Origin: Escherichia coli
GTDB lineage: Bacteria; Pseudomonadota; Gammaproteobacteria; Enterobacterales; Enterobacteriaceae
Assembly: GCF_024502345.1 (NCBI RefSeq)
Contig: NZ_JALDNN010000001.1
Reading direction: 5' to 3' (one strand)
Length of the DNA: 64,000 bases
Shown: piece after piece, positions 1-64,000 of the stretch
How the letters are laid out: each line of letters starts with the position of its first letter
How positions within the stretch are numbered: the first letter of the stretch is position 1
Made by a program: the position numbers and the translations under genes
The notes under the pieces: generated by a model
Database searches by the model: none
The model's input: the letters and a program-made list of their open reading frames with translations, nothing else
Told to the model about the DNA's origin: nothing

Positions 1-644
1 TGACCGTGCATCGCAAGCTGAGCAATCAGCTTGGAGACGTGCTGAGGTGTGAAGAACTCCCCTCCAGACTTACCGGCATTTGCCGCATAGTTAGAAATCA
101 GGAACTCGTAGGCATCACCAAACAGGTCAATCTGGTGCTCGTTAAAATTCCCCAGGTTAAGCCCTTCAACGCCTTTCAGAACGGCGGCAAGACGGCTGTT
201 TTTGTCTTTAACTGTGTTACCCAGTCGATTGCTGGTCGTATCGAAATCGGCGAACAGGCCTTTGATGTCGGCCTCGGACGGATAGCCGTAGGCAGAGCTT
301 TCTATAGCGACGAAGATACTATTTAAATCAGCATTCAGCCTGTCGTTGGTGTTCGCTTTAGCGGCAACGTTGCAGAACAGCTGGCTCGGGTAGATGAAAT
401 AGCCTTTAGTCCTGATGGCATCGTCTTTGATGTCATCGGTAATGATGCTGTCATCAAGTGCTGCATAATGTATGCTCTCATCCCCTGCTTCCATGTAGCT
501 GGAAAAATTCTCACTGATGAAGCGGTAGAAAAGTGCACCGAGTACATACTGTTTAAAATCCCATCCATCTACTGAGCCCCTGACATCATTGGCAATGGCC
601 CAGATTTGACGGTGTAGCTCTGCACGCTGTTGAAGGCTTGTCAT
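1..644 (-). CDS. hsdM: Type I R-M DNA methyltransferase subunit HsdM, 5' portion only (gene runs off the window start)
   Basis: Minus-strand frame reads [15 protein letters not shown]...; near-identical at nucleotide level to 58480..59122 of the complete hsdM; start codon (cat on + strand) at 642..644. Confidence 0.85.
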
Positions 645-847
645 TTTGTATCCTGTTGTATGATTCTTAAGTACTGTTATTGGCCCGATTTTATCGCAAT
701 TTCATATGGATGACAGGCTTTGTATGTCATGCGTTGCACTGAGAGTTCGTTTGCCCGGTTGTGTAGCCAACACTCTTTCAGTCAGGCCAGTAGAAACGTT
801 GCGCTGACGATAAATACTGAAGCCCCAATACCATCGGGGCTGAACGT

Positions 848-2725
848 TCAGTCGGTGAGAATTTCTTCATCCGTATCCATTGTGGATGGTGATGAATCTA
901 TTTTTGTTGTAAGAAATACCCGATTCAGTAGTCTTTGCTTCAGGGCGTTTCTTCGCTCATTGTAGAATTCCGGGAAGTGACTGAACTCAATATTTTCATC
1001 TGAAACTAACAGCATTGATGGCGAATAGTTGTTTGATGGCTGAGATAGCCATTGTTTCAGGGAAGTATCCTGTTTACTTATATTCTGAGAGTGATTCAGT
1101 AAATGAAGATTCGGTATGGTGTCCCAGTATTCCGGATTTTCATAAAAGCTGAGCTTCTCAGGTGAATTCGCAATATAATCTAGTTTTTCAAGATATTTCT
1201 TTGAAAAATGATTTCTTGGGTGAAGGTGATCAATATGAAATACCTCGGTTGGATTCATTTCAGGGAACAGAAGATGCAATAGTGCGCGGCAACGACCTTC
1301 GCCATATCTGATATTGAGAAGGCTTTCGATGTATTCGTCGTCAAATCTGAGGTCTTTATTCGAGCCTTTATATCTGTCAATAATCTTTTCAAGAGGAAAG
1401 TGAATATCTGAAAGACTATTTTTCATTACCTCTCTGATACTCGTGAGTAGCGCATCTGCCTGGCTTCCAAAGATCCCTTTCAGAAGTACCATGTAAAACC
1501 ACTGGCTAATTACTGAGCGTTCATTGTGGTTTTTATTCAGGAGGTTAATCGTTGTATATAATGGATGTCCACTGGTTTGCTTTTTGTAAAGCCAGTAGAC
1601 CACAGGAATGACTGCATTTTTAGATATCAAAGACTGTGGATTGATGCCGAATCGCCTGATAAGAATAAAGGTCTCCTTGATACAGGATTTTATTTCAGAC
1701 CATTGTTGTTGTATCTTACCGACCTCCTCTGAAGTGAAGTTTTTTACTTTGAACCGGACGTCAGAGTCAATAAGCATCAGGCTGGTTTTTAAGAACCAGT
1801 CTCTTTCAATATAAAAACCCATTTCATTATTCTGATAAATGTTTTTTGTCAGTTCATCCAGTTCTCTTCTGAAATCCCCCTGCCAGTGCGCTACCGCTAT
1901 TGACATCAGTAAGTCTGAAAACTCAAGTTTTGTCCCCCCGCTGTTCGTGCGGATGAAAACATCCAGCACATGATCAATGTCCTGACTGCTCTCATTGAAG
2001 TAGTGGATAAGATTCTCAGTTCTTATCTTGGTATAAAGTTTAAGCAGAGTTTTTCTGGAAAATTCACTGGAAATGAGATCTCTTTTTTCAAGTTCTGGTA
2101 CGACAACGTTAAATAAAATATCATCAGGCGAATCATGTTGCTCGTATTTGAATATTTCGTGCAGGCAGAACCAGTGATGTTTGTTGTCTGTAAGTGAATC
2201 AGCGTATTGCTTGTCGGTCAGGAACCTGAAGTTATACTTCATCATGAGTTCGTCGTCTGACTTAAGTGGCGCGGTTAAATCGACGTAAAGCTTTCTGGGC
2301 GGCAGGATGCGATCATCCTGTGCCGAAGGCCACCACATCCGGGGCTGTTTATACGCATACGTTCCACACAATCCAATATATAATGATGTGAGACGCTGCT
2401 GACCATCAATCACCGCTTTGAAATCATGAAATCCAGCATTTGTTGCTACGCAGGGGTTTTCTTCATTAAATCGCTGACAGTATTCTTTCAGGAATTCATA
2501 GAATTTGTAATCATTTTTAATACTGGCACTACGGATATCCCACATCATGAAAGAGTTTATCGGGTAGTCTCGCATGATGGAATCAAACAGCAAACATATC
2601 TGACTGCTGCTCCAGACGAACTTCCTCTGAATTGCAGGCAGAAGATAGTGGCGTAAATTAATTGAATCTATCGCTTGTTTTATCGTTATTGCTTTTTCAT
2701 ACTGGCCAGCCATCATAAACCTCAT
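848..2725 (-). CDS. DUF262/DUF1524 two-domain nuclease, GmrSD-like (putative modification-dependent Type IV restriction enzyme)
   Basis: 625-aa ORF with N-terminal DGQQR motif (DUF262/ParB-like) and C-terminal HIDHLHP His-Me finger motif (DUF1524); sits between hsdM and the WYL-regulator module. Confidence 0.6.
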   Translation of the reverse strand: MRFMMAGQYEKAITIKQAIDSINLRHYLLPAIQRKFVWSSSQICLLFDSIMRDYPINSFMMWDIRSASIKNDYKFYEFLKEYCQRFNEENPCVATNAGFHDFKAVIDGQQRLTSLYIGLCGTYAYKQPRMWWPSAQDDRILPPRKLYVDLTAPLKSDDELMMKYNFRFLTDKQYADSLTDNKHHWFCLHEIFKYEQHDSPDDILFNVVVPELEKRDLISSEFSRKTLLKLYTKIRTENLIHYFNESSQDIDHVLDVFIRTNSGGTKLEFSDLLMSIAVAHWQGDFRRELDELTKNIYQNNEMGFYIERDWFLKTSLMLIDSDVRFKVKNFTSEEVGKIQQQWSEIKSCIKETFILIRRFGINPQSLISKNAVIPVVYWLYKKQTSGHPLYTTINLLNKNHNERSVISQWFYMVLLKGIFGSQADALLTSIREVMKNSLSDIHFPLEKIIDRYKGSNKDLRFDDEYIESLLNIRYGEGRCRALLHLLFPEMNPTEVFHIDHLHPRNHFSKKYLEKLDYIANSPEKLSFYENPEYWDTIPNLHLLNHSQNISKQDTSLKQWLSQPSNNYSPSMLLVSDENIEFSHFPEFYNERRNALKQRLLNRVFLTTKIDSSPSTMDTDEEILTD

Positions 2726-2786
2726 ATGTTATATTAGCTGGCCTATTTTAATTTATTGCGTGTCGGTAGTACAGTCTTTGCACAAA

Positions 2787-3116
2787 CTAATTTATGCAAT
2801 GGAAAAGCTGACGGCTCGGTTTGTGTTTTTCATTCGGGTAGACTCGCATTGCGGATGCACAAAGTGATGAAACCTGTCTTGCTATATTTTTACCGAAGTT
2901 AACAAGAAGGCCGTGCTTTATTTTTTCACCCTCTGCCCTGATGCTGATGATAAAGCTGAACTGATATACGATTACCTCAATGAGGTCATTGCCAAATGTT
3001 ATAATGGCGGCGTTGTTTATTTCATGTTCATAATCCCTCAGGTCAGTGTTAAGTCTTGCTGTTGCATCTACAAGTGCGTATTCTTTATCGATAATCATAA
3101 CTTTCTCACTTATCAT
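2787..3116 (-). CDS. hypothetical protein (109 aa), paralog of 60147..60482
   Basis: ORF co-directional with and 40 bp downstream of the WYL regulator gene; conservative substitutions versus its paralog; no strong SD, and an overlapping + strand ORF exists, so strand assignment is tentative. Confidence 0.45.
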   Translation of the reverse strand: MISEKVMIIDKEYALVDATARLNTDLRDYEHEINNAAIITFGNDLIEVIVYQFSFIISIRAEGEKIKHGLLVNFGKNIARQVSSLCASAMRVYPNEKHKPSRQLFHCIN

Positions 3117-3156
3117 GTTAATGTGATTTAATCATCACTAATAATATGTTGTGATT

Positions 3157-3870
3157 TTAATTACGATTATTCGTCTGTTTACTCCCGTAATGCATTATCT
3201 TATGAATAATGTTCATGTGGGGTAAGGCTTCCATAAAGTCAGACTGTTCAATCAGCGAAATGAGTGTGTTATCGATCTCAAACGTTGTATCCGGTAATAC
3301 CTCAACCAGCCTGATTCGGGACAGGGAAATAACGAACACGCCCGATGACGTACATCCGGCAAGAAACCACTCCGCATGGCTGCAAAGCAGACGGTAGGGA
3401 TGAACGGTATGGCTGACGTTTTCGTCGGTTCTGATACGCACCTGGGTCTGGTTAAGTATGGCGAGCGTCAGTCTGCTGAAATCACCGAAAAGGGTGGGTT
3501 TCTGGCGCGGCTCCGGTAGCATAATCCTGTATGGCGAGGGACGTTCCCCGTCAAGCATCAGGCTCAGTAGTTTGGCATCCATCGCGGGTAACAGACGGTC
3601 AAGATGCAGCAACCTCGCCAGTATCTTCATATCCCGTTCCGTGCGGCGACGAAAGTAATGTGAGGCAAGCTGATACACGCCGTTGCTCTGTTCAATATCA
3701 AGGTAGGTCAGACGGACGTTGAAATCCCGTCGCAGCGTTCGCGTCGTCACTCCAAATTCTTCTGCCAGCGTCCCGATATGCAGCTTTTCACCCTGAAACA
3801 AACGGCTCAGGATGATGGAAAGGCGGGTTGCCAGTCTGTCATGTTCGTTTTCTTGTGTTATCAGCGTCAT
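3157..3870 (-). CDS. HTH-WYL domain transcriptional regulator (YfjR/BrxR-like architecture)
   Basis: 237 aa; N-terminal HTH (LAEEFGVTTRTLRRDF) and central W-x-L-type motif (HAEWFLAG); differs from paralog 60523..61236 at about 3 residues. Confidence 0.6.
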   Translation of the reverse strand: MTLITQENEHDRLATRLSIILSRLFQGEKLHIGTLAEEFGVTTRTLRRDFNVRLTYLDIEQSNGVYQLASHYFRRRTERDMKILARLLHLDRLLPAMDAKLLSLMLDGERPSPYRIMLPEPRQKPTLFGDFSRLTLAILNQTQVRIRTDENVSHTVHPYRLLCSHAEWFLAGCTSSGVFVISLSRIRLVEVLPDTTFEIDNTLISLIEQSDFMEALPHMNIIHKIMHYGSKQTNNRN

Positions 3871-3972
3871 ACATCATTTCCGAATTTAGCCGGGAAATGA
3901 TGCCAGCAGTAGCGGACAGGATTTGTCCGCCCTCTGAAGTTTTTTAAAGTCTGAATACCTTAAATGTAAGTG

Positions 3973-4288
3973 CTAAACGTCAGTATTCTCAGGTGAATAA
4001 AGATGCTTCTGGCGCATGTAGGCAATAAAAATGCAGGATGGTAGCGTCACCCGGTATGCGGGACCGGCTAAATCAATCAGCAGCCAGAGAGAACTGAGCA
4101 CCCAGCCCACGGGACCGGCAAAAGCGCCCATGGTACGCGTCAGCATGGCATTTCCTGCAACGGTCAGCCCTCTGCCTAACAGGGCTTTCGCCACACCATT
4201 TGTGACAACAAGTGCCATCTGATAGGCCGCAAACCCGGATGTTTTAATCCCCGCCTGGATTGCCATGGTCAGCAGCTCCGGCGTGGGA
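3973..4288 (-). pseudogene. 3' fragment of the 249-aa module protein (paralog of 61339..62088), truncated at a recombination junction
   Basis: Nucleotide homology to 61339..61660 ends abruptly near 4288; only the C-terminal ~100 codons remain. Confidence 0.6.
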
Positions 4289-4289
4289 T

Positions 4290-4562
4290 TGCTGTATCGC
4301 AGACGATACCGAGCAGGAGATACCAGCCATCATCAAGTGCGGTGACGTATTCCGGGTTAGCCAGTGCCACTGCCAGCAGCGGGTCTTCGGGGAGTGTGTC
4401 ATCGTGGTTGAGATGCCAGAGCAGGGTTCCCGTTTCGTTCCAGAAGGCGGTAAACAGGTCGATATCATCGACAGGGCCAAGGATTTCATTGCTGAGGGCC
4501 ACCAGTGCGGAGGCGGGCAGGTTGAGAAGGGGAAGACTGGTGGGAGTCGTGAGTTTAAACAT
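4290..4562 (-). pseudogene. 5' fragment of an unidentified gene fused to the junction at ~4288
   Basis: Start ATG at 4562 (MFKLTTPTSLPLLNLPASALVALSNEILGPVDD...); reading frame runs into the junction and ends in non-homologous sequence. Confidence 0.3.
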
Positions 4563-5081
4563 GATTATCTCCATAAGTAATTGATTCATATTGATAATAT
4601 GTTTTCAAATGACTTTTAGTTACATTTTTTTTACGTTGTTTGCTTATTTTGGATTATGTCCTTAAATTTAGTAGTGGGCTGGCGTTAAATCCCGTTTTTT
4701 TTCCGATTTGCAGCATTTTGTAAGCAAATTAGCATGAGCTGTTTTAACTGAAAATGAGAGAAGGCTTGCGCACAATTGCTATTGATTTTCTTACTTATTT
4801 TCTCAATCACAAAACGCCTTAAATAGTTCAAAAAACAATCAACACCCCATAATCGATATTATTTATGGGGAGAAACGACGTTTAAGCCTGAAAGTGGGGG
4901 AGTGGCACTTTCAGGAGATTAAGGAGGCAAACAGGCCTCTTTAACGCGTGTTTTTCTCACCAAAATGTCAGAGTCGGTGATTTGCACTTCAGTATTTCTG
5001 CCAATACTATTCGCTCCATGTGCTGGCCAGCATCTAACTCAATACCCTTAATCTGTATTAATTGAGCGAGATGTATGCATT

Positions 5082-6404
5082 ATGAAACCCGATAGTTCTT
5101 TAAACCAAATAACGCAGACAATGAAACGGAATGATGTTGATTCTGTGGATAGTCGCTTTTTTGAGTCAGCGCAAAACATGAAAACCAGCGTTGACGTTGA
5201 AGATTGCTGCGTTGAAGTGATGGTTCGACATCACAGCCCAAAGAATCAAAGAGAGGCATTCACTAAAGCTTTTTTTGATGAGTGTAAAATCCGTGCAGTA
5301 CAAACTGGCCGGACTATCGAAGCCAGCGATACAAAATGTACCGGGCTTAAGGCTATATTCCACTCATCCGGACGCATTAAGTTTATTGTCCGCAAAAGTA
5401 TTCGCGGAAAGAATGTTTACGTTGCAGTAGGAAGTTACCCTGAATTTTCCATTAATAACGCAAGGGAACATGCCTTTAAAATAATTCAGGAGCTTAAGGC
5501 TTCCGTTGAGACTTATGGTGAGCGTTTTCTTACGCACAGCAAAATAACGTTTAATGAACTTGTGGAACAGTATGTGAAATGCGTACTTAACACGGGCGTT
5601 AAGCGTTCAGCTAACACCGACCTTTCTAAGATCCGTAAATACCTGCGCCCTCTTCTCGGTGACAAAAAGCTGGCAGGTATGACGGAGGCAGATGTTCTGA
5701 GCTATCTACACGATCTCGATCTTAAGCCTGCCACACGCAACCGCCACCTGGCGCTCATTAAAGCGGTCTTTACCTGGGCTATACGCATGGGATACACCAG
5801 CCGCTCTCCGGCGCTTTATATCAAAGCGCTGCCTGAAGTGACGTCAGATCGCCGCGCCATGGATGACTCCCAGCTTCAGCGCTGGATGGAAGTCTGTGAG
5901 TGCTGGCGTAATGGTAAACCCGATCATGAAGCCCTTGCTCTGCTCATGTTCCTTGCCCTGACGGGGCTGCGTCTGGGGGAAACCCGTCACCTTCGTCTTG
6001 AAGATGTGGACTGGAGCCGCAAGGTTATCACCCTTCGCCATACCAAAAACGGCAAACTCCGCCGTGTACCGGTATGTGATAAGGCTTTCGTTCTTCTGAC
6101 AGAACAGCGTCAGCATCTGGGTGATGAAGGCTGGGTATTTCCGGGCAAGGGGACCGACAATCCGGTTTCTGAGCCGCGTCGCCTGCAAAAACGGCTTTGT
6201 GAGGCTGCGGGTATTCCACCGTTCACCATCCATGAGATGCGCCATACCTTTGCGACAAAACTCATTGAGAGCGGGGCCGACATTCACACCGTCAAAGACT
6301 TACTGGGCCACAGCACTATCAAAGTGACGGAGCTTTACTTGCACGCTTCCCCGGCGCGTTACCACGAAGCTGTTAACCGGGCGATGAATGTTTTTCCGGC
6401 CTAA
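5082..6404 (+). CDS. tyrosine-type site-specific recombinase (phage/island integrase)
   Basis: 440 aa; catalytic-domain motifs GLRLGETRHLRLEDVD, HEMRHTFAT and LLGHSTIKVTELYLH (R-H-R-Y signature). Confidence 0.8.
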   Translation: MKPDSSLNQITQTMKRNDVDSVDSRFFESAQNMKTSVDVEDCCVEVMVRHHSPKNQREAFTKAFFDECKIRAVQTGRTIEASDTKCTGLKAIFHSSGRIKFIVRKSIRGKNVYVAVGSYPEFSINNAREHAFKIIQELKASVETYGERFLTHSKITFNELVEQYVKCVLNTGVKRSANTDLSKIRKYLRPLLGDKKLAGMTEADVLSYLHDLDLKPATRNRHLALIKAVFTWAIRMGYTSRSPALYIKALPEVTSDRRAMDDSQLQRWMEVCECWRNGKPDHEALALLMFLALTGLRLGETRHLRLEDVDWSRKVITLRHTKNGKLRRVPVCDKAFVLLTEQRQHLGDEGWVFPGKGTDNPVSEPRRLQKRLCEAAGIPPFTIHEMRHTFATKLIESGADIHTVKDLLGHSTIKVTELYLHASPARYHEAVNRAMNVFPA

Positions 6405-6476
6405 ACAGAATTCCCCCTCAGGCAAGTGAGTTCTGCGCTTTACTGCCTGTGGTTCACATTCAAAAGGAACCTGTAA

Positions 6477-7172
6477 ATGAATAATAAATCAACACCATCC
6501 CCCTTGACTACAACGACCCCCGCTCGTTTTGCCTGCAGGAAATTAAATGCATTTCTGGCTCGTCGTGCTCTTCATATGAAGGTGGTAAGAAAAAACCTGA
6601 ACAAGGCTGCTGCAATCGACATCGATCTCGATGACATTTCTAAGTGCGGATGCCGTGATGGTCTGCCTGAAGGCTTTGTCAATACTGCAAAAGGGCTTTT
6701 CTATTATGAAGGAAAAAAATGGTACCAGTTAAGCTCGACCCCCATTCTCCCTGTCTACAGGCATTATTCTGATTGTAAAACGCGCAATATGGGCGTCGAG
6801 TTGATGACTATCAACCATGCTGGAGAGTTCGCCTGTGCTGATGTCTCATTAAGTGATGCAATGGTAAAACCTGATCACGTCATGGCTTCTCTGGCGGGCA
6901 AAGGTTTTGGTATCTCCCTGACGATAAAGTCTAAAGAGCTTCTGGTGCAATTCTTACAGGTGTGTATGAAGAAATCGCTGGAATTGCCTACTTATCTTGT
7001 CGCAGATTCGATGGGTTTTGTGCCTGGCAACAAAGCATTTCTTCACGGCAGTATACCTATCGCGCAGCACCTTTTGGAATTTGACTATTTGATTCCGGCT
7101 TCCCGTGTTCCACGAGGGCTTGTCGAGTCGGGAACGCTGGATGACTGGAAAACGATGGTACCTGTGAAATGA
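6477..7172 (+). CDS. hypothetical protein, possibly 3'-truncated island gene
   Basis: 231-aa ORF directly downstream of the integrase; its 3' end overlaps an opposite-strand ORF, suggesting a deletion junction. Confidence 0.35.
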   Translation: MNNKSTPSPLTTTTPARFACRKLNAFLARRALHMKVVRKNLNKAAAIDIDLDDISKCGCRDGLPEGFVNTAKGLFYYEGKKWYQLSSTPILPVYRHYSDCKTRNMGVELMTINHAGEFACADVSLSDAMVKPDHVMASLAGKGFGISLTIKSKELLVQFLQVCMKKSLELPTYLVADSMGFVPGNKAFLHGSIPIAQHLLEFDYLIPASRVPRGLVESGTLDDWKTMVPVK

Positions 7173-7468
7173 ATCCATTCTGATTCACCGAAGTCACTGG
7201 TCTGGTGTGACAGCGAGTACAGCCAGGCGTTATCCTTTTCCGTGATATGTGCGGTACTGCAGCGTATGCCGGCAAGGGTTGCAAACGGTGGTAGTGTGCA
7301 GGTTGACTGTTGGTCGGATTCCTCCACCACGCGGAGTGAATAACCGTTTTCAGCGACCTTGTTAATCAGTTCAGTGAGATTAACACCATCGACATCAACG
7401 ACAATTCGCCCCATGTTCAGTGCCTGCACATTAATGCTGTCGGCTTCCAACGTCAGGGCCAGTTTCAT
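7085..7468 (-). CDS. hypothetical small protein downstream of the yfjR-like gene; real extent uncertain
   Basis: ORF starting MKLALTLEADSINVQALNMGRIVVDVDG...; distal part overlaps 6477..7172 on the other strand and is probably not genuine. Confidence 0.3.
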   Translation of the reverse strand: MKLALTLEADSINVQALNMGRIVVDVDGVNLTELINKVAENGYSLRVVEESDQQSTCTLPPFATLAGIRCSTAHITEKDNAWLYSLSHQTSDFGESEWIHFTGTIVFQSSSVPDSTSPRGTREAGIK

Positions 7469-7577
7469 TGTTTCGCCTCCGGATGCTTCCCCTGGGTAAT
7501 GTTATTTACCGTTCTGTAGTTATCGCGGGTCATCAGGCCGGTTGCCCTGCGAGCCCGGAGAATATCAATACTGTTTA

Positions 7578-8228
7578 TTAACTGAGAGCGGGTAAGGACT
7601 GAATAAATCCCGGGTCTTCAACAAGACGACACAGACTGTCGTTACGCCGGAAAGTCTCCTGCAGGGGCTGAACCAGATGGATTTCATCCAGGGAGAATAC
7701 GGCGATATGTCCGTCGTGCTCTGCCACCAGATACCAGGCCTGCTGGTGGATAAGTAACCGGCAGGGAGCCAGCCGCTCACAGCGCTGCCCCTCGGCAATC
7801 AGAGTCACCCGCCTGCGCCCGGTAATGGCCTGAATCAGTCGCCAGAAAGACAATGCGCCTGATGGCGAAGGAGCCGGACTGGCGGGTGCGATTACGCAGG
7901 GAGACTCATCGCACATCAGCAGTGCGTTTACCAGACGACGGTCAAAGCCAGGGAAAAGACCGGCCATCCCGCTGCGGTGGGCAAAGATAAGCACGTCGGG
8001 CACCATCTGCGTCTCACTGCCCGCAGTGCGTAAGCGGTAATATCCGGACTGATACTCCAGGTCCAGATACATCAGCCGCTCACGAAAATCACGCCGCAGC
8101 GTGCGCACCGACACACCAAACTCAGCGGCAAGCTTACGCACACTCAGCGTTTCCCCTGCCACCAGACGGCTGATTATCAGTGACAGCCTGACAGCCAGCC
8201 GGTCATGGCGGCGTTCTGCCTGTGTCAT
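7578..8228 (-). CDS. yfjR: HTH-WYL regulator, YfjR-like (CP4-57-type island)
   Basis: 216 aa; HTH ([16 protein letters not shown]) plus AWYLVA motif; lies downstream of yfjP/yfjQ-like genes in the order recalled for E. coli CP4-57. Confidence 0.7.
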
Positions 8229-8444
8229 GAGACGTTCTCCGTGAAAGTTAACTGACTGAAAATGATGTGATTACTTTAAAGAGGGGGTCGGACAGGGTAT
8301 GGACACCACAGAAACTATTTTTCATTTCTGCAAAAGCCAGAGGCAGCGGGGGTTACAGGCCTTCCCTCGGTGAGTGAGGACCGTCAGCACGGTGCGATGC
8401 GGACAGGTGGTGTCCGATATTAACAAAGCAGCAACATTAAACGG

Positions 8445-9266
8445 TCACTGCAGTTGCGTGAGCAGGGCTTCCGCCATCACCCACAGTGCCCGGTTAAGTT
8501 TCACGTCCCCGTCGATACCGCGAACGGCACGGGTATGTGACCGTCCTCCTTTGGCATTACGGCCACTGAGCCCGCCCTTAATCAGGTTCTCCTGAATACG
8601 CTGGTACGTGGTCCACAGGTCATTGCTCTCATCCTGCCAGCGGCGAGGGGAGAGGATCTGCGATTCAGTCACCGGCTGGTGGTCTTCACCAAAGCGGTAT
8701 GTGAGGGCGGCTTTTGCCAGTGCCTGCTGTGCCGGGGGTGGCAACAGCAACGACTGCATGGCATCCCGTTTCTCCTCCACCCGGTCAAAAATCCCCAGCA
8801 CCTCATACGCGCCTTCAATCACCTGACTCACCACGTCCCCCTTGTGTGGCACCCGCACCTCGCCAAACGACTCACCGCAGACGAGCCCGTTCTGACAAAC
8901 CGCACGAAATAGTCCCGGCAACATCTGATACGAACTAGTGCCATCGTGGGAGTTGAGCAGGATAATTTCTGGTACCTGTTTACCGGTAATCTGCCCCTCA
9001 CGCCGCAGACGCAGCATATGCTTTGTATGTTCACGACGACCGGGGTCACGCACGCGGGTCTGACAGGCAAAGAATGGCTGGAAGCCTTCTCGCTGTAGGC
9101 TGTCGAGCAGGGAGATGGTAGGTATATAGGTATAACGCTCACTGCGGGATTCATGTTTGTCCTCGCTGAATACACTGGGCACCACGCGAAACAGCTCCTC
9201 ACGGGTTAACGGGCGGTCGCGACGGATAAGGTTTGCTGCGCCAAAGCGCGAAGCCAGACGGGTCAT
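8445..9266 (-). CDS. yfjQ: DUF932-family protein, YfjQ-like
   Basis: Start moved to internal ATG (MTRLASRFGAANLIRRDRPL...) which has a GAGGAG SD; sequence closely matches recalled YfjQ. Confidence 0.75.
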   Translation of the reverse strand: MTRLASRFGAANLIRRDRPLTREELFRVVPSVFSEDKHESRSERYTYIPTISLLDSLQREGFQPFFACQTRVRDPGRREHTKHMLRLRREGQITGKQVPEIILLNSHDGTSSYQMLPGLFRAVCQNGLVCGESFGEVRVPHKGDVVSQVIEGAYEVLGIFDRVEEKRDAMQSLLLPPPAQQALAKAALTYRFGEDHQPVTESQILSPRRWQDESNDLWTTYQRIQENLIKGGLSGRNAKGGRSHTRAVRGIDGDVKLNRALWVMAEALLTQLQ

Positions 9267-9357
9267 AAGCAGACTCCTCATAATGGGAAAACAAATAAAA
9301 GAAATCCCCGTCGCATCGGCGACAGGGTTAGGGAAATAACAGGGATGGGTTAAATAC

Positions 9358-10221
9358 TCAGAAGAAGAAATCCCAGACGGCACGGGCCACTGACACCACG
9401 GTGGTGCGCACGGCCTGAATGACGGCCCGCACCGGGGCGGGGATCAGGGGAAAGGCACTGATGCTATCGAGTACAGCACCGACGGTTTCACCAAAATCGC
9501 TACGCGCCTGTTCCCGGACTACCGTCGTGCGAAAGGAAGGCTGGAGTTGCGACACCACCGGGCTGGTGGCCTCACGTGGCAGGCACTTAATCATTCGCTC
9601 GGCCATCACCCGCAGTCCCCACTGAAGACGGACCGACACGGCACACACTGGATGTACGGGCTGGAACAGCTCATGCAGCAGGCAGATTTTGCGGCTGATA
9701 TTCTGCTTCTGCGCCGTGGACAACTGTCCCCCACCGCTGGTAGGTTCGGCCTTATCCGACTGGCTGATAACAAACAGCACCTTATGCCGGTATACCTCTC
9801 CAATCACCTGATGATAAAAATGTTCATCCACCGTCAGCGCCCGGTCATCGGCCTTAATCAGCCACAGTACCAGGTCGAGGCGAGGAAGCTGTTCGCGGTA
9901 CAGCGCAGCATACTCGGTATCGCGAGCACCACTTTCGCCCACGCCGGGCAGATCCATCAGCGTTATATAGCGGTCGCCAACCTGCAGGCGAAAGCGCAGT
10001 GGCTCACGTGTACAGGCCGCCACATCGCTGACCGGTGATACCTCACTGGCAAACAGGGCATTGCAGAGTGAGGATTTACCGGCACCGCTCTTACCCATAA
10101 TGCCGATCACTGGCTCGTAGCGGGTTAACTGATTTATCTGCTGCAATATACGTTCAGACACCCACTGTGGCAGACCAGCGAGCGATTGCTGAAACGGCTT
10201 CAATCCTTCAGAATTGTTCAT
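9358..10221 (-). CDS. yfjP: island-associated GTPase, YfjP/YeeP/YkfA family
   Basis: Walker A GKSGAGKSSLCNALF; start placed at MNNSEGLKPFQQSL with GAGGAG SD. Confidence 0.8.
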   Translation of the reverse strand: MNNSEGLKPFQQSLAGLPQWVSERILQQINQLTRYEPVIGIMGKSGAGKSSLCNALFASEVSPVSDVAACTREPLRFRLQVGDRYITLMDLPGVGESGARDTEYAALYREQLPRLDLVLWLIKADDRALTVDEHFYHQVIGEVYRHKVLFVISQSDKAEPTSGGGQLSTAQKQNISRKICLLHELFQPVHPVCAVSVRLQWGLRVMAERMIKCLPREATSPVVSQLQPSFRTTVVREQARSDFGETVGAVLDSISAFPLIPAPVRAVIQAVRTTVVSVARAVWDFFF

Positions 10222-10327
10222 TACTACTCCTCTGAAAAATAATACAAAAACGGCAGAATCGTGAGATTCCACCGTTAATCTGGTATGTTCAAAGGGATGA
10301 TATATATCTGAAAATTATTAACTTGAT

Positions 10328-11254
10328 CTACTTTTTGTCTTTTTTACGTGATGAAACAGCCTGCAGCCAAGCATGCTTCATTTTCTGAATAAAGAAATAT
10401 TTTTCTTCAACTCCAGTGTCCCAACTATCCATGCATGCAATGATCATCTGTATTCTCATTGCAGTGTTATATGGTTTTAAATAAAAGGGGATCATATTTT
10501 TATTTCTCAGATACTCCCAGCAATAGATAGCTTGCTTTTCATCTTTTTTATCTAGCCAGTCATAATCAGTAAGAAATGTATTATATTGCTCTAGCCATTT
10601 ATCATGCAACTTACGAAAATAGGAAATTTTCTGACTTAAACTTACAGGAGCTAAATCAATAAACCTCATCAAAGTACAAATGCGTTCTTGTTCGGATGTT
10701 GTATTCGGGCTGTAGTTGTCGGGATCTGCGCCAGATGTTAAATAAAATCTACGCGAGTATTTTTCAGGTATATCTCTATTTTTTTCTTTATTGCTAGGGG
10801 AGGTTCCCACCTGCATTTCGGCTTGTACTTCATCAAGTGAGAAATTTTTAATTTCATCAATGTTTATAAATTCAAAAAAGGATGCAGGAGTTGAGTTCGG
10901 GTTGTAAATATTATCTTGTGCAAAGATATTCACGCTCGAGGAGGTTTCAGGACTGATTCTGTTGTTATATATATACATTAAGGCAAACCACGATCCTCTA
11001 TCAGAACCTTTGAAACAATCGAACTTCTCTTTGTCAATGATTTTGTAATGGAACTGTTTTTTCAAGTAAGTACGCGCACTTTGTATTGCTTCATTATTGA
11101 ATAGGAATTTAGTGTTCAATATATGATTAATGAGTTTTTGAAATTCCTCAGGCGTGTCGAAATTACTCGCCTGCTTAATGTAATCTTCGTTGTAATACAG
11201 ACTCAGAACGTAAAGGGAAAAGAACTCCTCTCTCACTTCGTCATACCTAAGCAT
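10328..11254 (-). CDS. hypothetical protein (308 aa), AT-rich orphan gene
   Basis: Long uninterrupted ORF in visibly AT-rich DNA immediately upstream of the yfjP-like GTPase; no motif recognised. Confidence 0.5.
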   Translation of the reverse strand: MLRYDEVREEFFSLYVLSLYYNEDYIKQASNFDTPEEFQKLINHILNTKFLFNNEAIQSARTYLKKQFHYKIIDKEKFDCFKGSDRGSWFALMYIYNNRISPETSSSVNIFAQDNIYNPNSTPASFFEFINIDEIKNFSLDEVQAEMQVGTSPSNKEKNRDIPEKYSRRFYLTSGADPDNYSPNTTSEQERICTLMRFIDLAPVSLSQKISYFRKLHDKWLEQYNTFLTDYDWLDKKDEKQAIYCWEYLRNKNMIPFYLKPYNTAMRIQMIIACMDSWDTGVEEKYFFIQKMKHAWLQAVSSRKKDKK

Positions 11255-11572
11255 GTACCCTCCAGTGTGATATCACATCTGTCCGATGCTTTCAAAAGTA
11301 TAAATGAACCATGATGATTTGGCATCTGCAAGGTGACTGTTGACTGGTTTTTTGCTGATTTTTTAATGATAAAGTAGTGATTACTAACTGATTAGTAAGT
11401 GATTAATGGCTGGTTGCCTCCTGTGATTTTTCTGCCTCTGGTAAATTGGGGGAGAGTACTGATCAACTCACCACTCTGAATAATTTTCATGATTGCACTC
11501 TACAAAGTTTCGACATCCGTCAAATTGTAACGGTCAGAGAACAGCGTTACACGAGGTTTTCCGTATCTATGC

Positions 11573-12629
11573 GGCTTTGTTGAATAAATCGAACTTTTGC
11601 TGAGTTGAAGGATCAGATCACGTATCTTCCCGACAACGCAGACCGTTCCGTGGCAAAGCAAAAGTTCAAAATCACCAACTGGCCCACCTACAATAAAGCC
11701 CTCATCAACCGTGGCTCCATAACTTTCTGGCTGGATGATGAAGCTATTCAGGCCTGGTATGAGTCAGCAACACCTTCTTCACGAGGCAGACCTCAGCGCT
11801 ATTCTGACCTTGCCATCACGACTGTGCTGGTCATTAAACGCGTATTCAGGCTGACCCTGCGCGCTGCGCAGGGCTTTATTGATTCCATTTTTTCTCTGAT
11901 GAACGTTCCGCTACGCTGCCCGGATTACAGCTGTGTCAGCAGGCGGGCAAAGTCGGTTAATGTCAGTTTCAAAACGCCCACCCGGGGTGAAATCGCACAC
12001 CTGGTAATTGATTCCACCGGGCTGAAGGTCTTCGGTGAAGGCGAGTGGAAAGTCAAAAAGCATGGCCAGGAACGCCGCCGTATCTGGCGTAAGCTGCATC
12101 TCGCCGTTGACAGTAAAACACATGAAATCATCTGCGCTGACCTGTCGCTGAACAACGTTACGGACTCAGAGGCCTTCCCCGGGTTAATCCGGCAAACCCA
12201 CCGGAAAATCAGGTCAGCCGCCGCCGATGGCGCTTACGATACCCGGCTATGTCACGATGAACTGCGGCGTAAGAAAATCAGCGCGCTTATCCCTCCCCGA
12301 AAAGGTGCGGGTTACTGGCCCGGTGAATATGCAGACCGTAACCGTGCAGTGGCTAATCAGCGAATGACCGGGAGTAATGCGCGGTGGAAATGGACAACAG
12401 ATTACAACCGTCGCTCGATAGCGGAAACGGCGATGTACCGGGTAAAACAGCTGTTCGGGGGTTCACTGACACTGCGTGACTACGATGGTCAGGTTGCAGA
12501 GGCTATGGCCCTGGTACGAGCGCTGAACAAAATGACGAAAGCAGGTATGCCTGAAAGCGTGCGTATTGCCTGAAAACACAACCCGCTACGGGGGAGACTT
12601 ACCCGAAATCTGATTTATTCAACAAAGCC
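11573..12629 (+). mobile_element. IS903-group insertion sequence (IS5 family), 1057 bp
   Basis: Terminal inverted repeats GGCTTTGTTGAATAAATCG at 11573 and its complement ending at 12629; internal sequence matches recalled IS903; flanking 9-mers differ (no target-site duplication). Confidence 0.9.
11605..12573 (+). CDS. IS903 transposase
   Basis: 322-codon ORF filling the element; DDE transposase of the IS903/IS102 type; ORF track start is a TTG codon. Confidence 0.9.
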   Translation: MKDQITYLPDNADRSVAKQKFKITNWPTYNKALINRGSITFWLDDEAIQAWYESATPSSRGRPQRYSDLAITTVLVIKRVFRLTLRAAQGFIDSIFSLMNVPLRCPDYSCVSRRAKSVNVSFKTPTRGEIAHLVIDSTGLKVFGEGEWKVKKHGQERRRIWRKLHLAVDSKTHEIICADLSLNNVTDSEAFPGLIRQTHRKIRSAAADGAYDTRLCHDELRRKKISALIPPRKGAGYWPGEYADRNRAVANQRMTGSNARWKWTTDYNRRSIAETAMYRVKQLFGGSLTLRDYDGQVAEAMALVRALNKMTKAGMPESVRIA

Positions 12630-13024
12630 ACTGTGTTTATCAAATTCCATGCCCTTTTTGCTGCTTAATTTTAAATGACACTCTGATCATGCACCGTGAT
12701 TGAAATAAGTTATAGCCACCCCTTAATCATTTTTTTCAGACGACATTAACTTCGGAGTAAATAATTTAACACAATGAAATATCAAACCGCATCTGGCCTG
12801 AATGTTGAGTATTAATACGTGACGGATTGTTAATATATATCAGTACATAAACCCCAATATTCCAGTAATACACACCTACACAATACACACCAAGCAATTT
12901 AGTCAGCATCACCCAACTAACATCCAACACAAACTCAATAAGCCAGATTTGATACCACCTAATTACCTCAACCATCGCGGGTAAGGTTCCGTCCTGCCCG
13001 ATATTCAGATCACAGGAATCTATT

Positions 13025-13636
13025 ATGCTTAATGATATTTATCTTGACCAACGTCATGCCCCATTCAATACAACGTATTTGCAACGGATGCTGGGTGTAA
13101 TTGATAACGCTATAGCACAACACCCAAGGACAATGGCTGTCCGTGTCGATCTACGTCTGCCTGATGACAACTGTAATAGGAATAGTGGTCTGATATCCCG
13201 TTTCATTGAATCGCTTAATGCAAAAATCGATGCTCGGTACCGAAATAAAATAAAGAATGGCATCAGGAGCTACCCATGCCAGTTGCGTTACGCCTGGGTT
13301 CGGGAAGTGGGAGAAATAAACGAGAAGTCCCATTACCACATGGTACTTTTCGTGAACAAAGACACATTCAATGGACTTGGGAGCTATGGAGAAGGGGGAA
13401 CGGGATTAGCCAGCCTGATACGTGAAGCCTGGCTGAGCGCTTTGCAACTAGGCCCTTACCCCGAATACCGAACGTTGGTCCACATCCCGGACAACCCATT
13501 GTATTACCTGGACGTCAATAATTTAGACTACAAAACGGTTTACGATAAACTCACTTTCAGGCTGAGTTATTTTGCGAAAGAGCGCACCAAGTCATACAGC
13601 CGAGATGAACGCTCGTTTGGCTGCAGTCAGTCCTGA
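13025..13636 (+). CDS. YagK/YfjJ-family (inovirus Gp2-like) island protein
   Basis: 203 aa starting MLNDIYLDQRHAPFNTTYLQRM...; family typical of CP4-type islands (recalled similarity). Confidence 0.6.
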   Translation: MLNDIYLDQRHAPFNTTYLQRMLGVIDNAIAQHPRTMAVRVDLRLPDDNCNRNSGLISRFIESLNAKIDARYRNKIKNGIRSYPCQLRYAWVREVGEINEKSHYHMVLFVNKDTFNGLGSYGEGGTGLASLIREAWLSALQLGPYPEYRTLVHIPDNPLYYLDVNNLDYKTVYDKLTFRLSYFAKERTKSYSRDERSFGCSQS

Positions 13637-13941
13637 GGCAAAACAAACTAAGTCTATAAAGATTTTTTCAGCCTGGCTCTAATCGACTGAATCTCAGCAT
13701 ACTCCGCTTTTGAAGCCTTGACACGTCAGTTGTTCTTTCACCTCTGAGTGGCTACTCGCGACTGCCTGCAGGAGACTGATTATGTTATTGACCGCAAAAT
13801 CCATTAACTGACTTTTCGACTTAATCTCCTTAAGTTATGTGAGAAATTTGCCGATATGAAAACATGATCCTCCAGTCGCTACTGACATGCCCTGTCAGTA
13901 GCGACTGGTAATCTCAAGGAAAAATTACAAGGAGAACGCGC

Positions 13942-14170
13942 ATGAGCGGGCATGAGGTAATGGTACAAAGAATAACCGCTATTATTGCAGAACTTTACCA
14001 GTACGGTTTTGTATCACGTAAGAAGATGATGGACGAATTCAACATCAGTGAGCGTACTTTGTATCGTGATCTTAATCGTCTGGGCGACAGAATCGTCCCC
14101 GATGGTGATGGTATTTACAGGCTGGCTCCCGCTTACGCTAAACCTCAGGCTCTAAAAGAACAACAAAATC
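13942..14170 (+). pseudogene. N-terminal HTH fragment of a YfjR-like regulator, truncated at the junction with appC
   Basis: Frame encodes ...MMDEFNISERTLYRDLNRL... then runs out of frame into appC sequence at ~14170. Confidence 0.4.
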
Positions 14171-15133
14171 TCGGCCATGTTTATTATGGCGATCAGCGCC
14201 TGGTATTTACTGCGCGGACGGGAGCGCGATGTCGCATTACGCTCGTTTGCCATCGGTTCCGTCTTCGGTACTCTGGCGATTATTGGCACGCTGCAACTCG
14301 GAGACAGTTCTGCGTATGAAGTCGCGCAAGTACAACCGGTAAAACTGGCGGCGATGGAAGGGGAGTGGCAAACGGAACCTGCACCTGCACCGTTCCATGT
14401 GGTTGCCTGGCCGGAACAGGATCAAGAGCGTAACGCCTTTGCCATCAAAATTCCCGCGCTGCTAGGGATCCTCGCCACTCACTCATTAGATAAACCCGTG
14501 CCGGGTCTGAAGAATTTGATGGCTGAAACCTACCCACGCTTGCAACGCGGACGTATGGCCTGGCTGTTAATGCAGGAAATATCGCAAGGCAATCGTGAGC
14601 CGCATGTGTTGCAGGCATTCCGGGAACTGGAAGGTGACCTGGGCTACGGCATGTTGCTCTCCCGCTATGCGCCGGATATGAATCATGTCACAGCCGCACA
14701 GTACCAGGCGGCGATGCGTGGTGCAATACCTCAGGTTGCGCCGGTATTCTGGAGTTTCCGCATCATGGTGGGCTGTGGTTCCCTGCTGCTACTGGTGATG
14801 CTGATTGCGCTTGTCCAGACGCTGCGTGGCAAAATCGACCAGCATCGCTGGGTGCTGAAAATGGCGCTCTGGAGTTTGCCGTTGCCGTGGATTGCGATTG
14901 AAGCCGGGTGGTTTATGACCGAGTTTGGTCGTCAGCCGTGGGCGATACAGGACATCTTACCGACATACTCCGCGCACTCCGCCTTAACCACAGGACAACT
15001 GGCTTTCTCACTGATCATGATCGTAGGGCTTTACACCCTGTTCTTAATCGCCGAAGTCTACCTGATGCAGAAATATGCCCGTCTGGGGCCGAGCGCGATG
15101 CAGAGTGAACAACCGACGCAGCAACAGGGGTAA
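14170..15133 (+). pseudogene. appC: cytochrome bd-II ubiquinol oxidase subunit I, 5'-truncated (C-terminal ~320 codons only)
   Basis: Protein from ...AMFIMAISAWYLLRGRER to ...SEQPTQQQG matches the C-terminal part of AppC; upstream sequence is island DNA. Confidence 0.85.
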
Positions 15134-15144
15134 AGGAGAAAATC

Positions 15145-16281
15145 ATGTTTGATTATGAAACATTGCGCTTCATCTGGTGGCTGCTGATTGGCGTGATCCT
15201 GGTGGTCTTTATGATCTCCGACGGATTTGACATGGGGATCGGCTGTTTGCTGCCGCTGGTGGCGCGTAATGATGATGAACGCCGGATAGTGATTAATAGC
15301 GTTGGTGCGCACTGGGAAGGCAATCAGGTCTGGTTGATCCTCGCAGGTGGGGCATTATTTGCCGCCTGGCCCAGAGTGTATGCAGCGGCGTTTTCCGGCT
15401 TTTATGTGGCGATGATCCTGGTGCTGTGCTCGCTGTTCTTCCGCCCGCTGGCCTTTGATTATCGCGGAAAAATCGCCGATGCACGCTGGCGTAAAATGTG
15501 GGATGCCGGTCTGGTCATCGGCAGTCTGGTGCCGCCGGTAGTCTTCGGTATCGCCTTCGGCAACTTGTTGCTCGGCGTGCCGTTTGCCTTCACACCGCAA
15601 TTACGCGTGGAGTATCTCGGCAGCTTCTGGCAACTGCTGACGCCATTCCCTTTATTGTGCGGATTGCTCAGCCTTGGGATGGTGATTTTGCAAGGTGGCG
15701 TCTGGTTACAACTGAAAACTGTTGGTGTGATTCATCTGCGTTCACAGCTGGCGACTAAACGCGCTGCACTGTTGGTGATGCTGTGCTTTTTGCTGGCGGG
15801 TTACTGGCTGTGGGTCGGTATTGATGGCTTTGTACTGCTCGCCCAGGATGCTAACGGTCCTTCCAATCCGTTAATGAAACTGGTGGCAGTGCTACCTGGT
15901 GCCTGGATGAATAATTTTGTCGAGTCGCCCGTTTTGTGGATCTTCCCGCTACTGGGGTTCTTCTGCCCATTGCTGACGGTGATGGCGATTTATCGTGGTC
16001 GCCCGGGTTGGGGATTTTTGATGGCATCATTGATGCAATTTGGCGTGATTTTCACGGCAGGCATCACGCTGTTCCCCTTTGTCATGCCGTCAAGCGTGAG
16101 TCCAATCTCCAGCCTGACGTTGTGGGACAGCACTTCCAGTCAGCTGACGCTGAGTATTATGTTGGTAATCGTGCTGATATTTTTGCCCATTGTGTTGCTC
16201 TACACTCTCTGGAGCTACTACAAAATGTGGGGGCGCATGACGACAGAAACTCTCCGCCGTAACGAAAACGAGCTGTACTAA
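15145..16281 (+). CDS. appB: cytochrome bd-II ubiquinol oxidase subunit II
   Basis: 378 aa, [21 protein letters not shown]...; SD AAGGAG upstream. Confidence 0.9.
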
Positions 16282-16293
16282 GGAGCAGGAACA

Positions 16294-16386
16294 ATGTGGT
16301 ATTTACTTTGGTTCGTCGGCATTTTGTTGATGTGTTCGCTCTCCACCCTTGTGTTGGTATGGCTGGACCCGCGATTGAAAAGTTAA
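16294..16386 (+). CDS. appX: cytochrome bd-II accessory small membrane protein
   Basis: 30-codon ORF MWYLLWFVGILLMCSLSTLVLVWLDPRLKS between appB and appA with SD AGGAGCAGGA. Confidence 0.7.
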   Translation: MWYLLWFVGILLMCSLSTLVLVWLDPRLKS

Positions 16387-16465
16387 CGAACGTAAGTCTG
16401 ATGCGGCGCATTAGCGTCGTATCAGGCAATCAATAATGTCGGATATGAAAAGCGGAAACATATCG

Positions 16466-17764
16466 ATGAAAGCGATCTTGATCCCATTTTTATCTCTTCT
16501 GATTCCGTTAACCCCGCAATCTGCATTCGCTCAGAGTGAGCCGGAGCTGAAGCTGGAAAGTGTGGTGATTGTCAGTCGTCATGGTGTGCGTGCCCCAACC
16601 AAGGCCACGCAACTGATGCAGGATGTCACCCCAGACGCATGGCCAACCTGGCCGGTAAAACTGGGTTGGCTGACACCGCGCGGTGGTGAGCTAATCGCTT
16701 ATCTCGGACATTACCAACGCCAGCGTCTGGTAGCCGACGGATTGCTGACGAAAAAGGGCTGCCCGCAGCCTGGTCAGGTCGCGATTATTGCTGATGTCGA
16801 CGAGCGTACCCGTAAAACAGGCGAAGCCTTCGCCGCCGGGCTGGCACCTGACTGTGCAATAACCGTACATACCCAGGCAGATACGTCCAGTCCCGATCCG
16901 TTATTTAATCCTCTAAAAACTGGCGTTTGCCAACTGGATAACGCGAACGTGACTGACGCGATCCTCAGCAGGGCTGGAGGGTCAATTGCTGACTTTACCG
17001 GGCATCGGCAAACGGCGTTTCGCGAACTGGAACGGGTGCTTAATTTTCCGCAATCAAACTTGTGCCTTAACCGTGAGAAACAGGACGAAAGCTGTTCATT
17101 AACGCAGGCATTACCATCGGAACTCAAGGTGAGCGCCGACAATGTCTCATTAACCGGTGCGGTAAGCCTCGCATCAATGCTGACGGAGATATTTCTCCTG
17201 CAACAGGCACAGGGAATGCCGGAGCCGGGGTGGGGAAGGATCACTGATTCACACCAGTGGAACACGTTGCTAAGTTTGCATAACGCGCAATTTTATTTAC
17301 TACAACGCACGCCGGAGGTTGCCCGCAGCCGCGCCACCCCGTTGTTGGATTTGATCATGACAGCGTTGACGCCCCATCCACCGCAAAAACAGGCGTATGG
17401 TGTGATATTACCCACTTCAGTGCTGTTTATCGCCGGACACGATACTAATCTGGCAAATCTCGGCGGCGCACTGGAGCTCAACTGGACGCTTCCAGGTCAG
17501 CCGGATAACACGCCGCCAGGTGGTGAACTGGTGTTTGAACGCTGGCGTCGGCTAAGCGATAACAGCCAGTGGATTCAGGTTTCGCTGGTCTTCCAGACTT
17601 TACAGCAGATGCGTGATAAAACGCCGCTGTCATTAAATACGCCGCCCGGAGAGGTGAAACTGACCCTGGCAGGATGTGAAGAGCGAAATGCGCAGGGCAT
17701 GTGTTCGTTGGCCGGTTTTACGCAAATCGTGAATGAAGCACGCATACCGGCGTGCAGTTTGTAA
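16466..17764 (+). CDS. appA: periplasmic acid phosphatase/phytase AppA
   Basis: Signal peptide MKAILIPFLSLLIPLTPQSAFA, histidine acid phosphatase motif RHGVRAP; start placed at ATG 16466 rather than ORF-track start. Confidence 0.9.
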   Translation: MKAILIPFLSLLIPLTPQSAFAQSEPELKLESVVIVSRHGVRAPTKATQLMQDVTPDAWPTWPVKLGWLTPRGGELIAYLGHYQRQRLVADGLLTKKGCPQPGQVAIIADVDERTRKTGEAFAAGLAPDCAITVHTQADTSSPDPLFNPLKTGVCQLDNANVTDAILSRAGGSIADFTGHRQTAFRELERVLNFPQSNLCLNREKQDESCSLTQALPSELKVSADNVSLTGAVSLASMLTEIFLLQQAQGMPEPGWGRITDSHQWNTLLSLHNAQFYLLQRTPEVARSRATPLLDLIMTALTPHPPQKQAYGVILPTSVLFIAGHDTNLANLGGALELNWTLPGQPDNTPPGGELVFERWRRLSDNSQWIQVSLVFQTLQQMRDKTPLSLNTPPGEVKLTLAGCEERNAQGMCSLAGFTQIVNEARIPACSL

Positions 17765-17774
17765 TGCATAAAAA

Positions 17775-17800
17775 AGAGCATTCAGCTACCTGAATGCTCT
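17775..17800. terminator. bidirectional stem-loop between convergent appA and etk
   Basis: Perfect 11-bp inverted repeat AGAGCATTCAG / CTGAATGCTCT with 4-nt loop, preceded by an A-run. Confidence 0.5.
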
Positions 17801-17883
17801 GAGGCTGATGACAAACGAAGAACTGTCTAATGCGTAGACCGGAAAAGGCGTTCACGCCGCATCCGGTCACTTTACCTTCAGTT

Positions 17884-18578
17884 TTACTCTTTCTCGGAGT
17901 AACTATAACCGTAATAGTTATAGCCGTAACTGTAAGCGGTGCTGGCGCGTTTAATCACACCATTGAGGATAGCGCCTTTAATATTGACGCCTGCCTGTTC
18001 CAGACGCTGCATTGACAAGCTCACCTCTTTGGCGGTGTTCAGGCCAAAACGCGCAACCAGCAGGCTGGTGCCGACAGAGCGCCCCACGACCGCAGCATCG
18101 CTCACCGCCAGCATCGGCGGCGTATCGACAATCACCAGATCGTAATGGTCGTTCGCCCATTCCAGTAATTGACGCATCCGATCGCGCATCAGCAGTTCAG
18201 ACGGGTTAGGTGGCATCTGACCGCGAGTAATCACATCAAAGCCTCCTTTGCCAAAATGCTGGATCACTTTGTTGAGCTCATCTTTACCTGCCAGATATTC
18301 CGACAAGCCATGTGCATTACTCACGGTAAACAGGTTATGCGAATAACCATGGCGTAAGTCGGCATCAATAAATAACACTTTTTGATCGGACTGGGCGATC
18401 ACCGCTGCCAGAGTTGAACTGACAAATGTTTTACCACTGTCTGGCGTCGCACCGGTGATCATCAGAATGTTATTCTCAGTCTCCATCATAGCGAAATGCA
18501 GACTGGTTCGTAGCGCACGTACGGCTTCCACAGCAGAATCCGCCGGGTTATCCACCGCCAGGAAGGGGATATTTTTAG
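17884..18578 (-). pseudogene. etk: tyrosine-protein kinase Etk, 3' fragment truncated by IS5
   Basis: Encodes the C-terminal BY-kinase domain with Walker A GKTFVSSTLAAV and Tyr-rich tail YSYGYNYYGYSYSEKE; coding sequence abuts the IS5 end at 18579. Confidence 0.8.
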
Positions 18579-19773
<1,195 letters not shown>

Positions 19774-20368
19774 CAAGAGAACGCAACAGCGCACTTGCTT
19801 TGCCACAGTTGAATTTTGTGCCGTAACGATGTGCAAGCATGTAAGCATAAGGAGTCAAGGTATAGCGTGTTACTTAGTTACTCGGATTAACAATCCCAAC
19901 GTACAGAGCGGCGGATTTACAGAGTCAGCGCAGTCCCTGCTCCGGCAGTCAGTGGCAGGCGGCGTACTGAAGCAAACCATTATCGATACCGGCATCGGCG
20001 ATACCATCGGCATGCTGATGTCACACGGCAATATTTCTCCCTACATCATGGCGTGGTTGATAACCGTGCTGATCCGTCTGGCAACGGGTCAGGGCGTGGT
20101 CTCAGCCATGACGGCGGCGGGGATTATTAGCGCAGCAATCCTCGACCCGGCAACCGGTCAACTGGTGGGCGTCGACCCGGCGTTGCTGGTGCTGGCAACA
20201 GCGGCTGGCTCCAACACGCTGACCCATATCAACGATGCTTCGTTCTGGCTGTTCAAAGGCTACTTTGATCTGTCGGTGAAGGATACGCTGAAAACCTGGG
20301 GTCTGCTGGAGCTGGTAAACTCCGTGGTTGGCCTGATAATCGTGTTGATCATCAGCATGATTGCATAA
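19774..20368 (+). pseudogene. GntP-family permease, 3' fragment truncated by IS5
   Basis: Frame immediately right of IS5 encodes the hydrophobic C-terminus ...[37 protein letters not shown]...; no N-terminal part present. Confidence 0.55.
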
Positions 20369-20417
20369 CGTTGATACCGCTCTGGCCCACAGCGCCAGAG
20401 CGGTTTTCCATCCTGCC

Positions 20418-21113
20418 TCAACAATCCTCAATAATCAGATATACCGCCTTCACCGGACCATGCACCCCAACCACCTTGATAAGCTCAATATCCGCCGTCG
20501 AGCTGGGTCCACTGATGATATTAATGCACGATGGCATACGCTCACCGGCCTGTGCTTTCTGATGCAGTTTTTCTGCCAGCTGCGCCACGCGCGGCAGGAT
20601 GGTGCTTTTACGCAGCACGAAAATAGAGGACTCCGGCAACAGGCTCAGGGAGCGCCCGCGCTCCGGTGCGGAAAACAGCACCACGCCGCCGGACTCGGTC
20701 AGGCCATATTCGGCATACACCACGCCGACTTTCGCCTGCTCGGCCTGGGTAATATTTTCGCTACCACGCGCCGGATCCCAGACCACGGCGTTGCATTCCT
20801 GCTGCAAGCGTTCGGTGATGCCCAGCTCCACCAGCCGGCTGTCGCCGCTCAGCACCACCGGCTGCTGACCCAATTCTTCGCACAGGCGCAGTGCCGCGTC
20901 TGCGGCCTGGTCCTCGCTGGTCAGTTCGCAGCGGGCCAGCATCACTTCGCTGGCAAACTGGATAAACGCAGAGCAGCGCTGCTCGGGGCTAAGCTCGGTC
21001 AGGCGCTCGTTGGCATAGTTGTTAACCGGTGCGGCATCCGCTTGCGGTTCGAAGCGCAGCGGGCGACCCAGCGCCTGGGCGATGGTGTTTAAAAACGCGG
21101 TACGGTTATCCAT
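20418..21113 (-). CDS. ykgG: lactate utilisation protein LutC-like (YkgG)
   Basis: Start placed at MDNRTAFLNTIAQALG; third gene of a ykgEFG-like operon. Confidence 0.8.
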   Translation of the reverse strand: MDNRTAFLNTIAQALGRPLRFEPQADAAPVNNYANERLTELSPEQRCSAFIQFASEVMLARCELTSEDQAADAALRLCEELGQQPVVLSGDSRLVELGITERLQQECNAVVWDPARGSENITQAEQAKVGVVYAEYGLTESGGVVLFSAPERGRSLSLLPESSIFVLRKSTILPRVAQLAEKLHQKAQAGERMPSCINIISGPSSTADIELIKVVGVHGPVKAVYLIIEDC

Positions 21114-22533
21114 TCTTTTTCTCCTGCGCCTGATGTTTCTTAAACCAGCTGCGGAAGCTCTCGCCGTCAGCATCAGGCAGATCGCGCGCCTCCATCCAGT
21201 CACCAATCGCGCCAACCTTGAGCGGGGTTTTGCCGCCATTGATAAACCAGCTCGCCGCATGCGCGCCCGCCATCATCCCGACTTTCCACAGCCCCGGATG
21301 GCTATTGGCATAGGCGAACATCTTGATCGCCCGTCGCTCGGCTTTCGGCGTAATGCCCTCCTCGGCCATCACCCGGCGATGACGCAGGATCAGTTTTGAC
21401 AACGGAATACGCACCGGGCAGACGCTGTCACAAGCCGTGCACAAAGAACAGGCGTACGGCAGGTCTTTAAAATCTTTATAGCCGCCGAGCAGCGGAGAAA
21501 TCACCGCGCCGATAGGGCCGGGATAGATAGAGCCATAGCCGTGCCCGCCGATGTGGCGGTACGCCGGACAGGTGTTCATACAGGCTCCGCAGCGGATGCA
21601 GCGCAGCACATCGCGAAACTCTGAGCCCAGCACCTGCGAGCGACCGTTATCGACAATCACCAGATGGAACTCTTCCGGTCCGTCAACGTTGTCCGCCTCA
21701 CGCGGGCCGGTCAGCCAGGTGTTGTAGCCCGTCAGACGTGCGCCCACGGCGCTGCGCGCCAGCATGGTAATCAGCACATCCACCTCGGCAAAGGTCGGCG
21801 CGATACGCTCCATGCCCATCACCGCAATGTGCGTTTTCGGTAGCGTGGTGCACATGCGCGCGTTGCCTTCGTTGGTCACCAGACACACCGAGCCGGTTTC
21901 CGCCACGGCAAAGTTACAGCCAGTAATACCGATTTCGGCACTGAGGAAATCCTCGCGGATCTTCTGACGAATGAACAAGGTCATAGCTTCCGGGGTTTCC
22001 GGGCCGTCGTACCCCAGACGTTCGTTCAGCACGCGGCGGATCTGGTAGCGATCTTTATGAATCGCCGGAACCACGACGTGCGAAGGCGGATCCTGATCCA
22101 ACTGCAGGATATATTCCCCGAGATCGGTTTCGATCACCTGGATTCCGGCATCCTGCAACACATGGTTGACGCTGATTTCTTCGGTCACCATCGACTTGGA
22201 CTTCACCACCTTCTGCGCATTTTTACTCTGCGCGACCTGCAAAATGTAGCGAGTGGCATCTTCTTTGGTTTTGGCGAAATAGACGTGTCCGCCGTTTTCC
22301 GTCACTTTCTCGGAGAGTTGGTACAGGTAAGCGTCGAGGTTGCTCAGAACGTGATCGCGGATCTGGCTGGCACGATCGCGCCATTCTTCCCAGTGGCCTA
22401 ACTCATCGACCATTTTTTGCCGATTCGCGCCGATACGCTCCTGCGCATTAGCCACGGCTTTGCGCATAATCGGATCTTCTATCTGCTGACGAATACGCAG
22501 TTTAAATTCTACATCGCTGGTTTTTATCGACAT
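21106..22533 (-). CDS. ykgF: iron-sulfur lactate utilisation protein LutB-like (YkgF)
   Basis: 475 aa with two 4Fe-4S ferredoxin-type Cys clusters (CIRCGACMNTCP, CSLCTACDSVCP). Confidence 0.85.
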   Translation of the reverse strand: MSIKTSDVEFKLRIRQQIEDPIMRKAVANAQERIGANRQKMVDELGHWEEWRDRASQIRDHVLSNLDAYLYQLSEKVTENGGHVYFAKTKEDATRYILQVAQSKNAQKVVKSKSMVTEEISVNHVLQDAGIQVIETDLGEYILQLDQDPPSHVVVPAIHKDRYQIRRVLNERLGYDGPETPEAMTLFIRQKIREDFLSAEIGITGCNFAVAETGSVCLVTNEGNARMCTTLPKTHIAVMGMERIAPTFAEVDVLITMLARSAVGARLTGYNTWLTGPREADNVDGPEEFHLVIVDNGRSQVLGSEFRDVLRCIRCGACMNTCPAYRHIGGHGYGSIYPGPIGAVISPLLGGYKDFKDLPYACSLCTACDSVCPVRIPLSKLILRHRRVMAEEGITPKAERRAIKMFAYANSHPGLWKVGMMAGAHAASWFINGGKTPLKVGAIGDWMEARDLPDADGESFRSWFKKHQAQEKKNG

Positions 22534-22543
22534 CTCTTTCCCC

Positions 22544-23263
22544 TCAGCGGCTCATCAGCACTTCAGCAATATGCATCACTTTGACCGGCTGGCCTTCCCG
22601 TTGCAGTCGACCGCCAATGTTCAGCAGGCAGCTAACGTCTGCGCCAATCAAAAATTCCGGCTTTGCGTCCATCAGATGTAATACTTTCTCTTTCACCATC
22701 TCACCGGATATCTCGGCCATCTTGACCGAGAACGTCCCGCCAAAGCCGCAACAGGTATCCTGATCGGCAAACGTCAACAGCTCCAGTCCGCGCACGTTTT
22801 TCAGCAGCGTAAGCGGCTCTTCCTTCACTCCCAGTTTGCGGGTCAGGCTACAGGAAGGATGATACACAGCGCGGCCCTGCAGGCTGGCACCAACGTCCAC
22901 CACACCCAGTTTGTTGACGATAAAGGAGGTGAGATCCTGCATACGCGCGGAAACTTTCTCAGCACGCAGCGCCCATTCCGGTTCATCGGCCAGATACGTC
23001 GGGTAGCTTTTAACCGCGTAGGTGCAGGAGCCCGCCGGGGAGATAATCGGATCGTCGTTGTCTTCCAGCGCGGCGATCAGGTTTTTCATCCCGGGGATCG
23101 CCTCTTTGATGTAACCGCTGTTGATGGCTGGCTGACCGCAACACCCTTGCTTCTCGGGGAAATTAACGCGACAACCCAGTTTTTCCAGCAGCAATACGGA
23201 GTCTCGTGCCATCCGTGATTTCAGTGCGTCACCAATACAGGTGACAAAGAAATTTACATTCAC
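22544..23263 (-). CDS. ykgE: Fe-S oxidoreductase LutA-like (YkgE)
   Basis: 239 aa, Cys-rich (CCG-domain type); first gene of the operon. Confidence 0.85.
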   Translation of the reverse strand: MNVNFFVTCIGDALKSRMARDSVLLLEKLGCRVNFPEKQGCCGQPAINSGYIKEAIPGMKNLIAALEDNDDPIISPAGSCTYAVKSYPTYLADEPEWALRAEKVSARMQDLTSFIVNKLGVVDVGASLQGRAVYHPSCSLTRKLGVKEEPLTLLKNVRGLELLTFADQDTCCGFGGTFSVKMAEISGEMVKEKVLHLMDAKPEFLIGADVSCLLNIGGRLQREGQPVKVMHIAEVLMSR

Positions 23264-23337
23264 AATAACTACTCCATTGCTTCATTTCTGTTTATTGCGC
23301 TTGATATCGCGATATCAAACAAATGTTCATTCGTATT

Positions 23338-25035
23338 TCATGCCCAGTTTTTATGTTTGCTGGTTTTACCAATACCTGGGTTCATAGTGTTGGTCGGATC
23401 ATTTTCCTGATAAAAACGTGCCAAATTTTCCGGCGCTTTATACAGATGGCCGACATTGTGTTCCGCCGGATATTGCGCTCCGCGTTGGCGCAGTAATTCC
23501 AGCATCTGTTCTTTTAACGCGTGGGCATCTACGCCTTTTTTAACGATATAATCCTGATGGAATACATGGCACATAAAATGGCCGTAATAGAGTTTATGCA
23601 CCAACTGACTGTCAATTTCCGCCGGTAAATGCTCATACCATTCGGTATCATTGCGGCGTAATGCAATATCCAGCGCGAGAATATCCTCAACCTCGTCAGA
23701 ATGAACGGCCTGATAACGAATGGCAGCACCCGCGGCGGCAAAACGATGCAGAAACGCCTTACTGCCCTCTTCCGCGGTACAGGTAAAGAACGCGCCCTCG
23801 GCCGATTTAAAATAGTCCGTTAACCATGCCTGGGCTTCGGCCACACCCTCACCGGACATTTTCAACATCAGATGGTGTTCATAGTTATCGCGCCAGGTCT
23901 TCATCCGCGCCGGGAGATGGCTCGGGAACAGATGGCTAAAAGCCTGCATCGCGCGGTCGGTAAAGTGCGGGCGAAAGATCTTCACCTTCTCAAGTATGGC
24001 CTCGGTACGCCCCTTCAGGTTGAAGAAGAACGGCATTTTGTCCGTGCCAAGTTTGTCGATCATCAGGAAGGTATCTTTGCTGTATTTCTCTGCAATATCA
24101 TAGATATCGCGGTGCATATACTCCCCAGCAACCGGCAGGTTTGTAAAATTCGCCAGGATGTGGCGGCGAATCTCAGTCAGGACATCAGTCTGATTGGTAC
24201 CGATATAAAAGACCTGCTGGTTCTTCTCGGCTTCAAAGGTATCCAGACGTACGGCAAACACCGCTAACTTGCCCGCACAGCCAGAGGATTCAAACAGGCG
24301 ATCCGGGTCAGCGTTGTAACGTGCTGGCGTGTCGGCATTGATGTCCCGCACGCGGCTAACATAGTCGTGATCGTGCGCGTGACGCCCGTCATGGTTGACG
24401 AGCACGGCTTCAATCGCATTGTTATCCAGCCGGGCAAGGATTTGCTCTGGCGTCTGACCTAGCTCAATGCCGAGGTGATTGACCAGCTGCAAGCGTCCCT
24501 GTTCATCAATACGGGCAAACAGCGACATCTCGGTATAAGCCGGGCCACGCTGGACCAGAGAACCGCCGGAGTTATTACAGATACCGCCGATAACCGACGC
24601 GCCGATGCACGAAGAGCCAATCACCGAATGCGGCTCACGGCCAAACGGCTTCAGCGCCTTTTCCAGCGAATACAGCGTGGTGCCCGGATAAGCCAGCACC
24701 TGCTTACCCTCATCCAGCACATGCAGACTGTCCAGCCGCAGCGTGCTGATAATGACGATCTCGCGGTCGTAATCATTACCATTGGGCGTCGAACCCTCAG
24801 TCAGGCCAGTGTTCGACGCCTGCATCAGGATTATTTTATCGGCCTCAACGCAGGCGCTAAGGACTTTCCAGAGTTCAAGCAAAGAGCCGGGGATAACCAC
24901 CGCCAGAGCATCACCCTGACCCGAGCGAAAACCCTTACGGTAACGCGCAGTTTTTGACGGTTCGGTGAGGATATGAGCAGGGCCAACCAATTGGGTAAGA
25001 GTTGTCAAAAAGGTCTTATTATCAGTATGTTTCAT
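23338..25035 (-). CDS. dld: FAD-dependent D-lactate dehydrogenase
   Basis: Start placed at MKHTDNKTFL...; long stretches match recalled E. coli Dld (ARYRKGFRSGQGDALAV, GGICNNSGGSLVQRGPAYTE). Confidence 0.85.
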   Translation of the reverse strand: MKHTDNKTFLTTLTQLVGPAHILTEPSKTARYRKGFRSGQGDALAVVIPGSLLELWKVLSACVEADKIILMQASNTGLTEGSTPNGNDYDREIVIISTLRLDSLHVLDEGKQVLAYPGTTLYSLEKALKPFGREPHSVIGSSCIGASVIGGICNNSGGSLVQRGPAYTEMSLFARIDEQGRLQLVNHLGIELGQTPEQILARLDNNAIEAVLVNHDGRHAHDHDYVSRVRDINADTPARYNADPDRLFESSGCAGKLAVFAVRLDTFEAEKNQQVFYIGTNQTDVLTEIRRHILANFTNLPVAGEYMHRDIYDIAEKYSKDTFLMIDKLGTDKMPFFFNLKGRTEAILEKVKIFRPHFTDRAMQAFSHLFPSHLPARMKTWRDNYEHHLMLKMSGEGVAEAQAWLTDYFKSAEGAFFTCTAEEGSKAFLHRFAAAGAAIRYQAVHSDEVEDILALDIALRRNDTEWYEHLPAEIDSQLVHKLYYGHFMCHVFHQDYIVKKGVDAHALKEQMLELLRQRGAQYPAEHNVGHLYKAPENLARFYQENDPTNTMNPGIGKTSKHKNWA

Positions 25036-25470
25036 GGAGGGCGGCTCTCCGCTCCTTATATCAGGGCCAGTGAAAATGGCCATAAGTTCATTTGTACGAC
25101 AAAACAGAATATTCCCTCAATCAATATCCACATGCAATACCCCATTTTATTTCTTTCGGCACCGCTCACATTTTTTAATGAAATTACCACTACCACATAA
25201 TTCATACTCCGTTCTTTTACTGGATGCCAAAACGCTTATTTCATTTATTGCAAAGACCATTTCATACCTATTAATGATTAACTCTAATGGGTATTATTAT
25301 ATTTAGTGGTTATTCATGTTTAATAAAAAAATAACATTATTTATACAATTATTAACCTTTGTAACTTTATTTCACTGAAGCGATTCAGTTTGCATTTTTT
25401 ATTTTATTATTAAGGTAGCCTCCTTCCCCCTAAATATAGTTAAGTCTAAAAAAGTAAATCGGGAATTGTA

Positions 25471-27024
25471 ATGCACGAATATTTAATGTTTGCTCTGGCA
25501 CTCTCTCCTTTGCTGCTGATGGTATTTTTAATACTGAAATTAAAAATGCCCATCCATTATTCCGTACTGATCTCTTTGGTATTCACTGCTGCACTATCGG
25601 CAATATTCTGGGAAATGCCCACACAGAATCTGAAAGCCGCGATAGGCTATGGTGCACTGAAGGGACTATGGCCGATCGTAATTGTTATCCTCGGCGCTAT
25701 CTTCAGTTATAACGTCATGCAGGCGACCAAAGCGCTGGATATTCTGCGCGATATTCTCGCCAGCATTAGCGAAGATAAGCGTATTCAGGTGCTGCTGATT
25801 TCATGGTGTTTTGGTGGATTTCTTGAAGCCGCTGCGGGCTATGGCACGGCGGTCGCTATTCCGATCGGTATTCTCATTGCGCTGGGATTCAACCCGTTGA
25901 AGGCGGCGATTGCTTCCCTCGTAGCAAATACCGTTCCGACCGCATTTGGCGCGGTTGGGATCCCGGTTTCTATTCTGGCAGAGCAGGTTAATCTGCCGGT
26001 TTATACCTTAGGCGGAACCATTATTTTGCAGCTCGCGCTGTTTAATATCCTGCTGCCGTTTGTGATTGTCTGCATTATTGGCGGTGGCCTGAAAGCCATT
26101 CGCGGCGTATTTCTGATCACGTTGATTTGCGGCATTTCCACGCTGGTTCCGCAATATTTTGTCGCCATCCATCTTGGCGCGGAATTACCCGCCTTTGCCG
26201 GTAGCCTGGTCAGCCTGTTTGCCGTGGCGATGGTCAGTCGCCTGCGCAAAGGGAAAACCGATCCCGAGTGGCGCATTGAGGTCAGCCATACCCGCGAAAC
26301 CACGCCGCGCTCGGCAAAAGTGTTGTTCCGGGTTGGCTCTATTTATCTGTTTATTTTTGTGTTTATCCTGCTGTGTTCGCCGCTGTTCCCGACAATAAAA
26401 GGCGCGGCATCCCAACTGGCTTCGGTGCTGCATTTCCCGTTGGCTGACGGCAAAACGATGGCGCTGAAAGTTGAATGGGCGACCACACCGGGGATGCTGA
26501 TCATCTTTGCGACCATTATCGGCGGTTTTATTCAGGGAGCGTCCGCACGTGGGATGCTGGAAGTATTTATCAAAACGATTTTCCAGCTTAAAAACTCTAT
26601 CGTCGCAATTATGGCGATCGTCGCGCTGGCCACGGTGATGGATCTCAGCGGGATTATCTCCACGCTGGCCCAGTCGATTGTCGATCTGACCGGCAGCTCG
26701 TACGTCTTCCTCGCCCCGGTGATTGGCGCGCTGGGCACGTTCGTGACCGGCAGCGATACCAACTCGAACATTCTGTTCGGCAAGCTGCAAACCATTGCCG
26801 CCAGCAAGTTACATATCGATCCTAACTGGCTGGCGGCGGCCAATACCTCTGGCGCTACGGGGGGGAAAATGATTTCGCCGCAAAGCATCGCCATCGCAGT
26901 TTCTGCCACCAAAATGGACGGTCAGGCCAACCAGATTATGTCTGGCACCATGAAATACTGCTGCGCCTACATTGTGATCCTCGGCCTGAAAGTCGGTCTG
27001 TTTTATTACTGGTTTATGGCGTAA
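25471..27024 (+). CDS. lactate permease (LctP family)
   Basis: 517 aa, highly hydrophobic, multi-TM; divergent from dld across an AT-rich promoter region. Confidence 0.8.
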   Translation: MHEYLMFALALSPLLLMVFLILKLKMPIHYSVLISLVFTAALSAIFWEMPTQNLKAAIGYGALKGLWPIVIVILGAIFSYNVMQATKALDILRDILASISEDKRIQVLLISWCFGGFLEAAAGYGTAVAIPIGILIALGFNPLKAAIASLVANTVPTAFGAVGIPVSILAEQVNLPVYTLGGTIILQLALFNILLPFVIVCIIGGGLKAIRGVFLITLICGISTLVPQYFVAIHLGAELPAFAGSLVSLFAVAMVSRLRKGKTDPEWRIEVSHTRETTPRSAKVLFRVGSIYLFIFVFILLCSPLFPTIKGAASQLASVLHFPLADGKTMALKVEWATTPGMLIIFATIIGGFIQGASARGMLEVFIKTIFQLKNSIVAIMAIVALATVMDLSGIISTLAQSIVDLTGSSYVFLAPVIGALGTFVTGSDTNSNILFGKLQTIAASKLHIDPNWLAAANTSGATGGKMISPQSIAIAVSATKMDGQANQIMSGTMKYCCAYIVILGLKVGLFYYWFMA

Positions 27025-27281
27025 ACCATTGTCAACCCCGTCAAATTCGCGGCAATCGAATTTGACGACATAGTGACCAAAAAGGTTTGCACCGCCCCGG
27101 GAACGGAACGAGGCAACAGACTTTACGATTTGTCGGCGCTGACTAAAATAGCGCCGATGTTTCAAATCGAGGATTGTTGTTATGTTGTTCTGGAAAAAGA
27201 TGGTGAAGAAGTTCGACGCCTTTTCCGGTGATGCTGCCAACTTACTGATTTAGTGTATGATGGTGTTTTTGAGGTGCTCCA

Positions 27282-27557
27282 GTGGCTTCTGTTTCTATCA
27301 GCTGTCCCTCCTGTTCAGCTACTGACGGGGTGGTGCGTAACGGCAAAAGCACCGCCGGACATCAGCGCTATCTCTGCTCTCACTGCCGTAAAACATGGCA
27401 ACTGCAGTTCACTTACACCGCTTCTCAACCCGGTACGCACCAGAAAATCATTGATATGGCCATGAATGGCGTTGGATGCCGGGCAACCGCCCGCATTATG
27501 GGCGTTGGCCTCAACACGATTTTCCGCCATTTAAAAAACTCAGGCCGCAGTCGGTAA
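27282..27557 (+). CDS. insA: IS1 InsA
   Basis: 91 aa, [39 protein letters not shown]... Confidence 0.9.
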
Positions 27558-27979
27558 CCTCGCGCATACAGCCGGGCAGTGACGTCATCGTCTGCGCGGA
27601 AATGGACGAACAGTGGGGATACGTCGGGGCTAAATCGCGCCAGCGCTGGCTGTTTTACGCGTATGACAGGCTCCGGAAGACGGTTGTTGCGCACGTATTC
27701 GGTGAACGCACTATGGCGACGCTGGGGCGTCTTATGAGCCTGCTGTCACCCTTTGACGTGGTGATATGGATGACGGATGGCTGGCCGCTGTATGAATCCC
27801 GCCTGAAGGGAAAGCTGCACGTAATCAGCAAGCGATATACGCAGCGAATTGAGCGGCATAACCTGAATCTGAGGCAGCACCTGGCACGGCTGGGACGGAA
27901 GTCGCTGTCGTTCTCAAAATCGGTGGAGCTGCATGACAAAGTCATCGGGCATTATCTGAACATAAAACACTATCAATAA
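27476..27979 (+). CDS. insB: IS1 InsB (expressed as InsAB' fusion by -1 frameshift)
   Basis: 167-aa ORF overlapping the insA 3' end in the -1 frame. Confidence 0.85.
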
Positions 27980-28253
27980 GTTGGAGTCATTACCGACCGG
28001 GTTAAACCGGAAATGCGACACCTCGGAAGTGTCTCCTGAAAACCTTTCATCAGTACGCTCATCATGCTGTTCATAGAGTAGTCCAAATACAGTACCGTAC
28101 AGTACGGTACGTTTTATATCTTGACTTCTGAGCGCCGTCAAATGAAAATGTACTCGTCAGTACGATTACGAACCCTACTATCTGACGTGATTCCGAAATC
28201 TGAGAACAAAAAGTGTTGGCCCCGGCCAGACACCTAAACTAACGAGGAAACAT

Positions 28254-28898
28254 ATGGATAAAAGAGCGCTTAAACGGCAACAGATCCTGGAGGTCGCATC
28301 CGGACTGTTTCGACAAAAGGGATTTGATGCCACGTCTATCTCAGAAATTAACGCGATTGTTGGTGGCTCAAAATCGACAATTTACAGTCACTTTTCTTCG
28401 AAAGAAGAGCTATTTGTAGAATGCATGTCTTCAGAAACTGAACAGTATATAAAAAGCATGACTATTGAAACTGCGGGGCAGGTGCGCCTTTTCAGAAAAT
28501 CACCACAGCTGGTCATCGAGCAATTTGCCGTTGCCTTTTTACGCTATATTTGCTCTCCGGATATTGTGGATTTGCAAAGATTAATGATTTCCGAGGCCGG
28601 AAGATCGGGTATCGGAGAATTATATTATGCGCGAATGCAAAAACTGCGTTCAAATGTTTCGGCGCTTTTTACCGATTTAATGAATCAAAATATTTTAAGA
28701 AAAGATGATCCTGTGTTGGCGGCTGAGTATTTTCGTTCTCTTCTCCAGGCCGACATACTGGAACCCTTGCTTTTAAAAGCAAGAAAGGATCAGCCTGACG
28801 AAAGTGAAATCGTCATGAAAGCGCAGGCCTCCGTTAATGCGTTTATGAAACTGTATGGTCCTGAAAAAATTGAGGATGTAGCAAAGACATCTTTCTAA
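28254..28898 (+). CDS. TetR/AcrR-family transcriptional regulator
   Basis: 214 aa; N-terminal TetR HTH (ILEVASGLFRQKGFDATSISEINAIVGGSKSTIYSHFSSKEELF). Confidence 0.75.
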   Translation: MDKRALKRQQILEVASGLFRQKGFDATSISEINAIVGGSKSTIYSHFSSKEELFVECMSSETEQYIKSMTIETAGQVRLFRKSPQLVIEQFAVAFLRYICSPDIVDLQRLMISEAGRSGIGELYYARMQKLRSNVSALFTDLMNQNILRKDDPVLAAEYFRSLLQADILEPLLLKARKDQPDESEIVMKAQASVNAFMKLYGPEKIEDVAKTSF

Positions 28899-28964
28899 AA
28901 TACAGTAAGCGTTCTTTCACCCTATTATTAGGGTGATTTTTCTTTTAGGAATATTTATTTTCAA

Positions 28965-29426
28965 TTGTCATTGGATGACTTTGCCAACGGCCTTCTTGTA
29001 AATAAAATTTCGTGGATACTTATGTGTATAAAGTTTACTCTCTTAAAAGATCGTGAAGCTGTAATTAAGTCTCTTACTCACTGGATTGACTCGAATTTAT
29101 ACCGGCCCATTACCGTTTTAGATGTGGCGCGGAAATCCGGTTATTCATTGGCTTACATTCAGCGTAACTTTCGCCAGGAGTGTGGCATAAGTATAGGTCT
29201 CTATATCCGAAGCCGGAAACTCGAAAAAGCCGCGCATATGCTCAGACATACGCAGCTCTCTGTTTCAGATATATTCACGATGTTAGGGTACGAGGAGCCG
29301 TCAACGTTCAGCAGAGCGTTCTCGAATCAATATGGGCTCTCCCCAACCAAATACCGCGAGCTGGCTAAAAAAAGTCACTACATGAATGGATTGTCGATGT
29401 TGATTACTGAGGTAACGCGCGAATAA
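28965..29426 (+). CDS. AraC-family (MarA/SoxS-like) small transcriptional regulator
   Basis: Two HTH units ending ...STFSRAFSNQYGLSPTKYRE; precise start uncertain. Confidence 0.6.
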   Translation: MSLDDFANGLLVNKISWILMCIKFTLLKDREAVIKSLTHWIDSNLYRPITVLDVARKSGYSLAYIQRNFRQECGISIGLYIRSRKLEKAAHMLRHTQLSVSDIFTMLGYEEPSTFSRAFSNQYGLSPTKYRELAKKSHYMNGLSMLITEVTRE

Positions 29427-29438
29427 AGCGATAATCCG

Positions 29439-31223
29439 CTAACCCGCCTCCAGCATCCCAAAGCTCACAATCCGCGCGCGGCCCAGCTCTTTCGCCCGGT
29501 ACAAGGCCACATCCGCGGCGCGCAGCAGGTTGTCAGTCTGGGCATGTTGCGGGTAGCTGGCAATGCCAATCGACACGTCCACCGGCCCAATCTCGGTCAG
29601 CCCGTAGCGAATCGACAGCTCATGTACGCCGGTGTAAATCGTCTGCACGCAGGCGTGCGCCTCTGGTTCATCGGCACCGGGAAGCAGCACCAGAAACTCC
29701 TCGCCCCCGTAGCGGAATGCGAGTCCGTTGTCATGGGCAGCCCGCTGGACAATTGACGCCACGCTTTTAATCACCTGATCGCCCGCTTCATGGCCGAATC
29801 GGTCGTTGATGCTCTTGAAGTGATCGATGTCGATCATCATGCAGCTTAACGGCTCGCCGGTGCGCAACGCCTGTGCCGTTTGGGTTTGCAGGGTATCTTC
29901 CAGATGATGACGATTACGCAGGCCGGTGAGCGGGTCGAACAAGGCTTTTTCCAGCAACGCGTCGCGCAGACGCTGGTTGGCCAGCGCCAGACCGAGCGCT
30001 TCGGCCATCAGTTCCAGATAGGCGCGGGATGGGGCGTTGTCCGCCGTAATATTCTGGAAGGAGAGCAGGCCAATGGCCTCGCCCTGGGCGATAAGCGGCA
30101 CGCACAGCGAACTATCCGCCTGGGGGGCCGGAAGATGATAGCAGGCGATATCCGGCTCACCGTTTACCGGCGGGTGGCTCTGCCCGCGACGCACGGCCCA
30201 GCACTCGTCAGGGTGGAAGCTCGTCTCTTCCCCAACCGGTGAAAGCCATTGCGCGACGCAGCGCATCTGCCACGGCTCCCGGTCAAGGACGTAAAGTCGG
30301 CCCGCGATCCCCGGTGCGATATTAGGCGCAAACAGCTCCGCCACGTTAATCACATCGTTAAAGTTCTCACACCCCTGCAGCCGCTGGGTCATGCGCGCCA
30401 GCAGTTCGCGGATGGCCCAGTCGGCATCGCGTTCTCTTTCCAGACGCTGTCGCGCCAGGCCGTTTTCGCGGAAGATGCGGATGGCCTGGGCCATATCGCC
30501 AATCTCATCAATCTGGTTGAAATTGGGCGTTTCAACCGCGTAATCCTGGGACGCCAGACGGTGCACCACGTCGCTCAGGCGCACCACGGGACGCAGCACG
30601 CGGCGCTTTAATATAAAGCCGAGAACAAACAGGAACAGCAGGGCGGTCAGGCCGACCATCAGCTCAGAGGCCGTACGCAGCGCTTTCGATTTTTTTGTCG
30701 CATCCTGAACGGAGGCGATGACGCGTTTGTCGAGTATCTGGCGGAAGTGATCGAGCTGGCTCTGCGCGCGCTCCAGCTCCTGCTCATAGGGCGCACCGTA
30801 GAGCAGCGCAACGGCCTGCGCGTCTTCTCCCTGCGTCGCGCTCGTTAGTGCCGTTTGCTGCTCGTCCTGTAGCTCATCGACGATCTTTATCCCTTCATGC
30901 AGCAGGGCCAGTTCTTCATCCGATGCGCCGTTATCCTGCAACTTTTCCAGCCGAAGCTCGATGCTCTTCAGGCTGTTTTCCGCCTGGTTATATTCCTTGA
31001 GAACCTGAGGATCTTTTTTAATGACGTACAGTCGTGCTAAATCAGACTGGGCCCAGATATCGGTTTCGATATCTTCCGTGAGCTGATCAAATTTCTGCCG
31101 TTGTTCAACGGCCTGACGCTCGAGGGTATCAGCACTGGACGCCATCAGCATGATGATGCCGGAGGCGATGGTCAGGCAGACCGTGGCCCCATAGGCCCAG
31201 TTTGTTATCGTTGCGATTCGCAC
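29439..31223 (-). CDS. membrane sensor diguanylate cyclase (GGDEF domain)
   Basis: 594 aa; N-terminal TM segment, HAMP and GAF-like regions, C-terminal GGDEF domain with RYGGEEF active-site motif. Confidence 0.8.
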   Translation of the reverse strand: MRIATITNWAYGATVCLTIASGIIMLMASSADTLERQAVEQRQKFDQLTEDIETDIWAQSDLARLYVIKKDPQVLKEYNQAENSLKSIELRLEKLQDNGASDEELALLHEGIKIVDELQDEQQTALTSATQGEDAQAVALLYGAPYEQELERAQSQLDHFRQILDKRVIASVQDATKKSKALRTASELMVGLTALLFLFVLGFILKRRVLRPVVRLSDVVHRLASQDYAVETPNFNQIDEIGDMAQAIRIFRENGLARQRLERERDADWAIRELLARMTQRLQGCENFNDVINVAELFAPNIAPGIAGRLYVLDREPWQMRCVAQWLSPVGEETSFHPDECWAVRRGQSHPPVNGEPDIACYHLPAPQADSSLCVPLIAQGEAIGLLSFQNITADNAPSRAYLELMAEALGLALANQRLRDALLEKALFDPLTGLRNRHHLEDTLQTQTAQALRTGEPLSCMMIDIDHFKSINDRFGHEAGDQVIKSVASIVQRAAHDNGLAFRYGGEEFLVLLPGADEPEAHACVQTIYTGVHELSIRYGLTEIGPVDVSIGIASYPQHAQTDNLLRAADVALYRAKELGRARIVSFGMLEAG

Positions 31224-31296
31224 CTGATGATCCTTTTACGACATGAGTAGGATGGCGTTCTTCAAATTATAGAAAACGTCTGATTTAAGGCGAAAA

Positions 31297-31322
31297 AAAA
31301 GGCGGCACATCGCCGCCTGGTG
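31297..31322 (-). terminator. putative rho-independent terminator downstream of the AI-2E transporter gene
   Basis: GC stem AGGCGGC...GCCGCCT followed by a T-run on the minus strand. Confidence 0.4.
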
Positions 31323-31342
31323 TGGTCTATATCGTCACATCC

Positions 31343-32452
31343 TCACAATTCTGGAGGATTTTTTCCTTCTTCGATGAAGTCGGGGTCCAGCTCTTCGGCG
31401 TTACCTTCGTGATCGCGCCCTGAGAAGAGGTTCCAGCAGGCGATAAACAGCGCGGCAATGAGCGGCCCAATCACAAAGCCGTTAATGCCGTACAGCTCCA
31501 TGCCGCCGAGGGTGGAGATCAGTATCAGGTAGTCCGGCATTTTGGTGTCTTTCCCGACCAGCAGCGGGCGCAGGATATTGTCCACCAGCCCGACGATAAT
31601 CACGAAGAAGCCGACAATAAACAGCCCTTGCCAAAGCTGATGGGTGGCGAACAGGAAGATGGCGGCGGGCACCCAGACAATCGCCGAGCCGATGGCGGGC
31701 ACCAGCGAGAGGAAGGCCATCAGCGCGCCCCAGAGCACGCTGCCGTCAATACCGGCAATCGCAAACGCAATCCCGCCGAGGATGCCCTGAACCACCGCCA
31801 CCGCCGCCGTACCTTTTACCGTGGCGCGCGACACGCCGACGAATTTGGCGAACAGGTGTTGCTTGGCGAAATCAGACAGCGGCAGGGAGTCGAGGATCTG
31901 GCGCACCAGATACGGGCCGTCTTTCAGCAGGAAGAACAGCAGATAAAGCATGATGCCGAAGCTTATCGCAAAGCCAAACGTGCCCTTGCCAATCAGAAAC
32001 GCGCTGCCGGCGAGATACTGCCCGCCCTGCAGGGCGACATCAGAGAGTTTTTTCTGGATCTGCGCGGCGTTGGTCAGGTTGTGATCCGCCAGGAAGCCGC
32101 TGGCCCAGTCAGGCAGATGGTTGAAGATGCTTGCCACCACTTCCGGGAACTGGGTGTTGTTCTCCTGAAGCTTCGTATAAACCACGTTCAGCTCAATGGC
32201 GAGCGAGGAGAGGATCACCATCAGCGGGATAAAGACGATCAGGCAGATAATACCGATGGTCAACAGCGAGGCAAGCCCGTTGCGATCCCCCAGCGCGGTG
32301 CGCAGCCTGTTTTTTACCGGGTTGAAGATGACGGTCAGAATGGCGGCCCACAGTATTGCGGAGAAGTAGGGCGACAGCACGTCGAAGAAGGCCCAGGTCA
32401 CAAGGGCAAGAATAAAGATAAAGAAACCTTTGGTCAGTCCGTTAAAGCGCAT
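31343..32452 (-). CDS. AI-2E family transporter (PerM/YdiK-like)
   Basis: 369 aa multi-TM protein with acidic C-terminal tail. Confidence 0.7.
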   Translation of the reverse strand: MRFNGLTKGFFIFILALVTWAFFDVLSPYFSAILWAAILTVIFNPVKNRLRTALGDRNGLASLLTIGIICLIVFIPLMVILSSLAIELNVVYTKLQENNTQFPEVVASIFNHLPDWASGFLADHNLTNAAQIQKKLSDVALQGGQYLAGSAFLIGKGTFGFAISFGIMLYLLFFLLKDGPYLVRQILDSLPLSDFAKQHLFAKFVGVSRATVKGTAAVAVVQGILGGIAFAIAGIDGSVLWGALMAFLSLVPAIGSAIVWVPAAIFLFATHQLWQGLFIVGFFVIIVGLVDNILRPLLVGKDTKMPDYLILISTLGGMELYGINGFVIGPLIAALFIACWNLFSGRDHEGNAEELDPDFIEEGKNPPEL

Positions 32453-32815
32453 CAGTCAGTCCTGGTTACTAAGAAACTGTGTCGACTATAGAACTGATTG
32501 TGAGAATTACCAACCTTGCGCCGGGTAGCGGCTGCGCCTTAACCGTCCTGCGGGCAGTGTTGCGGTATGAATCCGCTCTTCGCGGATACCACTTTCGACT
32601 GACCGAAGATCGCCTTTTCCCGCACCATGCTGTAAGTATCTGCTTGCGGAGGTGCTTATGGCCTGGCGTCCGATTCTCTATGTGATCCTCACGACCCACC
32701 CCAGACTCAGCGCGAGGCGTGCCCGTTTGCGTCTGGTCATCTAGCTTTTTATTAACAATCGCGGTATAACACACCTTCTTTGGATGTTTAGATGTCCATA
32801 CGTATAGAAGGTAAT

Positions 32816-34216
32816 ATGCAAACACAACAAGAAAATGGGCAGCTTAAGCGCACCATGAAAACACGCCACCTGATTATGCTCTCGCTGGGTGGCGTGATTG
32901 GGACAGGGTTATTCTTCAATACCGGATACATCATTTCAACCACCGGGGCGGCGGGCACGCTGCTGGCGTACCTGATAGGCGCGCTGGTGGTCTGGCTGGT
33001 GATGCAGTGTCTGGGCGAGCTTTCCGTGGCGATGCCGGAAACCGGCGCGTTCCACGTCTATGCCGCCCGCTATCTTGGCCCGGCGACGGGCTACACCGTG
33101 GCGTGGCTCTACTGGCTCACCTGGACGGTGGCGCTCGGCTCCAGCTTTACCGCCGCCGGGTTCTGCATGCAGTACTGGTTCCCCCAGGTGCCGGTCTGGG
33201 CCTGGTGCGTGGTCTTCTGCGTGGTGATTTTTGGCCTGAACGTCATCTCTACGCGCTTCTTTGCGGAAGGCGAATTCTGGTTCTCTCTGGTCAAAGTCAT
33301 CACCATTATCGCCTTTATTATTCTTGGCGGCGCGGCGGTCTTTGGCTTTATCCCTATGCAGGACGGTTCACCCGCGCCGGGCTTAAGCAACATCACCGCC
33401 GAGGGCTGGTTCCCGCACGGCGGCCTGCCGATCCTGATGACCATGGTGGCGGTGAACTTTGCCTTCTCCGGGACGGAGCTCATCGGCATCGCGGCGGGGG
33501 AAACGGAAAATCCGCACAAGGTGATTCCGGTTGCGATCCGCACCACCATTGCGCGCCTGATTATCTTCTTTATCGGCACCGTGTTTGTGCTGGCGGCGCT
33601 GATCCCGATGCAGCAGGCGGGCGTGGAAAAGAGCCCGTTCGTGCTGGTGTTTGAAAAGGTCGGTATTCCTTACGCGGCGGATATTTTTAACTTTGTGATC
33701 CTGACGGCGATCCTCTCGGCGGCGAACTCGGGCCTGTACGCTTCCGGGCGCATGCTGTGGTCGCTATCGAATGAGAAAACGCTGCCGCGCTGCTTTGCCC
33801 GCGTGAACAAAAACGGCGTGCCGCTGACGGCGCTCTCGGTCTCTATGCTCGGCGGCGTGCTGGCGCTGTTCTCAAGCGTCGTGGCCCCGGACACGGTGTT
33901 TGTCGCGCTCTCGGCGATTTCTGGCTTTGCGGTGGTGGCGGTGTGGATCAGCATCTGCGCGTCGCACTTCGTTTTCCGCCGCCGTCATCTGCAGTCCGGG
34001 CAGCCGCTCTCTGCGCTGCAGTACCGCGCGCCGTGGTATCCGCTGGTGCCGGTGCTTGGTTTTATCCTCTGCGTGGTGGCCTGTGTCGGCCTGTGGTTTG
34101 ACCCGAGCCAGCGCATTGCCCTTTATTGCGGGCTTCCGTTTGTCGCCCTGTGTTATGGTGCGTACTACCTGACCCGAAATATGACATCGCAGGAGCCTGA
34201 ACATGTCGCAGAATAA
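32816..34216 (+). CDS. mmuP: S-methylmethionine permease (APC family)
   Basis: Start placed at [34 protein letters not shown] with AGAAGG SD; followed by and overlapping mmuM. Confidence 0.8.
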
Positions 34217-46581: not shown

Positions 46582-47067
46582 CAGGATGAGGTGCACACTC
46601 TGGTATGGGTGTCACCTGCCAGAAAAAGCATTGACCTTCGAGCGTATTTCGCCGATAAACAGGGATCCGCCTCATGAGCGGGTCTGAATGCTAACGTTTC
46701 TCTACATCCTTCCCGGTGCCTTTGCCGGGTTTTTTACATCTGTAGTCTCGTTTTCTGGAAAATATTCGTTTCCCTGCCATAATCATAGCAGGCAGCCATT
46801 TGCCGGGCGGCATCGGGTATGCCGTCAGATACCTGAAATTCCTGATAGTGTAGTTTTACGGGCGGCTCCGCCCGTTTTTTTTGTCTTCCCGGAAGGGGGC
46901 ATTTAAAGTGGTGCTATGCATAATACGCAGGTTCGCTAACACCTGTGCAGGTGTTGTTATTAACCATAAGGCCTCTACGCGCACCGCTCAGAAGGCCTGA
47001 GAGCGTTTCAGCGGTACGCGTAGAGGCCTTATGGTAAATAGCCTATGCTAATGTCCGCTAAGAGCTG

Positions 47068-47336
47068 TGAGTTCAACTGATGGACGCAACACACTTATTG
47101 AACCGTTCTGCGGGTGATTCATAGTCTAGGCTTTTTCTCGGCCTTTCGTTGAGCTGTCTGGCAACACTGTTAAGTCTTTGCTGGCTGTGAACCGATAAGT
47201 CAGTTCCTTTTGAAAATACTGCCTGAGCAATCTGTTTGTATTTTCATTGGAGCCGCGTTGCCAGGGGGATTGAGGATGGCAGAAGTAAACCTGAATATCT
47301 GTGGCTACAGTAAACTGTTGTGGTCAACTAAAACTG
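47068..47336 (-). mobile_element. remnant of a diverged IS30-family element (terminal repeat plus transposase 3' part)
   Basis: About 70% nucleotide similarity to the 3' region and terminus of the intact IS30 at 47650..48871; interrupted at ~47337. Confidence 0.45.
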
Positions 47337-47649
47337 GCCACCTGAACAGAGGTGATATGCTCACCTCAGAACAACACAGGTGCCATAATGAAAAAAAGAA
47401 ATTTCAGCGCAGAGTTTAAACGCGAATCCGCTCAACTGGTCGTTGACCAGAATTACACCGTGGCAGATGCAGCCAGCGCTATGGATGTCGGCCTTTCCAC
47501 AATGACGCGATGGGTGAAACAATTACGTGATGAGCGGCAGGGAAAAACACCAAAAGCCTCCCCCATTACCCCGGAACAAATTGAAATCCGTGAGCTCAGG
47601 AAAAAGCTACAACGTATTGAAATGGAAAATGAAATATTAAAAAAGGCTA
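47337..47649 (+). mobile_element. IS911-like (IS3 family) 5' fragment with partial orfA
   Basis: Left-end-like sequence GGCCACCTGAACAGAGGTGATATGCTCACC and orfA N-terminus [43 protein letters not shown]; cut at 47649 by IS30. Confidence 0.65.
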
Positions 47650-49517
<1,868 letters not shown>

Positions 49518-49616
49518 TATTACTGTCGCCTGTAAATAACCGGCACAGTGCGAACACCATGCCGGGAGATTATGGCTGACAAAACGGGAACGACAGGATC
49601 CCGCTGTTGTCGGGGG

Positions 49617-50013
49617 TCAGAAGGTTTCCCAGTTCTCGCTGGCGTGTTGTTCCGTTTCACGAACGGACTTTACCGCTTTAACCTTACTCTGCGGGCTGGT
49701 GTTGCTGATTGTCGGTACTATGGTATTTTTTCGTTCAGCATCGCGTTTTTTATTATCACGGAGACGAAATACGCTCACCTTCTCCTGCAGAATCCGTGAC
49801 TGATTCTGCAACGAAGCGGCAGTGGCTGCAGACTGTTCCACCAGAGCTGCATTTTGTTGGGTGGTGCTGTCTATCTGGCCCACGGCGCTGTTAATCTGGG
49901 CAATACCATCTCCCTGCTCACGACTGGCCTTGGCTATTTCGTCAATCAGCCCTTCCATGCTCTGGACGTTACTGATGATATCCTCCATTCCCCTGTCTGC
50001 TTTTTCAACCAGG
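49617..50013 (-). pseudogene. methyl-accepting chemotaxis protein, 3' fragment truncated by IS1
   Basis: Encodes the MCP signalling-domain C-terminus ending in the CheR-docking pentapeptide NWETF; upstream part replaced by IS1. Confidence 0.7.
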
Positions 50014-50689
50014 GTACTGACGGGGTGGTGCGTAACGGCAAAAGCACTGCCGGACATCAGCGCTATCTCTGCTCTCACTGCCGTAAAACATGGCAACTGC
50101 AGTTCACTTACACCGCTTCTCAACCCGGTACGCACCAGAAAATCATTGATATGGCCATGAATGGCGTTGGATGCCGGGCAACCGCCCGCATTATGGGCGT
50201 TGGCCTCAACACGATTTTCCGCCATTTAAAAAACTCAGGCCGCAGTCGGTAACCTCGCGCATACAGCCGGGCAGTGACGTCATCGTCTGCGCGGAAATGG
50301 ACGAACAGTGGGGATACGTCGGGGCTAAATCGCGCCAGCGCTGGCTGTTTTACGCGTATGACAGGCTCCGGAAGACGGTTGTTGCGCACGTCTTCGGTGA
50401 ACGCACTCTGGCCACACTGGAGCGTCTTCTGAGCCTGCTGTCGGCCTTTGAGGTCGTGGTATGGATGACGGATGGCTGGCCGCTGTATGAATCACGCCTG
50501 AAGGGAAAGCTGCACGTTATCAGCAAGCGTTACACTCAGCGCATTGAGCGACATAATCTGAATCTGAGACAATATCTGGCAAGGCTGGGACGGAAGTCAC
50601 TGTCGTTCTCAAAATCGGTGGAGCTGCATGACAAGGTCATCGGGCATTATCTGAACATAAAACACTATCAGTAAGTTGGAGTCATTACC
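50014..50689 (+). mobile_element. IS1, 5'-truncated copy (lacks left inverted repeat and start of insA)
   Basis: Match to IS1 begins inside insA (TACTGACGGGGTGGTGCGTAACGG) and continues to the right end ...GAGTCATTACC at 50689. Confidence 0.85.
50171..50674 (+). CDS. insB: IS1 InsB
   Basis: 167 aa, a few substitutions relative to the 27476..27979 copy. Confidence 0.85.
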
Positions 50690-50781
50690 CGGAGTAACTT
50701 GTCAGAAACATCAATCTTCGTCATCATTTCAAAGAAAAATAATTAGTTAAAGCAGTCCGGGCTGATTGCCCGGACTGCTTA

Positions 50782-52044
50782 CTATTTTAATGGATTGTTA
50801 ATCTTTGCATATTCAAACGGACTGATACCCTTCTCCCGGTTCGCATCCAGAAAATCGGCCCACCATTGCAACATCAGTCGCCGTTCTTCCAGATGTTCTG
50901 CTTTATGGATATACGCAGCACGTACACCATTACGCTCCTGATGGCTCATCTGACGTTCCACAGCATCGCGGGACCACAAACCTGATTCAATCAATGCACT
51001 GCACGCCATCGCCCGGAATCCATGGCCACAGACTTCCTGGGTTGTGTCATACCCCATCACCCTCAGGGCTTTATTTACAGTATTTTCACTGATTGGTTTA
51101 CGCGGGTCATGTGCACCCGTAAATATCAGACCATTTTCACCTGCCCATGTCTGAAGTTCTGTCAGTATGGCTACAGCCTGTTTGCTGAGTGGCACAAGAT
51201 GTGGTGTTCGCATCTTGGAGCCCCGGTGTGAGAATTTTACGCCGGGCAGAGGTTCGCGTTCGGCTGGAATAGTCCACATGGCATTGTCAATATCAATTTC
51301 AGACCACCGGGCGTATCTGAGTTCACTGGAACGAATAAAAACCAGTAAATTCAGCGTAACGGCAAGCTGGGTGACAGGTTGCCCCTTGTAACTGCTAATA
51401 CGCGACAAAAGTTCAGGCAGGCGAGAAAGATCAAGAGCGGGGCGATGCTGGCGTTTTACAGTGGTCAATGCGCCAGCCATATCCAGAGCAGGATTATATC
51501 TGATGATGCCAGACTGTACGGCATAACGCATTACAGCAGATATTCTTTGCTGCAGACGACTGGCGATTTCATAAATTTGTTTAGCTTCTGCGGCACGAAC
51601 AGGGATAAGCAGGTCCGGGGTACGGAGTGTTGTGATATCCCGGTTGCCGATAAAGGGGAAAACGTGTGTCTCGAGGCTTTTGAGTACTTTATCGCTGTGT
51701 GATTGTGCCCATTGTTTATTACTGGCATGCCAGCGTCGTGCAATATGTTCAAAAGAGAGTTGTAAATCAGGGACTACTTTTTTAGCTCTTTTTTGTTCGC
51801 AAGGGTCAACCCCCTCCGAAATCAGTTTTCGGGCCTCATCCCGTTTTGTACGAGCTTCGGAGAGAGAAACTTCCGGATACACACCAAGTGCCAGGGTTTT
51901 CTCCTTACCCAGAATACGATAACGGAGACGCCAGTAACGGGAACCATTAGGATGAACCAGCAGGAACATGCCGGCCCCGTCAGTGAGTTTATAAGCCTTG
52001 TCAGTGGGCTTTGCAGCCCGGATTTTTGCGTCAGTCAGTGCCAT
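50782..52044 (-). CDS. P4-type tyrosine integrase (tRNA-associated genomic island integrase)
   Basis: 420 aa, MALTDAKIRAAKPTDKAYKLTDGAGMFLLV... N-terminal arm-binding domain and catalytic R..HGFR..Y core; adjacent to a tRNA-Phe 3' fragment. Confidence 0.85.
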   Translation of the reverse strand: MALTDAKIRAAKPTDKAYKLTDGAGMFLLVHPNGSRYWRLRYRILGKEKTLALGVYPEVSLSEARTKRDEARKLISEGVDPCEQKRAKKVVPDLQLSFEHIARRWHASNKQWAQSHSDKVLKSLETHVFPFIGNRDITTLRTPDLLIPVRAAEAKQIYEIASRLQQRISAVMRYAVQSGIIRYNPALDMAGALTTVKRQHRPALDLSRLPELLSRISSYKGQPVTQLAVTLNLLVFIRSSELRYARWSEIDIDNAMWTIPAEREPLPGVKFSHRGSKMRTPHLVPLSKQAVAILTELQTWAGENGLIFTGAHDPRKPISENTVNKALRVMGYDTTQEVCGHGFRAMACSALIESGLWSRDAVERQMSHQERNGVRAAYIHKAEHLEERRLMLQWWADFLDANREKGISPFEYAKINNPLK

Positions 52045-52241
52045 AGTTCAGCCTTCTGAATGCGTTAAAGAGGGTACAAATTCTGTCGAACTGGGGTATA
52101 CCCGCAATTATACCCACACAATGGGGTTGATGTGGGGGGAATCTGGTTGAGTTCGGTAGAATTGATTTGGAGGCAGAACGCTTAAATTGTGGCGTTCTGA
52201 AACGAAAAACGGACCTCCGTGGAGGTCCGTTGATATGAATT

Positions 52242-52290
52242 TGGTGCCCGGACTCGGAATCGAACCAAGGACACGGGGATTTTCAATCCC
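52242..52290 (-). repeat. 3'-terminal 49 nt of tRNA-Phe (island attachment-site repeat), not a complete tRNA gene
   Basis: Minus strand reads GGGATTGAAAATCCCCGTGTCCTTGGTTCGATTCCGAGTCCGGGCACCA, matching the anticodon-loop-to-CCA part of recalled E. coli tRNA-Phe; match stops abruptly at 52290. Confidence 0.75.
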
Positions 52291-52567
52291 TTTAAAAGAG
52301 CCCAAACGATCCATCAGCACTAACAGTTTTTTACTGGTTTACCTTGAGAAAAATGTTTAAGTTTGGTTCTTCATGACTTAAGTATTGCTTAAATACGGCG
52401 TTTCGAAGCTACCAGAATCCTACCATTATGAGCCTATGCCCATAGAAGAGAAATTATCTCCCGTTCTCGCGATTCAATGACTAAAAATCAGACGGTGCAG
52501 GCTTTTAGATACTGATATTATATCTTTTGGGTAAAGTATTAATCTCTGTTGAGATAGGCTCTTAGCC

Positions 52568-52906
52568 CTAAAATAGCCGAGCAGCAAACGCCAAAACAAC
52601 AATACTGACATTACCATTAACTGTCGCGATAGTTCTGAGTCGGTCGTCTTTCAGGGTTTTACCGTCAAATGTTGCGATGGTGCGGAGTCGATCGTCTTTC
52701 AGGGTCTTTCCATCAAAGGTAGCGATGGTGCGGAGTCGGTCGTCTTTCAGGGTTTTACCGTCAAAAGTTGCGATGGTTCTGAGCCGGTCGTCTTTCAGGG
52801 TTTTACCGTCAAACGTTGCGATGGTCCTGAGTCGATCATCTTTCAAGGTCTTGCCATCAAAGGTCGCGATAGTCCTGAGTCGATCGTCTTTTATAGTTAC
52901 GCTCAT
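52568..52906 (-). CDS. tandem-repeat protein: five identical 16-aa units (KDDRLRTIATFDGKTL) plus a degenerate sixth
   Basis: 48-bp DNA units differ from each other only at synonymous positions; AGGAGA SD before the second ATG; about 215 bp downstream of hsdR on the same strand. Confidence 0.6.
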   Translation of the reverse strand: MSVTIKDDRLRTIATFDGKTLKDDRLRTIATFDGKTLKDDRLRTIATFDGKTLKDDRLRTIATFDGKTLKDDRLRTIATFDGKTLKDDRLRTIATVNGNVSIVVLAFAARLF

Positions 52907-53127
52907 AAGCATTCTCCTGTGATACGTCCGTTCAGCACTTTACCATCCAAAATAAAGCACTGGTTTCTGTAAGTTCTGGGCGCTAATCATTTGAATATGC
53001 GTTTAAAATCCATCCAGTTAGCATTAACATTAACCAGCGCTTCATCGATCATAACAGGTCTGATGCAGGTTAAAAGATACAATCTTACCTATAAATTGCG
53101 GTAGCGCATTGCTCTGTTATCTGGCAT

Positions 53128-56100
53128 CTAGAGGTGCCCTCCAACCCCTTTAAATTTTTCGATAAACGCCCCAATTTTCTGGAATACGGTCTGCTTTTTC
53201 GTTTTGTACTGAGGATTCAGCGGACTGAGCTTTGGTAGCGTCTCATTTAGCTCAGTGCCATTTTCGGTAGCATACTCCCGTTTGAGTGATGTGCGGATAT
53301 AGCGCCTTGCAGCCTCTTCATTGAGGTTTTCTTCCTTAATCAACGCCTCTGCTTCCCGTTGCTGTTCACGCTGAGCATAGGTAAAGAATGCATCAATGAT
53401 ACTGGCCTTGTCCGGCATGTCATCAAGGTTAGTTTGCTGAATAAAGTCAACAATCAGACCTTCTTTGGCACGGTTGCCCAGACTTGAGCGGATTAAGCGT
53501 CTGACCTCTTCAGTCAGGGCTTCTTTACCTTTTTTCTCTCTGTTGTGGTCGAAAATCAGGCCAAGGATGTAATCCAGGTTAATTTCCTGCGACTTCAGCA
53601 GGTCAATTTCAAACACCACGTCATCCCAGTCTGTGGTTGATTTATCCCTGTCGTTTGATGCTTTTTCGCGTCGCTGCCAGTCCCGGATATCATTGTATGC
53701 TGAGCGATAGTCCTGAACTTTACGTTCTGCCGGGAGACGAATGGTTTGTAATTCAGCAAATTTTTCATCATCCACATAGTGCTCTGCTTTAAAGGTTTCT
53801 ACCGCTTCCGGGTCACTAATATCAACCTTCTGCAGGGCTTTCAGCGTGGCAAATTCATCATAGTTTTGCAGGATGTTTTCTGCCCGCAGATATTCACCAA
53901 ACAGTTTGACGAAGGCTTTTTTCTCTTTTTCACTGTCGATACTGGCAGGGTCAGGGAAGCGCTGCTCCAGCTCCGAAACAACAGCCATAAAACCTCGTTT
54001 AGCCTCACCGGTTGCCGCATCGGTAAAGCCCTGCATGTACTCTTCGTAGCTTTTTTCCAGCACCACATTCTTGGTGTTTTTGTCGCCAAAAAGTGTGATG
54101 GCATCAATGGTCGGACGCTCCAGGTCCCTGAAAGTCACGATATTGCCGAAGGTTTTGGTTGCATCATAGATACGGTTGGTGCGTGAGAATGCCTGCATCA
54201 GACCGTGATAACGCAGGTTTTTGTCAACGAACAGAGTATTGAGCGTCGGGGCATCAAAGCCGGTTAAGAACATTCCCACCACGATGAGAAGGTCGATATC
54301 CTGATTTTTCACTCGTTGAGCTAAATCGCGGTAGTAGTTCTGGAAGCCGTTACTGTCGGTACTGAAATTGGTTTTAAAGTGGTTGTTATAGTCATCAATG
54401 GCTGAATCCAGGAATTCCTTTGCGCTGCTGTTCATTGCGCTGGTATCAAAGCTTTCGTCAGTAATATCACCAATGGCGCTTTGCTCTTCATTAGCAGCAA
54501 AAGAGAAGATGGTTGCCACACGAAGACGTTTATAGCTGCCAGATTTCTTCTCAGCTTCTTCCTGTAGCATTTTAAATGTCGTGTAATAAGCTTTTGCCGC
54601 GTCCACGCTGCTCACTGCTAACATGGCATTGAAGCCTTTTGCTCCCGGGAAGGTACGATGCGTTTTCTGGCGGAAGTTATTGAGAATGTATTGCGTTATT
54701 TCCTGGATACGCAGTGGGTGCAGAAAGGCCTGCTGGTTTTCAGCCGCGCTGAGTTTTTTCTCGTCTGTTTCCGTTTCAAGGGACTTAAACTGTGGGCGGA
54801 CATCGTTATAGTCCACCTTAAACTTCAGCACTTTTTCATCACGAATCGCATCAGTAATTACGTAAGAATGTAATTCACGCCCGAAGACGCTGGCGGTGGT
54901 TTCTGCCCCCAGTGCATTTTCCGGGAAAATAGGCGTACCGGTAAAACCAAACTGATAAAAGCGTCTGAATTTCTTTTTGAGGTTTTTCTGGGCCTCACCA
55001 AACTGGCTGCGGTGACACTCATCAAAGATAAACACCACCTGCTGCTGATAGACGGGCAGGTCAGCTTCGGCTTTCATCAGGTTATTGAGTTTCTGAATGG
55101 TTGTGACGATAATTTTGTTATCGTCCTTATCCAGGTTTCTTCTGAGGCCAGCTGTATTATCCGAACCATTCACACTGTCCGGAGAGAAGCGCTGATACTC
55201 CTTCATGGTCTGGTAATCGAGGTCTTTCCTGTCGACCACGAAGAAGACTTTATCAATAAAGTCCAGCTCGGTTGCCAGTCGTGCGGCCTTAAAACTGGTC
55301 AGGGTTTTTCCTGACCCTGTGGTATGCCAGATAAACCCGCCGCTTTCGGGTTTTGACCAGTTCTTCGCTTTAAAAGAGCTGTTGATTTTCCAGAGAATGC
55401 GCTCAGTGGCCGCTATCTGATAGGGACGCATGACCAGCAGTGTCTGGCTGCTGTCAAACACGCTGTAATTAAACAGAACATTCAGCAGGGTATGCTTCTG
55501 GAAGAAAGTGGCGGTAAAGTCCTTCAGGTCCTTTATCAGGGTGTTATCCGATTTCGCCCAGTTCATGGTGAAATCAAAGCTGTTTTTATCCCGCTTAGTG
55601 GTACTGGCAAAGTACCGGGTATCAGTCCCGTTGGAAATCACGAAGAGTTGCAGGTATTTAAACAGGGAGTTATCGCTGTTAAAGCTTTCCTTGCTGTAAC
55701 GGTGTATCTGGTTAAAGGCTTCACGAATCGCCACGCCGCGCTTTTTGAGTTCGATTTGCACCAGTGGCAGGCCGTTGACCAGAATGGTGACGTCATAACG
55801 GTTAGCGTGTGAGCCGGTCTGCTCAAACTGCTGAATGACCTGCACCTTATTGCGCAGCAGGTTCTTTTTATCTATCAGATAGATGTTTTCCAGACGACCA
55901 TCATCAAACGTAAAATCACAGATATAGTCGATATGGATTTTACGGGTTTTGTCCAGGCTGCTGTCACTGGGGCTGTCCAGATACTGCTCTGCGAAGCGCC
56001 GCCATTCACTTTCGTTAAACTCCACACCATTAAGACGCTGAAGCTGGTCCCGCACATTCGCCAGCATCGCAGTCGGTGACTTAACGGAGATAAACTCATA

Positions 56101-56244
56101 CCCCTGATTAAGAAGGTCCTGAATCAGCTCCCGCTCAAGGTCCAATTCGCTCTGGTAGCTGTCACCGGTATCCATAACTTTTGTGTATTTATCAAGGACG
56201 ATAAAGTTATTGGATTCAGCAATGGTGTGTGTCTGTTGTGTCAT
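53128..56244 (-). CDS. hsdR: Type I restriction enzyme R subunit (Type IC, EcoR124-like)
   Basis: 1038 aa; Walker A GSGKT, DEAH-box [10 protein letters not shown]-terminus [20 protein letters not shown] resembles recalled EcoR124I HsdR. Confidence 0.9.
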
Positions 56245-56307
56245 GGAGCATCCTGTGCGTCATCTGGCAAAGTCCGGAAGGGTATCAGAAGCATCTTCCG
56301 GCATTCA

Positions 56308-56352
56308 TAAAACCTGATACCGGACGGGTGAGAACAAACCCTGCCGGTATCA
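56308..56352 (-). terminator. stem-loop in the hsdS-hsdR intergenic region (possible hsdMS terminator or regulatory structure)
   Basis: 8-bp inverted repeat GATACCGG...CCGGTATC followed by a T-rich run on the minus strand. Confidence 0.35.
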
Positions 56353-56360
56353 ATGGTCCG

Positions 56361-57569
56361 TCAGTTGCTAGTTGTTTCGTGCTTCGGGAAGCTGAACAAC
56401 AAGTCGCGATAGTACTCGTACTGCTTCTGGCGTAGTTCTATTTCACGGGGTAAGCCTTCGGTGATAGAGCTTGTTAATGTGTCGAATTTATCGAGTATGG
56501 TGACAATCCTAACTTGCTCTGACTTTGAAGGGATTGGTAGTAAAAGGTCCTCCATTTGTTTTTTGGATACGGCAGGAATACCTCCTTTCTGCTGAATACC
56601 CGTTAATTTGGTCTCGGATTGTTTCAGATAGTAATAGACATACATCCAATGCAACTGTTCAGTGCTTCTAACAGAGATGGAATAGCAACTATTGCCTGCC
56701 CAGTAAGGAGTGGAACTCTTATTTACAAATCCTGCATTTGCTCCACGCGCACTCACAATAATCTTATCGCCATCATTGTTGAAGTCTTCGTAGTAACCTG
56801 TAGGAGTCCGCCCTCCGTTGTAGACCGGATAATCTGCGTCAGGATTCTGCTTGTCCTTACGGACAAACGCACCAATTGTAATTATTGCTACTTCCCCCAG
56901 ACTCTTCCACTCAACACTCCCCCCCTCAAAACTCAGCAATTGGTTACGATAGTAATTGTACTGCTTTTTACGCATGGTAAGCTCAGCTGTAAGCTCAGCT
57001 GTAAGAGCAGTAAATTTATCCAGAATTCGGACGATTTCAGACTGGATGGTCAGAGACTTTTCAGGATTTTCCGGGCAAGGAATGGGGGCTTTATATGCTG
57101 AAATCATTTGAAGATTCAGCCCACCACGCCCGCTGTTCCCAGATGATATCTGACGTAGATTATCATACTGGGTTTCCAAAAAGTGGAAAATATAATCTGA
57201 ATTGATCTTCCGCTCATCAAATGTAATGGCTGCAAGTGATTGATTGGTGGTTAATTTAATGCGGGTTCTTGCTACTTTACCACGAGTTTTACCCTGACCT
57301 GCTAATGCCATAACAATGGAATTTTCAGGAACAAATTTAGCACTTGAGTTATTTAATCCATCCTCAGTAATGAATGTCTCAGTTTCTTTGATGGTTTTTA
57401 AATTTACTTCACCTGAACTCATCCAGGGGATAGTTCCATGCTCCCAATATTCTGTTTTTTTAGTATCAGGGGTGCCACCAGAATAAATTTTTTTTGCAAC
57501 CTTACCGAGAGGGAACCACTCAACCTCAATCCCCTCCAGCAGTTTTTCCAGATAATTTAGCTTACTCAT
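56361..57569 (-). CDS. hsdS: Type I R-M specificity subunit (Type IC), two TAEL repeats in the central conserved region
   Basis: 402 aa; conserved central ...[27 protein letters not shown]... and C-terminal ...[37 protein letters not shown]; 4-bp overlap with hsdM. Confidence 0.85.
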
Positions 57570-59122
57570 GCCTGCGCCTCGTAGCCTTCAATTTCTGCCA
57601 CAATCGCATCAATGTCTTTGCGTAACTGGTCGATTTTGCTGACCGTGGTTTTAAGCTCAACATTCAGTTCGGTGATATCGACGATTTCACGGGTATCTTT
57701 TGCTTCGACGTAGCTACTGACAGACAGATTGTAGTCATTACCAGCAACAGTCTCTAATGGCACCGTTTTCGCCAGATGGTCAGTATCTGCCTTACTGTTG
57801 AACACATCCATAATCTGCTTAATATGACCATCAGTCAGGATATTGTTATTGGTTTCTTTCTTAAACAACCCGCTGGCGTCAATAAACTGAACGCGGGTAT
57901 CTGTTTTGTGCTTGGACAACACTAGTATGTTAACGGCAATGGTGGTGCCGAAGAACAGATTTGGTGCCAGAGAAATCACCGTTTCAACATAGTTGTTGTC
58001 GACCAGGTACTGGCGGATTTTCTGCTCTGCTCCGCCACGGTAGAAAATACCGGGGAAGCAAACTATTGCTGCACGCCCTTTAGCTGACAGGTAGTTTAGT
58101 GCATGTAGCACAAACGCAAAGTCAGCTTTTGATTTCGGGGCCAGTACGCCAGCAGGAGCAAAGCGCTCATCGTTAATCAGGGTCGGATCATCACTACCAA
58201 TCCACTTAACCGAGTACGGTGGGTTAGAAACAATCGCATCGAACGGTTTTTCATCGCCAAAGTGAGGCTCAGTCAGGGTATTCCCCAACCTGATATCAAA
58301 CTTATCGTAGTTGATGTTGTGCAGGAACATATTCATACGCGCCAGGTTAAACGTCGTATGATTTATCTCTTGTCCGAAAAAACCTTCTTCAATGATATGA
58401 TTATCAAAGTGCTTCTTCGCCTGAAGCAGCAGTGAGCCAGAGCCTGCGGCAGGGTCATAGATTTTGTTGACGTGAGTCTGACCATGCATCGCAAGCTGAG
58501 CAATCAGCTTAGAGACGTGCTGTGGTGTGAAGAACTCCCCGCCAGACTTACCGGCATTCGCCGCATAGTTTGAAATCAGGAACTCGTAGGCATCACCGAA
58601 AAGGTCAATCTGGTGCTCATTAAAATCCCCGAGCTTTAGCCCCTCAACGCCTTTCAGAACGGCAGCGAGGCGGCTGTTTTTGTCTTTGACGGTGTTACCC
58701 AGTCGATTGCTGGTCGTATCGAAATCGGCAAACAGACCTTTGATGTCGGCCTCAGACGGATAGCCGTAGGCAGAGCTTTCAATAGCGACGAAGATACTGT
58801 TTAAATCAGCATTCAGCCTGTCGTTGGTGTTCGCTTTAGCGGCAACGTTGCAGAACAGCTGGCTCGGATAGATGAAATAGCCTTTAGTCCTGATGGCATC
58901 ATCTTTGATGTCATCGGTAATGATGCTGTCATCAAGTGCTGCATAATGTATGCTCTCATCCCCTGCTTCCATGTAGCTGGAAAAATTCTCACTGATGAAG
59001 CGGTAGAAAAGGGCACCGAGTACATACTGTTTAAAATCCCATCCATCTACTGAGCCCCTGACATCATTGGCAATGGCCCAGATTTGACGGTGTAGTTCTG
59101 CACGTTGTTGAAGACTGGTCAT
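57566..59122 (-). CDS. hsdM: Type I R-M N6-adenine DNA methyltransferase subunit
   Basis: 518 aa; catalytic NPPY motif (SNPPYS) and AdoMet-binding region [10 protein letters not shown]. Confidence 0.9.
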
Positions 59123-59710
59123 TTTTATCCTGTTATCGATTCTTGGTTTCGGCTATTGCTGCGATTTTATCGCAATTTTACTTCTTTGACAGGTTTGAGT
59201 GATGCCTGATAGCCTCCCCAATGAAGGTTAAAATGGTTAATGAAATGTACAGAGAATCAATCGGATATGCTGTTTCGATTTCTGGAGCATCATTAGCGGT
59301 GTTTAGGGGCAGTTCATTACATTTCTGACCTTGTATAGATATGCCGTGATGAAATAAACGTTCACAGCCATCATCTGATCGGTGTGCAACAAAGGCGTCA
59401 TTCATTAAATACGCAGAGAGCCTGACTTATTGCGTCAACGGGTGAGTTACAATGTTGAATCTGGTAACGCCAAAACTGTGTAATTATCTACGCTAAATCA
59501 TTTCTGGTTAGCGTGACCGACGCCGGCGGTCTTAAGATGTACAATTCTTACTGTCTCCGAATGAATTTTATTTATTCAAACAGACTTGGGTGATATTATT
59601 ATCAAGTGAAAATGCCTGTTACCTACCTTGATGATATATACAGTGTTTTTACAGATGAATTTATATGTTTGTAATCAATGCGTGAGTTTGATGTTTTTAA
59701 GGTTAGTTAA

Positions 59711-60031
59711 ATGAAACAGCTATTGGATTTTATAATTGGAAGTTGTGTGGATAACAGAACCAAATTTCAGTTGCTTGCAGTTTGTTATCCAAAATGTAAG
59801 GATGATGAAGTGATGTTGATTTTGCGCTGGAGGGTAGCTGATTTGTATGCGCATGAACTGGAAGTTCAGAATTATCTTTTTAGAGAGCTGGAAGGTATCA
59901 TAGAGAAAATCACGGGCCTGCCTGAAACCTATTTTGTATCAAGCTATAAATCACTATTGACCGATGATTTTAGAGAACTCACAGCAGCGGGGGTTGATGT
60001 TTGTAAGTTTATTATGGAAAACAAAGGTTAG
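59711..60031 (+). CDS. hypothetical small protein (106 aa) in the variable slot between hsdM and the WYL module
   Basis: AT-rich ORF with AAGG SD 8 nt upstream; divergent from hsdM; occupies the position held by the GmrSD-like gene in the left-hand locus. Confidence 0.4.
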   Translation: MKQLLDFIIGSCVDNRTKFQLLAVCYPKCKDDEVMLILRWRVADLYAHELEVQNYLFRELEGIIEKITGLPETYFVSSYKSLLTDDFRELTAAGVDVCKFIMENKG

Positions 60032-60146
60032 TTGGATAAGAACCAACACATTTTCAGGTTCTGTTCTGGCTGAGGAACCTGAATATTCAATCAATGTGTT
60101 AGTTCTATTTTTGATGGTTAGATTTAAATGTGATTCTTTTGCGGTG

Positions 60147-60482
60147 TTATACTGCTGTTATGCATCTAAAAAGCTGACGGCTTTGTTTATGTTTTATGTT
60201 CGGATAGATTCTCATCGCAGCTGCACAGAGAGGTGAAACCTGCCTTGCTATATTTTTACCAAAGTTAACAAGAAGACCATGCTTGATCTTTTCACTATTC
60301 GTTCTGACTTTGATGACAAAGCTGAACTGATATACGATTACCTCAATGAGGTCATTGCCAAATGTTATACTGGCAGCGTTGTTTATTTCATGTTCATAAT
60401 TCCTCAGGTCAGTGTTAAGTCTTGCTGTTGCATCTACAAGTGCGTATTCTTTATCGATAATCATAACTTTCTCACTTATCAT
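60147..60482 (-). CDS. hypothetical protein (111 aa), paralog of 2787..3116
   Basis: Last gene of the module operon; conservative substitutions versus its paralog. Confidence 0.45.
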   Translation of the reverse strand: MISEKVMIIDKEYALVDATARLNTDLRNYEHEINNAASITFGNDLIEVIVYQFSFVIKVRTNSEKIKHGLLVNFGKNIARQVSPLCAAAMRIYPNIKHKQSRQLFRCITAV

Positions 60483-60522
60483 GTTAATGTGATTTAATCA
60501 TCACTAATAATATGTTGTGATT

Positions 60523-61236
60523 TTAATTGCGATTATTCGGTTGTTTTGCCCCGTAATGCATTATCTGATGAATAATGTTCATGTGGGGTAAGGCTTCCAT
60601 AAAGTCAGACTGTTCAATCAGCGAAATGAGTGTGTTATCGATCTCAAACGTTGTATCCGGTAATACCTCAACCAGCCTGATTCGGGACAGGGAAATAACG
60701 AACACGCCCGATGACGTACATCCGGCAAGAAACCACTCCGCATGGCTGCAAAGCAGACGGTAGGGATGAACGGTATGGCTGACGTTTTCGTCGGTTCTGA
60801 TACGCACCTGGGTCTGGTTAAGTATGGCGAGCGTCAGTCTGCTGAAATCACCGAAAAGGGTGGGTTTCTGGCGCGGCTCCGGTAGCATAATCCTGTATGG
60901 CGAGGGACGTTCCCCGTCAAGCATCAGGCTCAGTAGTTTGGCATCCATCGCGGGTAACAGACGGTCAAGATGCAGCAACCTCGCCAGTATCTTCATATCC
61001 CGTTCCGTGCGGCGACGAAAGTAATGTGAGGCAAGCTGATACACGCCGTTGCTCTGTTCAATATCAAGGTAGGTCAGACGGACGTTGAAATCCCGTCGCA
61101 GCGTTCGCGTCGTCACTCCAAATTCTTCTGCCAGCGTCCCGATATGCAGCTTTTCACCCTGAAACAAACGGCTCAGGATGATGGAAAGGCGGGTTGCCAG
61201 TCTGTCATGTTCGTTTTCTTGTGTTATCAGCGTCAT
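60523..61236 (-). CDS. HTH-WYL domain transcriptional regulator (paralog of 3157..3870)
   Basis: 237 aa; same motifs as the left-hand copy. Confidence 0.6.
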   Translation of the reverse strand: MTLITQENEHDRLATRLSIILSRLFQGEKLHIGTLAEEFGVTTRTLRRDFNVRLTYLDIEQSNGVYQLASHYFRRRTERDMKILARLLHLDRLLPAMDAKLLSLMLDGERPSPYRIMLPEPRQKPTLFGDFSRLTLAILNQTQVRIRTDENVSHTVHPYRLLCSHAEWFLAGCTSSGVFVISLSRIRLVEVLPDTTFEIDNTLISLIEQSDFMEALPHMNIIHQIMHYGAKQPNNRN

Positions 61237-61338
61237 ACATCATTTCCGAATTTAGCCGGGAAATGATGCCAGCAGTAGCGGACAGGATTTGTCCGCCCTC
61301 TGAAGTTTTTTAAAGTCTGAATACCTTAAATGTAAGTG

Positions 61339-62088
61339 CTAAACGTCAGTATTCTCAGGTGAATAAAGATGCTTCTGGCGCATGTAGGCAATAAAAATGC
61401 AGGATGGTAGCGTCACCCGGTATGCGGGACCGGCTAAATCAATCAGCAGCCAGAGAGAACTGAGCACCCAGCCCACGGGACCGGCAAAAGCGCCCATGGT
61501 ACGCGTCAGCATGGCATTTCCTGCAACGGTCAGCCCTCTGCCTAACAGGGCTTTCGCCACACCATTTGTGACAACAAGTGCCATCTGATAGGCCGCAAAC
61601 CCGGATGTTTTAATCCCCGCCTGGATTGCCATGGTCAGCAGCTCCGGCGTGGGATTGCTGTAGCCTGTCTGCAATTCTTCCGCCACGGTCTTTAGCTGAG
61701 CGGGTGTCATCTTCTCAAGGCTTTTCTCCAGGATCTTCATCAGCAGATTCATTTCAATGGTTTCAACACTGGATTTGCTGTTGTAGTTCACCTTCATTTT
61801 ATCGCAGGCATCGGTAAGAATTTCCCGGTACAGCACCCCTTTACCCCAGCGGAGCAGCGTGGCAAAGCTGTTCGCCCCAAACGTCTGAACTTCGGCGGCA
61901 ATGGCATCCCAGTAGCGCGGGTGGTTGGGCTTGTGTTTTTTATACTGAGGATCATAGGTCAGCGTTTCCGTGATGCGTGCCAGTCCGTCTTTCGGATCGC
62001 AGATAAGCACAGAAACCAGTAAATCCAGATCGTCACGATGACAGTGGCGCAGAAACTCAAGGTCGGGGTCGTGTCGGTAGGTAGCCAT
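61339..62088 (-). CDS. hypothetical protein (249 aa) with Gly/Ala-rich hydrophobic C-terminal segment
   Basis: GAGGTGA SD; C-terminus ...GVAKALLGRGLTVAGNAMLTRTMGAFAGPVGWVLSSLWLLIDLAGPAY looks membrane-associated; first gene of the module. Confidence 0.55.
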   Translation of the reverse strand: MATYRHDPDLEFLRHCHRDDLDLLVSVLICDPKDGLARITETLTYDPQYKKHKPNHPRYWDAIAAEVQTFGANSFATLLRWGKGVLYREILTDACDKMKVNYNSKSSVETIEMNLLMKILEKSLEKMTPAQLKTVAEELQTGYSNPTPELLTMAIQAGIKTSGFAAYQMALVVTNGVAKALLGRGLTVAGNAMLTRTMGAFAGPVGWVLSSLWLLIDLAGPAYRVTLPSCIFIAYMRQKHLYSPENTDV

Positions 62089-62231
62089 ATTTCACCTCAT
62101 TGCAGATATTGGACCTGACAGTTTAAGGAAGCACCCGGACAGGGTTTGTCCGCCTGAAAAACAAAAAAGTAAAAAAAAACCTACCCGAAAGCAGGTTTCT
62201 GTTCACCGGATGGAGGTATAACGCGTCGGGA

Positions 62232-62618
62232 TTACTTTCCGCGCCATTCCTTTTCCACTTTATCCGCAAAGGCATCGCACTGCCGGGCATATTCCGGGTT
62301 ATACAGAAGCTCCGACTGCGAAAGCTGCATGGCGGTCATGCTGCCGTTACGGGCGTTCGATTCGAGCCAGGTTCTGCCATAGGTTTGGTTCATCACCTGA
62401 AGTACCCTGTTGAATACCGGTCCGTTGAAGCGGGCATTGAGATTAACGCCTTTTACCTGAAGGCCGCTGTCACTGGTCTGGGTCAGGCGGGTGGAGTACA
62501 TCGCGCAGAAGGTCGAATTGGTAATCATCTGAGCGTCAGCCTGCTCGTCGGCGAACGCGCTGTGGCTGAAGGCGGAAAGCAGAATTGCGGCGGTTAACAG
62601 TTTTAAAGTTTTCATCAT
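62232..62618 (-). CDS. secreted small protein (128 aa) with cleavable signal peptide
   Basis: MMKTLKLLTAAILLSAFSHSAFA then ADEQ...: typical Sec signal peptide with AxA cleavage site. Confidence 0.55.
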   Translation of the reverse strand: MMKTLKLLTAAILLSAFSHSAFADEQADAQMITNSTFCAMYSTRLTQTSDSGLQVKGVNLNARFNGPVFNRVLQVMNQTYGRTWLESNARNGSMTAMQLSQSELLYNPEYARQCDAFADKVEKEWRGK

Positions 62619-62692
62619 GTTCCCTTATGGATTGAAAAGCGGAGACAGCCTGCCATACGGGGTGGTCAGGAGATGTCCGGCAGAGAAAAAAG

Positions 62693-62932
62693 TCAGGGTT
62701 TCAGCGAGGGAGCCAGTCGCCAGCGGTGAGGGCCAGCGGATTCCAGCACAAAGGCCAGTTGAGCGAGGTCCCGTCTTGCTGTGCGGGGAGAGACGTCAAA
62801 CTGCCGGATGATGTAGCGAACAGATATTGTCTGACCGTAAAACAGGGCCATGGTCAGCCGGATAAGCCGTTCTCCCTGTCCGGTGACACGTTGCCTGCAA
62901 CGGCTGGCTTTCATCGTTGCCATACGCGCCAT
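62693..62932 (-). CDS. short HTH protein (79 aa) resembling the N-terminal domain of the YfjR-like regulators
   Basis: GERLIRLTMALFYGQTISVRYIIRQFDVSPRTARRDLAQL parallels the HTH of 7578..8228; no WYL-like segment follows. Confidence 0.35.
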   Translation of the reverse strand: MARMATMKASRCRQRVTGQGERLIRLTMALFYGQTISVRYIIRQFDVSPRTARRDLAQLAFVLESAGPHRWRLAPSLKP

Positions 62933-63375
62933 CGGTCCCCTTTCTGAAAAGAATCGAGGTGTCTGGCAAGCCAGATATCAGGGCACGAATCGCCGGTAAC
63001 GCAGCGGGCAGTAAACCGGTGGCAGTTAAAGTCGAGCAGGCTATAAGGATAGCGCTGACCCACTGCCGCCTTTGCCCGTTCAGCGGCCTGTGCACAACCC
63101 TGAGGCGTCAAATCCATACAGTCGGTATACACCGAGATAGCGGAGTTCCAGCCATCGAGCCGGTCAAGAAACCCTTTGGCCTTACTTTTGATAACGGTTC
63201 CATCGCCATCAAGATGAACAATATCGCCGTTACCCACATAGATACCGCTGTGTGCGGCAAGGCCAAAAAGCAGTTCGCACTGCACGATACCACCGTAAGC
63301 CGGTTCATCGACGCAGGAGAGAATGCAGTTATCGATAAATGAATCCACGAAGTTCAGCAGCAGAAGCCGGTACAT
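62911..63375 (-). CDS. LRAT-like (permuted NlpC/P60 papain-fold) protein
   Basis: Start placed at MYRLLLLNF (AAGGAA SD); His motif AHSGIYVGNGDIVHL precedes Cys motif FNCHRF, the LRAT-type order. Confidence 0.5.
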   Translation of the reverse strand: MYRLLLLNFVDSFIDNCILSCVDEPAYGGIVQCELLFGLAAHSGIYVGNGDIVHLDGDGTVIKSKAKGFLDRLDGWNSAISVYTDCMDLTPQGCAQAAERAKAAVGQRYPYSLLDFNCHRFTARCVTGDSCPDIWLARHLDSFQKGDRWRVWQR

Positions 63376-63433
63376 AACATTCAGTTCCTTACTACGGGGG
63401 AGAGGGGGGATGCGGGGGAAACGTTGTGAACAC

Positions 63434-63862
63434 TCAGCTTTGCCACAACGTACGGACCGTGAAAACCCCCATATCGTGGTAAGCCATAAAGTTACTTTCC
63501 CACAGCGACCAGAACTCACGGGCGTCGACATGAGAGATATCGCCACAACGGGAAAGCCACGTGTATTGTTGCGTCCAGCTCACATCGACATCTTTTTCAA
63601 GCTCAGGCCATGGATGCCCTGCATAGTGAAAATCGGTGACGTAATCGAGCTGCCAGTCTTCTCCGGCAGGGATGAGGCGTATTTCGACCGGATGCCAGCC
63701 GCCCTTTTCCGGTGAGTATTCAGGGTCACGAAAGTTAATGGTTAATCCGGTGATGGGGTGACGATGAGGCGGTTTTTGCGCGAGGATATCCAGAAGCAGT
63801 TGGGTGAACGACCGGGAGAGCGGCAGCACATAGCCGCCCTGCAATATTACGGGTGATGACAT
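63434..63862 (-). CDS. hypothetical protein (142 aa) immediately upstream of the LRAT-like gene
   Basis: ORF MSSPVILQGGYVLPLSRSFTQLLLDILAQKPPHRHPITGL...; Trp-rich; no motif recognised. Confidence 0.45.
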   Translation of the reverse strand: MSSPVILQGGYVLPLSRSFTQLLLDILAQKPPHRHPITGLTINFRDPEYSPEKGGWHPVEIRLIPAGEDWQLDYVTDFHYAGHPWPELEKDVDVSWTQQYTWLSRCGDISHVDAREFWSLWESNFMAYHDMGVFTVRTLWQS

Positions 63863-64000
63863 AGTGAATTTCCTGATTTTTGGTTAACAGAACACAGAAA
63901 AAGCGGGGTTAGTCCTGGCTGAGCGTAGCAAGCTGCGTCATACGATGCTGCCAGTCGGCATAGCAGCGGTGCATAAAGAGTCTGCTGCTGTCCGCTTCGA

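Follow-up and report, generated by a model that had tools for sequence, protein, structure and literature searches.

The two ends of the 64-kb stretch of E. coli DNA analysed here (the window) hold diverged copies of one mobile anti-phage island. The copies differ at one small slot, which carries a BrxU-type restriction enzyme gene in the left copy and an orphan 106-codon open reading frame (orf106) in the right copy. Taken as a whole, the explanation that two variants of an integrative island were acquired separately and that their slot contents were exchanged by homologous recombination is considered likely.

Island copies and their family

Self-BLAST of the window aligned positions 1..720 with 58479..59196 (92.9% identity, 2 gaps, E = 0) and 2792..4296 with 60158..61662 (97.0%, ungapped, E = 0). 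The duplicated flanks reported in the initial annotation were recovered to within ~20 bp of its coordinates, and the breakpoint alignment it had proposed placed the end of homology in the left copy at ~720 and its resumption at 2792. Its description of the blocks as near-identical holds as homology at the above values, but the right flank is uneven: hyp, within the first 400 bp, takes 44 of the 45 mismatches. The inserts between the flanks do differ, as had been claimed: no similarity could be detected between the two slot sequences (blastn with word size 7, best E 0.07; tblastn of BrxU against slot B, best E 0.15). The features of both copies are listed in Table 1.

Table 1. Features of the two island copies (window coordinates)
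Feature	Position	Strand	Remarks
hsdM 5' part, left	1..644	-	N-terminal 214 codons; gene runs past window start
hsdM promoter-like site, left	684..716	-	CTGTCA-17-TAAAAT, overlapping degenerate palindrome TGCGATAAAATCGGG; marks left slot edge
Slot state A	721..2791	.	2.07 kb, 40.4% GC; left copy
BrxU-type (GmrSD-like) gene	848..2725	-	Intact 625-aa ORF; PADLOC, Pfam and PDB matches
hyp, allele hypL	2787..3116	-	~104-109 aa; conserved backbone gene; accompanies BrxU
yafY, left	3157..3870	-	HTH(DeoR-type)+WYL putative regulator, 237 aa; Pfam HTH_DeoR + WYL; PADLOC WYL
Identical tract, ~1.1 kb	3200..4296 (= 60566..61662)	.	yafY-jukA
jukA pseudogene remnant	3973..4296	-	C-terminal 107/249 codons; ends at deletion junction 4295/4296
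hyp117 5' part, backbone orphan gene	4297..4589	-	Fused at deletion junction; L001 annotation
Island tyrosine integrase, 440 aa	5082..6404	+	100% aa identical to ET846; PHROG integrase match
DUF927 gene, N-terminal fragment	6477..7172	+	Island breaks inside at ~7159-7164
IS1 copy	50015..50691	.	Outer edge of right island
Tyrosine integrase, 420 aa	50782..52044	-	Distal end of right island (same in G3/10, 100% aa identity); PHROG match
5-fold beta-flower protein gene	52568..52912	-	Name from relatives' annotation
hsdR, type IC / EcoR124-type	53128..56244	-	Intact, 1038 aa; PADLOC REase_I E = 0
hsdS, 402 aa	56361..57569	-	PADLOC Specificity_I 9e-123
hsdM, 518 aa	57566..59122	-	PADLOC MTase_I 5e-119
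hsdM promoter-like site, right	59160..59192	-	Perfect palindrome TGCGAT-AAA-ATCGCA over -10
Slot state B	59197..60157	.	0.96 kb, 37.5% GC (window 51.3%); right copy
orf106, orphan 106-aa ORF	59711..60031	+	Strand opposite to all neighbours; coding status weakly supported
Nested imperfect hairpin	60039..60106	.	Inverted repeats I1 and I4; between convergent orf106 and hyp
hyp, allele hypR	60147..60482	-	100% identical to AREA_C483; accompanies orf106
yafY (HTH+WYL), right	60523..61236	-	
jukA (DUF3944/YaaW), right	61339..62088	-	Intact, 249 aa; PADLOC JukA 1.5e-72
Backbone genes hyp128, DeoR-like (79 aa), LRAT/C40, DUF2787	62232..63862	-	Island runs past window end

The initial annotation had interpreted the loci as paralogous defence loci with cargo swapped between conserved chromosomal anchors. 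The paralogy and the swapped cargo stand, but the flanks are parts of a mobile integrative island that is present in two copies. The hsdM gene, too, is cargo; there are relatives with the JukA-WYL backbone that lack hsd genes altogether and have Lamassu, Kiwa, a GHKL ATPase or T6SS-like genes instead. The backbone order is int-DUF927-int-two orphans-DUF2787-LRAT-DeoR-hyp-JukA-WYL(YafY)-hyp, and the sequence beyond the WYL gene is variable cargo. Besides type IC restriction-modification (R-M) genes with or without an extra gene, the cargo includes Lamassu in E. coli L033 (LmuB 3e-162), Kiwa in Silvania, a GHKL ATPase in Morganella and T6SS-like, Hcp-associated genes in L036; Edwardsiella ictaluri has hsdMSR with an empty slot, and in E. 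tarda TM2+243aa is inserted before hyp. The same island occurs across Enterobacterales at 95-99% amino acid identity, in Pseudocitrobacter, Enterobacter, Mixta and Buttiauxella. Its gene order is found beside tRNA-Phe in E. coli ET846 (pheV side) and G3/10 (pheU side); this siting is that of other E. coli, the 64-kb window having neither a tRNA gene nor either island end.

The left copy is an eroding remnant. Its HsdM fragment keeps an open frame and is 99% identical at the amino acid level to the right-copy HsdM. The truncation previously placed inside a 249-aa gene at ~4288 is real, but its junction lies at 4296. Relative to ET846 it is a 2.76-kb deletion (L001 12295->15055), with a clean junction, a 2-bp TA microhomology and no IS, by which jukA and five backbone genes were lost. 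Window positions 4295..7164 then correspond to L001 15055..17923 at 98.8% identity, up to the break in the DUF927 gene, where the island is joined to a CP4-6-like element (DUF5983/CbtA...) by imperfect microhomology, again without IS.

Up to the window end, the right copy is intact. Orthologues of its hsdR carry the Pfam EcoR124_C domain, and its HsdS is only ~40% identical to HsdS of the other islands and therefore differs in specificity. Orthologues of jukA carry Pfam DUF3944 and Ubiq_cyt_C_chap; the 249-aa gene encodes a homologue of JukA, which makes the flank a defence gene in its own right.

The hyp/hsdM slot

The nested slot is bounded by the stop codon of the small gene hyp on one side and by the hsdM promoter on the other. 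Homology between the copies stops just upstream of the hsdM -35, and the perfect palindrome over the -10 of the right copy is also conserved in E. ictaluri. Three states were found in nature, namely empty (E. ictaluri L042), BrxU and orf106, with the same boundaries and a retained hsdM promoter in each. This small survey comprised 10 GTDB loci and ~25 other contexts. The exchange hotspot proposed earlier is confirmed in that the same slot varies in nature, but with only three states it is not highly polymorphic. Most of the other E. coli 'variants' met when the anchor pair was surveyed in relatives, as the initial annotation had suggested, were IS-mediated truncations. The position is a slot with few states.

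The 1.9-kb GmrSD-like gene noted in the left slot was confirmed. Its product matches Pfam GmrSD_N (2e-33), PADLOC HEC-05 (1.8e-230) and, over its full length (residues 9-600), BrxU (PDB 7P9K, 1.7e-99), with which the DGQQR and FHIDHLHP motifs are aligned. BrxU occupies the hyp/hsdM slot in 71 E. coli genomes and several other genera.

The 106-aa ORF was likewise found where it had been described, in an AT-rich slot. Its state is rare, being found in E. coli AREA_C483, Kluyvera georgiana and metagenome contigs. It is quite possible, although not our favoured reading, that this slot is non-functional filler (a decayed older insert or an expanded intergenic region) with orf106 a chance ORF, the real polymorphism being the presence or absence of brxU. 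The protein has no match in Pfam, PADLOC, NCBIfam or PHROG and forms only 4 clusters in 5.8 billion, its AF2 model is poor (pLDDT 46.7), and 9 non-synonymous against 5 synonymous codon changes relative to Kluyvera give little sign of purifying selection. Furthermore, it lies on the opposite strand in a low-GC slot, whereas co-orientation is the rule among embedded defence genes (96.7%; 10.1101/2024.01.29.577857). The frame is nevertheless open at 92-100% amino acid identity in E. coli, Kluyvera and several metagenomes, all 4 clusters always lie in the hyp/hsdM slot, and its conservation (95%) is somewhat above that of the rest of the slot (~91%). In addition, the hairpin that follows its stop codon is a possible bidirectional terminator, and the 110-bp spacer of the empty state bears no relation to the 0.96-kb segment. 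The evidence for orf106 as a functional gene is weak, and family searches and the comparisons made gave none for a role in defence.

Origin of the copies and mode of exchange

The two copies differ in their relatedness from segment to segment. The hyp alleles hypL and hypR share 87% amino acid and 88.3% nucleotide identity (47-87% across genera, alignment A1), while hypL is 99% identical at the nucleotide level to other BrxU-type islands; the allele co-varies with the slot cassette. The hyp protein is modelled with an AF2 pLDDT of 88.6, and its structural relatives are all uncharacterised. The left hsdM-5' DNA shares 95.2% identity with the right copy and 98.3% with other islands. In the yafY-jukA tract, the copies differ at 0 of 896 positions, compared with 5 of 896 for the best of any other island; no mismatch occurs in 3292-4296 and one in 3192-3291, and the two YafY proteins have three C-terminal differences. 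Identity among islands also shifts by segment (L001: 98.8% in hyp, 94.0% in yafY).

Separate acquisition of the copies is argued from the left hsdM-5' and hyp, which are 98-99% identical to alleles of other genomes but 95% and 88% to the right copy, and from the right slot and hypR, which are 100% identical to AREA_C483. The same values count against an in-situ segmental duplication of one island followed by cassette replacement in one copy, since each copy's hsdM-5' and hyp are nearer to other genomes and genera than to the sister copy. A duplication would account for the direct orientation of the copies, 58 kb apart, and for their identical 1.1-kb tract. The intervening 43 kb, however, is ordinary chromosome plus the CP4-6-like element, with IS-rich junctions, and the small sample suggests that the copies place apart everywhere except in the yafY-jukA tract. 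Such a duplication is judged improbable.

Still less probable is an assembly artefact, in which a single locus appears twice or the identical repeat led to a chimeric join. An exact 1.1-kb repeat can mislead short-read assemblers, and the junctions at 7164 and 48411-50015 are absent from all 5,426 complete E. coli genomes, so that this assembly is their only source. Neither a collapsed nor a duplicated locus would yield 5-12% difference in hsdM-5' and hyp together with unrelated inserts, though; past 4296 the left copy resumes 2.76 kb further along the island, which is the signature of a deletion and not of a repeat-mediated misjoin, and two to three copies are present in other E. coli genomes as well. 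The identical tract itself might have been created by polishing, not by gene conversion.

Regarding the mode of exchange, a dedicated site-specific system (integron-like or driven by an island integrase) that inserts and excises cassettes would fit two observations: the slot edges are sharp and reproducible in all three states, and up to three tyrosine recombinases are encoded on the island. Such a system is very unlikely. No direct or inverted repeats bracket either cassette and no terminal repeats occur at the slot edges; each hyp allele goes with its cassette, and the divergence fades gradually into the flanks, identity rising away from the slot, in the manner expected of homologous exchange. 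The stop codon and the promoter found at the sharp edges allow these to be ascribed to selection. At the sequence level, recombination between homologous flanks is favoured by the mosaic identity, the identical tract included, by the lack of flanking repeats, and by slot edges that are the same in all three states, each with its hsdM promoter.

Comparison with known systems

The P2/P4 hotspots (Rousset 2022) reportedly offer a fixed site on a conserved mobile backbone at which unrelated defence systems replace each other, and the same is said of hotspot 5 of SXT ICEs (LeGault 2021) and of PICIs (Fillol-Salom 2022). The present island has a different backbone family and a second, smaller slot nested inside the cargo.

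Its core is homologous and syntenic with that of a true pipolin of Vibrio proteolyticus (int-127-142-DUF2787...piPolB), with 33% identity for int (3e-57), 27% and 31% for the orphans and 39% for DUF2787. Enterobacterial pipolins (Mateo-Caceres & Redrejo-Rodriguez, NAR 2024, PMC11551731) are likewise bimodular integrative elements at tRNA genes, with two tyrosine recombinases, two orphans, DUF2787 and a WYL protein in a conserved core near the attachment site and, distally, exchangeable defence cargo with type I R-M among its contents. The order int-orphan-orphan-DUF2787 is common to both (proteins 24-39% homologous), and tandem or multiple pipolin copies per genome have been reported (PMC11551731). 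In contrast to pipolins, the island lacks the hallmark piPolB, has a DUF927 protein between the integrases instead, adds LRAT, JukA and a small hyp gene to the core and targets tRNA-Phe in its E. coli relatives. 'PiPolB-less, pipolin-like islands' were named only in passing in that study (PMC11551731).

As in the pEFER defence island, BrxR (WYL)-BREX-BrxU (Picton 2021 PMC8565348; Picton 2022 PMC9122601), a WYL regulator lies upstream and a methylation-based system is paired with a BrxU-type type IV enzyme covering modified DNA. Here the partner is type IC R-M and not BREX, the island is chromosomal and not on a plasmid, and for the 237-aa WYL protein no similar sequence could be detected among solved structures, not even among those of BrxR-type WYL regulators. 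A GmrSD-family gene co-oriented with and joined to hsd is also known from TgvAB of V. cholerae VPI-2 (10.1101/2024.04.04.588119), and GmrSD-like genes in or beside type I R-M from HEC-05/06 of 'guilt by embedding' (10.1101/2024.01.29.577857); complementary restriction of hypermodified phages is expected in all of these. The island brxU differs in position: it sits upstream of hsdM, with the regulator module on one side and the operon on the other, and not between hsd genes. Moreover, BrxU is a single-protein enzyme while TgvAB consists of two proteins. The island further carries a full-length homologue of JukA (DUF3944/YaaW) of the Juk jumbo-phage killer, for which WYL and R-M genes are the commonest neighbours and partner genes are variable (10.1101/2022.09.17.508391); JukB was not detected among the tested neighbours of the island jukA.

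Proposed role of the island

The island would be bimodular, with a conserved core (P4-type integrase, DUF927, second integrase, two orphans, DUF2787, LRAT, DeoR-like, hyp128, JukA, YafY, hyp) followed by variable defence cargo, in the present lineage the type IC system hsdMSR. Most likely each copy was acquired separately, as a different variant. When island variants meet, slot contents would be swapped by homologous recombination in the conserved flanks, with neither transposition nor a dedicated cassette recombinase. Judging from family homology, hsdMSR would cut unmodified foreign DNA, BrxU would cut modified-cytosine DNA that escapes the type I system, JukA may act against jumbo phages and the WYL protein is probably a transcription regulator. 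The case is a clear but ordinary one of cargo swapping, on an element of an already known kind.

Two copies of a mobile defence island

Comparison of the window with itself aligned 1..720 with 58479..59196 at 92.9% identity with two small gaps, and 2792..4296 with 60158..61662 at 97.0% identity without gaps (E = 0 for both). The shared flanking blocks proposed in the initial annotation were thus borne out, with its coordinates accurate to about 20 bp, and the inserts between them proved unrelated as it had claimed, the best blastn match (7-nt words) having an E-value of 0.07 and the best tblastn match of the left protein within the right slot 0.15. The break of the left copy inside a 249-aa gene was also located, as a jump at position 4296 on alignment to other islands; in the right copy this gene encodes a full-length JukA homologue (PADLOC 1.5e-72). 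The window DNA is E. coli chromosome, and the loci sit in a mobile defence island, an element of an already known type.

In E. coli ET846, NCTC 13148 and G3/10 the genes of the window recur in one common order, i.e. beta-flower, hsdR-S-M, DUF262, hyp, YafY, JukA, hyp and DeoR, followed by LRAT, DUF2787, two orphans, integrase, DUF927, Arm-domain protein and integrase. In ET846 and G3/10 the island lies next to tRNA-Phe (pheV side and pheU side, respectively); no tRNA gene or att site was found in the window. When one genome per species was scanned, Pseudocitrobacter, several Enterobacter species, Mixta and Buttiauxella also proved to carry the island, with 95-99% protein identity.

The left copy matches other islands over 1..4296, jumps 2.76 kb (from 12295 to 15055 in the ET846 island) and resumes up to 7164. 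A clean deletion accounts for the jump; it shows a 2-bp TA microhomology, involves no IS and takes the first 142 codons of jukA, hyp128, DeoR, LRAT, DUF2787 and one and a half orphan genes. The left island is also broken inside the DUF927 gene at 7159..7164, where it is joined to the DUF5983 gene of a CP4-6-like element. This junction has imperfect microhomology only and no IS, and it was present in none of 5,426 complete E. coli genomes. The CP4-6-like element past it is 100% identical to G3/10, and the window is collinear with that genome from the left-island break to 48411, inside an IS30. Between this IS30 and the IS1 at which the right island begins lies a 1.6-kb segment of separate origin that carries isrC. 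A simple inversion relative to G3/10 was therefore rejected as the source of the 58-kb spacing of the islands. The right copy is intact up to the end of the window. In the corresponding place with respect to the CP4-6-like element, G3/10 itself carries a distant, IS1-truncated variant of the backbone (36-54% amino acid identity), with a cluster of five TIR-domain genes as cargo.

Coordinates of features in the window and of related loci (L numbers) in other genomes and contigs
Feature	Locus	Coordinates	Strand	Remarks
Left slot	window	721..2791		2.07 kb; 40.4% GC vs 51.3% for the window
Intact 625-codon ORF (GmrSD family)	window	848..2725	minus	Pfam, PADLOC, BrxU alignment
Right slot	window	59197..60157		0.96 kb; 37.5% GC vs 51.3% for the window
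orf106 (106 codons)	window	59711..60031	plus	ORF; strand opposite all neighbours
hsdM palindrome	window	684..698 and 59160..59174
hsdM palindrome	L042	about 10205..10219
hsdS	window	56361..57569
IS30	window	47658..48809		collinear stretch stops inside
isrC Hfq-binding sRNA	window	49025..49147	minus	full length; Rfam RF01387, 140 bits
IS1	window	50015..50691		right island begins after it
Empty slot	L042, E. ictaluri			hyp, ~110 bp with terminator-like hairpin, hsdM promoter, hsdMSR
TM2-domain gene (214 aa) and 243-codon gene	L038/39, E. tarda	9798..11161		between yafY and hyp, then hsdMSR
Lamassu LmuA/C/B	L033-35, E. coli	9841..13468		directly beyond yafY; LmuB 3e-162
Kiwa	L013, Silvania hatchlandensis	2138..3644		adjoining yafY
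671-aa GHKL ATPase and 143-aa partner	L012, Morganella morganii	11200..13669		at cargo position
Hcp-associated genes; DUF6708 gene	L036, L040
Distant backbone variant	L003, G3/10	829866..838000
hsdM remnant, brxU, IS1, truncated WYL gene	L045, pQnrS1_005237	5760..9573

Contents of the left and right slots

The product of the left-slot ORF matched Pfam GmrSD_N (2e-33) and PADLOC model HEC-05 (1.8e-230), which corresponds to BrxU (10.1101/2024.01.29.577857), and its alignment with BrxU (PDB 7P9K, 1.7e-99) spans the whole protein. A DGQQR motif is found in the N-terminal DUF262 (GmrSD_N) domain ('IDGQQRLTSL' opposite 'LDGQQRITAL' of BrxU), and, with regard to a C-terminal DUF1524 His-Me finger nuclease domain, 'FHIDHLHPR' stands opposite 'FHVDHIYPK' of BrxU (H-x-D-H) in the alignment, with no DUF1524 match for the protein in the Pfam scan. 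GmrSD and BrxU enzymes cleave modified-cytosine DNA and spare unmodified DNA, an activity that is predicted for the left-slot enzyme as a member of this family.

No remnant of BrxU was found in the right slot by blastn and tblastn. For orf106, no match could be obtained in Pfam, PADLOC, NCBIfam or PHROGs. Rfam gave no match in either slot, isrC being the only match in the window. Wherever orf106 was found its frame is open at 92-100% identity, its conservation slightly exceeds that of the remaining slot sequence, and a nested hairpin lies 3' of the stop codon; these observations speak against its being non-functional filler, a reading from which we lean only slightly away, since 9 codon changes relative to Kluyvera are non-synonymous and only 5 synonymous, no relatives of the protein occur beyond the right-type slot, the gene is oriented against every neighbour, and its single-sequence AF2 model is unreliable (pLDDT 46.7, too poor for fold search). 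Short imperfect direct repeats (ATGTTTGTAA, TTGATGTTT.TAAG.TTA and AAGGTTAGTT) are found immediately 5' of the orf106 start (59665..59708) and again at its 3' end (59994..60033), and may reflect chance in AT-rich DNA.

Embedded defence genes as described by Payne et al. (2024), which are enclosed by and co-oriented with the genes of a multi-gene defence system, were considered for both slots and rejected: brxU is co-oriented, yet lies upstream of hsdM and outside hsdM-S-R, and orf106 is on the strand opposite to the hsd genes.

Type I R-M genes and the hsdM promoter region

The right copy carries full-length hsdR, hsdS and hsdM (PADLOC REase_I E = 0, Specificity_I 9e-123, MTase_I 5e-119), and its R-M system is assigned to the EcoR124/type IC kind by the Pfam domains of orthologues. 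Of the left hsdM, the first 214 codons lie within the window; their frame is open and they share 99% identity with the right copy. Identity among islands is 94-99% for HsdR and HsdM and only about 40% for HsdS, so that the type I specificity would differ from one island variant to the next. Sharing of subunits between two co-resident copies would be possible, given their near-identical HsdM.

The slot ends just upstream of the -35 of an hsdM promoter-like site, CTGTCA-17-TAAAAT, the -10 of which is covered by the palindrome TGCGAT-AAA-ATCGCA (TGCGATAAAATCGCA). The palindrome is kept between E. coli and Edwardsiella ictaluri and could be a candidate operator for YafY or another regulator. An operator repeated elsewhere in the island was rejected, the palindrome occurring once per island copy.

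The hyp, YafY and JukA flank

The common right flank consists of three genes: hyp (about 104-111 codons), yafY (237 aa) and jukA (249 aa). YafY matched Pfam HTH_DeoR (6e-6) and WYL (5e-4), the wHTH and WYL architecture of BrxR-family regulators. The genes run yafY>hyp>brxU>hsdMSR, on the minus strand throughout, which places the WYL gene upstream of and co-oriented with the defence genes. As an indirect test of BrxR homology, YafY was searched with phmmer against all PDB chains, and no WYL-regulator structure was found at E <= 10; the BrxR and CapW structures are presumably in this library. The BrxR-family paper uses a sequence criterion of BLASTP E < 1e-5, and the assignment of YafY to this family was dropped on sequence, by way of the indirect phmmer test.

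A good structure model was obtained for hyp, and fold searches returned uncharacterised proteins and a weak IS200/HUH-fold likeness (PDB E about 0.01), which was set aside because the alignment lacked the HUH motif. JukA (DUF3944/YaaW, Cbp3-like) is full length in the right copy and retains 107 of 249 codons in the left. It is the sensor of the jumbo-phage-killer system, with WYL and R-M genes as its commonest neighbours, and some JukA proteins work alone (10.1101/2022.09.17.508391). No PADLOC match to JukB was found among the neighbouring genes scanned. It is improbable in our view that the JukA-WYL-hyp trio is a sensor/regulator platform activating the adjoining cargo, on which BrxU, orf106, the TM2 proteins, Lamassu, Kiwa or the GHKL ATPase would depend, and that orf106 with the right hyp allele is a new small anti-phage or anti-restriction-control gene replacing BrxU.

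Origin of the two copies and exchange of slot contents

The left hyp segment is 88.3% identical to the right one and 99.4% to that of the best other island; for the 5' segment of hsdM the values are 95.2 and 98.3%, respectively. In addition, E. coli AREA_C483 is 100% identical to the right slot together with the right hyp allele. These identities argue against duplication in situ and for two separate acquisitions of different variants.

Of the 45 mismatches in the right flank, 44 are located within its first 400 bp. An identical tract of ~1.1 kb (3200..4296 and 60566..61662), covering yafY and the 3' part of jukA, stops exactly at the deletion junction of the left copy, and neighbouring segments differ by 5-12%. 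Over the 896 bp of yafY-jukA the copies have no differences, while the best other island has 5 and most have 20-60. Intragenomic gene conversion or common recombinant ancestry is the likely cause of the tract, although it may be an artefact of assembly polishing. Across the sampled islands identity shifts abruptly between adjacent segments (e.g. 98.8% in hyp vs 94.0% in yafY for the ET846 island), and the island family is therefore a recombining mosaic.

All three states of the slot have the same edges, i.e. the hyp stop codon and the position just upstream of the hsdM -35, and neither slot of the window is bracketed by direct or inverted repeats. The hyp allele follows the cassette, the left allele being found with BrxU in every case and the right type with orf106. 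The fixed edges, repeat-free inserts and linkage of hyp to the cassette point to homologous recombination in the flanks as the process by which slot contents would be swapped. Cassettes of the integron or transposon type, with terminal repeats, att sites or target-site duplications, were rejected, no repeats being present at the cassette edges.

Slot and cargo states in other genomes

A wider survey was performed by tracing distant YafY homologues to their contigs. The stretch from the integrases to JukA-YafY forms a conserved backbone with variable sequence beyond it, so that hsdMSR itself is cargo; the slot between hyp and hsdM is a second, nested variable position. The proposal of conserved anchors with exchanged cargo holds for this nested slot and for the cargo arm of the island, but the anchors are island genes and not chromosomal ones. 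The suggested survey of the anchor pair found the slot empty or occupied by BrxU or orf106, with few alternative states at the exact slot.

The TM2-domain and 243-aa genes of E. tarda mark a second insertion point in the module and had no PADLOC family match. The M. morganii pair also lacked a PADLOC match and is thus a candidate uncharacterised defence pair; its 671-aa protein has a MutL-N/GHKL ATPase head and weak likeness to BbrUII/HgiDII. In the E. coli Lamassu loci LmuA is of the hydrolase type, and the system lies on the opposite strand, with no hyp gene, and abuts cadCBA. The kwaB of S. hatchlandensis is divided into two ORFs (140 and 159 aa) and is probably a frameshift pseudogene.

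A probe of anchor plus cassette matched 172 of 5,426 complete E. coli genomes, 71 of which have contiguous BrxU-hyp-YafY. The partial-match classes inspected for new cargo were IS1, IS3 or IS5 truncations. The intact orf106 state was seen in a single one of the 5,426 genomes, AREA_C483. In about eleven, the match is confined to the hsdM-proximal part of the slot (IS5 interrupts it in strain 81, the one examined), and three more have a right-slot fragment (IS1 flanks it in strain S1, the one examined). Outside E. coli, orf106 was found in Kluyvera georgiana and, additionally, in several metagenome contigs, always in the hyp-hsdM slot. IS-bounded BrxU-WYL pieces were present on plasmids, one of them beside Zorya II. 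This IS-bounded fragment, on the 122-kb qnrS1 plasmid pQnrS1_005237, adjoins the type II Zorya and indicates that pieces of island cargo reach plasmids.

Comparison with known elements

Among described elements, enterobacterial pipolins resemble the island most. In their bimodular layout, the core beside the attachment site comprises two tyrosine recombinases, a pair of orphans, DUF2787 and a WYL protein, and the distal defence cargo is exchanged with other mobile elements (PMC11551731). The island has the same core of recombinase, orphans, DUF2787 and WYL with distal exchangeable cargo, and shares the int-orphan-orphan-DUF2787 order with the Vibrio proteolyticus pipolin, the proteins being 27-39% identical (blastp 3e-57, 2e-6, 2e-25 and 2e-31). 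However, the defining piPolB (DNA_pol_B_2) was found in none of the island loci, in contrast to a true pipolin (L044), and a DUF927 protein lies between the integrases instead. The island is therefore a piPolB-less pipolin relative, a kind of element mentioned only in passing in the literature (PMC11551731). A BrxU-type enzyme that accompanies a methylation-based system controlled by a WYL regulator is a documented pattern (PMC8565348, PMC9122601), as is the joining of GmrSD genes to type I R-M.

The island findings do not overturn current understanding. They join, in one element, pipolin-like bimodular islands, WYL/JukA-associated defence neighbourhoods and GmrSD genes linked to type I R-M, and point to a piPolB-less pipolin relative that is fairly common in Enterobacterales. 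They also place uncharacterised candidate genes (orf106, hyp, the TM2 and 243-aa genes and the 671-aa GHKL ATPase) at a defence-cargo position. The slot between the hyp stop codon and the hsdM promoter, which is empty, filled by BrxU or filled by an orphan ORF, is a clean natural example of defence-cargo turnover, with both filled states in one genome and traces of recombination retained in the flanks.

Follow-up and report, generated by a model that had tools for sequence, protein, structure and literature searches.

Genetic organization of the brxU-like locus

The window analysed here, a 64,000-nt stretch of Escherichia coli DNA (contig NZ_JALDNN010000001.1), carries at its left end an integrase-bearing island in which a cassette with a brxU-like gene lies between a HTH-WYL regulator together with a small ORF on one side and hsdMSR on the other (Table 1). 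For the brxU-like gene, the ORF listing gives a single intact reading frame exactly at 848..2725, with an ATG start and a product of 625 aa. Since a GAGG Shine-Dalgarno motif is found inside codons 2-3 of this frame and most database entries of the protein start at M4/M5, the true product probably comprises 621-622 aa. There are no internal stops, and a dN/dS of 0.11-0.13 against three E. coli alleles shows that the gene is under purifying selection (dN/dS ~0.12). Both motifs on which the initial annotation had built its proposal are in place, DGQQR in the N-terminal part (aa 107-111, nt 2393-2407) and HIDHLHP near the C-terminus (aa 497-503, nt 1217-1237). The adjacent Type I hsdM, to which it had also pointed, is equally real: it starts at nt 644 on the same strand, 203 nt past the stop codon of the brxU-like gene. 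The brxU-like gene is located at the 5' flank of hsdMSR, outside rather than between the genes of the system. One mark of the BrxU/HEC-05 subfamily is that its genes lie inside a different multi-gene defence system, namely BREX, Hma or Type I RM.

The backbone of the island has the order integrase - DUF927 - integrase - ... - DUF2787 - LRAT - DeoR - DUF3944 - HTH-WYL - ORFan. The copy at the left end of the window (copy 1) has undergone some decay, as its DUF3944/YaaW gene is broken up into two ORFs and a 2.7-kb stretch is deleted in comparison with E. coli NCTC 13148. The small ORF ends 61 nt upstream of the brxU-like gene on the same strand, shares 87% amino acid identity with its paralogue in a second island copy (see below) and has homologues in 77 clusters, every one in Enterobacterales; it matches nothing in Pfam, PADLOC, PHROG or NCBIfam. 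NCBIfam likewise holds no model that matches the brxU-like protein or the regulator. Because none of the solved BrxR structures is matched by the regulator at the level of sequence, we name it only as a HTH-WYL protein of the BrxR/YafY class. Dedicated partnership of the small ORF or of the regulator with the brxU-like gene was considered and rejected, as both are backbone genes that occur with and without the cassette.

Signals for transcription were found at the level of candidates. The sigma-70-like promoter match falls inside the ~75 nt upstream of hsdM that are kept in both island copies; such matches occur at or below shuffle expectation and are to be read at consensus level only. Behind the stop codon of the brxU-like gene, a hairpin could act as a weak terminator: it reaches -20.9 kcal/mol over a 71-nt context, with a z of only -1.4 against shuffles, and it is not among the terminators called by the scan.

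Table 1. Features of the brxU-like locus and of the second island copy in the window
Feature	Position (nt)	Strand	Basis or remark
hsdM, 5' part (Type IC, EcoR124 family), cut by window edge	1..644	-	translation, match to copy 2
Candidate sigma-70-like promoter CTGTCA-17-TAAAAT	688..716	-	consensus scan (9/12, consensus-level only), upstream of hsdM
brxU-like cassette, 2,071 bp	721..2791	.	blastn of the two island copies
Candidate weak terminator, 9-bp G+C-rich hairpin with poor U-tract	821..841	-	after stop codon, inside cassette
brxU-like gene	848..2725	-	ORF, BrxU homology, PADLOC HEC-05, AF2/Foldseek, dN/dS, SD GAGG
His-Me finger core (DUF1524-type HNH), aa 496-551	1072..1240	-	AF2 secondary structure, conservation, BrxU mapping
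DUF262/GmrSD_N NTPase domain, aa 16-276	1897..2680	-	Pfam PF03235, motif conservation
Small ORF (ORFan of 103-111 aa), here 109 aa (often annotated 103-104)	2787..3116	-	conserved backbone gene, directly upstream of cassette
HTH-WYL regulator (BrxR/YafY-like class)	3157..3870	-	Pfam HTH_DeoR 6e-6, WYL 4.6e-4; PADLOC WYL 2.4e-15
Copy-2 hsdR	53128-56244	-	ORF; PADLOC REase_I
Copy-2 hsdS	56361-57569	-	ORF; PADLOC Specificity_I
Copy-2 hsdM	57566-59122	-	ORF; EcoR124-like
Copy-2 alternative 961-bp slot	59197-60157		99.9% identical to E. coli AREA_C483
Copy-2 small ORF	60147-60482	-	ORF
Copy-2 HTH-WYL regulator	60523-61236	-	ORF

The brxU-like gene is an optional cargo cassette

A second, paralogous copy of the island module is present in the same window (53128-62088, - strand) and lacks the brxU-like gene. 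Its Type IC operon is complete and EcoR124-like, with a HsdM that scores 1089 bits against EcoR124 HsdM (7bst_D). All 214 codons of the copy-1 hsdM that are visible in the window are intact, and 212 of the 214 encoded residues are identical to the complete HsdM of copy 2. The copy-1 hsdS and hsdR genes are located outside the window; in the E. coli relatives of this copy, hsdM continues into both of them and forms a full operon. Using blastn, positions 1-720 align with 58479-59196 at 92.9% and positions 2792-4296 with 60158-61662 at 97.0%, while nothing in between can be aligned. In line with this, tblastn revealed neither a DUF262 remnant in copy 2 nor a second DUF262 gene in the window. As the paralogous island copy does without the gene, the brxU-like gene constitutes optional cargo in the form of a 2.07-kb cassette, and the presence of two island copies in one genome, with and without cassette, provides a clean natural experiment.

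Of 5426 complete E. coli genomes, 114 (about 2%) contain the cassette at 80% length or more, and alleles with 97-99% identity occur in several genera of the Enterobacterales. At least 64 E. coli genomes have the order regulator - small ORF - DUF262 - hsdMSR. Other combinations exist as well: a 66%-identical homologue is embedded in a BREX locus between pglX and pglZ, a 47%-identical homologue stands alone among housekeeping genes, one homologue resides on a plasmid with only a hsd remnant, and the island backbone with hsdMSR is found without the brxU-like gene in copy 2, in AREA_C483 and in Edwardsiella. BrxU-type genes hence move as independent modules between BREX loci, Type I RM loci and a stand-alone state. 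Since there are no terminal repeats at the cassette ends and no tRNA genes within the window, the cassette was more likely gained through homologous recombination in the flanking backbone than by transposition.

A more far-reaching idea is that the cassette occupies a defined slot for interchangeable cargo modules in a widespread integrative island of the Enterobacterales, with the WYL regulator and the ORFan as a shared control or sensing unit. The cargos may then include the Type IC RM system, the brxU cassette and a PDC-M26A-like AAA system. We regard this arrangement as unlikely.

Sequence and fold assign the protein to the BrxU branch of GmrSD

The kinship with BrxU that had been proposed earlier is borne out by sequence, by the PADLOC model and by the fold, all of which point to the BrxU branch of GmrSD. 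The BrxU chain in the PDB (7p9k_A) is matched with an E-value of 1.7e-99 and 37% identity (query aa 9-600 versus 2-575), and a family profile search leads to BrxU at E 5.8e-207. On the PADLOC HEC-05 model (PDLC04151), which is the best model for both proteins, the query reaches 765 bits (E 1.8e-230) and BrxU itself 770 bits; HEC-05 corresponds to BrxU (Payne et al., 2024). The DUF262 assignment of the initial annotation also holds in the Pfam search that it had recommended, with PF03235 (GmrSD_N) found at E 2e-33 over aa 16-276. Matches of this kind to BrxU, HEC-05 and GmrSD_N are far past chance. Judged by its sequence, the protein is thus confirmed as an intact BrxU relative of the HEC-05 subfamily.

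The AF2 monomer model has a pLDDT of 91.5 and a pTM of 0.85, with values below 50 for the C-terminal residues 606-625. In Foldseek, BrxU is the top match of this model (E 1.5e-35) and SspE a distant second. The global TM to the BrxU crystal protomer is only ~0.5, because the relative orientation of the domains apparently differs; Payne et al. (2024) report that AlphaFold does not reproduce the position of the BrxU DUF262 domain.

The DUF262 domain displays the motifs QR (aa 33-34), S49, DGQQR (aa 107-111) and FxxxN (aa 257-261). Among 66 diverse relatives, Q33-R34, S49, D107-R111, F257/R259/N261, D499, H500 and N539 are unchanged, and N548 and K551 are conserved in at least 90%. In the C-terminal part, the AF2 model shows a beta-beta-alpha arrangement with a strand (496-500) that ends in D499-H500, followed by N539, a second strand (540-544) and a helix (545-551) that contains N548. 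That this part is a DUF1524 nuclease domain, as initially annotated, is supported by homology to BrxU, with whose DUF1524 domain it aligns, by PF07510-positive relatives and by the AF2 model. Only the Pfam hit fails to appear, as PF07510 (GmrSD_C/DUF1524) does not match the query sequence even at E<=10. This is a sensitivity problem of the Pfam model, because PF07510 finds just 12 of the 66 relatives at E<=1e-3 and 29 of the 66 at E<=0.1.

S42, Q101 and R102 of BrxU are essential for function, and D474A and H475A both abolish cleavage and defence; these residues correspond to S49, Q110, R111, D499 and H500 in our protein and are all identical. Our data therefore show that all residues whose mutation abolishes BrxU activity are conserved. 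R38 and N485 of BrxU, which can be replaced by alanine with full activity, align with leucine and lysine, respectively. N519 and E528, whose mutants show weaker defence in vivo, are replaced by I549 and Q558, with the neighbouring family-conserved N548 and W559 being kept.

Proposed function and competing interpretations

BrxU confers defence on its own and cleaves DNA containing 5mC, 5hmC, glc-hmC or ara-hmC in a NTP-dependent manner (PMC8565348, PMC12409352, PMC13390438). The explanation that fits our data best, and which we consider very probable, is that the protein described here would cleave phage DNA with modified cytosines, acting as a NTP-gated His-Me nuclease. By analogy to BrxU, the N-terminal DUF262 (ParB/Srx-like) domain would bind and hydrolyse nucleotide via QR, S49 and DGQQR. 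Nucleotide binding would open an intertwined homodimer into monomers, and cycles of hydrolysis and re-association would precede cutting of the DNA by the C-terminal DUF1524 nuclease with its predicted residues D499/H500, N539 and N548. The presumed targets are DNAs with modified cytosine (5mC, 5hmC, glucosyl-hmC, arabinosyl-hmC) as in T-even-like phages. Both this substrate range and the dimer-monomer cycle are transferred from BrxU, and at 37% identity an altered substrate range is possible; as an enzyme of the BrxU clade, it might have a modification specificity or an IPI* sensitivity other than that of BrxU.

Co-transcription, regulation and any synergy with the Type I system are likewise inferred. 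The EcoR124-type system would attack unmodified foreign DNA, and the brxU-like cassette would cover phages that escape through cytosine hypermodification, which would amount to layered restriction. Published results for BrxU together with BREX are consistent with such layering, and GmrSD-like genes have often been observed in Type I loci. The reading as a cytosine-modification-dependent nuclease predicts that the host resists T-even-like (cytosine-hypermodified) phages, which is relevant to the choice of phages in therapy.

Among the competing interpretations, a SspE-like enzyme would sense host phosphorothioate marks, nick foreign DNA and work together with a PT-modification system. The two-domain architecture is the same, and the initial annotation had listed SspE next to GmrSD and BrxU; the likeness to BrxU and to the GmrSD family stands, and SspE turned out to be the weakest of the three. 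The PADLOC match to SspE is weak (E 4.2e-5) and covers only aa 104-117, and although SspE ranks second among the fold matches (E 3.4e-4), the similarity is confined to the DGQQR loop, with a TM of 0.18 and 10% identity. In the profile search SspE appears at E 0.0059 versus 5.8e-207 for BrxU, and there are no ssp or dnd genes beside the query gene or in the loci of its relatives. As the PADLOC, profile and Foldseek matches are all marginal, we rejected the assignment to SspE and regard this mode of action as extremely improbable.

A role as obligate accessory subunit, either for the Type IC system or for the small ORF/WYL pair, in which the protein would have no function of its own, is also very unlikely. 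The common strand, the tight spacing (61 nt to the small ORF, 203 nt to hsdM) and the recurrence of the regulator - small ORF - DUF262 - hsdMSR order in the at least 64 E. coli genomes would suit such a role. However, both closer and more distant homologues are found inside BREX or alone, as well as on the plasmid with the hsd remnant, and the identical backbone with hsdMSR manages without the gene in copy 2, AREA_C483 and Edwardsiella. Besides, cloned BrxU/HEC-05 alone gives defence according to the literature. Similarly little probability remains for a decaying or inactive passenger, or for a BrxU homologue that responds to another substrate class, such as modified adenine or guanine or cues other than DNA modification. 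The damage to this island copy (split YaaW/DUF3944 gene, 2.7 kb missing), the identity of only 37% to BrxU and the changes at two partially important BrxU positions could be taken in this direction. An intact ORF with all essential residues kept and a dN/dS of ~0.12, together with the 97-99% identical alleles in several Enterobacterales genera, argues against it.

Comparison with known systems

SspE, the phosphorothioate sensor of the SspABCD system, also combines a DUF262-type NTPase with a C-terminal nuclease and forms intertwined dimers, but its similarity to the query is marginal. The prototype GmrSD (Eco94GmrSD/EcoCT GmrSD) unites DUF262, linker and DUF1524 in a single chain, as does our protein, and carries out modification-dependent restriction of T-even phages. 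In sequence it is very distant, with BrxU being only 13% identical to GmrSD. With regard to gene context, TgvAB of Vibrio cholerae VPI-2 and the RloF-type DUF262 genes found within Type I RM loci resemble our locus in that a GmrSD-family gene is physically linked to a Type I RM cluster, and a complementary coverage of modified phages has been proposed for these pairs. TgvAB, however, consists of two proteins encoded between hsd genes, whereas the query is a single protein encoded upstream of hsdM. The pairing of a BrxU-type gene with a Type I system is already documented and the finding is in this respect an ordinary one: it adds an uncharacterised, widely distributed BrxU orthologue (37% identical) to a well-understood class and opens no new mechanism.

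The closest known system is BrxU from Escherichia fergusonii pEFER (PDB 7P9K/7P9M), which is of the same length class, co-linear with the query throughout and shares with it both the NTPase motifs of DUF262 and a His-Me finger of the form DH...N...N. The query differs by ~20 extra disordered residues at the C-terminus. Both genes lie downstream of a WYL-type regulator and adjoin a system that targets unmodified DNA, which is BREX in the case of BrxU, where the gene is embedded, and a Type IC RM operon, with the gene at its 5' end, in the case described here.

A probable BrxU-like nuclease

The 625-aa ORF with a DGQQR and a HIDHLHP motif described in the initial annotation is recovered as one reading frame spanning exactly 848-2725 on the minus strand, the motifs lying at aa 107-111 and 497-503. 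Since a Shine-Dalgarno GAGG falls within codons 2-3 and database entries are mostly 621-622 aa long, the real start is probably M4 or M5. By all sequence- and structure-level criteria, the predicted protein is placed in the BrxU/HEC-05 branch of the GmrSD family. It matches the PADLOC model HEC-05 (PDLC04151) over its full length (E 1.8e-230, 765 bits), BrxU run against the same library hits the same model (770 bits), and HEC-05 is BrxU, with the homologue tested there being 99.2% identical (Payne et al., 2024). BrxU (7P9K/7P9M) was also the only match in a PDB sequence search (E 1.7e-99; aa 9-600 co-linear with BrxU residues 2-575 of 587, 37% identity); NCBIfam has no model for the protein.

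Of the proposed DUF262/DUF1524 architecture, the N-terminal half is significant in Pfam (GmrSD_N, E 2e-33, aa 16-276), and the C-terminal half (GmrSD_C) has no Pfam match on the query itself. Relatives number 775 at E<=1e-30 among 1.84 billion cluster representatives, and our alignment comprises the query plus 65 full-length representatives of 31-60% identity. All 66 members match GmrSD_N. Since GmrSD_C is matched by 12/66 at E<=1e-3 and 29/66 at E<=0.1, the absent match reflects a divergent C-terminal domain in the BrxU-like clade and not a missing one. Invariant columns include Q33 (QR motif), S49, D107-G-Q-Q-R111, F257/R259/N261 (FxxxN), D499-H500 and N539; N548 and K551 are conserved in at least 90%. 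In the AlphaFold2 model built from this alignment (pLDDT 91.5, pTM 0.85, disorder confined to aa 606-625), a His-Me finger is formed by strand 496-500 with H500 at its end, N539 before strand 540-544, and helix 545-551 with N548. Foldseek against the PDB ranked BrxU chains on top (E 1.5e-35, probability 1.0) and SspE behind at only 3.4e-4. Membership of SspE is rejected, and the precise family is BrxU rather than generic GmrSD or SspE. The global TM to BrxU is only ~0.5, which fits the report that AlphaFold does not recover how the domains are placed relative to each other in the intertwined BrxU crystal dimer (Payne et al., 2024). BrxU homology, the HEC-05 model, conserved residues and fold together support the earlier reading as a putative modification-dependent nuclease.

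At each of the five positions essential in BrxU, the query has the identical amino acid. N548, which adjoins I549 and is aligned to BrxU N518, is the Asn that the family conserves. The gene is under purifying selection, with dN/dS of 0.11-0.13 against three E. coli alleles and zero internal stops, and records from Citrobacter, Enterobacter, Cronobacter and Serratia contain alleles of 97-99% identity. Judged from its sequence, it is very probably active.

BrxU substitutions (Picton et al., 2021) and aligned query residues
BrxU residue (substitution)	Effect	Query residue
S42 (S42A, S42D)	defence and DNA cleavage lost	S49
Q101 (Q101A)	defence and DNA cleavage lost	Q110
R102 (R102A)	defence and DNA cleavage lost	R111
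D474 (D474A)	defence and DNA cleavage lost	D499
H475 (H475A)	defence and DNA cleavage lost	H500
R38A/S42D double mutant	defence and DNA cleavage lost	
Q35 (Q35A)	neutral	
R38 (R38A)	neutral	L45
N485 (N485A)	neutral	K510
N519 (N519A)	defence weakened, in vivo only	I549
E528 (E528A)	defence weakened, in vivo only	Q558

Island setting and cassette polymorphism

The adjacency to a Type I hsdM holds: a frame on the same strand starts 203 nt downstream, and its 214 visible codons are stop-free and identical at 212/214 positions to the complete HsdM of the paralogous copy 2. The latter matches the EcoR124 M subunit (7bst_D) with 1089 bits, and the neighbour is therefore classed, by sequence, as Type IC. 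Since the visible N-terminal 214 aa are almost the same, the two Type IC systems could have their M and R subunits in common, with HsdS alone setting them apart. E. coli NCTC 13148 and PSJ-22 carry, on the minus strand, an HTH regulator, a small hypothetical, DUF262, hsdM, hsdS and hsdR. The surrounding island also encodes a DUF927 protein and two integrases, and in NCTC 13148 it is located between gsp/yghD genes and a tRNA-Phe gene. Island copy 1 is partly decayed, as its YaaW gene is broken and ~2.7 kb found in E. coli relatives (hypothetical, DeoR, C40/LRAT and DUF2787 genes) are missing.

Unexpectedly, the island module occurs twice in the window, and the paralogous copy 2 lacks the brxU-like gene. 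Copy 1 aligns with copy 2 over 1-720 (58479-59196, 92.9%) and 2792-4296 (60158-61662, 97.0%); where copy 1 has the cassette between these segments, copy 2 has 961 bp of unrelated sequence, in which no trace of a DUF262 gene was found. The junctions are sharp: homology stops at the small ORF stop codon and restarts ~75 nt upstream of the hsdM ATG, in a stretch containing a promoter-like CTGTCA-17-TAAAAT (consensus match). No terminal repeats were found at the cassette ends, transcription signals around the gene are at consensus level only, and the hairpin after its stop codon is not significantly stable. The copy-2 slot version is 99.9% identical in E. coli strain AREA_C483. Its 106-aa ORF, annotated there as hypothetical, is 97% identical to an ORF at the equivalent island site in Hafnia alvei (L015 9435-9755) and matches no PADLOC or PHROGs family.

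The backbone HTH-WYL regulator combines HTH_DeoR and WYL domains and has no sequence-level match to solved BrxR structures. The small ORF (103-111 aa) directly downstream of it and upstream of the variable cargo has no domain match and is an Enterobacterales-only ORFan (Escherichia, Citrobacter, Enterobacter, Hafnia, Edwardsiella, Pantoea, Pectobacterium, Morganella); it might act together with the regulator.

Could the nuclease serve solely as a subunit dedicated to the Type I system, to the small ORF or to the regulator? Its place beside hsdM would suit this, but brxU-free backbones and the contexts of homologues speak against it. In Edwardsiella, the small ORF of the same backbone is followed directly by hsdMSR, and the Hafnia backbone carries different cargo including a PDC-M26A-like AAA protein. 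In a Type I BREX locus, pglX and pglZ flank a homologue of 66% identity, and another of 47% identity stands amid housekeeping genes. Because the slot varies between islands and homologues occur elsewhere, the gene is an autonomous cargo module. The cassette was found at >=80% length in 114/5426 complete E. coli genomes, one instance being on a plasmid adjoining an hsd remnant. The Hafnia alvei cargo (L015 10666-15887) comprises three reverse-strand genes (177, 838, 611 aa) and no Type I system; the similarity of its 838-aa protein to PDC-M26A, a PADLOC candidate (E 7e-24), points to a general hotspot for defence cargo at this slot.

Features of the window
Feature	Position	Strand	Remark
copy-1 hsdM	ATG at 644	-	continues past window edge
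brxU-like cassette	721-2791		2,071 bp
brxU-like gene	848-2725	-	625 aa
small ORF, copy 1	2787-3116	-	
DUF3944/YaaW, copy 1	3973-4589	-	only C-terminal 97 aa (3973-4266) match intact copy
mobile-element segment	5082-11254		adjoins copy 1
tyrosine integrase	5082-6404		
second HTH-WYL regulator	7578-8228		36% identity to first
DUF932-like	8445-9383		
YeeP-like GTPase	9358-10272		
308-aa ORF	10328-11254		low GC; no PADLOC match
IS-driven mosaicism	11605-19705, 47658-48809		
IS5-family transposases	11605-12573, 18725-19705		another copy near 42265
appC	14177-15133		first ~196 codons missing
etk/wzc-type tyrosine kinase	17884-18555		C-terminal fragment
300-bp exact repeats	27320/50015		
574-aa ORF	39289-41013	-	between tau operon and hemB
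IS30 transposase	47658-48809		
six tandem 48-nt repeats	52563-52946		repeat unit KDDRLRTIATFDGKTL
114-aa repeat ORF	52568-52912	-	
copy 2	53128-64000		complete Type IC system, small ORF, HTH-WYL, DUF3944/YaaW, DeoR, LRAT/C40 peptidase, DUF2787
hsdR, copy 2	53128-56244		
hsdS, copy 2	56361-57569		
hsdM, copy 2	57566-59122		
copy-2 slot	59197-60157		
106-aa slot ORF	59711-60031	+	opposite strand
small ORF, copy 2	60147-60482	-	
HTH-WYL regulator, copy 2	60523-61236		
DUF3944/YaaW, copy 2	61339-62088		intact

Elsewhere in the window, the 574-aa ORF, which E. coli records list simply as a lysophospholipid acyltransferase family protein, scores 806 bits (curated cut-off 620) against the NCBIfam bifunctional ornithine-lipid synthase OlsF. 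Several E. coli strains match the tau-hemB segment at 100% identity; 35500-42400 is present at >=80% in only 17/5426 complete genomes. The NCTC 13148 counterpart of the 114-aa repeat ORF, just downstream of hsdR, is annotated as '5-fold beta-flower protein'.

Proposed mode of action and relation to known systems

BrxU cleavage is supported by any common NTP and several metals; the interlocked dimer turns into monomers upon ATP binding, and the HNH domain cuts only after hydrolysis and re-association. Its substrates include DNAs with 5mC, 5hmC, glc-hmC and arabinosyl-hmC, and it is partially inhibited by T4 IPI*. By homology, the query protein would run the same cycle; with lower confidence, its exact substrate range may also be the same. 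The layered restriction proposed in the initial annotation would then take the following form: the EcoR124-type neighbour would attack unmodified DNA without host methylation, and hypermodified T-even DNA, evading EcoR124-type enzymes, would become prey of the cassette nuclease. Such complementary coverage of modified DNA has been demonstrated for BrxU alongside BREX and proposed for GmrSD-like genes within Type I loci; by analogy, it may extend to the cassette and the Type IC system of copy 1, whose hsdS and hsdR would lie beyond the window.

That GmrSD-like genes accompany Type I RM loci, and that WYL regulators have a role at defence islands, has already been described, and the protein appears to be a further member of the known BrxU/GmrSD class. 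To this, our data add the precise BrxU family, the caveat on Pfam DUF1524, the probable start codon and the evidence for selection, together with the new finding of cassette polymorphism, shown by two paralogous islands within one window.

Follow-up and report, generated by a model that had tools for sequence, protein, structure and literature searches.

JukA, formerly YaaW, is the sensor of the Juk defence against phiKZ-like jumbo phages, and the most frequent neighbours of jukA are genes for WYL-domain proteins and restriction-modification genes (bioRxiv 10.1101/2022.09.17.508391). JukA homologues with other partners exist, and some of them act without JukB (bioRxiv 10.1101/2022.09.17.508391). 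A second precedent is the gene-decay scars that microhomology deletions leave in tRNA-associated islands of E. coli, such as pheV/pheU islands and cryptic elements of the CP4-57 type. The locus described here resembles both: it holds two copies of a predicted Juk-like module, one of them broken by an internal deletion at a very short microhomology, and its tandem island array at a tRNA-Phe site contains truncated genes, IS copies, several P4-type integrases and att repeats that are partial. It differs in nothing substantial from other decay scars of E. coli islands, the one oddity being that three deletions of its lineage fall on TA dinucleotides and two have a breakpoint in common.

The window, a stretch of 64,000 nucleotides of E. 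coli contig NZ_JALDNN010000001.1, carries an intact 249-aa gene near its right end and the remnant of a second copy near its left end. By its sequence, the 249-aa protein is a member of the JukA (jumbo-phage sensor) family. As in Juk systems, the right-hand protein has a DUF3944 domain (PF13099, E = 1.4e-9, residues 4-38) ahead of a Cbp3-like body (PF03981, Ubiq_cyt_C_chap, residues 58-228), matches the PADLOC JukA model end to end, and adjoins a WYL regulator and restriction-modification genes. Unlike in Juk, PADLOC found no JukB homologue among ten module proteins of the reference locus L002 and the window neighbours, and the candidates for a putative partner, if any exists, are the WYL-HTH protein and a small variable protein. 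A further difference is that the left copy, presumably dead, is reduced to the C-terminal 43% of the protein; an anti-phage role of this family member is a prediction. The Escherichia jukA operon construct of the Juk preprint, whose start is given in the supplement, opens with an XRE gene unlike anything in the window (bioRxiv 10.1101/2022.09.17.508391). E. coli K-12 YaaW (UPF0174) lies in the same Pfam/NCBIfam neighbourhood and has the DUF3944 domain, but the window protein is only distantly paralogous to it and is encoded on a mobile island and not at the chromosomal yaaW locus. RefSeq names some 249-aa orthologues 'YaaW family protein', and the match to NCBIfam PRK10236 is sub-threshold (92.8 bits against a cutoff of 395) with the library label 'acidic protein MsyB', not YaaW. 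The features on which the comparison rests are as follows.

848..2725, minus strand: DUF262/GmrSD-family protein (PADLOC HEC-05), cargo of the left module; Pfam GmrSD_N, 2e-33.
3157..3870, minus strand: HTH-WYL regulator, intact, directly downstream of the JukA remnant; Pfam HTH_DeoR and WYL, and PADLOC WYL in homologues.
3973..4296, minus strand: left JukA/YaaW (DUF3944) remnant, codons 143-249 and the stop, 100% identical to the right copy residues.
4295..4296, no strand: deletion junction, a TA dinucleotide attributable to either parental site (2-nt microhomology).
4269..4562, minus strand: chimeric 97-aa open reading frame, residues 1-89 of a conserved 117-aa hypothetical protein followed by 8 out-of-frame codons.
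4563..5081, no strand: AT-rich spacer between the divergent 117-aa and integrase genes, GC 0.32-0.40.
5082..6404, plus strand: tyrosine integrase with a P4-type domain set (Pfam Phage_integrase, Phage_int_M, Arm-DNA-bind_3).
6477..7160, plus strand: truncated DUF927 gene, about 228 of 643 codons, ending at a second deletion junction (TA, 7159-7160).
61339..62088, minus strand: intact right paralogue, 249-aa JukA/YaaW family; PADLOC JukA E = 1.5e-72, positions 4-239 of 245.
61663..64000, minus strand: right counterpart of the DNA missing on the left, from open reading frames and Pfam matches of the L002 homologues.

Self-comparison of the window aligned the left and right module copies without gaps over 1,505 nt (2792..4296 with 60158..61662, 97% identity), and a second shared block joins 1..720 to 58479..59196 at 93%. 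The inner part of the first block is identical (3202..4296 and 60568..61662, 0 mismatches in 1,095 nt), and a base-by-base alignment of 3850..4700 with 61216..62150 gave 447 identical columns followed by random-level similarity right after 4296. The homologies on either side of the break have BLAST E-values of 0, far beyond chance. The original prediction had homology to the right-hand 249-aa gene ending at ~4288; the end itself is real, and identity drops to background slightly past that point, the true break lying at 4296|4297, an immaterial 8 nt further on. In L002, the parental sites read CTGTA|GCCTG on the JukA side and CGTTA|TCGCA on the side of the 117-aa gene, and the window reads CTGTA|TCGCA; the TA at 4295-4296 is all that the two sites have in common, with no longer in-register repeat. 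One breakpoint falls between codons 142 and 143 of the JukA/YaaW gene, and the other lies 2.76 kb upstream on the same strand, in codon 90 of the 117-aa gene. Colinear parental sites on the same strand and in the same order, a 2-nt overlap, and the lack of repeats or mobile-element ends together identify a microhomology-mediated (illegitimate) deletion.

The intact arrangement is present in other E. coli. A query with window 3900..5100 matched 114 of 5,426 complete RefSeq genomes at ~97% from 4295 on; among the matches listed, every alignment begins at window 4295 (query position 396), and none of the 5,426 genomes has an alignment that runs on through the junction. A total of 64 complete genomes contain window 1..4700 in full, and in the 25 of these that were listed it lies in two pieces spanning ~7.46 kb (~7,458 bp) instead of 4,700. 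The offset to L002 is +20,000 up to 4296 and +22,758 from 4295, a difference of 2,758 bp that corresponds to L002 24297..27054, so the earlier reading of the join as a deletion junction was right, the window being without 2,758 bp that intact genomes possess. The right copy is gap-free and colinear with L002 as well (60158..64000 with 22792..26634, 96.9%).

Three annotated references (L001, L002 and L015) give the contiguous gene order: DUF262, small protein, WYL regulator, DUF3944/YaaW, 128-aa protein, DeoR, LRAT, DUF2787, 143-aa protein, 117-aa protein, spacer, integrase and DUF927. This order occurs in E. coli MMC-J-0020, and also at pheV in NCTC_13148 and at pheU in WCHEC025943. In MMC-J-0020, the module genes lie on the minus strand, among them a 249-aa DUF3944 protein, a 237-aa HTH regulator and the 117-aa product WP_053287389.1, and the integrase and DUF927 genes are divergent from them across the AT-rich spacer. 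With the order contiguous in the references, both the 117-aa gene and the integrase belong natively beside the module, and what sets the window apart is an internal loss of 2,758 bp. The lost DNA, and with it the two breakpoints, is fixed by these comparisons: it comprises residues 1-142 of JukA/YaaW, five whole genes (a 128-aa hypothetical, a 79-aa DeoR-like HTH protein, an LRAT/NlpC-P60-like protein, DUF2787 and a 143-aa hypothetical) and residues 90-117 of the 117-aa protein. Of the five lost genes and the 117-aa gene, none of which has a known function, three match PHROGs of unknown function. On the right, 61663..64000 still holds the 5′ part of JukA, the 128-aa, 79-aa DeoR-like, LRAT/NlpC-P60-like and DUF2787 genes and the start of the 143-aa gene region, where the window ends.

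The direction of change is established by two comparisons. Full-length 249-aa JukA homologues match the PADLOC model end to end, and the remnant matches only positions 149-240 of 250 (E = 6e-29); the 117-aa protein, for its part, is full-length in E. coli, Edwardsiella, Citrobacter and Pantoea. Judged by these sequences, the long form is ancestral, which makes the difference a deletion in the window and not an insertion elsewhere. The truncation of the left copy had been foreseen correctly: codons 143-249 and the stop remain, without the N-terminal DUF3944 (PF13099) domain that lay in the deleted residues 1-142 and without ~60% of the Cbp3-like domain, and the only hydrophobic segment of JukA is retained. 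The callable reading frame in this remnant runs over 3973..4266, starts at the internal Met153 and encodes 97 aa; the fragment is already annotated at NCBI, for example as MCQ7033450.1.

What lies beyond the break had been described as the 5′ part of an unrelated gene with its ATG at 4562, and this is borne out: the gene is unrelated in sequence to JukA and contributes residues 1-89 of its 117-aa protein, full versions of which were found in complete E. coli genomes. The gene's own DNA in the window is 4297..4562, or 89 of 117 codons. The 117-aa part of the chimera ends in GIVCD, followed by TAIPRRSC read from JukA DNA and a TGA stop at 4271..4269. The fusion is out of frame, and the chimera stops 2 nt ahead of the ATG of JukA Met153, where the second 97-aa reading frame begins. 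GGAG motifs, in the chimera a Shine-Dalgarno sequence upstream of the ATG at 4562, lie 6 nt and 9 nt ahead of the two starts, and both frames are picked up by gene callers. Exact matches to the chimeric protein are WP_060659202.1, KUG78441.1 and MCQ7033451.1; the products of the deletion are thus already known in RefSeq as hypothetical proteins. The lost C-terminal 28 residues (90-117) are the most conserved part of the 117-aa family, with 13 invariant positions. The 117-aa protein has no Pfam, NCBIfam or PADLOC match, its only match being PHROG 32947, of unknown function, and an AlphaFold2 model from a 13-sequence alignment has a mean pLDDT of 44.9. Other truncated, frameshifted or chimeric alleles of the gene occur in public data (loci L016 and L017, protein P0024), from which it follows that this small gene decays repeatedly.

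The next features to the right are also as had been proposed, an AT-rich region (GC 0.32-0.37 over 4500..4900) and then an integrase. The spacer is colinear at ~97% with E. coli MMC-J-0020 and others and is a native neighbour of both flanking genes. A scan of 3700..5300 gave no Rfam family and no meaningful promoter or terminator, and the spacer has no consensus promoter. It also has no tRNA-Phe-like repeat (att site), the sole copy in the window being at 52242..52266. The integrase is above curated cut-offs for PF00589 (E = 8.6e-32) and PF22022 (28.1 bits, cutoff 27) and just under them for PF13356 (23.7 bits, cutoff 27) and PF02899 (21 bits, cutoff 22.3); its start in the reference annotation corresponds to ~5121.

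The allele is rare. An identical 80-nt junction is present in all ten of the fetched contigs that encode the chimera (13 on record), which come from NCBI assemblies GCA_001484235.1 and GCA_001484085.1, Logan runs and ENA assemblies; population frequency and age of the allele thus refer to ~13 draft or metagenomic contigs. The flanks of these contigs differ. Five carriers (L004-L008) are colinear with the window only to ~7160 (megablast to 7180, divergence placed at 7160|7161), and L010 is colinear throughout, second junction included. In L009, a Multi_ubiq/ThiF/BubE cluster replaces the GmrSD gene, and the WYL and small-protein genes have 28 mismatches; in L012, the integrase allele is only 96.5% identical to that of the window. 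The junction core is unchanged in both, over 3900..4544 in L009 and over 4105..4645, the part that it covers, in L012, and carriers show no sequence variation there. The same 80-nt junction in ten independent contigs with differing flanks demonstrates an inherited allele, not an artefact. The junction was found in none of the 5,426 complete RefSeq E. coli genomes, including the 114 with the locus, nor in JGI metagenome contigs by an exact 34-nt search. The scar is a single inherited event that was later moved into different backgrounds by recombination.

The window as a whole is a tandem island array at a tRNA-Phe (pheV/pheU) site, in which the left module extends from the window start to ~7160 and is followed by a CP4-57-like island and then by the right module. 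The original prediction took the 4296 junction for the place where the left defence locus abuts the CP4-57-like island, and in this it was mistaken: the two sides of the junction are contiguous, 2.76 kb apart, in 64 complete genomes, and since CP4-57-like homology begins at 7159, the meeting point is 7159-7160. There, DUF927 is fused to the island's DUF5983 gene, itself truncated at the C-terminal end (reading frames 6477..7172, plus strand, and 7085..7468, minus strand). The integrase-DUF927 region of E. coli WCHEC025943 and F11 shares 99.9% identity with window 5000..7164, and the CP4-57-like island (7159..52290) matches other strains at 99.9-100%, carries genes past 7160 that include DUF5983, CbtA, WYL and antirestriction genes, and has its own integrase at its end (50782..52044). 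The 3′ 49 nt of a tRNA-Phe lie at 52242..52290 on the minus strand; the window holds no full tRNA, and strain G3/10 has the complete pheV there. This stretch, an att remnant, forms the divide between the CP4-57-like island and the right module. The neighbours of the JukA-family gene in the window are the WYL-HTH regulator, the small variable protein, the GmrSD-type DUF262 gene (HEC-05; the L002 homologue scores 1.1e-230 against this PADLOC model) and a type I restriction-modification system. The corrected map thus takes the left module through integrase and DUF927 to ~7160 and starts the CP4-57-like island from there.

These observations are very probably explained by one fairly old event of illegitimate deletion that took 2,758 bp out of the integrase-proximal gene cluster of a tRNA-Phe (pheV/pheU) type island. 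The ends are joined at the 2-nt TA, linking JukA codons 142/143 to codon 90 of the 117-aa gene, which beheads the former gene and cuts the tail off the latter. From the intact start of the 117-aa gene, the out-of-frame fusion gives a chimera of 89 plus 8 residues, with the Met153 reading frame following. Both remnants are probably non-functional pseudogene fragments and the left Juk-like unit is probably dead, so that the right paralogue, 57 kb away, would be the only functional copy in the window. In practical terms, 3973..4562 would be better annotated as two pseudogene fragments than as two 'hypothetical proteins', and one of two Juk-like (YaaW-family) modules in this array has presumably been inactivated. 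The scar is of little importance in itself; the TA deletions and the reused breakpoint are the one aspect that might point to something new.

That the join merely marks an island boundary, with the 117-aa fragment, spacer and integrase belonging to the CP4-57-like island, might be suggested by an integrase adjoining the junction and by CP4-57-like genes (DUF5983, WYL, antirestriction) within 3 kb. Yet intact references have the JukA module side by side with the 117-aa gene, spacer, integrase and DUF927, L001, L002 and L015 are without CP4-57-like genes nearby, the segment 5000..7164 is nearly identical to genomes with an intact module, the similarity of the CP4-57-like island to other strains starts no earlier than 7159, and this island brings an integrase and a tRNA-Phe att remnant of its own, leaving this account scant probability. 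The chance that an assembler produced the join is negligible: the junction coincides with the point where the 1,095 bp of perfect identity to the right copy run out, as a chimeric join at the end of a 1.1-kb exact repeat of two copies would, and it is in no complete RefSeq genome, but assemblies from different samples and pipelines reproduce the same 80 nt in ten independent cases, and a graph assembler cannot generate a join from a 2-nt overlap. It is also very unlikely that the remnant pair, the 89+8-aa chimera and then the C-terminal 97 aa of JukA, is functional and kept by selection, for example through a possible modulating effect on the downstream WYL/GmrSD genes or on the intact Juk-like paralogue. 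The allele is unchanged in several backgrounds with reshuffled flanks, the GGAG motifs and the stop-2nt-ATG arrangement would allow translational coupling, and the JukA fragment keeps the only hydrophobic segment of the protein; against this, the JukA fragment has lost the DUF3944 domain and the larger part of the Cbp3-like domain, the chimera is without the invariant C-terminal block of its family, the allele is absent from all 114 complete genomes with the locus, and carriers show no variation by which purifying selection could be gauged.

Besides the 4296 junction (D1), the allele family has the 7160 junction (D2) and, in L004-L008, a third (D2′), a 1.5-kb deletion relative to WCHEC025943 in which the same DUF927 TA is joined to a TA at the end of a DUF4102 fragment. 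All three deletions join two TA sites and keep one TA, so that each of the five breakpoints, one of them reused, lies on a dinucleotide that makes up 4-5% of those in these regions. D2 and D2′ are likewise in none of the 5,426 complete E. coli genomes, so the three junctions are confined to one lineage. That the lineage's two other deletions are on TA too is awkward for a mechanism of purely random microhomology, and the pattern hints weakly at some preference for sites; the verdict stands all the same. It is unlikely that the deletion was made by an activity specific for TA, transposase-like or otherwise selective of its sites, in place of random slippage or end-joining: the five breakpoints have no transposon ends, inverted repeats or motif in common beyond TA, no IS630-type element was identified at the sites, there are three events only, of which two are not independent, and other decayed alleles of the 117-aa gene (P0014, P0022) break elsewhere than at TA, one contig resembling a metagenomic chimera. 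It would be quite improbable that TA-specific excision of ordinary chromosomal DNA produced lineage-restricted deletions, or else that the remnant pair is a selected neo-operon modulating the intact paralogue. The preferred reading remains a single microhomology-mediated deletion.

Several observations concern the modules and the island beyond the junction. The 1,095-bp identical tract has the same haplotype in other junction carriers and six differences from L002 (0.5%); gene conversion between the two copies in the window was considered as a possible source of it. Next to the tract, 2792..3201 and 60158..60567 differ at 45 of 410 nt (11%), with a sharp switch to 0 in the adjoining 1,095 nt, and the divergent stretch takes in the greater part of the 109/111-aa gene together with the final codons of the WYL regulator. 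The step at 3201/3202 reflects either a hypervariable small protein beside a conserved core or a recombination boundary. Past JukA, WYL regulator and small protein, the cargo varies, with GmrSD/HEC-05 on the left (848..2725), unrelated short reading frames on the right (59178..60100), and an M78 peptidase/HTH pair plus the Multi_ubiq/ThiF/BubE cluster in L009 (2942..6626); the slot looks like a site at which defence genes are swapped.

To the right of the att remnant, 52563..52946 repeats a 48-nt unit (16 codons) about six times in tandem and lies in a region homologous to a stretch of L002 with a '5-fold beta-flower protein' gene upstream of hsdR. The CP4-57-like island contains two IS pairs in direct orientation (27320..27619 with 50015..50314, and 18692..18991 with 42265..42564), for which references suggest IS1 (the 100% pair) and IS5-like ISKpn26 (the 96% pair), and these pairs are potential substrates of further deletions.

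Follow-up and report, generated by a model that had tools for sequence, protein, structure and literature searches.

A CP4-type GTPase, DUF932 and WYL-regulator gene trio in a rearranged genomic island of Escherichia coli

The DNA analysed here was a 64,000-nucleotide stretch of Escherichia coli contig NZ_JALDNN010000001.1 (assembly GCF_024502345.1), referred to below as the window. An earlier note on this DNA had claimed genes for a GTPase, a DUF932-like protein and an HTH-WYL regulator. All three were found, and 7578..10221 corresponds to the interval from the stop codon of the WYL regulator gene to the ATG of the GTPase gene. The open reading frame list and the translations, trimmed to annotated starts, placed all three genes on the minus strand:

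9358..10221, minus strand: YfjP/YkfA-family P-loop GTPase, 287 aa, intact, containing IMGKSGAGKSSLCNALF
8445..9266, minus strand: DUF932 protein (YafZ/YfjQ family), 273 aa, intact
8229..8444, minus strand: spacer 5' of the regulator gene, 216 bp, conserved with K-12 yfjQ-yfjR by alignment
7578..8228, minus strand: YfjR-like HTH_DeoR plus WYL regulator, 216 aa, C-terminus truncated

The GTPase scored 58.4 bits against Pfam MMR_HSR1 (cut-off 21.9), and its best PDB sequence matches were structures of Der and Era (E = 8e-9). Its motifs were G1 GKSGAGKS at aa 43-50, G3 DLPG at aa 90-93 and a G4-like SQSD at aa 153-156, which is non-canonical and stands where [NT]KxD is expected. The gene product is a predicted TRAFAC-class small GTPase (MMR_HSR1; Era/EngA-like). 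The second protein matched Pfam DUF932 (PF06067) with 182.1 bits (cut-off 23) over profile positions 1-227 of 227; related clusters at 50% identity number 5,415. C124, N126, H141 and E226 were invariant, and the AF2 model (pLDDT 92) had a fold with no solved relative. The regulator scored 26.1 against HTH_DeoR (cut-off 21) and 25.8 against WYL (cut-off 21.8), and a PDB sequence search with it gave nothing useful. Residues 1-213 aligned with 233-aa relatives, the final 20 aa being replaced by ALS and a stop codon. The gaps of 91 bp between the GTPase and DUF932 genes and 216 bp between the DUF932 and regulator genes were the same as in K-12 yfjP-yfjQ-yfjR. Within the 216-bp spacer, GGACA-N5-TGTCC and TGTCC-N6-TGTCC motifs form a possible operator.

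In order to place the trio among the K-12 islands, the proteins were compared by blastp with YfjP, YfjQ and YfjR of CP4-57, as the earlier note had proposed. The identities were 84.7%, 97.8% and 93.9%, with E-values down to 0, so the similarity is far beyond chance. Higher values were obtained with CP4-6: the GTPase was 96.2% identical to YkfA, the DUF932 protein 100% identical to YafZ, and the N-terminus of the regulator 100% identical to the 63-aa ykfK stump. At the DNA level the trio was 95.9% identical to ykfA-yafZ-ykfK over 2,284 bp compared with 86.0% to CP4-57 (blastn). The trio had been described as being of CP4-57 type and in the CP4-57 order; membership of the CP4 family and colinearity were borne out, but among the K-12 paralogues CP4-6, and not CP4-57, is the nearest. 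In K-12 terms, and judged by these alignments, the trio is a CP4-6-type allele that keeps most of the regulator gene that CP4-6 has lost. The trio itself is already known: the annotation of hundreds of complete E. coli genomes includes it, and RefSeq contains identical proteins.

The island of strain G3/10 (NZ_CP060075.1, 842-900 kb, pheV) was 100% identical to the window over positions 7590-11572 and 12630-38000, a stretch that includes the trio, a 308-aa hypothetical gene, a YfjJ-like gene and a captured appC'BA segment. The window GTPase was 100% identical to G3/10 WP_016239725.1, and residues 1-213 of the regulator were 100% identical to a 233-aa G3/10 protein. The G3/10 island terminates at tRNA-Phe beside yqgA, and strain 0H26 carries the same island at the other tRNA-Phe locus, pheU. 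Two features far from the trio in the window were linked to this island:

50782..52044, minus strand: P4-type integrase, 420 aa, same strand as the trio
52242..52290, minus strand: tRNA-Phe 3' fragment (att-type repeat), 49 nt, exact tRNA-Phe match

The integrase (52044..50782) aligned with IntA along its whole length at 35% identity (E = 3e-77) and was 100% identical to the 0H26 integrase adjoining tRNA-Phe. It adjoins the tRNA-Phe fragment but lies 40 kb from the trio, with a mosaic in between. From its orientation and from synteny with G3/10 and 0H26, we infer that it is likely the integrase of the large tRNA-Phe island holding the trio. The stretch of about 40 kb between them is made up of IS elements and captured pieces of the chromosome and may represent several elements rather than one. 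No second copy of the tRNA-Phe fragment was found in the window at up to 4 mismatches; a partner copy might exist beyond its ends. ARAGORN detected no complete tRNA or tmRNA gene in the 64-kb window, which ruled out a location at CP4-57/ssrA or at CP4-6/thrW. Orthology with K-12 CP4-57 was rejected, as CP4-6 was closer, no tmRNA was present in the window and the identical island of G3/10 lies at tRNA-Phe. The trio locus is orthologous to neither CP4-6 nor CP4-57. The sole Rfam match in the window was isrC at 49 kb, and no RNA family was matched in the trio or close by.

Upstream of the trio, the following features were identified:

10328..11254, minus strand: hypothetical gene, 308 aa, AT-rich (GC 0.385), directly upstream of the GTPase gene
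11573..12629, plus strand: IS903B, 1057 bp, with 18-bp inverted repeats GGCTTTGTTGAATAAATC
13025..13636, plus strand: YagK/YfjJ-like (inovirus Gp2 family) gene, YagK_YfjJ_C E = 4.1e-52

The 308-aa product is identical in G3/10 (WP_001547760.1) and belongs to the G3/10-type island; it gave no Pfam, PADLOC, NCBIfam or PHROG match, and YfjH, PerR and YagM were rejected as homologues for want of a blastp match. The YagK/YfjJ-like gene, reported earlier as lying on the opposite strand, was located on the plus strand by its Pfam domain and was 36.7% identical to YfjJ and 40% to YagK. The IS903 said to interrupt the island was confirmed as 100% identical to an annotated IS903B, with an IS5-family transposase (357 bits). 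It stands in place of 347 bp of the G3/10 island (segment L001, 19969-20315). The alpA-like HTH gene of G3/10 (L001 20100..20306) falls within the lost 347 bp and is absent from the window. No 9-bp target duplication flanked IS903B, which fits an adjacent 347-bp deletion.

Downstream of the trio, comparison with G3/10 and with strain ET846 located two joints at base level and the remnants between them:

7590..7604, no strand: deletion joint, about 3.5 kb of backbone absent relative to G3/10 (blastn)
7165..7589, minus strand: distal backbone remnants, the cbtA 3' end and a truncated DUF5983 gene
7159..7164, no strand: fusion joint between the CP4-type remnant and an unrelated neighbour element, inside a truncated DUF927 gene

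Window positions 7590-11572 correspond to L001 15986-19968 and positions 7159-7604 to L001 12001-12448 (blastn), and the junction sequences place the crossover of the deletion at a short GGGTA microhomology. The genes lost at this joint are the 3' end of the regulator gene, ypjK, yfjS/yafY, ykfB, the DUF905, antirestriction and JAB/RadC genes, the DUF987 gene, yafW and the 5' part of cbtA. The distal CP4 backbone, from ypjK through the CbeA/CbtA-type toxin-antitoxin pair, is thus deleted save for two remnants. Of the cbtA-family toxin gene the 3' 142 bp are left, at about 7465-7604 according to blastn against G3/10 and its annotation. Of the DUF5983 (YeeW-like) gene the N-terminal ~103 codons remain, from 7468 down to about 7159 (Pfam DUF5983_N, 105.6 bits; 75% identity to K-12 YeeW). 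At the second joint, window 1-7164 matched ET846 (segment L002) up to 24923, and window 7159 onward matched G3/10 L001 from 12001. The DUF927 gene at 6477..7172 is truncated there, its full length in ET846 being 1641 bp. Of 5,426 complete E. coli genomes, none carried either joint.

The several fragments noted earlier are accounted for by the truncated DUF927 gene, the truncated DUF5983 gene and the cbtA 3' end. The description of the island as rearranged and decayed likewise holds, given the truncated regulator, the ~3.5 kb of deleted backbone, the replacement of the alpA-like gene by IS903B and the inverted yfjJ-like gene. Immobility of the island is plausible from the gene content, as it lacks the distal end, the att partner and alpA.

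Taken as a whole, the locus is probably a CP4 backbone trio that survives as a remnant in a tRNA-Phe mosaic island cut by three strain-specific events. The trio belongs to the conserved backbone shared by P4-like ('CP4') integrative islands of E. coli, and the copy here would be what survives of it in a large mosaic island of tRNA-Phe (pheV/pheU) type. A microhomology deletion would have removed the last 20 codons of the regulator gene and ~3.5 kb of downstream backbone. A fusion at ~7164 would have joined a defence-type neighbour element, with loss of the distal end, and an IS903B-associated deletion would have removed the alpA-like gene. The useful outcome is a corrected locus map, with a CP4-6-like allele in a tRNA-Phe mosaic and a foreign nearby integrase, in which three private deletion, fusion and IS events account for the fragments.

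Selection on the trio was evaluated from dN/dS. The values were 0.13-0.16 for the GTPase gene, 0.076 for the regulator gene and 0.016 for the DUF932 gene compared with yfjQ; compared with yafZ, the DUF932 gene had 0 nonsynonymous and 19 synonymous differences. Their intact state and the strong purifying selection on them suggest that the genes for the GTPase and the DUF932 protein probably retain a function and are not junk. A promoter scan was uninformative (8 sites found, 8.0 +/- 2.8 expected). Terminator-like hairpins were seen between the trio genes, the scan being only suggestive with 12 sites where 7.0 +/- 3.1 were expected. The literature yielded no functional work on yfjP or yfjQ and only passing mentions of DUF932. 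In a study of persister resuscitation, yfjR and yfjP deletions had a weaker effect than alpA (bioRxiv 10.1101/2021.04.10.439273). By gSELEX the sole YfjR target was its own operon (PMC8249747), while ChIP-exo in K-12 detected no YfjR binding under the conditions tried (PMC8464067), a result that conflicts with the gSELEX assignment. The YfjR-like protein would be an HTH plus WYL ligand-sensing regulator of its own operon (yfjR-ypjK-yfjS-yfjT in K-12) and, since that operon is deleted, it is orphaned and possibly inactive here. The GTPase would act as an Era/EngA-like G protein.

The DUF932 protein would be a stand-alone mobile-element factor. Homologues with about 66% identity were present on at least 5,000 enterobacterial plasmids, 88% of them conjugative, and homologues with ~40% identity occurred in phage-like contigs with no GTPase or WYL neighbours. 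Its position in IncF leading regions by oriT and in phage early or DNA-metabolism regions suggests that it probably acts while incoming DNA becomes established in a new host. Strong purifying selection, intact survival in decaying islands and sharing with plasmid leading regions make DUF932 a reasonable candidate factor for mobile-element establishment in new hosts. A more far-reaching proposal is that DUF932 is an unrecognised enzyme or establishment factor common to plasmid leading regions, phages and CP4-type islands, with the GTPase and the WYL sensor-regulator as a possible control layer in islands; we regard this as unlikely. If true, DNA dismissed as cryptic prophage junk would encode a module that is active and under selection, serving in entry, anti-defence or defence. 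The window's sole addition to the DUF932-factor idea is the intact state of the GTPase and DUF932 genes amid decaying surroundings.

The trio could also be an active self-contained system, for example for anti-phage defence or anti-defence, in which a WYL sensor controls GTPase and DUF932 effectors. Defence loci are commonly under WYL regulators, and the regulator matched the generic PADLOC WYL profile (E = 3.6e-32); the GTPase weakly matched a LeoBC-type dynamin-like defence protein (E = 4e-5), but the system models of PADLOC-DB 2.0 gave none convincing for the GTPase and none for DUF932. The purifying selection on the trio and its defence-rich surroundings (type I restriction-modification and DUF262 genes, with TIR genes in G3/10) agree with such a role, as does a report that the DUF932 gene of a Variovorax integrated plasmid gained mutations after phage challenge (bioRxiv 10.1101/2025.06.20.660599). 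However, DUF932 is found alone in plasmids and phages, and K-12 CP4-6 has the GTPase and DUF932 genes with only a 63-aa regulator stump. In the SRL island an Ag43 gene parts the GTPase gene from the DUF932 gene (PMC6980539), which makes the trio syntenic and not an obligate operon. The gSELEX target of the regulator lies downstream and is not the GTPase or DUF932 genes (PMC8249747), and the hairpins between the genes add weak evidence against a single unit. A self-contained system of this kind is unlikely.

The reading first given to this DNA was a single decayed CP4-57-type island comprising the integrase at 5082..6404, the trio, IS903 and the yfjJ-like gene. Every named gene was indeed found within 9 kb. 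The integrase is on the plus strand, opposite to the trio, and has a Phage_integrase domain as claimed, with the Arm-DNA-bind_3, Phage_int_M and Phage_integrase arrangement typical of P4-like integrases (Arm-DNA-bind_3 at 23.7 bits, below its cut-off of 27), but its membership of the trio's island was not upheld. Its identity was just 19% to IntA and 22% to IntF, no tRNA or tmRNA gene lies beside it, and the fusion joint in the truncated DUF927 gene parts it from the trio. It was 100% identical to the integrase of a separate ET846 element without yfjPQR, which carries a type I restriction-modification system and DUF262, YafY and DUF927 genes; in ET846 and about 25 other genomes it keeps this different gene set with yfjPQR not beside it. 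Conversely, the G3/10 trio has a full backbone and no counterpart of this integrase. From these comparisons, the integrase at 5082..6404 belongs to the neighbouring restriction-modification/DUF262 element fused at ~7164. With the trio also nearer to CP4-6 than to CP4-57, the single-island reading is largely refuted and very unlikely to be correct.

It is extremely improbable that the block derives from the leading region of an integrated conjugative plasmid, as a remnant of it, and not from a P4-like island: DUF932, DUF905, KlcA-like antirestriction and toxin-antitoxin genes are common to the CP4 backbone and IncF leading regions, but the plasmid DUF932 is ~66% identical compared with 98-100% for chromosomal island copies, plasmids carry just 12 of the 1,005 DNA-level trio matches, no tra, oriT, ssb or psiB lies near the trio, and the gene order is that of CP4-6 and CP4-57.

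The CP4 remnant in a tRNA-Phe mosaic can be compared with several known systems. In an IncF plasmid, the hok/psiAB/ssb/DUF905 leading-region genes flank DUF932 on one side and the SLT gene with traM on the other, and it adjoins oriT. The plasmid protein is ~66% identical and of the same length and, like that of the CP4 backbone, is accompanied by a DUF905 gene; it has ssb, psiB and psiA near it and no GTPase or WYL neighbour. K-12 CP4-44 (yeeP-isrC-flu) and Shigella SRL orf46-orf48 contain the GTPase and DUF932 families in the same backbone (PMC6980539). In both, an Ag43 autotransporter gene follows the GTPase gene and a WYL regulator is not listed; K-12 yeeP is a pseudogene 44% identical to the window GTPase.

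CP4-57 yfjP-yfjQ-yfjR is colinear with the window trio, with gene lengths of 864, 822 and 702 bp and spacers of 91 and 216 bp. It holds the sole intact K-12 copy of the WYL regulator, whereas that of the window is truncated. CP4-57 lies at ssrA with IntA, alpA, yfjI and yfjJ on the same strand; the window has no ssrA, its yfjJ-like gene is inverted and its alpA is deleted. In CP4-6 (ykfA-yafZ-ykfK pseudogene), the gene order, strand relationship, gene lengths and spacers are all as in the window. CP4-6 lies at thrW, in contrast to the tRNA-Phe-type mosaic island of the window copy. Of the regulator gene, CP4-6 retains just 63 codons and the window 213 of 233, while the downstream backbone (yafY through ykfI) is kept in CP4-6 and deleted in the window. 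The G3/10 island has a full-length regulator, the whole ypjK-to-DUF4942 backbone and an alpA-like gene and lacks IS903B; relative to it, the window differs by two private deletions and one private fusion.

The trio consists of a GTPase of the YfjP/YkfA family, a DUF932 protein (YfjQ/YafZ) and an HTH-WYL regulator (YfjR-like). Its ORFs were taken from the ORF list, translated and trimmed to the RefSeq-annotated start codons of identical genes:

10221..9358, minus strand: GTPase, 287 aa, which includes GKSGAGKSSLCNALF
9266..8445, minus strand: DUF932 protein, 273 aa
8228..7578, minus strand: HTH_DeoR+WYL protein, 216 aa

The interval 7578-10221 is the exact span from the first ATG (GTPase) to the last stop codon (regulator), and the Pfam domains of all three proteins passed the curated cut-offs. 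Two gene lengths (864 and 822 bp) and both spacers (91 and 216 bp) were equal to those of K-12 yfjP-yfjQ-yfjR. In blastp alignments, the identities to YfjP, YfjQ and YfjR were 84.7%, 97.8% and 93.9%, respectively. The yfjP/yfjQ/yfjR gene order given in the earlier note was therefore borne out by lengths, spacers and identities, and the alignment did not return the low similarity that the note had named as contrary evidence. The GTPase carries G1 (GKSGAGKS) and G3 (DLPG) motifs and an atypical G4 (SQSD), and is Era/EngA-like. Against the K-12 paralogues, the GTPase gene gave dN/dS values of 0.13-0.16, the DUF932 gene 0.016 and the regulator gene 0.076, and the DUF932 gene differed from yafZ by 19 synonymous and no nonsynonymous changes. 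This comparison indicates strong purifying selection on the trio genes; with the exception of the truncated regulator, they are not pseudogenes in the making.

Upstream, the GTPase gene is adjoined by an AT-rich 308-aa ORF (10328-11254, minus strand, GC about 0.385) that is conserved in E. coli G3/10. Searches of Pfam, NCBIfam, PADLOC and PHROGs gave no match for it, and it did not resemble YfjH, PerR or YagM of K-12. GC-rich terminator-like hairpins with T tracts were found on the minus strand at 9306-9327, 8428-8451 and 10249-10276, that is, 3' of the GTPase, DUF932 and 308-aa genes, respectively, which hints at separate transcription units for these genes. As a whole, the terminator scan was weakly above the shuffled expectation (12 sites vs 7.0 +/- 3.1).

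The earlier note had assigned the locus to a decayed CP4-57-type island. A decayed CP4-family backbone was confirmed, but its type is CP4-6-like: DNA identity was 95.9% over 2,284 bp to CP4-6 vs 86.0% over 2,731 bp to CP4-57. Protein identities were 96.2% (GTPase to YkfA) and 100% (DUF932 protein to YafZ), and regulator residues 1-63 were 100% identical to the ykfK pseudogene. Of the two islands, CP4-6 is nearer to the trio in sequence, and the locus is orthologous to neither. Window positions 7590-11572 and 12630-38000 were essentially 100% identical to G3/10, where the trio lies within a mosaic island of >58 kb terminating at tRNA-Phe beside yqgA. Strain 0H26 carries the same island at the other tRNA-Phe locus, which adjoins dicD and dsbD. 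We place the trio of the window in a mosaic island of the tRNA-Phe type.

The integrase at 5082..6404, counted in the earlier note as the island's own, did not prove to be so. It was only 19% identical to IntA and 22% to IntF, and 100% identical to an integrase of strain ET846 in a different element, which is ordered type I restriction-modification system, DUF262, YafY, DUF3944, integrase, full-length DUF927, and is without yfjPQR. The complete CP4 backbone of G3/10 lacks this integrase. ARAGORN found no tRNA or tmRNA in the 64-kb window. Two other features were present:

50782-52044, minus strand (the trio's strand): intact 420-aa integrase of the P4 type, sharing 35% identity with IntA along its whole length (E 3e-77)
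52242-52290: 49-nt tRNA-Phe 3' fragment directly adjoining this integrase, with no complete tRNA gene

On one strand, the order of integrase, cargo, GTPase-DUF932-WYL and toxin-antitoxin remnant is the canonical CP4 layout, and we therefore infer that the trio belongs to the larger island of integrase 52044..50782, with a patchwork of about 40 kb between them. IS elements and captured pieces of the chromosome (appC'BA, etk', ykgEFG, mmuPM, tauABCD and hemB) make up this patchwork.

An integrase beside a tRNA-Phe fragment (50782-52290) is the mark of a tRNA-Phe site with tandem islands, and an ET846-like element starts immediately to the right. A defence-type element of one kind (hsdRSM of type I restriction-modification, DUF262, YafY-type WYL regulator, DUF3944, integrase and DUF927) is present twice, incomplete and in direct orientation, at window positions 1-7164 and 52567-64000, bracketing the mosaic of about 45 kb. 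The copies were 97.3% identical between 2803-4296 and 60169-61662, and 93.7% between 1-702 and 58479-59178; the full element is present in ET846 at pheV. At 848-3870 (minus strand), the element encodes a 625-aa protein with a DUF262 domain and a 237-aa WYL-type regulator of the YafY family, so that two unrelated WYL regulators lie at most 5 kb apart. A small ORF (52568-52912, minus strand) with about six tandem 48-bp (16-aa) repeats, including DDRLRTIATFDGKTLK, corresponds to an ET846 gene annotated '5-fold beta-flower protein'.

The cargo at 13900-45500, 100% identical to G3/10, is made of chromosomal segments sited elsewhere in K-12. They comprise appB and appA with a truncated appC, part of etk, ykgEFG, mmuPM, tauABCD, hemB, dld-like and lactate permease genes, an autotransporter and a diguanylate cyclase; two copies of ISKpn26/IS5 and IS1 and IS30 are scattered among them. 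In G3/10, the yfjJ'-appC'BA-etk'-IS5 segment occurs once more in degenerate form. The sole Rfam match in the window was a full-length isrC (49025-49147, minus strand, 140 bits), which overlaps an IS3-family orfA-like ORF (48766..49179) and does not adjoin the autotransporter gene (43486..46536), whereas in K-12 CP4-44 isrC lies between yeeP and flu.

Decay was mapped against the undeleted G3/10 island record (L001, NZ_CP060075.1). Window positions 7590-7604 are a deletion joint at a GGGTA microhomology, where about 3.5 kb (L001 12449-15985) is gone: the regulator's final 20 codons (its end now reads ...SLPALS*), ypjK, a lipoprotein gene (yfjS/yafY), ykfB, DUF905, an antirestriction gene, JAB/RadC, DUF987, yafW and two-thirds of cbtA from its 5' side. 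At 7159-7604, all that is retained is the 3' end of cbtA and about 103 N-terminal codons of a DUF5983 (YeeW-like) gene, and at 7159-7164 this remnant is fused to the truncated DUF927 gene of the 1-7164 block. Two further features lie beyond the 308-aa ORF:

11573-12629: IS903B, 100% identical to annotated copies, with 18-bp inverted repeats
13025..13636, opposite strand to the trio: YagK/YfjJ-like gene

No 9-bp target duplication was found at the ends of IS903B, which stands in place of 347 bp carrying an alpA-like HTH gene in G3/10; an adjacent deletion mediated by the IS, or recombination of two copies of IS903, would be consistent with this. The interruption of the island by fragments and IS903 was correctly noticed earlier, as was the opposite strand of the yagK/yfjJ-type gene, which in CP4-57 and CP4-6 is on the trio's strand. 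A 601-bp probe over the 7590-7604 and 7159-7164 joints had no match running across either of them among 5,426 complete E. coli genomes; both are therefore private and presumably recent events or, should the assembly be in error, possibly artefacts.

A search at megablast sensitivity found the trio in 591 of these genomes, in 1-4 places each (993 chromosomal vs 12 plasmid); the backbone portion with cbtA and DUF5983 was in 4,837. For the Shigella SRL island, the same gene families have been tabulated (PMC6980539). The module is a known one and is annotated routinely.

By gSELEX, K-12 YfjR is listed with one target, its own operon (PMC8249747); ChIP-exo detected no YfjR binding (PMC8464067), and a biofilm phenotype is cited for a yfjR mutant (PMC9308461). 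The 216-bp spacer upstream of the regulator is shared in conserved form with K-12, and the GGACA-N5-TGTCC and TGTCC-N6-TGTCC motifs within it may form an operator. Since the downstream operon is deleted and 20 residues are lost, the window regulator is at best an orphan.

The DUF932 family is very large, comprising 5,415 clusters at 50% identity. The AF2 model (80 homologues) is confident (pLDDT 92) and combines an N-terminal domain of antiparallel sheet with a bundle of helices at the C-terminus; C124, N126, H141 and E226 are invariant. At least 5,000 plasmids of enterobacteria carry homologues about 66% identical, and 88% of these plasmids are conjugative; on an IncF plasmid the gene lies in the leading region, at its oriT end, together with ssb, DUF905, parB-like, psiB, psiA and hok. 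Leading-region genes are known for early expression in recipients and an enrichment of anti-defence functions (PMC11541004). A role of DUF932 in the establishment of incoming DNA would therefore be the best available explanation.

Homologues about 40% identical lie on phage-like contigs among DNA-metabolism genes. PADLOC recognised no system for the trio, and the trio is not an obligate unit: on plasmids and phages DUF932 occurs without GTPase and WYL partners. K-12 CP4-6 lacks the regulator, of which 63 residues (ykfK) are all that is retained, and in SRL and CP4-44 it is Ag43 that is located after the GTPase gene.

Follow-up and report, generated by a model that had tools for sequence, protein, structure and literature searches.

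The locus considered here raises the question of what is encoded by a single AT-rich gene that lies between an IS903-type element and a yfjP-like GTPase gene in a 64,000-nt stretch of Escherichia coli DNA (hereafter the window), and whether it is anti-phage cargo comparable to the rnlAB toxin-antitoxin pair, as a preliminary description of the locus had suggested, or something else. The gene, referred to as X, was taken from the ORF list at 10328..11254 on the minus strand; it starts with ATG and encodes a protein of 308 aa, and its GC content of 0.35, against 0.53-0.59 for the neighbouring GTPase and DUF932 genes, agrees with the AT-richness first reported. A Shine-Dalgarno sequence, GGAGGG (11258..11263, minus strand), was read 3 nt 5' of the ATG and is the same in E. 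coli and Kluyvera, and a consensus scan placed a sigma-70-like promoter candidate further upstream (ATGCCA, 17 nt, TATACT; 11297..11325, minus strand), which is also conserved between E. coli and Kluyvera. X is under purifying selection, with a dN/dS of 0.22 relative to a 93%-identical E. coli allele and of 0.19 relative to the Kluyvera gene. Together with the strong Shine-Dalgarno sequence, the low GC content and its annotation in other genomes, this indicates that X is a real gene and not a chance ORF. A search with X alone across 5,426 complete E. coli genomes found intact X, identical or near-identical, in 28 and truncated copies or remnants in 3, with IS1 truncating the allele in one strain; a figure of about 128 genomes with a 3' remnant was rejected, the rest having matched the GTPase leader.

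The gene downstream of X (9358..10221, minus strand) encodes a yfjP/ykfA-type GTPase of the Era/MMR_HSR1 class that shows no co-variation with X, and is followed by a DUF932 gene and then by WYL/yfjR-like genes, in keeping with the yfjP-like context originally noted. In the gap from the stop codon of X to the ribosome-binding site of the GTPase gene, a terminator scan identified a terminator-like hairpin of 12 pairs with a T-run (10239..10276, minus strand), which is kept in nine islands regardless of the type of X, with double changes at four pairs. It is part of the conserved GTPase leader and lies outside the X cassette, whose break point is 20 nt before the X stop; Rfam gave no match at E<=0.1 for positions 7000-14500. 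The IS903 boundary on the other side of X was borne out by the transposase family and by blastn, which delimited a 1,057-bp IS5-family, IS903-type element at 11573..12629 (plus strand). An intact copy of the window island is found in E. coli G3/10 (L001), where X is divergent from alpA/yfjJ. In the blastn alignment of the two, window position 11572 corresponds to L001 13373 and position 12630 to L001 13721, so that the IS903-type insertion is associated with a loss of 347 bp that includes the alpA-like gene normally divergent from X. A Gp2-like gene of the YagK/YfjJ family (13025..13636, plus strand), which together with alpA makes up the block that is constantly divergent from X, is retained in the window. 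Judged from this alignment, the window island is a decayed remnant, in which alpA was deleted by IS903 and much else is gone, with X and its repeat array intact.

X had been called an uncharacterised orphan without recognisable motif, and the absence of a motif was confirmed: X has no match in Pfam, NCBIfam or PADLOC, and matches PHROGs only at E>0.1. It is, however, no orphan. An indexed search returned eight clusters at 90% identity, and an exhaustive phmmer search (E<=1e-3) at least 84 representative homologues of about 300 aa from gamma-proteobacteria, all of them unnamed. The window ORF matches a profile built from the family alignment A2 with E=2e-72, and its structure matches in AFDB50 are to uncharacterised proteins of about 300 aa only (TM 0.5-0.87). 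HMM and structure prediction, which had been proposed as a check, supplied helical domains and family homologues but no named family. The AF2 model (pLDDT 83, pTM 0.76) predicts with confidence two helical domains, at residues 1-105 and 180-308, with a variable, disordered linker between them; the C-terminal one is basic (pI about 9), and no transmembrane segments were found in X. Full-length homology, the succession of N-terminal helical domain, linker and C-terminal helical domain, and the W..W.YL...P...D.W...KMK.AW motifs place X, on alignment, in an undescribed gamma-proteobacterial island protein family, in which R8, R86, D200, K209, W233, Y248, P261, D276 and W296 are near-invariant. The family alignment holds no catalytic-looking conserved motif. 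Literature on yfjP/ykfA/yeeP, on DUF932, or on MatP with genomic islands yielded nothing about X. Two candidate identities were rejected: the source name of a Budvicia homologue, 'Rho GTPase-activating protein', receives no support from Pfam, and K-12 YfjH, although positionally equivalent (convergent with intA and divergent from alpA), gave an hhalign probability of 0.1%. A scan of IMG/VR for X found two near-identical E. coli-type loci only, and tblastn of X found no match in phage or plasmid records; a relative bearing a ribbon-helix-helix (RHH) domain likewise had no match in phage records and 26 in plasmid records, the two inspected (H88 and H90) showing the same island context.

The family is divided by its C-terminus. 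A C-terminal RHH module is present in 41 of 50 aligned relatives; one relative with an RHH is the 355-aa E. coli protein WP_001585287.1. The RHH of such relatives, a DNA-binding domain, points to DNA binding or regulation rather than to an effector function. The RHH (beta-strand/helix/helix, about 45 residues) is absent from X, which stops 12 residues past the KMKHAW helix motif (LQAVSSRKKDKK), where the RHH starts in relatives; with only 106 nt between the stop codon of X and the start of the GTPase gene, a hidden one would not fit. Full-length ORFs of this kind occur in E. coli, Kluyvera, Buttiauxella, Budvicia, Salmonella and Yersinia, and their alignment indicates that the clade of the window protein has lost the RHH.

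In every context examined, comprising about 15 distinct islands or plasmid-borne copies in more than 10 genera, X is divergent from alpA and/or the Gp2-like yfjJ. It is usually the first gene before a GTPase/DUF932/RadC backbone, as in enterobacterial islands, whereas no GTPase lies beside X in Vibrio, Kushneria, a marine island and one plasmid copy; in the simplest islands X adjoins the integrase and is divergent from an AlpA-family gene, and in several loci a Gp2-like (REP_ORF2-G2P) gene shares its intergenic region. The slot upstream of the GTPase had been described as variable. Its content does vary, with rnlA-rnlB directly upstream of yfjP in CP4-57 of K-12, as first described; other islands have X alleles of 23-43% identity, and some strains no recognisable occupant. 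Across the roughly 15 contexts, however, the occupants are diverged members of one family rather than unrelated cargo, and the synteny comparison showed that the X family is constant relative to alpA/yfjJ. These observations bear on the proposal that X, in a fixed diversifying position, serves in conflict as a sensor or effector against phages or as an anti-defence gene. Conflict genes are also typically hypervariable within a conserved frame, the islands do hold defence cargo and anti-restriction genes, rnlAB takes the same position relative to yfjP in K-12, and the AT-rich X resembles many recently acquired genes. Against this, the slot occupants are homologous, relatives end in a DNA-binding RHH, no catalytic motif is present and no partner gene co-varies with X. 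X resembles neither RnlA nor RnlB, and no second small gene able to complete a toxin-antitoxin pair was found. The models of PADLOC-DB 2.0.0, a library of 2023 whose coverage excludes newer defence systems, matched zero families for X and zero for eight relatives. Recognisable defence cargo sits elsewhere in the islands, beyond the yfjJ-like gene (an MmeI-type enzyme with a DEAD helicase and T5orf172; SIR2; a helicase/AAA/DUF1156 set). The comparison with rnlAB as anti-phage cargo was not upheld; a defence role for X has no support at present and, like a conflict function in general, is considered quite unlikely.

A second constant feature of the locus lies upstream of X. About nine phased 11-bp direct repeats with the core (A/T)ATCA(G/C) extend over 11327..11425 (minus strand), which is -170 to -75 relative to the start codon of X, and abut the promoter candidate; five perfect ATCA units occupy 11349-11403. 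The lag-11 self-match of this array is 0.61, compared with a mean maximum of 0.38 in mononucleotide shuffles and reached by 0 of 300 of them, TRF reports a period of 11, and the five-unit pattern occurs once in the 64-kb window, against an expectation of 0. Six islands with RHH-less X, drawn from five genera, have 6-8 phased 11-bp units at -170 to -85, with TCA triplets invariant at 11-nt spacing, even though the X proteins are only 32-43% identical between those genera. Other types of X have different phased repeats in the same place, namely ATTACTA with period 11, ACCTAC with period 12 and CCTA with period 11, and no phased repeats were found upstream of K-12 yfjP, where X is missing. In several RHH-bearing loci the periodicity is weak (frac>=obs 0.055-0.10 against the same type of shuffle for L024, L029 and L013), the array of L024 being at 2750-2835, and the RHH-less clade has the array in its most regular and best conserved form within the family. 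Among 100,044 species genomes, none of the matches to the five-unit pattern that were listed (at least 120 loci in unrelated taxa) had an X-family ORF, a result that is uninformative on specificity.

Each array unit includes WATCAR, and the spacers consist of helically phased A/T tracts. WATCAR is the best-conserved half of the IHF consensus, and a host factor such as IHF, or intrinsic curvature together with H-NS binding, could explain part of the pattern. The RHH-less clade might also be degenerate, X being a leftover that is non-functional or dominant-negative, with the repeats as a relic bound by IHF or H-NS. The loss of the RHH, the rarity of the allele among E. coli genomes, its truncation by IS1 in one strain, the decay of the window island and the WATCAR core are all in line with this. 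The clade nevertheless extends over at least six genera with full-length ORFs and a dN/dS of about 0.2, invariant residues number in the dozens across both domains, and it is in this very clade that the array is most regular and most conserved; such breadth, purifying selection, invariant residues and a conserved array are signatures of a functional gene and site, and degeneration appears very unlikely.

X and its upstream repeats are replaced together between islands, as observed in three natural pairs. Salmonella L011 and E. coli L024 have AlpA proteins of 99% and GTPases of 90% identity, with X proteins of only 27% identity and different repeats; nucleotide similarity is lost 439 nt upstream of X and regained 20 nt before its stop codon. 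E. coli L002 and L017 share 94% nt identity over cargo and yfjJ with 23% between their X proteins, and in two Budvicia islands the GTPases are 99% and the X proteins 29% identical. A different neighbour is near-identical in each pair (AlpA, YfjJ or the GTPase), and only X changes alongside the repeats. As X and the repeats are adjacent, joint replacement could reflect physical linkage in one recombination unit instead of a partnership between protein and site.

The interpretation that we favour, at a probability of roughly 40%, is that X is an island-specific regulatory or DNA-organising protein of a CP4-6/CP4-57-like island that acts on its own repeat array. It is supported by the constant position of X, the conserved repeats, their co-replacement with X, the dN/dS of about 0.2 with a strong ribosome-binding site, and a basic C-terminal domain without transmembrane segments. 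We infer that X binds the repeats, with the following consequences. X, its own promoter and the phased 11-bp array would form one exchangeable cassette, in which X would oligomerise on the array just upstream of its own promoter, with its weak -35, and the bound array would set transcription of X and of the backbone operon (GTPase, DUF932, WYL and further genes), possibly also that of the divergent alpA. Co-diversification of X and repeats would prevent cross-regulation among co-resident sister islands, by the same logic as the immunity regions of phages and the incompatibility determinants of plasmids. The C-terminal RHH would provide the DNA contact in most family members, whereas the RHH-less window protein would have to contact DNA via its basic C-terminal helical domain or rely on another partner. 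That the window protein has no recognisable DNA-binding domain counts against a regulatory role, and the greater regularity of the array in the RHH-less clade is the opposite of what a simple model in which the RHH reads the repeats would predict. A bolder version, which we regard as speculative and unlikely, is that RHH-less X reads the invariant ATCA(G/C) 11-bp array through an undescribed helical DNA-binding or oligomerising domain, producing a filament-like switch that would define 'immunity/incompatibility groups' of CP4-type islands in one cell; if true, element-specificity determinants would gain a new class, and the shuffling of AT-rich X cassettes between otherwise identical backbones would be explained.

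The same arrangement of gene and repeats has been weighed as a maintenance module of the excised island, comparable to a plasmid centromere or replication accessory site, in which an X-iteron complex would act as in ParR-parC of R1 or StbA-stbDR of R388, with the GTPase as motor or the Gp2-like protein as nickase at an origin lying within the shared intergenic region. Phased repeats before the gene are the layout of both these plasmid systems, and here phased 11-bp direct repeats precede a gene of a mostly RHH-bearing family. An NTPase gene follows X directly in enterobacterial islands, a Gp2-like gene shares the intergenic region in several loci, and co-diversified protein and sites are typical of incompatibility determinants. 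The putative motor, however, does not co-evolve with X, as the Budvicia pair shows, is missing next to X in the Vibrio, Kushneria, marine and plasmid contexts named above, and is divided from X by the conserved terminator-like hairpin; the YfjJ-like gene remains 94% identical at the nucleotide level despite changed repeats, the array lies where promoter regulators bind, and the window protein has no RHH. Taken together, a maintenance role seems unlikely.

CP4-6/CP4-57-type islands are among the commonest integrative elements of Enterobacterales and are marked by an integrase, AlpA, a Gp2-like protein, DUF932, RadC, anti-restriction genes and CbtA/CbeA. Their cargo includes defence systems, adhesins and toxin-antitoxin pairs, and to our knowledge the regulation of these islands is essentially undescribed beyond AlpA. 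A hypervariable gene at a conserved position, accompanied by a conserved cis-array, is a testable candidate for an element-specific switch in such islands. The X family also gives annotators a nameable group in place of 'hypothetical protein', and its placement illustrates that an AT-rich unknown gene beside defence-island landmarks need not be defence cargo. A related class of Pseudomonas islands has recently been shown to move by jumbo-phage transduction (PMC12595487).

Among known systems, RnlAB of CP4-57 shares the position of X immediately upstream of yfjP in K-12, but it is a two-gene cassette with an RNase toxin, whereas X is a single gene similar to neither protein; moreover, alpA and yfjJ of CP4-57 point towards yfjP with the cargo between them, while in X islands they point away from X. 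MatP, the organiser of the Ter macrodomain, is composed of a helical bundle, an RHH and a coiled coil, and is the best solved-structure match to the full X-family profile (hmmsearch E=6.9e-4), covering the W-x-W-x-Y-L helix, the next helices and the RHH. An hhalign comparison of the X family with MatP gave 80% probability (E=1.4e-5, 105 columns). A homologue search for MatP yielded nothing but sequences of at least 97% identity and a single one at 69%, a set unfit for profile-profile comparison. Homology of the helical part of X to MatP was not sustained, as the profile misses MatP once the RHH is removed and the hhalign probability falls to 7.6%; none of 50 X-family members matches the Pfam MatP model (PF06303). 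X lacks both the RHH and the C-terminal coiled coil of MatP, its relatives have the RHH and no long coiled coil, and X has an additional 105-residue N-terminal domain and linker; MatP is also a housekeeping protein, whereas X is hypervariable and encoded by mobile elements. Only a loose architectural resemblance is retained.

The RHH regulators ParR, which acts on parC of R1, and omega of pSM19035 (CopG/Arc/MetJ) recognise tandem direct repeats located in front of their own operon, StbA-stbDR of R388 being a functional analogue of different fold. Like them, most X-family members have an RHH; as in ParR-parC, helically phased direct repeats, 7-9 units in the window, are found just upstream of the gene's own promoter, and as in RHH centromere/regulator systems, protein and repeats diversify together between related elements. 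The RHH of the X family is, however, C-terminal after about 240 residues of two helical domains and not a small N-terminal module, and it is missing from the whole clade of the window protein. Unlike ParR-parC, X has no cognate actin-like or ParA-type motor, the adjacent Era-class GTPase being 90-99% identical beside X proteins of 27-29% identity. In the immunity modules of temperate phages and satellites (C/cox of P2, stl/str of SaPIs), divergent repressor and activator genes with operators between them are exchanged as mosaic units. The CI, C and Stl proteins have no sequence or fold relationship to X, and the likeness is one of position and logic: X is likewise divergent from an AlpA-family gene and, with its upstream sites, is likewise swapped as a discrete unit between near-identical backbones.

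The protein studied here, X, is encoded on the minus strand at 10328-11254 by a 308-aa ORF with an ATG start and a Shine-Dalgarno sequence (GGAGGG) 3 nt upstream, exactly where the preliminary description had placed it. The surroundings also agree with that account: the ORF is AT-rich (GC 0.35, against 0.53-0.59 for the minus-strand genes downstream), the genes 3' of X encode an Era-class GTPase of the yfjP/ykfA type, a DUF932 protein and a WYL/yfjR-like protein, the terminal inverted repeat of a 1,057-bp IS5-family (IS903-type) element bounds the other side from 11573, and rnlA-rnlB, the pair named as the occupant of this slot, lies immediately upstream of yfjP in K-12 CP4-57. The GC step is kept in four genera, with X at 0.33-0.41 and the same-strand neighbour GTPase at 0.54-0.58 (the window and loci L002, L006 and L007), which suggests either selection for AT-richness in the X cassette (H-NS silencing and DNA curvature are possible reasons) or a separate, AT-rich evolutionary pool from which the cassette comes. 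Comparison of X with a 93%-identical E. coli allele gave a dN/dS of 0.22, and comparison with Kluyvera 0.19, near the values of the adjacent GTPase (0.14-0.17). The gene is under purifying selection, and a degenerate relic is very improbable. The allele is rare, being intact in 28 of the 5,426 complete E. coli genomes and shortened in 3, whereas the GTPase is present in at least 556 of them.

Upstream of X, on the same strand, five 11-bp direct repeats follow one another in phase (ATCACTTACTA, ATCAGTTAGTA, ATCACTACTTT, ATCATTAAAAA and ATCAGCAAAAA), flanked by degenerate ACCAG and GTCAC units. The whole array (about 11327-11425, -170 to -75 from the ATG of X) terminates at a candidate promoter, ATGCCA-17-TATACT. 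Its lag-11 self-similarity was 0.61, against a mean shuffle maximum of 0.38 (0/300 shuffles), and the 64-kb window contains a single occurrence of the five-unit pattern where 0 are expected. Kluyvera, Buttiauxella, Budvicia and Salmonella share the array at equal distance from X, and its alignment across these genera showed invariant TCA triplets at 11-nt spacing with variable spacers. The equivalent place ahead of other X types carries ATTACTA with period 11, ACCTAC with period 12 or a weaker CCTA with period 11, and at some of these loci the periodicity is marginal only; the region upstream of K-12 yfjP, which has no X, contains no phased repeats. The array of the 93%-identical allele, that of E. 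coli MS6192 (L002, 13135-13193), has exactly one 11-bp unit fewer than that of the window. Iterons typically vary in unit number.

Three natural pairs of islands show X and its array exchanged together as a single cassette. Between a Salmonella and an E. coli island (L011 and L024), AlpA is 99%, the GTPase 90% and X 27% identical, and the repeats differ; at the nucleotide level the two are similar (94%) across alpA and the next 116 nt, and this similarity ends 439 nt before the X start and returns 20 nt before the X stop. Two E. coli islands (L002 and L017) share 94% nucleotide identity over cargo and yfjJ and 82% identity in the GTPase protein, with X at 23% and its region unalignable, and in two Budvicia islands the GTPase is 99% and X 29% identical. 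AlpA, YfjJ and the GTPase are each near-constant in at least one pair where the repeats differ, so that X alone changes with the repeats, as would be predicted for a cognate partner of the array. Joint replacement could also result from adjacency alone. The most economical reading, to which we assign a probability of about 0.40, makes X a regulator or DNA-organising protein that belongs to the island and carries its specificity. X would act on the repeats ahead of its promoter, and protein and array would diversify together, thereby avoiding cross-talk among sister islands sharing a cell.

The label of orphan was not upheld by homology searches. An indexed search returned eight X clusters, from E. 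coli, Kluyvera, Buttiauxella and Budvicia, and 84 homologues, nearly all about 270-390 aa long, emerged at E<=1e-3 when 1.84 billion representatives were searched exhaustively. Names were looked up for ten clusters, whose sources are Yersinia, Salmonella, Citrobacter, Vibrio, Kushneria and Budvicia, and all read 'hypothetical', except for one 'ribbon-helix-helix domain-containing protein'; AFDB50 matches were uncharacterised gamma-proteobacterial proteins of ~300 aa only, two of them labelled CopG family. The family is undescribed: it has no Pfam, NCBIfam, PADLOC or PDB entry, literature searches found no paper on it, and X itself, in which no motif had been recognised, gave no match in Pfam, NCBIfam, PADLOC or a PDB sequence search and only PHROGs matches at E>0.1. 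One public source names a Budvicia homologue (P0008; L003, 10001-11089) 'Rho GTPase-activating protein', a name lacking Pfam or domain support that looks like an annotation artefact. In the AF2 model of X (pLDDT 83, pTM 0.76), residues 1-105 and 180-308 each form a well-defined helical domain, and the linker between the two is disordered and varies in length. The protein is soluble, its C-terminal domain is basic (pI about 9), and no conserved catalytic-looking constellation was seen in the family.

In an alignment of 50 family members, 41 carry a tail of 51-111 residues past a conserved KMKxAW motif, whereas window X and seven others (two each from Kluyvera and Buttiauxella, and one each from Budvicia, Yersinia and Salmonella) stop 10-20 Lys/Ser-rich residues past it; the remaining sequence is a fragment. 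The longer tails are ribbon-helix-helix (RHH) domains, matching Pfam RHH_1/RepB-RCR_reg (weakly), NCBIfam RelB/RepA and PHROGs Arc-like repressor. Since the RHH-less proteins are closer to each other (32-43% identity) than to RHH-bearing ones (22-30%), their relationships fit a single ancient loss of the domain. Upstream of P0032, an RHH-bearing X from Budvicia, repeats with ATCA(G/C/T)GTT also occur (L015, 6530-6939), at 18-bp and longer spacing, so the ATCA core may be older than the loss. The best PDB match of the whole-family profile was MatP (E=6.9e-4; hhalign probability 80%). This match was gone once the RHH was removed, and no member checked matched the Pfam MatP domain; MatP was therefore rejected as a family assignment and kept only as a loose analogue in architecture, in which an RHH likewise follows a helical bundle. 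The main weakness of the regulator reading is that the clade of window X lacks the sole recognisable DNA-binding domain of the family, yet has the best-conserved repeats. It is possible that the array is read by the basic C-terminal helical domain of X, or by another factor such as host IHF or H-NS, since the units contain WATCAR and phased A/T tracts, or that the repeats act structurally.

Between the X stop codon and the ribosome-binding site of the GTPase lies a terminator-like 12-pair hairpin followed by a T-run (10239-10276, minus strand). It is kept in nine islands whatever the X type, including K-12 without X, and four of its pairs carry compensatory changes. A conserved box, CAGATATATATCAT, lies upstream of it in the X-GTPase intergenic region (10277-10327), and box and hairpin together precede every yfjP-type GTPase examined, including K-12 yfjP. 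Because the hairpin is part of the GTPase leader, transcription of X and the GTPase appears to be either separate or attenuated between the two genes. The hairpin may itself serve as an attenuator, and antiterminators are known among AlpA-family proteins. Island comparisons showed no co-evolution of X with the GTPase, which argues against a joint machine, be it a partition motor or a GAP. A maintenance function for X, as a centromere or origin-accessory factor, is unlikely, and its partition-motor form is disfavoured on these grounds.

X was found in E. coli G3/10, MS6192 and a second E. coli type, in Kluyvera, Buttiauxella, Budvicia (two islands), Salmonella, Citrobacter and a Yersinia-type metagenomic contig, and in two plasmid-borne copies, Vibrio, Kushneria and two metagenomic islands. 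In all contexts examined it is divergent from an AlpA-family gene and/or a Gp2-like YagK/YfjJ gene, and RHH-bearing and RHH-less members share one island position. In enterobacterial islands X heads a backbone of GTPase, DUF932 and WYL genes, with anti-restriction, RadC and CbtA/CbeA genes further on; one plasmid copy has DUF932 directly after X, and in the simplest islands, beside smpB or otherwise integrase-adjacent, X lies between integrase and alpA without the GTPase. K-12 YfjH (L018, 3645-4601, 318 aa) is encoded at the equivalent place, in convergent orientation to the integrase and divergently from alpA; it has no detectable homology to the X family and may be an unrelated protein that fills the same functional slot. 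In several E. coli strains (L021-L023, 4865-5979) the GTPase is separated from an IS5 fragment by 1.1 kb of unannotated DNA, which contains neither an X-family ORF nor phased repeats. The comparison with anti-phage rnlAB had implied defence cargo, and these islands do carry recognisable defence genes (an MmeI-type enzyme with DEAD helicase and T5orf172; SIR2_2; a helicase/AAA/DUF1156 set), but on the far side of the yfjJ-like gene and not at the X position. The cargo idea is thus not supported, and a defence or anti-defence role for X is quite unlikely.

The island in the window is decayed, with X and its array intact. It is 100% identical to that of E. coli G3/10 (L001) over 7590-11572 and 12630-15500; in between, the IS903-type element (11573-12629) replaces 347 bp (L001 13374-13720) that include a 68-aa alpA-like gene along with 131 bp of the intergenic region between X and alpA, leaving X without its normal divergent partner in this strain. 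A second deletion, which removes ypjK through cbtA relative to G3/10, brings together, at 7159-7604, a DUF5983 fragment and the WYL/yfjR-like gene, the latter truncated at its 3' end, and the integrase and DUF927 fragment to the left (4296-7165) match a different element of other E. coli strains. On the other flank, appC, encoding cytochrome bd-II subunit I (14177-15133), is 5'-truncated where the island abuts. A short HTH-like ORF before it (13942-14319) corresponds to the beginning of the cargo region; the defence-like helicase/AAA/DUF1156 set found there in MS6192 is absent from the window.

The probability not assigned to the readings considered is left to functions of X that were not. X and its array provide a specific entry point, open to test, into how a very common class of islands is regulated, and the RHH-less clade poses a real mechanistic puzzle. 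The logic of a mosaic module that pairs a DNA-binding protein with its cognate phased repeats is already familiar, and the islands broadly match a class described in Pseudomonas, which carries intY, alpA, Gp2-like, RadC and YqaJ genes together with defence cargo (PMC12595487).

Follow-up and report, generated by a model that had tools for sequence, protein, structure and literature searches.

The perfect palindrome at 13872..13908 of the window (i.e., the whole 64,000-nt stretch of Escherichia coli DNA analyzed here) is very probably a binding site for the WYL regulator encoded immediately downstream, and is predicted to lie inside that regulator's own promoter. The full statement, namely that this is the regulator's cognate box in its own promoter and that the regulator acts there in activator mode, has in our estimation an even chance of being right. 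Comparison of homologous loci indicates that the functional unit would be a conserved core, TGACA-N3-CC-TGTCA, which occupies the inner part of the palindrome. An activation box of the kind used by DriD and PafBC is more likely than a repressor operator of the BrxR/CapW kind; we prefer the former because of (i) the class to which the box belongs, (ii) its fixed spacing to the -10 hexamer, (iii) the absence of a -35 element, and (iv) the closer similarity of the regulator to known activators. The element class is already established, whereas the specific regulator and the candidate defence operon PDC-M09 that it heads are uncharacterized.

In the mechanism that we propose, each wHTH domain of a regulator dimer would read one of the half-sites within 13881..13899, its recognition helix contacting a G-W-C triplet by means of R38 and R42, as in PafB and DriD. 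The WYL domain would bind an effector, probably single-stranded DNA arising in phage attack or DNA damage, and the effector-bound dimer would stand in for the missing -35 contact. The activated dimer would then turn on its own gene together with the co-transcribed PDC-M09 candidate defence genes.

The palindrome and its conserved core

Direct inspection of the sequence and scans of the window revealed a perfect 37-bp palindrome, CCAGTCGCTACTGACA-TGCCC-TGTCAGTAGCGACTGG, to which no strand is assigned and whose 16-nt arms (13872-13887 and 13893-13908) are 100% complementary and flank a 5-nt spacer, TGCCC. The preliminary description had recognized the perfect hairpin with its 16-bp stem, and had placed it at 13875-13911, which is 3 nt too far to the right. 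No other short-loop inverted repeat of the 64-kb window is perfect over such a length, and the palindrome is the sole copy there even if 3 mismatches per arm are allowed; simple arithmetic puts the chance expectation for a perfect 16-bp repeat with a loop of 3 to 8 nt at ~1e-4 per 64 kb. When folded as RNA, the 106-nt palindrome context reaches -34.7 kcal/mol (z = -5.0 versus shuffled sequences). A T-run follows the palindrome on neither strand, and a terminator scan of 13000-14400 returned zero calls, which rules out an intrinsic (Rho-independent) terminator and agrees with the earlier view that one was unlikely. The palindrome region is present in 19 of 5426 E. coli genomes, invariably at the same locus, and searches of plasmids and phages gave no matches to it. 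With one copy in the window and this single-locus distribution, a dispersed repeat of the REP/BIME type is ruled out, and with it the case held up in advance against a regulatory role, i.e., that of a common dispersed repeat without positional link to regulators.

To define which part of the palindrome is maintained, we compared 28 loci encoding homologues of the regulator (27-100% protein identity), their hosts being Enterobacterales, Pseudomonas, Shewanella, Rhodanobacter, and a Helicobacteraceae MAG. In 20 of the 28 loci, the start codon is preceded, at -54 to -68, by an exact TGACA-N5-TGTCA; if one mismatch is allowed, the number rises to 25. Elsewhere in the same loci, the box occurs at a rate of 1.4e-5 (exact) or 6e-5 (≤1 mismatch) per position, corresponding to 0.002 and 0.008 expected boxes per upstream window, respectively. 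The three remaining loci (L014, L017, and L018) have no recognizable box within one mismatch at this place, and in L017 an exact box is located 603 nt upstream instead.

The core box ACTGACA-TGC-CC-TGTCAGT (13881..13899, + strand) corresponds to invariant or nearly invariant columns in our alignments A2 and A4. More specifically, the inner 7 positions of each arm (ACTGACA and TGTCAGT) are invariant or nearly so in both alignments, as are the last two bases of the spacer, CC, which are nearly invariant and always oriented toward the -10 hexamer. Conservation is limited to these inner 7 bp per arm, the outer 9 bp being lineage-specific, and BLAST homology to the diverged loci L062-L067 and L071 starts at 13881-13883. 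Long symmetric extensions occur in some lineages only (16 bp in the window, 14 in L060, 13 in L005, and 10 in L008); that of L005 differs in sequence from that of the window. The complete palindrome is identical in loci L004 and L061, and the 14-bp arms of L060 carry a compensatory T>C / A>G change. When the pairs of the 16-bp stem were counted over 23 loci, the inner pairs never covaried, their sequence being fixed, and the outer 9 pairs were formed in ~52% of cells versus 25-41% in slid controls. The full 16-bp stem was rejected as the functional unit, given that its outer 9 pairs are unconserved. A structured RNA family was likewise ruled out, since the inner pairs do not vary, pairing is not kept in the outer arms, and an Rfam search found no family at the palindrome (a chance snoRNA match, E = 2, lay elsewhere in the scanned region).

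A conserved short core with unmaintained outer pairing has the appearance of a protein-DNA site rather than of an RNA stem. Within the core, the G and C of both GWC triplets are invariant in the 23 loci, with 7 bp between the triplets. The triplet center is A or T, T>A variants being present in L064 and L068, where TGACAGT variants occur. The outermost base of the box is T/A, not C/G, which makes it a variant of the DriD/DdaA-type box. As for the outer 9 bp per arm, they may provide extra flank or wing contacts, or may reflect template-switch "perfecting" of a quasipalindrome, a mutational process already known from E. coli.

Predicted promoter layout and the downstream regulator

The predicted -10 hexamer, TAATCT, lies at 13909..13914 (+ strand), separated from TGTCA by exactly 11 nt; T13909, A13910, and T13914 are invariant in A2, and the bases around them vary. 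A TAnnnT hexamer was found exactly 11 nt beyond TGTCA in 17 of 24 scored primary boxes, among them those of Pseudomonas and Shewanella homologues at 34-40% identity. Five additional boxes located elsewhere in the loci carry TAnnnT at the same 11-nt offset: L009 has a divergent pair (hexamers TAGCAT and TAGGAT), L016 has a box behind its regulator gene (TATAAT), L017 has a single one (TAAAGT), and in L004 a box precedes the island's YfjR-like gene (TAGAAT). The fixed spacing to the -10 hexamer makes the box a component of a composite promoter. A -35 element is missing 16-18 bp upstream of TAATCT, where the hexamer CATGCC bears no similarity to one. The left half-site, CTGACA, was rejected as a -35 for TAATCT, as the spacer would be 21 bp. 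A sigma-54 promoter (TGGCAC-N5-TTGC) was also rejected, here by sequence inspection only, in view of mismatches in register and in the key GG/GC dinucleotides.

This arrangement suggests a promoter whose -10 occupies 13909-13914 and whose transcription start lies near 13921, ~7 nt past the -10. Relative to this predicted start, the core box would span about -40 to -22, its center falling near -31; the distal half-site would cover about -38 to -34 and the promoter-proximal one about -28 to -24. A ribosome-binding site, AAGGAG, is found at 13929..13934 (+ strand), 7 nt before the ATG, and belongs to a purine-rich block conserved in A2. In this lineage, a TG at 13906-13907 precedes TAATCT and forms an extended -10, TGGTAATCT, which could render the promoter activator-independent. 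Alignment A2 contains a second conserved block, TTAAGT-N13-TGCCGATAT (13830..13857, + strand), which overlaps the region's best sigma-70-like match (CTGACT at 13808-13813, 17 nt, and TAAGTT at 13831-13836; 8.8 bits in a PWM scan). The distance from this block to the box differs by 10-20 nt among loci, and the block could instead be the real promoter.

The open reading frame at 13942-14319 begins 34 nt past the palindrome. Its first 77 codons (13942..14172, + strand) are the 5' remnant of the regulator gene and encode the wHTH domain; homology to intact genes ends at 14172, beyond which the frame stays open, outside its original context, up to 14319. The downstream gene had already been described as a truncated HTH gene, correctly so, as the match to the full-length protein stops at codon 77. 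The intact counterpart is a 292-aa wHTH-WYL-WCX regulator, in which Pfam detects HTH_DeoR, WYL, and WCX above gathering cutoffs and which matches the PADLOC WYL models at 6e-20.

A search with the AlphaFold (AF2) model of the regulator (mean pLDDT 78) returned DriD (E = 4e-12), PafBC (1e-11), BrxR (4e-9), and CapW (5e-9) as fold matches, all with a probability of 1.0. In a sequence-profile search, in which only the WYL-WCX region aligned, PafBC and DriD likewise scored above BrxR, and PDB searches by protein or by HTH profile (HMM) did not recover the HTH domains of DriD, PafB, or BrxR. The recognition helix reads SERTLYRDL, and its residues R38, T39, Y41, and R42 are invariant across the regulator family (alignments A1 and A3), in keeping with the R-T-x-x-R pattern known from published work. 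Judged by residue pattern only, R38 and R42 would be equivalent to R37 and R41 of DriD, and Tyr41 would take the place of DriD's C-reading Glu, matching the T in the box.

The island, the deletion, and the candidate defence cassette

The window is a piece of E. coli chromosome with a CP4-type island adjoining appC-appB-appA. The island includes an IS5 transposase gene at 11605-12573, a yagK/yfjJ-like gene at 13025-13636 whose product is a YagK_YfjJ_C / REP_ORF2-G2P family protein, and, at 7578-8228, a YfjR-like gene encoding its second WYL regulator. The gene at 7578-8228 is accompanied by a related box, GGACA/TGTCC, which is likewise followed by N11-TAnnnT and hints that there is a family of boxes with orthogonal specificities. 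Next to the deletion junction lies a 5'-truncated appC (cbdA, cytochrome bd-II subunit I; 14173..15133, + strand), annotated in RefSeq as [quoted passage not shown] The regulator remnant is fused to the appC interior at 14173, and the PDC-M09 genes are missing.

The regulator gene is intact in 3 of the 5426 complete E. coli genomes, and 16 others have the same truncated junction. E. coli strains Z226-5 (WP_060571123.1) and PSJ-29 carry the regulator in its full 292-aa form. At intact loci, the regulator is the first gene of the PADLOC candidate defence operon PDC-M09A/B, the two genes after it matching PDC-M09A/B at E = 2e-120 and 3e-214; an 840-aa YeeR_C protein is often encoded next. Since 4-35 nt separate the stop of the WYL gene from the gene behind it at these loci, a single promoter would serve the whole operon. 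There is one regulator gene per cassette at intact loci, and the cassette is found in unrelated neighborhoods in Mixta, Pantoea, Hafnia, Pectobacterium, Citrobacter, and others. NCBIfam and PHROGs searches of the cassette proteins yielded no informative names, and a literature search on the regulator, on PDC-M09, or on WYL plus TGTCA found nothing. In the window itself, the site is probably a relic without function and without a cognate binder, because the WYL and WCX domains, which serve dimerization and sensing, have been lost and the PDC-M09 genes deleted, unless the island's other WYL regulator cross-reacts with the box.

Known WYL systems and alternative explanations

PafBC promoters (RecA-NDp / P1), which are known from mycobacteria and involve sigma adaptation, follow the in vivo consensus tGTCgg(N10)tA(N3)T, with a "-26 element" at -23 to -28 and without a -35, and R46 and R50 of PafB read the two guanines of GTC (PMC8635444, PMC5656591). 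The sequence described here, TGTCAG-N10-TAATCT, fits this consensus at every specified position and with identical spacing; both promoters lack a -35, and both systems have a wHTH-WYL-WCX protein whose recognition helix carries arginines at positions i and i+4. In contrast, PafB and PafC form a heterodimer in which only PafB contacts DNA, its site being non-palindromic, and which does not bind the promoter without RNA polymerase (PMC13004042), whereas here a single gene faces a palindrome with two half-sites. The settings differ as well: PafBC serves DNA-repair genes, and the present regulator would serve a defence cassette in Gammaproteobacteria with sigma70. The palindrome thus appears to work like PafBC promoters, yet not to be a member of the PafBC system proper.

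The box of DriD from Caulobacter crescentus is ATACGAC-N7-GTCGTAT, i.e., CGACA-N5-TGTCG, in which R37 and R41 read guanines and E40 reads the outer C; the C1>T variant, with the core TGACA..TGTCA, is still bound at 6.9 nM (PMC10853764). In DriD promoters a -35 is absent and the spacing between box and -10 is constant (PMC13004042); in the published DriD oligonucleotide TGTCG is followed after 11 nt by CAATCT, or after 10 nt if the -10 is ACAATC. The likeness to the present site extends to a homodimer (predicted here), a palindrome with a G-W-C core and equal half-site spacing, and a box that covers the usual place of the -35, is fixed to the -10, and lies within the regulator's own promoter region; DriD also gives the best fold matches to the regulator's AF2 model. 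The two differ in the outermost base (C/G in DriD, T/A here), in the residue facing it (Glu40 versus Tyr41), and in the spacer, which here is not AT-rich and contains the invariant CC. DriD, moreover, controls DNA-damage and cell-division genes, and identity in the fold alignments is ~17-22%.

DdaA, a WYL activator of Moraxellaceae with the box CGWCA-N5-TGWCG, has genes of anti-phage systems (CRISPR-Cas and RM) among those that it drives (PMC12392091). It shares the palindrome architecture and the W at the triplet center. It is, however, a global regulator, whereas the box described here is cassette-local and centered at about -31; DdaA boxes lie ~50 bp upstream of starts, and the promoter grammar is therefore not common to every relative.

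The defence-associated systems BrxR and CapW share their geometry with the present locus. Inverted repeats were found upstream of many BrxR homologues in published surveys (PMC9122601), R-BOX systems of BrxR have been described in E. fergusonii pEFER and Acinetobacter NEB394 (PMC9122601, PMC9122589), and CapW binds palindromes of 19-24 bp over the -10 (PMC9122588). As here, an inverted repeat with a 5-bp spacer stands directly upstream of a regulator gene that heads a defence locus, and the binder is a dimeric wHTH-WYL-WCX protein (predicted in our case). BrxR and CapW differ from the present regulator in half-site sequence and in recognition-helix residues, both are repressors, and no fixed grammar between box and -10 has been reported for either.

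The same site and the same binder could follow the opposite logic, that of a BrxR/CapW-type auto-repressor operator, a possibility that we rate clearly short of an even chance but well worth weighing. On that account, the apo-dimer would sit on the palindrome over the core promoter and block RNA polymerase until an effector bound by the WYL domain frees it, de-repressing the regulator and the defence genes. BrxR operators are inverted repeats of 10-11 bp with the same 5-bp spacer, located just downstream of the -10 or overlapping the -35 of the brxR promoter (PMC9122601, PMC9122589), and the CapW palindromes cover the -10 (PMC9122588); the regulator heads a candidate defence operon like brxR does, and the defence-associated WYL regulators characterized so far, BrxR and CapW, are repressors. 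Moreover, the box spans the core promoter, so that a protein centered at -31 could equally occlude RNA polymerase, and the extended -10 of this lineage could fire without an activator. Against repression, the BrxR_Acin site, ATACCGTAAA-AATAA-TTTACTGTAT, is unrelated to the box, and the helix R-T-x-x-R contrasts with the base-contacting SRQQ of BrxR and S/Q/S of CapW. The -10 spacing is fixed to the single nucleotide, without a -35, across very distant relatives and at the extra boxes that stand before other genes, and an occluding repressor needs no such precision. DriD and PafBC also outrank BrxR and CapW in sequence and fold similarity. The activation box consequently remains our preferred reading, and the regulator heading PDC-M09 may be an activator of the DriD/PafBC style that replaces the -35 contact, not a repressor of the BrxR/CapW style.

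Two further explanations dispense with the regulator as binder. That the hairpin acts as RNA, i.e., as a stabilizer, processing site, or attenuator, is very unlikely. It would have to lie in a 5' leader made from an upstream promoter or at the 3' end of a yagK-like mRNA, and several observations agree with this: the stem is very stable as RNA, the candidate sigma-70-like promoter at 13808-13836 would transcribe through it, the BrxR_Acin site also caps a longer predicted stem-loop (PMC9122589), and outer-arm pairing somewhat exceeds chance in the counts given above. However, an Rfam match and a T-run are both absent, the inner pairs are fixed without covariation, and roughly every second locus fails to form the outer ones. 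What is conserved apart from the arms, namely the unpaired CC of the loop and TAnnnT at a fixed distance, has the character of DNA-level signals, and the start after TAATCT, if correct, leaves the hairpin outside the regulator mRNA. Even less probable, to the point of being scarcely credible, is that the palindrome serves the island in recombination or replication, be it as a nick or origin hairpin for YagK/YfjJ (inovirus Gp2-like), an attachment site, or a boundary site. The upstream frame at 13025-13636 does encode a protein of that family, and BLAST homology among diverged cassettes begins at the box. Nevertheless, no yagK-like gene was called upstream in 9 of 12 additional cassette-family loci (L060-L071), and the distance from the box to the WYL start codon is always kept in them. 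Upstream neighbors in these loci include MCP, MarR, GerE, methyltransferase, SRAP, and integrase genes, among others; L063 has a yagK-like gene, and on the L068 contig there is nothing upstream. The palindrome region is, as noted, confined to 19 of 5426 E. coli genomes and has no direct-repeat partner within the window. Genes of the yagK/yfjJ type are far more widespread than that. An origin or nick site for the Gp2-like YagK was rejected, as the box follows the WYL gene where yagK is absent.

The preliminary description had offered two functions for the hairpin, an operator or a recombination site of the island. The latter is unsupported, the motif accompanying the WYL gene into contexts without the island. 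The former holds insofar as a regulator-binding site is concerned, since 25 of 28 loci keep the core (background ~0.008) and its geometry is that of known WYL-regulator sites; the site would nonetheless be a composite promoter element and may be an activation box, not a classical operator. Similarly, where the island's HTH regulators in general had been named as candidates for binding, the likely binder is the regulator of the immediately downstream gene.

For this genome the site has little consequence, as it looks like an orphan: a deletion took away the defence genes, most of the regulator, and the beginning of appC. For the family, the comparison yields a precise promoter model that can be tested, made up of box, orientation mark, spacing, and -10, for an uncharacterized clade of defence-island WYL regulators, and ties that model to the promoter grammar of the DNA-damage activators PafBC and DriD. 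The joint reading, in which a PDC-M09 activator uses TGACA-N3-CC-TGTCA-N11-TAnnnT as part of an ancestral cross-phylum WYL grammar and the cassettes are switched on, is tentative and falls slightly below an even chance in our estimation; the box-N11-TAnnnT grammar that the site shares with PafBC promoters may be worth testing. If true, replacing the -35 by a G-W-C box that lies 11 nt from the -10 would be an ancestral WYL grammar across phyla, and some defence cassettes would be switched on, rather than de-repressed, by infection or a single-stranded DNA signal. The comparison also supplies a simple rule, TGWCR-N11-TAnnnT, by which one may predict the regulons of defence-adjacent WYL regulators and whether these act as activators or repressors.

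Deletion junction and the genes that it removed

The window contains a deletion junction at 14172/14173, at which codon 77 of the WYL regulator (the truncated wHTH-WYL-WCX gene that starts at 13942) is joined to the interior of appC (cbdA). Lost at this junction were the PDC-M09 genes, the candidate defense genes that follow the regulator in intact cassettes, together with the start of appC (some 200 codons). No trace of an IS element was visible there. Of the 5,426 complete E. coli genomes, 16 have this junction in common, and only 3 others carry the cassette intact. As for the missing genes, PDC-M09A (13216-14061 of compared locus L002) resembles subunit A of the binary toxin alpha-xenorhabdolysin at a subthreshold level (NCBIfam, E = 1e-4, i.e., below the curated cutoff), a hint of a membrane-active effector.

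Elsewhere in the island, an IS5-family transposase ORF (11605-12573) lies between the gene for a 308-aa hypothetical protein and the yagK-like gene, an interval in which the window strain differs from strain G3/10, where an AlpA-type HTH gene takes the place of this ORF. Other repeats were also present in the window, namely, a perfect short hairpin at 50750-50780 (arms of 13 nt, loop of 5 nt), another at 17775-17800 directly past appA (arms of 11 nt, loop of 4 nt), and the 15-mer TGACAACAAGTGCCA, identical at 4203-4217 and 61569-61583, which may mark a repeated element near both ends of the window.

Spacer asymmetry and the upstream conserved block

Within the perfect palindrome at 13872-13908, the 5-nt spacer ends, on its 3' side, in a nearly invariant "CC" (13891-13892), which disrupts the two-fold symmetry. 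This dinucleotide is oriented toward the -10 hexamer in every case, including in the extra boxes of other loci. It could serve as an orientation mark, or as a contact for sigma region 4 or for the regulator.

Upstream of the palindrome, at 13830-13857, lies another phylogenetic footprint, with the pattern TTAAG-N13/14-TGCCGATA(T), which is kept in cassettes with 63 to 100% protein identity, at a variable spacing from the box. It is overlapped by the best sigma-70-like PWM match (CTGACT-17-TAAGTT, 13808-13836), and the footprint could represent either a constitutive promoter or the site of another protein.

Related boxes at a second WYL regulator and at other genes

The island encodes a second WYL regulator, a YfjR-like protein of 216 aa (7578-8228, minus strand; helix SVRTLRRDF). 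Two related boxes precede its gene on the minus strand, both within 8285-8420: a perfect palindrome, CGGACA-CCACC-TGTCCG (~8400-8416), and a degenerate box, GTCCA-TACCC-TGTCC (~8291-8305), with TAAAGT 11 nt beyond. Their layout is shared with the 13872-13908 site, whereas their specificity (GGACA/TGTCC) differs. In the island copy of Enterobacter sp. R1, two boxes (1152-1166 and 1263-1277 of that locus) likewise lie 5' of the YfjR-like gene, which is preceded by GGACATACCCTGTCA, 11 nt, and TAGAAT, with TGACATGCCCTGTCA farther upstream. TGACATGCCCTGTCA equals the 15 nt at the center of the window hairpin. This arrangement suggests that the island's two WYL regulators may cross-talk.

In the Pseudomonas homologues (L007 and L008, ~5890-5946), an additional half-site, CTGTCAG, abuts the palindrome on its upstream side, giving three half-sites. 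Further exact boxes were found 5' of other genes in Rhodanobacter (L009, 10303-10356; two divergent boxes with 39 nt between them), in a Helicobacteraceae MAG (L016, 4730-4744; followed by a perfect TATAAT), and in compared loci L017 (1338-1352) and L012 (12491-12505), and most of these carry TAnnnT exactly 11 nt downstream, a hint of small regulons.

Follow-up and report, generated by a model that had tools for sequence, protein, structure and literature searches.

Gene content of the locus

The window, i.e., the whole stretch of 64,000 nucleotides (64 kb) that was analysed, contains a truncated regulator gene that runs into a truncated appC gene, followed by appB, cbdX and appA and by a remnant of etk that ends at an insertion sequence. 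The regulator remnant (13942..14172, plus strand) was delimited by alignment and by its domains. It comprises the first 77 codons (231 nt) and retains the HTH only. It matches an intact protein of 292 aa from E. coli Z226-5 (record L002, 8303-9181) at every one of the residues 1-77 (77/77), and in this intact protein the Pfam domains HTH_DeoR/HTH_11 (10-47), WYL (123-174) and WCX (209-279) were recognised. The window copy lacks WYL and WCX, and hence is not an HTH-WYL-WCX regulator. The description of the fragment as YfjR-like in the original prediction agrees with the domain architecture, but the identity to the true YfjR orthologue of the island is only 26%.

Directly upstream of the regulator fragment lies a gene of the inovirus Gp2/YagK-YfjJ family (13025..13636, plus strand; PF11726), and Gp2-family annotations are also given to this gene in G3/10, Z226-5 and ECONIH5. 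Between the two genes, 34 nt before the start codon of the regulator, the sequence contains a perfect 16-bp inverted repeat with a 5-nt spacer (13872..13908). The repeat folds at -33.2 kcal/mol (z = -5.7 versus shuffles) and is not followed by a T-run. From its sequence and position, it is possibly an operator of the regulator.

The appC remnant (14173..15133, plus strand) was identified by BLAST and alignment as nt 585-1545 of the gene, encoding residues 196-514. Intact appC spans 1545 nt (record L003, 7417-8961), and the match with the window starts at 8001 of this record. Hence, the window copy has lost its promoter region and 584 nt (194 codons plus 2 nt) of coding sequence, while 318 of the 319 surviving codons encode the same residue as in AppC 196-514. 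The stump is annotated as a partial pseudogene in RefSeq relatives. Alignment to an intact appC had been suggested to define the breakpoint, and the start of the match at nt 585 bears out the claim that about 195 codons and the promoter are lacking.

Downstream of appC we found appB (15145..16281; 378 aa) and appA (16466..17764; 432 aa; acid phosphatase/phytase) in the list of open reading frames, the latter also by annotation, and between them cbdX, also known as appX (16294..16386; 30 aa), by translation and annotation. All three lie on the plus strand with open reading frames, as predicted, and their counterparts are annotated as intact in a 99.98%-identical copy in G3/10. The AppB encoded by the island of G3/10 is the same protein as that encoded by its native copy (WP_000460803.1).

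The etk remnant (17884..18578, minus strand) encodes the C-terminal part only. It is colinear with native etk up to 18578, where it is cut by an ISKpn26-like IS5 of 1195 bp (18579..19773, minus strand) with inverted repeats and a transposase reading frame at 18725-19705. The remnant is annotated as a partial pseudogene in the relatives G3/10 and ECONIH5, and other records with the same junction contain etk in full length downstream of it. The IS5 is flanked by TTAG and CAAG, without a 4-bp target duplication; this mismatch implies that the element marks a recombination joint rather than a simple insertion. To the right of IS5 are RelE/HTH genes in ECONIH5 and in the first copy of G3/10, and a gntP fragment in the window. 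A second ISKpn26-like IS5 copy is located at 42148-43350.

Coding capacity of the app genes

The residues of AppC include the heme d ligand His19, Glu99 and the heme b558 ligand His186 (PMC8585947). All three fall within the part of AppC that is missing from the window. A functional AppC has about 514 aa with His19 for heme d, His186 and Met393 for b558, and Glu445 for b595, and full-length AppC matches chain A of the bd-II oxidase structure 7OSE over residues 1-514 (PDB 7OSE/7OY2). In comparison with this native cytochrome bd-II subunit, the window copy is without a promoter and without residues 1-195. Because His19, Glu99 and His186 are lost, the stump cannot make a working subunit I, and the fragment is presumably inert and unable to bind heme d or b558. 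The prediction that appC is a pseudogene is correct for the copy in the window. It very probably does not extend to the strain's own bd-II oxidase gene, since the genomes with this junction that could be scored hold an extra copy (see below).

The genes appCBA form one transcription unit with a regulated promoter before appC (PMC4222967). In the window, island DNA lies upstream of 14173, such that the remnant has neither its own promoter nor its start codon. We scanned positions 13600-17900 for promoters and obtained a single site, located inside appB, which is fewer than in shuffled sequences; at the threshold of the scan, neither the regulator gene nor appA was preceded by a sigma-70-like site. 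An appA-proximal promoter has reportedly been described, in connection with work by Atlung and Brondsted in 1994 on cyx-appA regulation. Without their AppC partner, the island-borne appB and cbdX would contribute nothing. The product of appA is a periplasmic enzyme that works by itself, and thus appA, provided that it is transcribed, would be the sole member of the block with a possible contribution.

The junction between the regulator gene and appC

Three-way alignment and the end points of BLAST matches both place the break between positions 14172 and 14173. With window positions 13640-14700 as query, the island half matched at query positions 1-533 and the appC half at 534-1061. The window reads AAAATCTC up to the break and GGCCATGTTT after it. 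The intact island gene continues past the break as AAAATCTC ATCAATG, and intact appC reads ACCGG GGCCATGTTT. According to the three-way alignment, the two partners share zero bases at the break, i.e., there is no microhomology. Since 13942 and 14174 differ in phase, the fusion is out of frame. The prediction that an HTH gene fragment runs out of frame into appC at about 14170 is confirmed.

The fusion creates a chimeric open reading frame of 125 aa (13942..14319, plus strand; open reading frame list and alignment), with 77 aa from the regulator and 48 aa of out-of-frame appC. Such a reading frame is possible only with the junction and is therefore a junction-specific marker. Its exact sequence occurred in at least 146 contigs, with source names E. 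coli, Citrobacter freundii, Enterobacter hormaechei/cloacae and E. roggenkampii. BLAST retrieved the identical junction from 16 of the 5426 complete E. coli genomes. A 37-mer over the joint had no match in the GTDB representatives, which include one genome per species and hence a single E. coli genome. The full junction was also absent from the plasmid collection, where most matches were mislabelled chromosome pieces with intact appC and the informative match was an IncR plasmid with an IS26-trimmed derivative (see below).

Comparison with the native hya-app locus

The native gene order is yccA, tRNA-Ser, hyaABCDEF, appC, appB, cbdX, appA, etk, etp, gfc. The block in the window is colinear with this order, starting at nt 585 of appC. 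In contrast, the native neighbours tRNA-Ser, hya and etp-gfc are missing around it. A tRNA scan of the whole 64-kb window detected no complete tRNA and no tRNA-Ser, hya was not found in the window, and etp-gfc was absent as well. The window thus has neither the upstream side (yccA, tRNA-Ser, hya) nor the complete downstream side (etk-etp-gfc) of a native hya-app locus. The tRNA-Ser gene next to hyaA is probably serT, of which K-12 has a single, essential copy. In about 14% of the complete E. coli genomes (~767 of 5425), O157:H7 included, DNA is inserted between this tRNA-Ser gene and yccA, about 44 bp beyond the 3' end of the former (1258/1259 of record L003).

We counted app copies with a query restricted to app (appC' to appA). 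All 13 carriers of the junction that were listed among the matches had app in two places, or three in the case of G3/10, whereas every listed non-carrier had it in one. The carriers A30, CAVP773 and OY754834 were not among the app-only matches listed, and their second copy rests on the mixed junction query. In G3/10, the native locus is located at 3.119-3.139 Mb with a complete 1545-nt appC, 2.3 Mb from the junction copies at 0.814 and 0.853 Mb. This native locus includes tRNA-Ser, hyaA-F, appB, cbdX, appA, full-length etk, etp and gfc, and its hyaB is split by IS30. Hence, relative to the native locus, the island block is an additional copy beside full-length appC in the carriers tested. More generally, the appC promoter and the 5' 584 nt of appC are kept in 5417 of the 5426 genomes. 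The whole window was not matched by any complete E. coli genome in the collection, and for positions 1-12700 no such genome reached a coverage of 80%. Judging from the relatives, the genome from which the window was taken, of which 64 kb is visible, probably keeps a native appCBA as well.

The island copy and the native copy of G3/10 differ at 67 of 4406 nt (98.37% identity), whereas identities of 99.1-99.5% were obtained between the island copy and the app genes of other E. coli. This difference indicates that the island app is a foreign E. coli allele acquired by transfer, and neither the resident genes nor a duplicate formed locally. The picture implied by the original prediction, in which the island lies beside the resident app operon and a deletion destroyed bd-II, is at odds with the non-native flanks, the extra copy in the carriers and the foreign allele.

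The host island

Upstream of the junction, the BLAST map revealed remains of a CP4-6/CP4-57-type backbone (7159..11572, minus strand), with a CbtA/DUF5983 end, a YfjR-type WYL gene, a DUF932 gene, a YfjP-type GTPase gene and a hypothetical gene. This stretch is shorter in the window than in G3/10. Backbone genes of such islands (GTPase, DUF932, YfjR, antirestriction, RadC, CbeA/CbtA) are present in relatives and partly deleted in the window. The island resembles CP4-6 (at thrW) and CP4-57 (at ssrA) of K-12 in its YfjP/YkfA-type GTPase, DUF932, YfjR-type WYL regulator, YpjK and YafY/YfjS, and furthermore in YkfB, antirestriction, RadC/JAB, the CbeA/CbtA toxin-antitoxin pair, AlpA and YagK/YfjJ. 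PGAP gives several island genes the CP4-6 names yafW, ykfB, ykfI and yafX, and the junction-bearing island of ECONIH5 lies directly at thrW, as CP4-6 does.

At the other end, a gene for a P4-type integrase of 420 aa (50782-52044, minus strand; NF007246, E = 6e-73, below the curated cut-off) lies beside the 3' 49 nt of a tRNA-Phe gene (52243-52291, minus strand), as expected for an island of the CP4-6/CP4-57 type. A complete tRNA-Phe occupies this position in G3/10. The island of that strain, which is 99.96% identical over 17 kb, takes up the interval from pitB to pheV. The integrase gene is open in the window and frameshifted in G3/10. A literature search on the G3/10 island returned nothing relevant. 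A search for the 40-nt tRNA-Phe segment with up to 3 mismatches found one copy in the window and hence no second att repeat that would mark the left end of the island.

In contrast to CP4-6 and CP4-57, the island has a tRNA-Phe integrase end in G3/10 and the window, and core-gene fragments of Enterobacter-like and Citrobacter-like origin. A further difference is a second WYL regulator gene, the one encoding 292 aa, into which a piece of the core chromosome of E. coli (appC'-appA-etk...) has been joined. This regulator gene is presumably missing from K-12.

Several other rearrangements were seen in the window. An IS903-type element of 1057 bp (11573-12629) takes the place of 347 bp with an AlpA-family HTH gene in G3/10. 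A further tyrosine recombinase is located at 5082-6404. The two ends of the window (1-7164 and 52291-64000) consist of related pieces of type I restriction/DUF262/DUF3944 islands with 93-97% identity. We considered a tandem duplication or a circular join of the window ends, which is ruled out by this divergence of the copies. Since no resident core gene is visible in the 64 kb, several islands are nested or in tandem.

The junction in other genomes

The same junction occurs in different surroundings and with different degrees of erosion. In ECONIH5, it is part of a CP4-6-like island at thrW (thrW, ykfI ... GTPase, AlpA, Gp2), and the sequence from the regulator fragment and appC' runs to an etk' that is cut by IS5, like in the window. 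In A30, a strain from a horse, the junction lies close to thrW and the app block continues through full etk, etp and gfcE to IS1. In the island of CAVP773, it extends through gfcEDCB to ~70 bp before gfcA, which amounts to 11.5 kb of native sequence, and ends at an IS903-like element. Two further islands (L016 and L017) have neither the IS5 cut nor an internal deletion.

A deletion of ~0.37 kb that fuses appC' to appB is common to A30, CAVP773, L013 and L021, in various contexts. The same deletion end points are found on pEclE4-2, a conjugative IncR plasmid of Enterobacter hormaechei, in which IS26 has cut in 38 nt past the junction and thereby trimmed it. On this plasmid, appB-cbdX-appA-etk-etp-gfcE is situated beside polysaccharide genes (wecB, wecC, polymerase, glycosyltransferase). 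In the island of record L018, a Tn7-like element is located within appB. The second junction copy of G3/10 (record L004, 13656-21286; 0.814-0.821 Mb) is part of the pheV island, ~39 kb from the first, and is bounded by IS1 and IS5. In this copy, appB and appA are frameshifted with an IS30 between them.

A comparison of the carriers shows up to 1.5% divergence in the island DNA around the junction, for which a single origin of the junction needs later recombination or considerable age.

Origin of the junction

We conclude that positions 13942-18578 of the window most probably represent cargo of a mobile mosaic island, in the form of a module that has since decayed, rather than the resident app locus (probability about 0.85). 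In the mechanism that we propose, ~11.5 kb of E. coli core chromosome would have been joined once to codon 77 of the HTH-WYL gene of a CP4-6/CP4-57-type island. The captured piece would have begun at appC nt 585 and included appB, cbdX, appA, etk, etp and gfcEDCB, with its far end ~70 bp short of gfcA, and the capture joint would be a product of blunt, non-homologous recombination. The joint would then have spread with the island to thrW and pheV sites, strains, genera and a plasmid, with different erosion in each place; in the window, IS5 would have removed all beyond the 3' third of etk. The identical break point suggests that the capture happened only once.

Other explanations fit these data less well. 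That the junction is an artefact of assembly or sequencing, a chimeric join of two repeats, has a negligible probability: only the general IS richness of the region counts for it, while the two partners share no repeat at the joint. Moreover, 16 independent complete genomes, obtained by different laboratories from different hosts, and many draft contigs have exactly the same joint, which also removes the earlier caveat that the breakpoint might be a sequencing error. We consider it very unlikely, although less so than an artefact, that the island once lay beside the resident hya-app locus and that one deletion took away the end of the island together with hyaABCDEF and the 5' portion of appC, so that the strain has neither bd-II nor hydrogenase 1. 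Such a deletion would account for the single clean joint at which the coding sequences of both genes break off, and for a window without a second appC. In addition, the tRNA-Ser by hyaA is a used integration site, with DNA between tRNA-Ser and yccA in the ~767 of 5425 genomes mentioned above. The single occupant of this site that we inspected, however, is a lambdoid prophage, another type of island, and the deletion would also have removed that tRNA-Ser gene.

Furthermore, carriers of the identical joint retain the native locus with a complete appC, and the island copy is a foreign allele with 98.4% identity to the host's own. The block has island and IS DNA on both flanks and is contained in an island that ends at a tRNA-Phe fragment, and the same joint recurs at thrW, at pheV and in other genera. 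All of this argues against a deletion in the lineage of the window. In some ancestor, the joint may nevertheless have resulted from a deletion across island and chromosome. As a precursor, we found no island of this type beside hya-app, and in none of the 5426 genomes did an intact regulator gene adjoin app or a candidate anchoring IS, i.e., no pre-capture state was found.

For the cargo module, we propose illegitimate insertion as a route, in which incoming E. coli DNA would have been integrated by one IS crossover and one illegitimate end. This route fits the extra-copy status of the block and its foreign allele. The right end of the captured piece is at an IS in every version, which is IS903-like, IS5, IS1 or IS26. 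Mobile elements capture chromosomal DNA by imprecise excision (specialised transduction) or by IS-anchored, homology-facilitated illegitimate recombination. The island block is like such captures in having one blunt non-homologous end and another end at an IS. It is unlike them in that the joint has no microhomology and the precursor was not found. An IS5 upstream of gfcA, present in some native loci, was considered as the end of the captured piece and rejected, because the piece in CAVP773 ends at an IS903-like element at a different position.

In Z226-5, three hypothetical genes of 846, 1446 and 2523 nt lie downstream of the intact regulator gene in the same orientation (L002, 9216-14065), and these three genes occur in only 5 or 6 of the 5426 genomes. 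The 3' part of the intact regulator gene was found in 3 of the 5426 genomes and, with the three downstream genes, in 3 to 6 genomes, in no case beside app. This trio could be an accessory module, perhaps for defence, that was controlled by the WYL regulator and lost on joining with appC.

Possible benefit and implications

The module might be kept because it is useful, either by expressing a second appA from the regulator promoter or through the export genes etk-etp-gfcE, with the appC stump as a by-product. The intact appB, cbdX and appA in the window and most carriers, the position of the block beside polysaccharide synthesis genes on pEclE4-2, and the wide occurrence of the module in at least 146 contigs are all in line with a use. 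Against it, the module decays freely, as illustrated by IS5 in etk and by the frameshifts and IS30 in the second G3/10 copy, and other records have the 0.37-kb deletion or a Tn7-like insertion in appB. The promoter scan described above likewise gave no sigma-70-like site from which the regulator fragment or appA would be transcribed. On balance, we regard a retained benefit as improbable. Somewhat less doubtful, but still speculative, is a broader view of the cargo module, in which the junction is the birth mark of selected cargo in an island family that serially collects core fragments from several genera. If true, other strains, Citrobacter, Enterobacter and a conjugative IncR plasmid would have received from the island the phytase gene of E. 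coli and its genes for the export of group-4 capsule.

The block is almost certainly a spare copy. Mosaic islands do capture pieces of chromosome, and this one is a commonplace trace of horizontal transfer that leaves our knowledge of bd oxidases and island biology unchanged. It does call for caution in annotation: from the window alone, the strain would be scored as negative for cytochrome bd-II and, implicitly, for hydrogenase 1, which is very likely wrong. The joint can serve as a single-event marker for one lineage of mosaic island across tRNA sites, strains, genera and a plasmid, and it presents a clear case of a mobile element that carries a piece of the core chromosome of a former host.

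Core genes from other genera

Core genes were also present elsewhere in the island. Positions 29449-45555, notably 32792-42316, contain mmuPM, tauABCD, an OlsF-like acyltransferase gene and hemB in a K-12-like order. The island tauABCD-hemB is only ~82% identical to native E. coli tau-hemB. The proteins TauD, TauA, HemB and MmuM of the island cluster with those of Enterobacter, Leclercia and Lelliottia, and its Dld (dld at 23338-25083) clusters with Citrobacter. These core fragments from foreign genera imply that the element repeatedly collects chromosomal pieces. The full tau-hemB stretch was found in 17 of the 5426 genomes, which overlap only partially with the 16 carriers of the junction.
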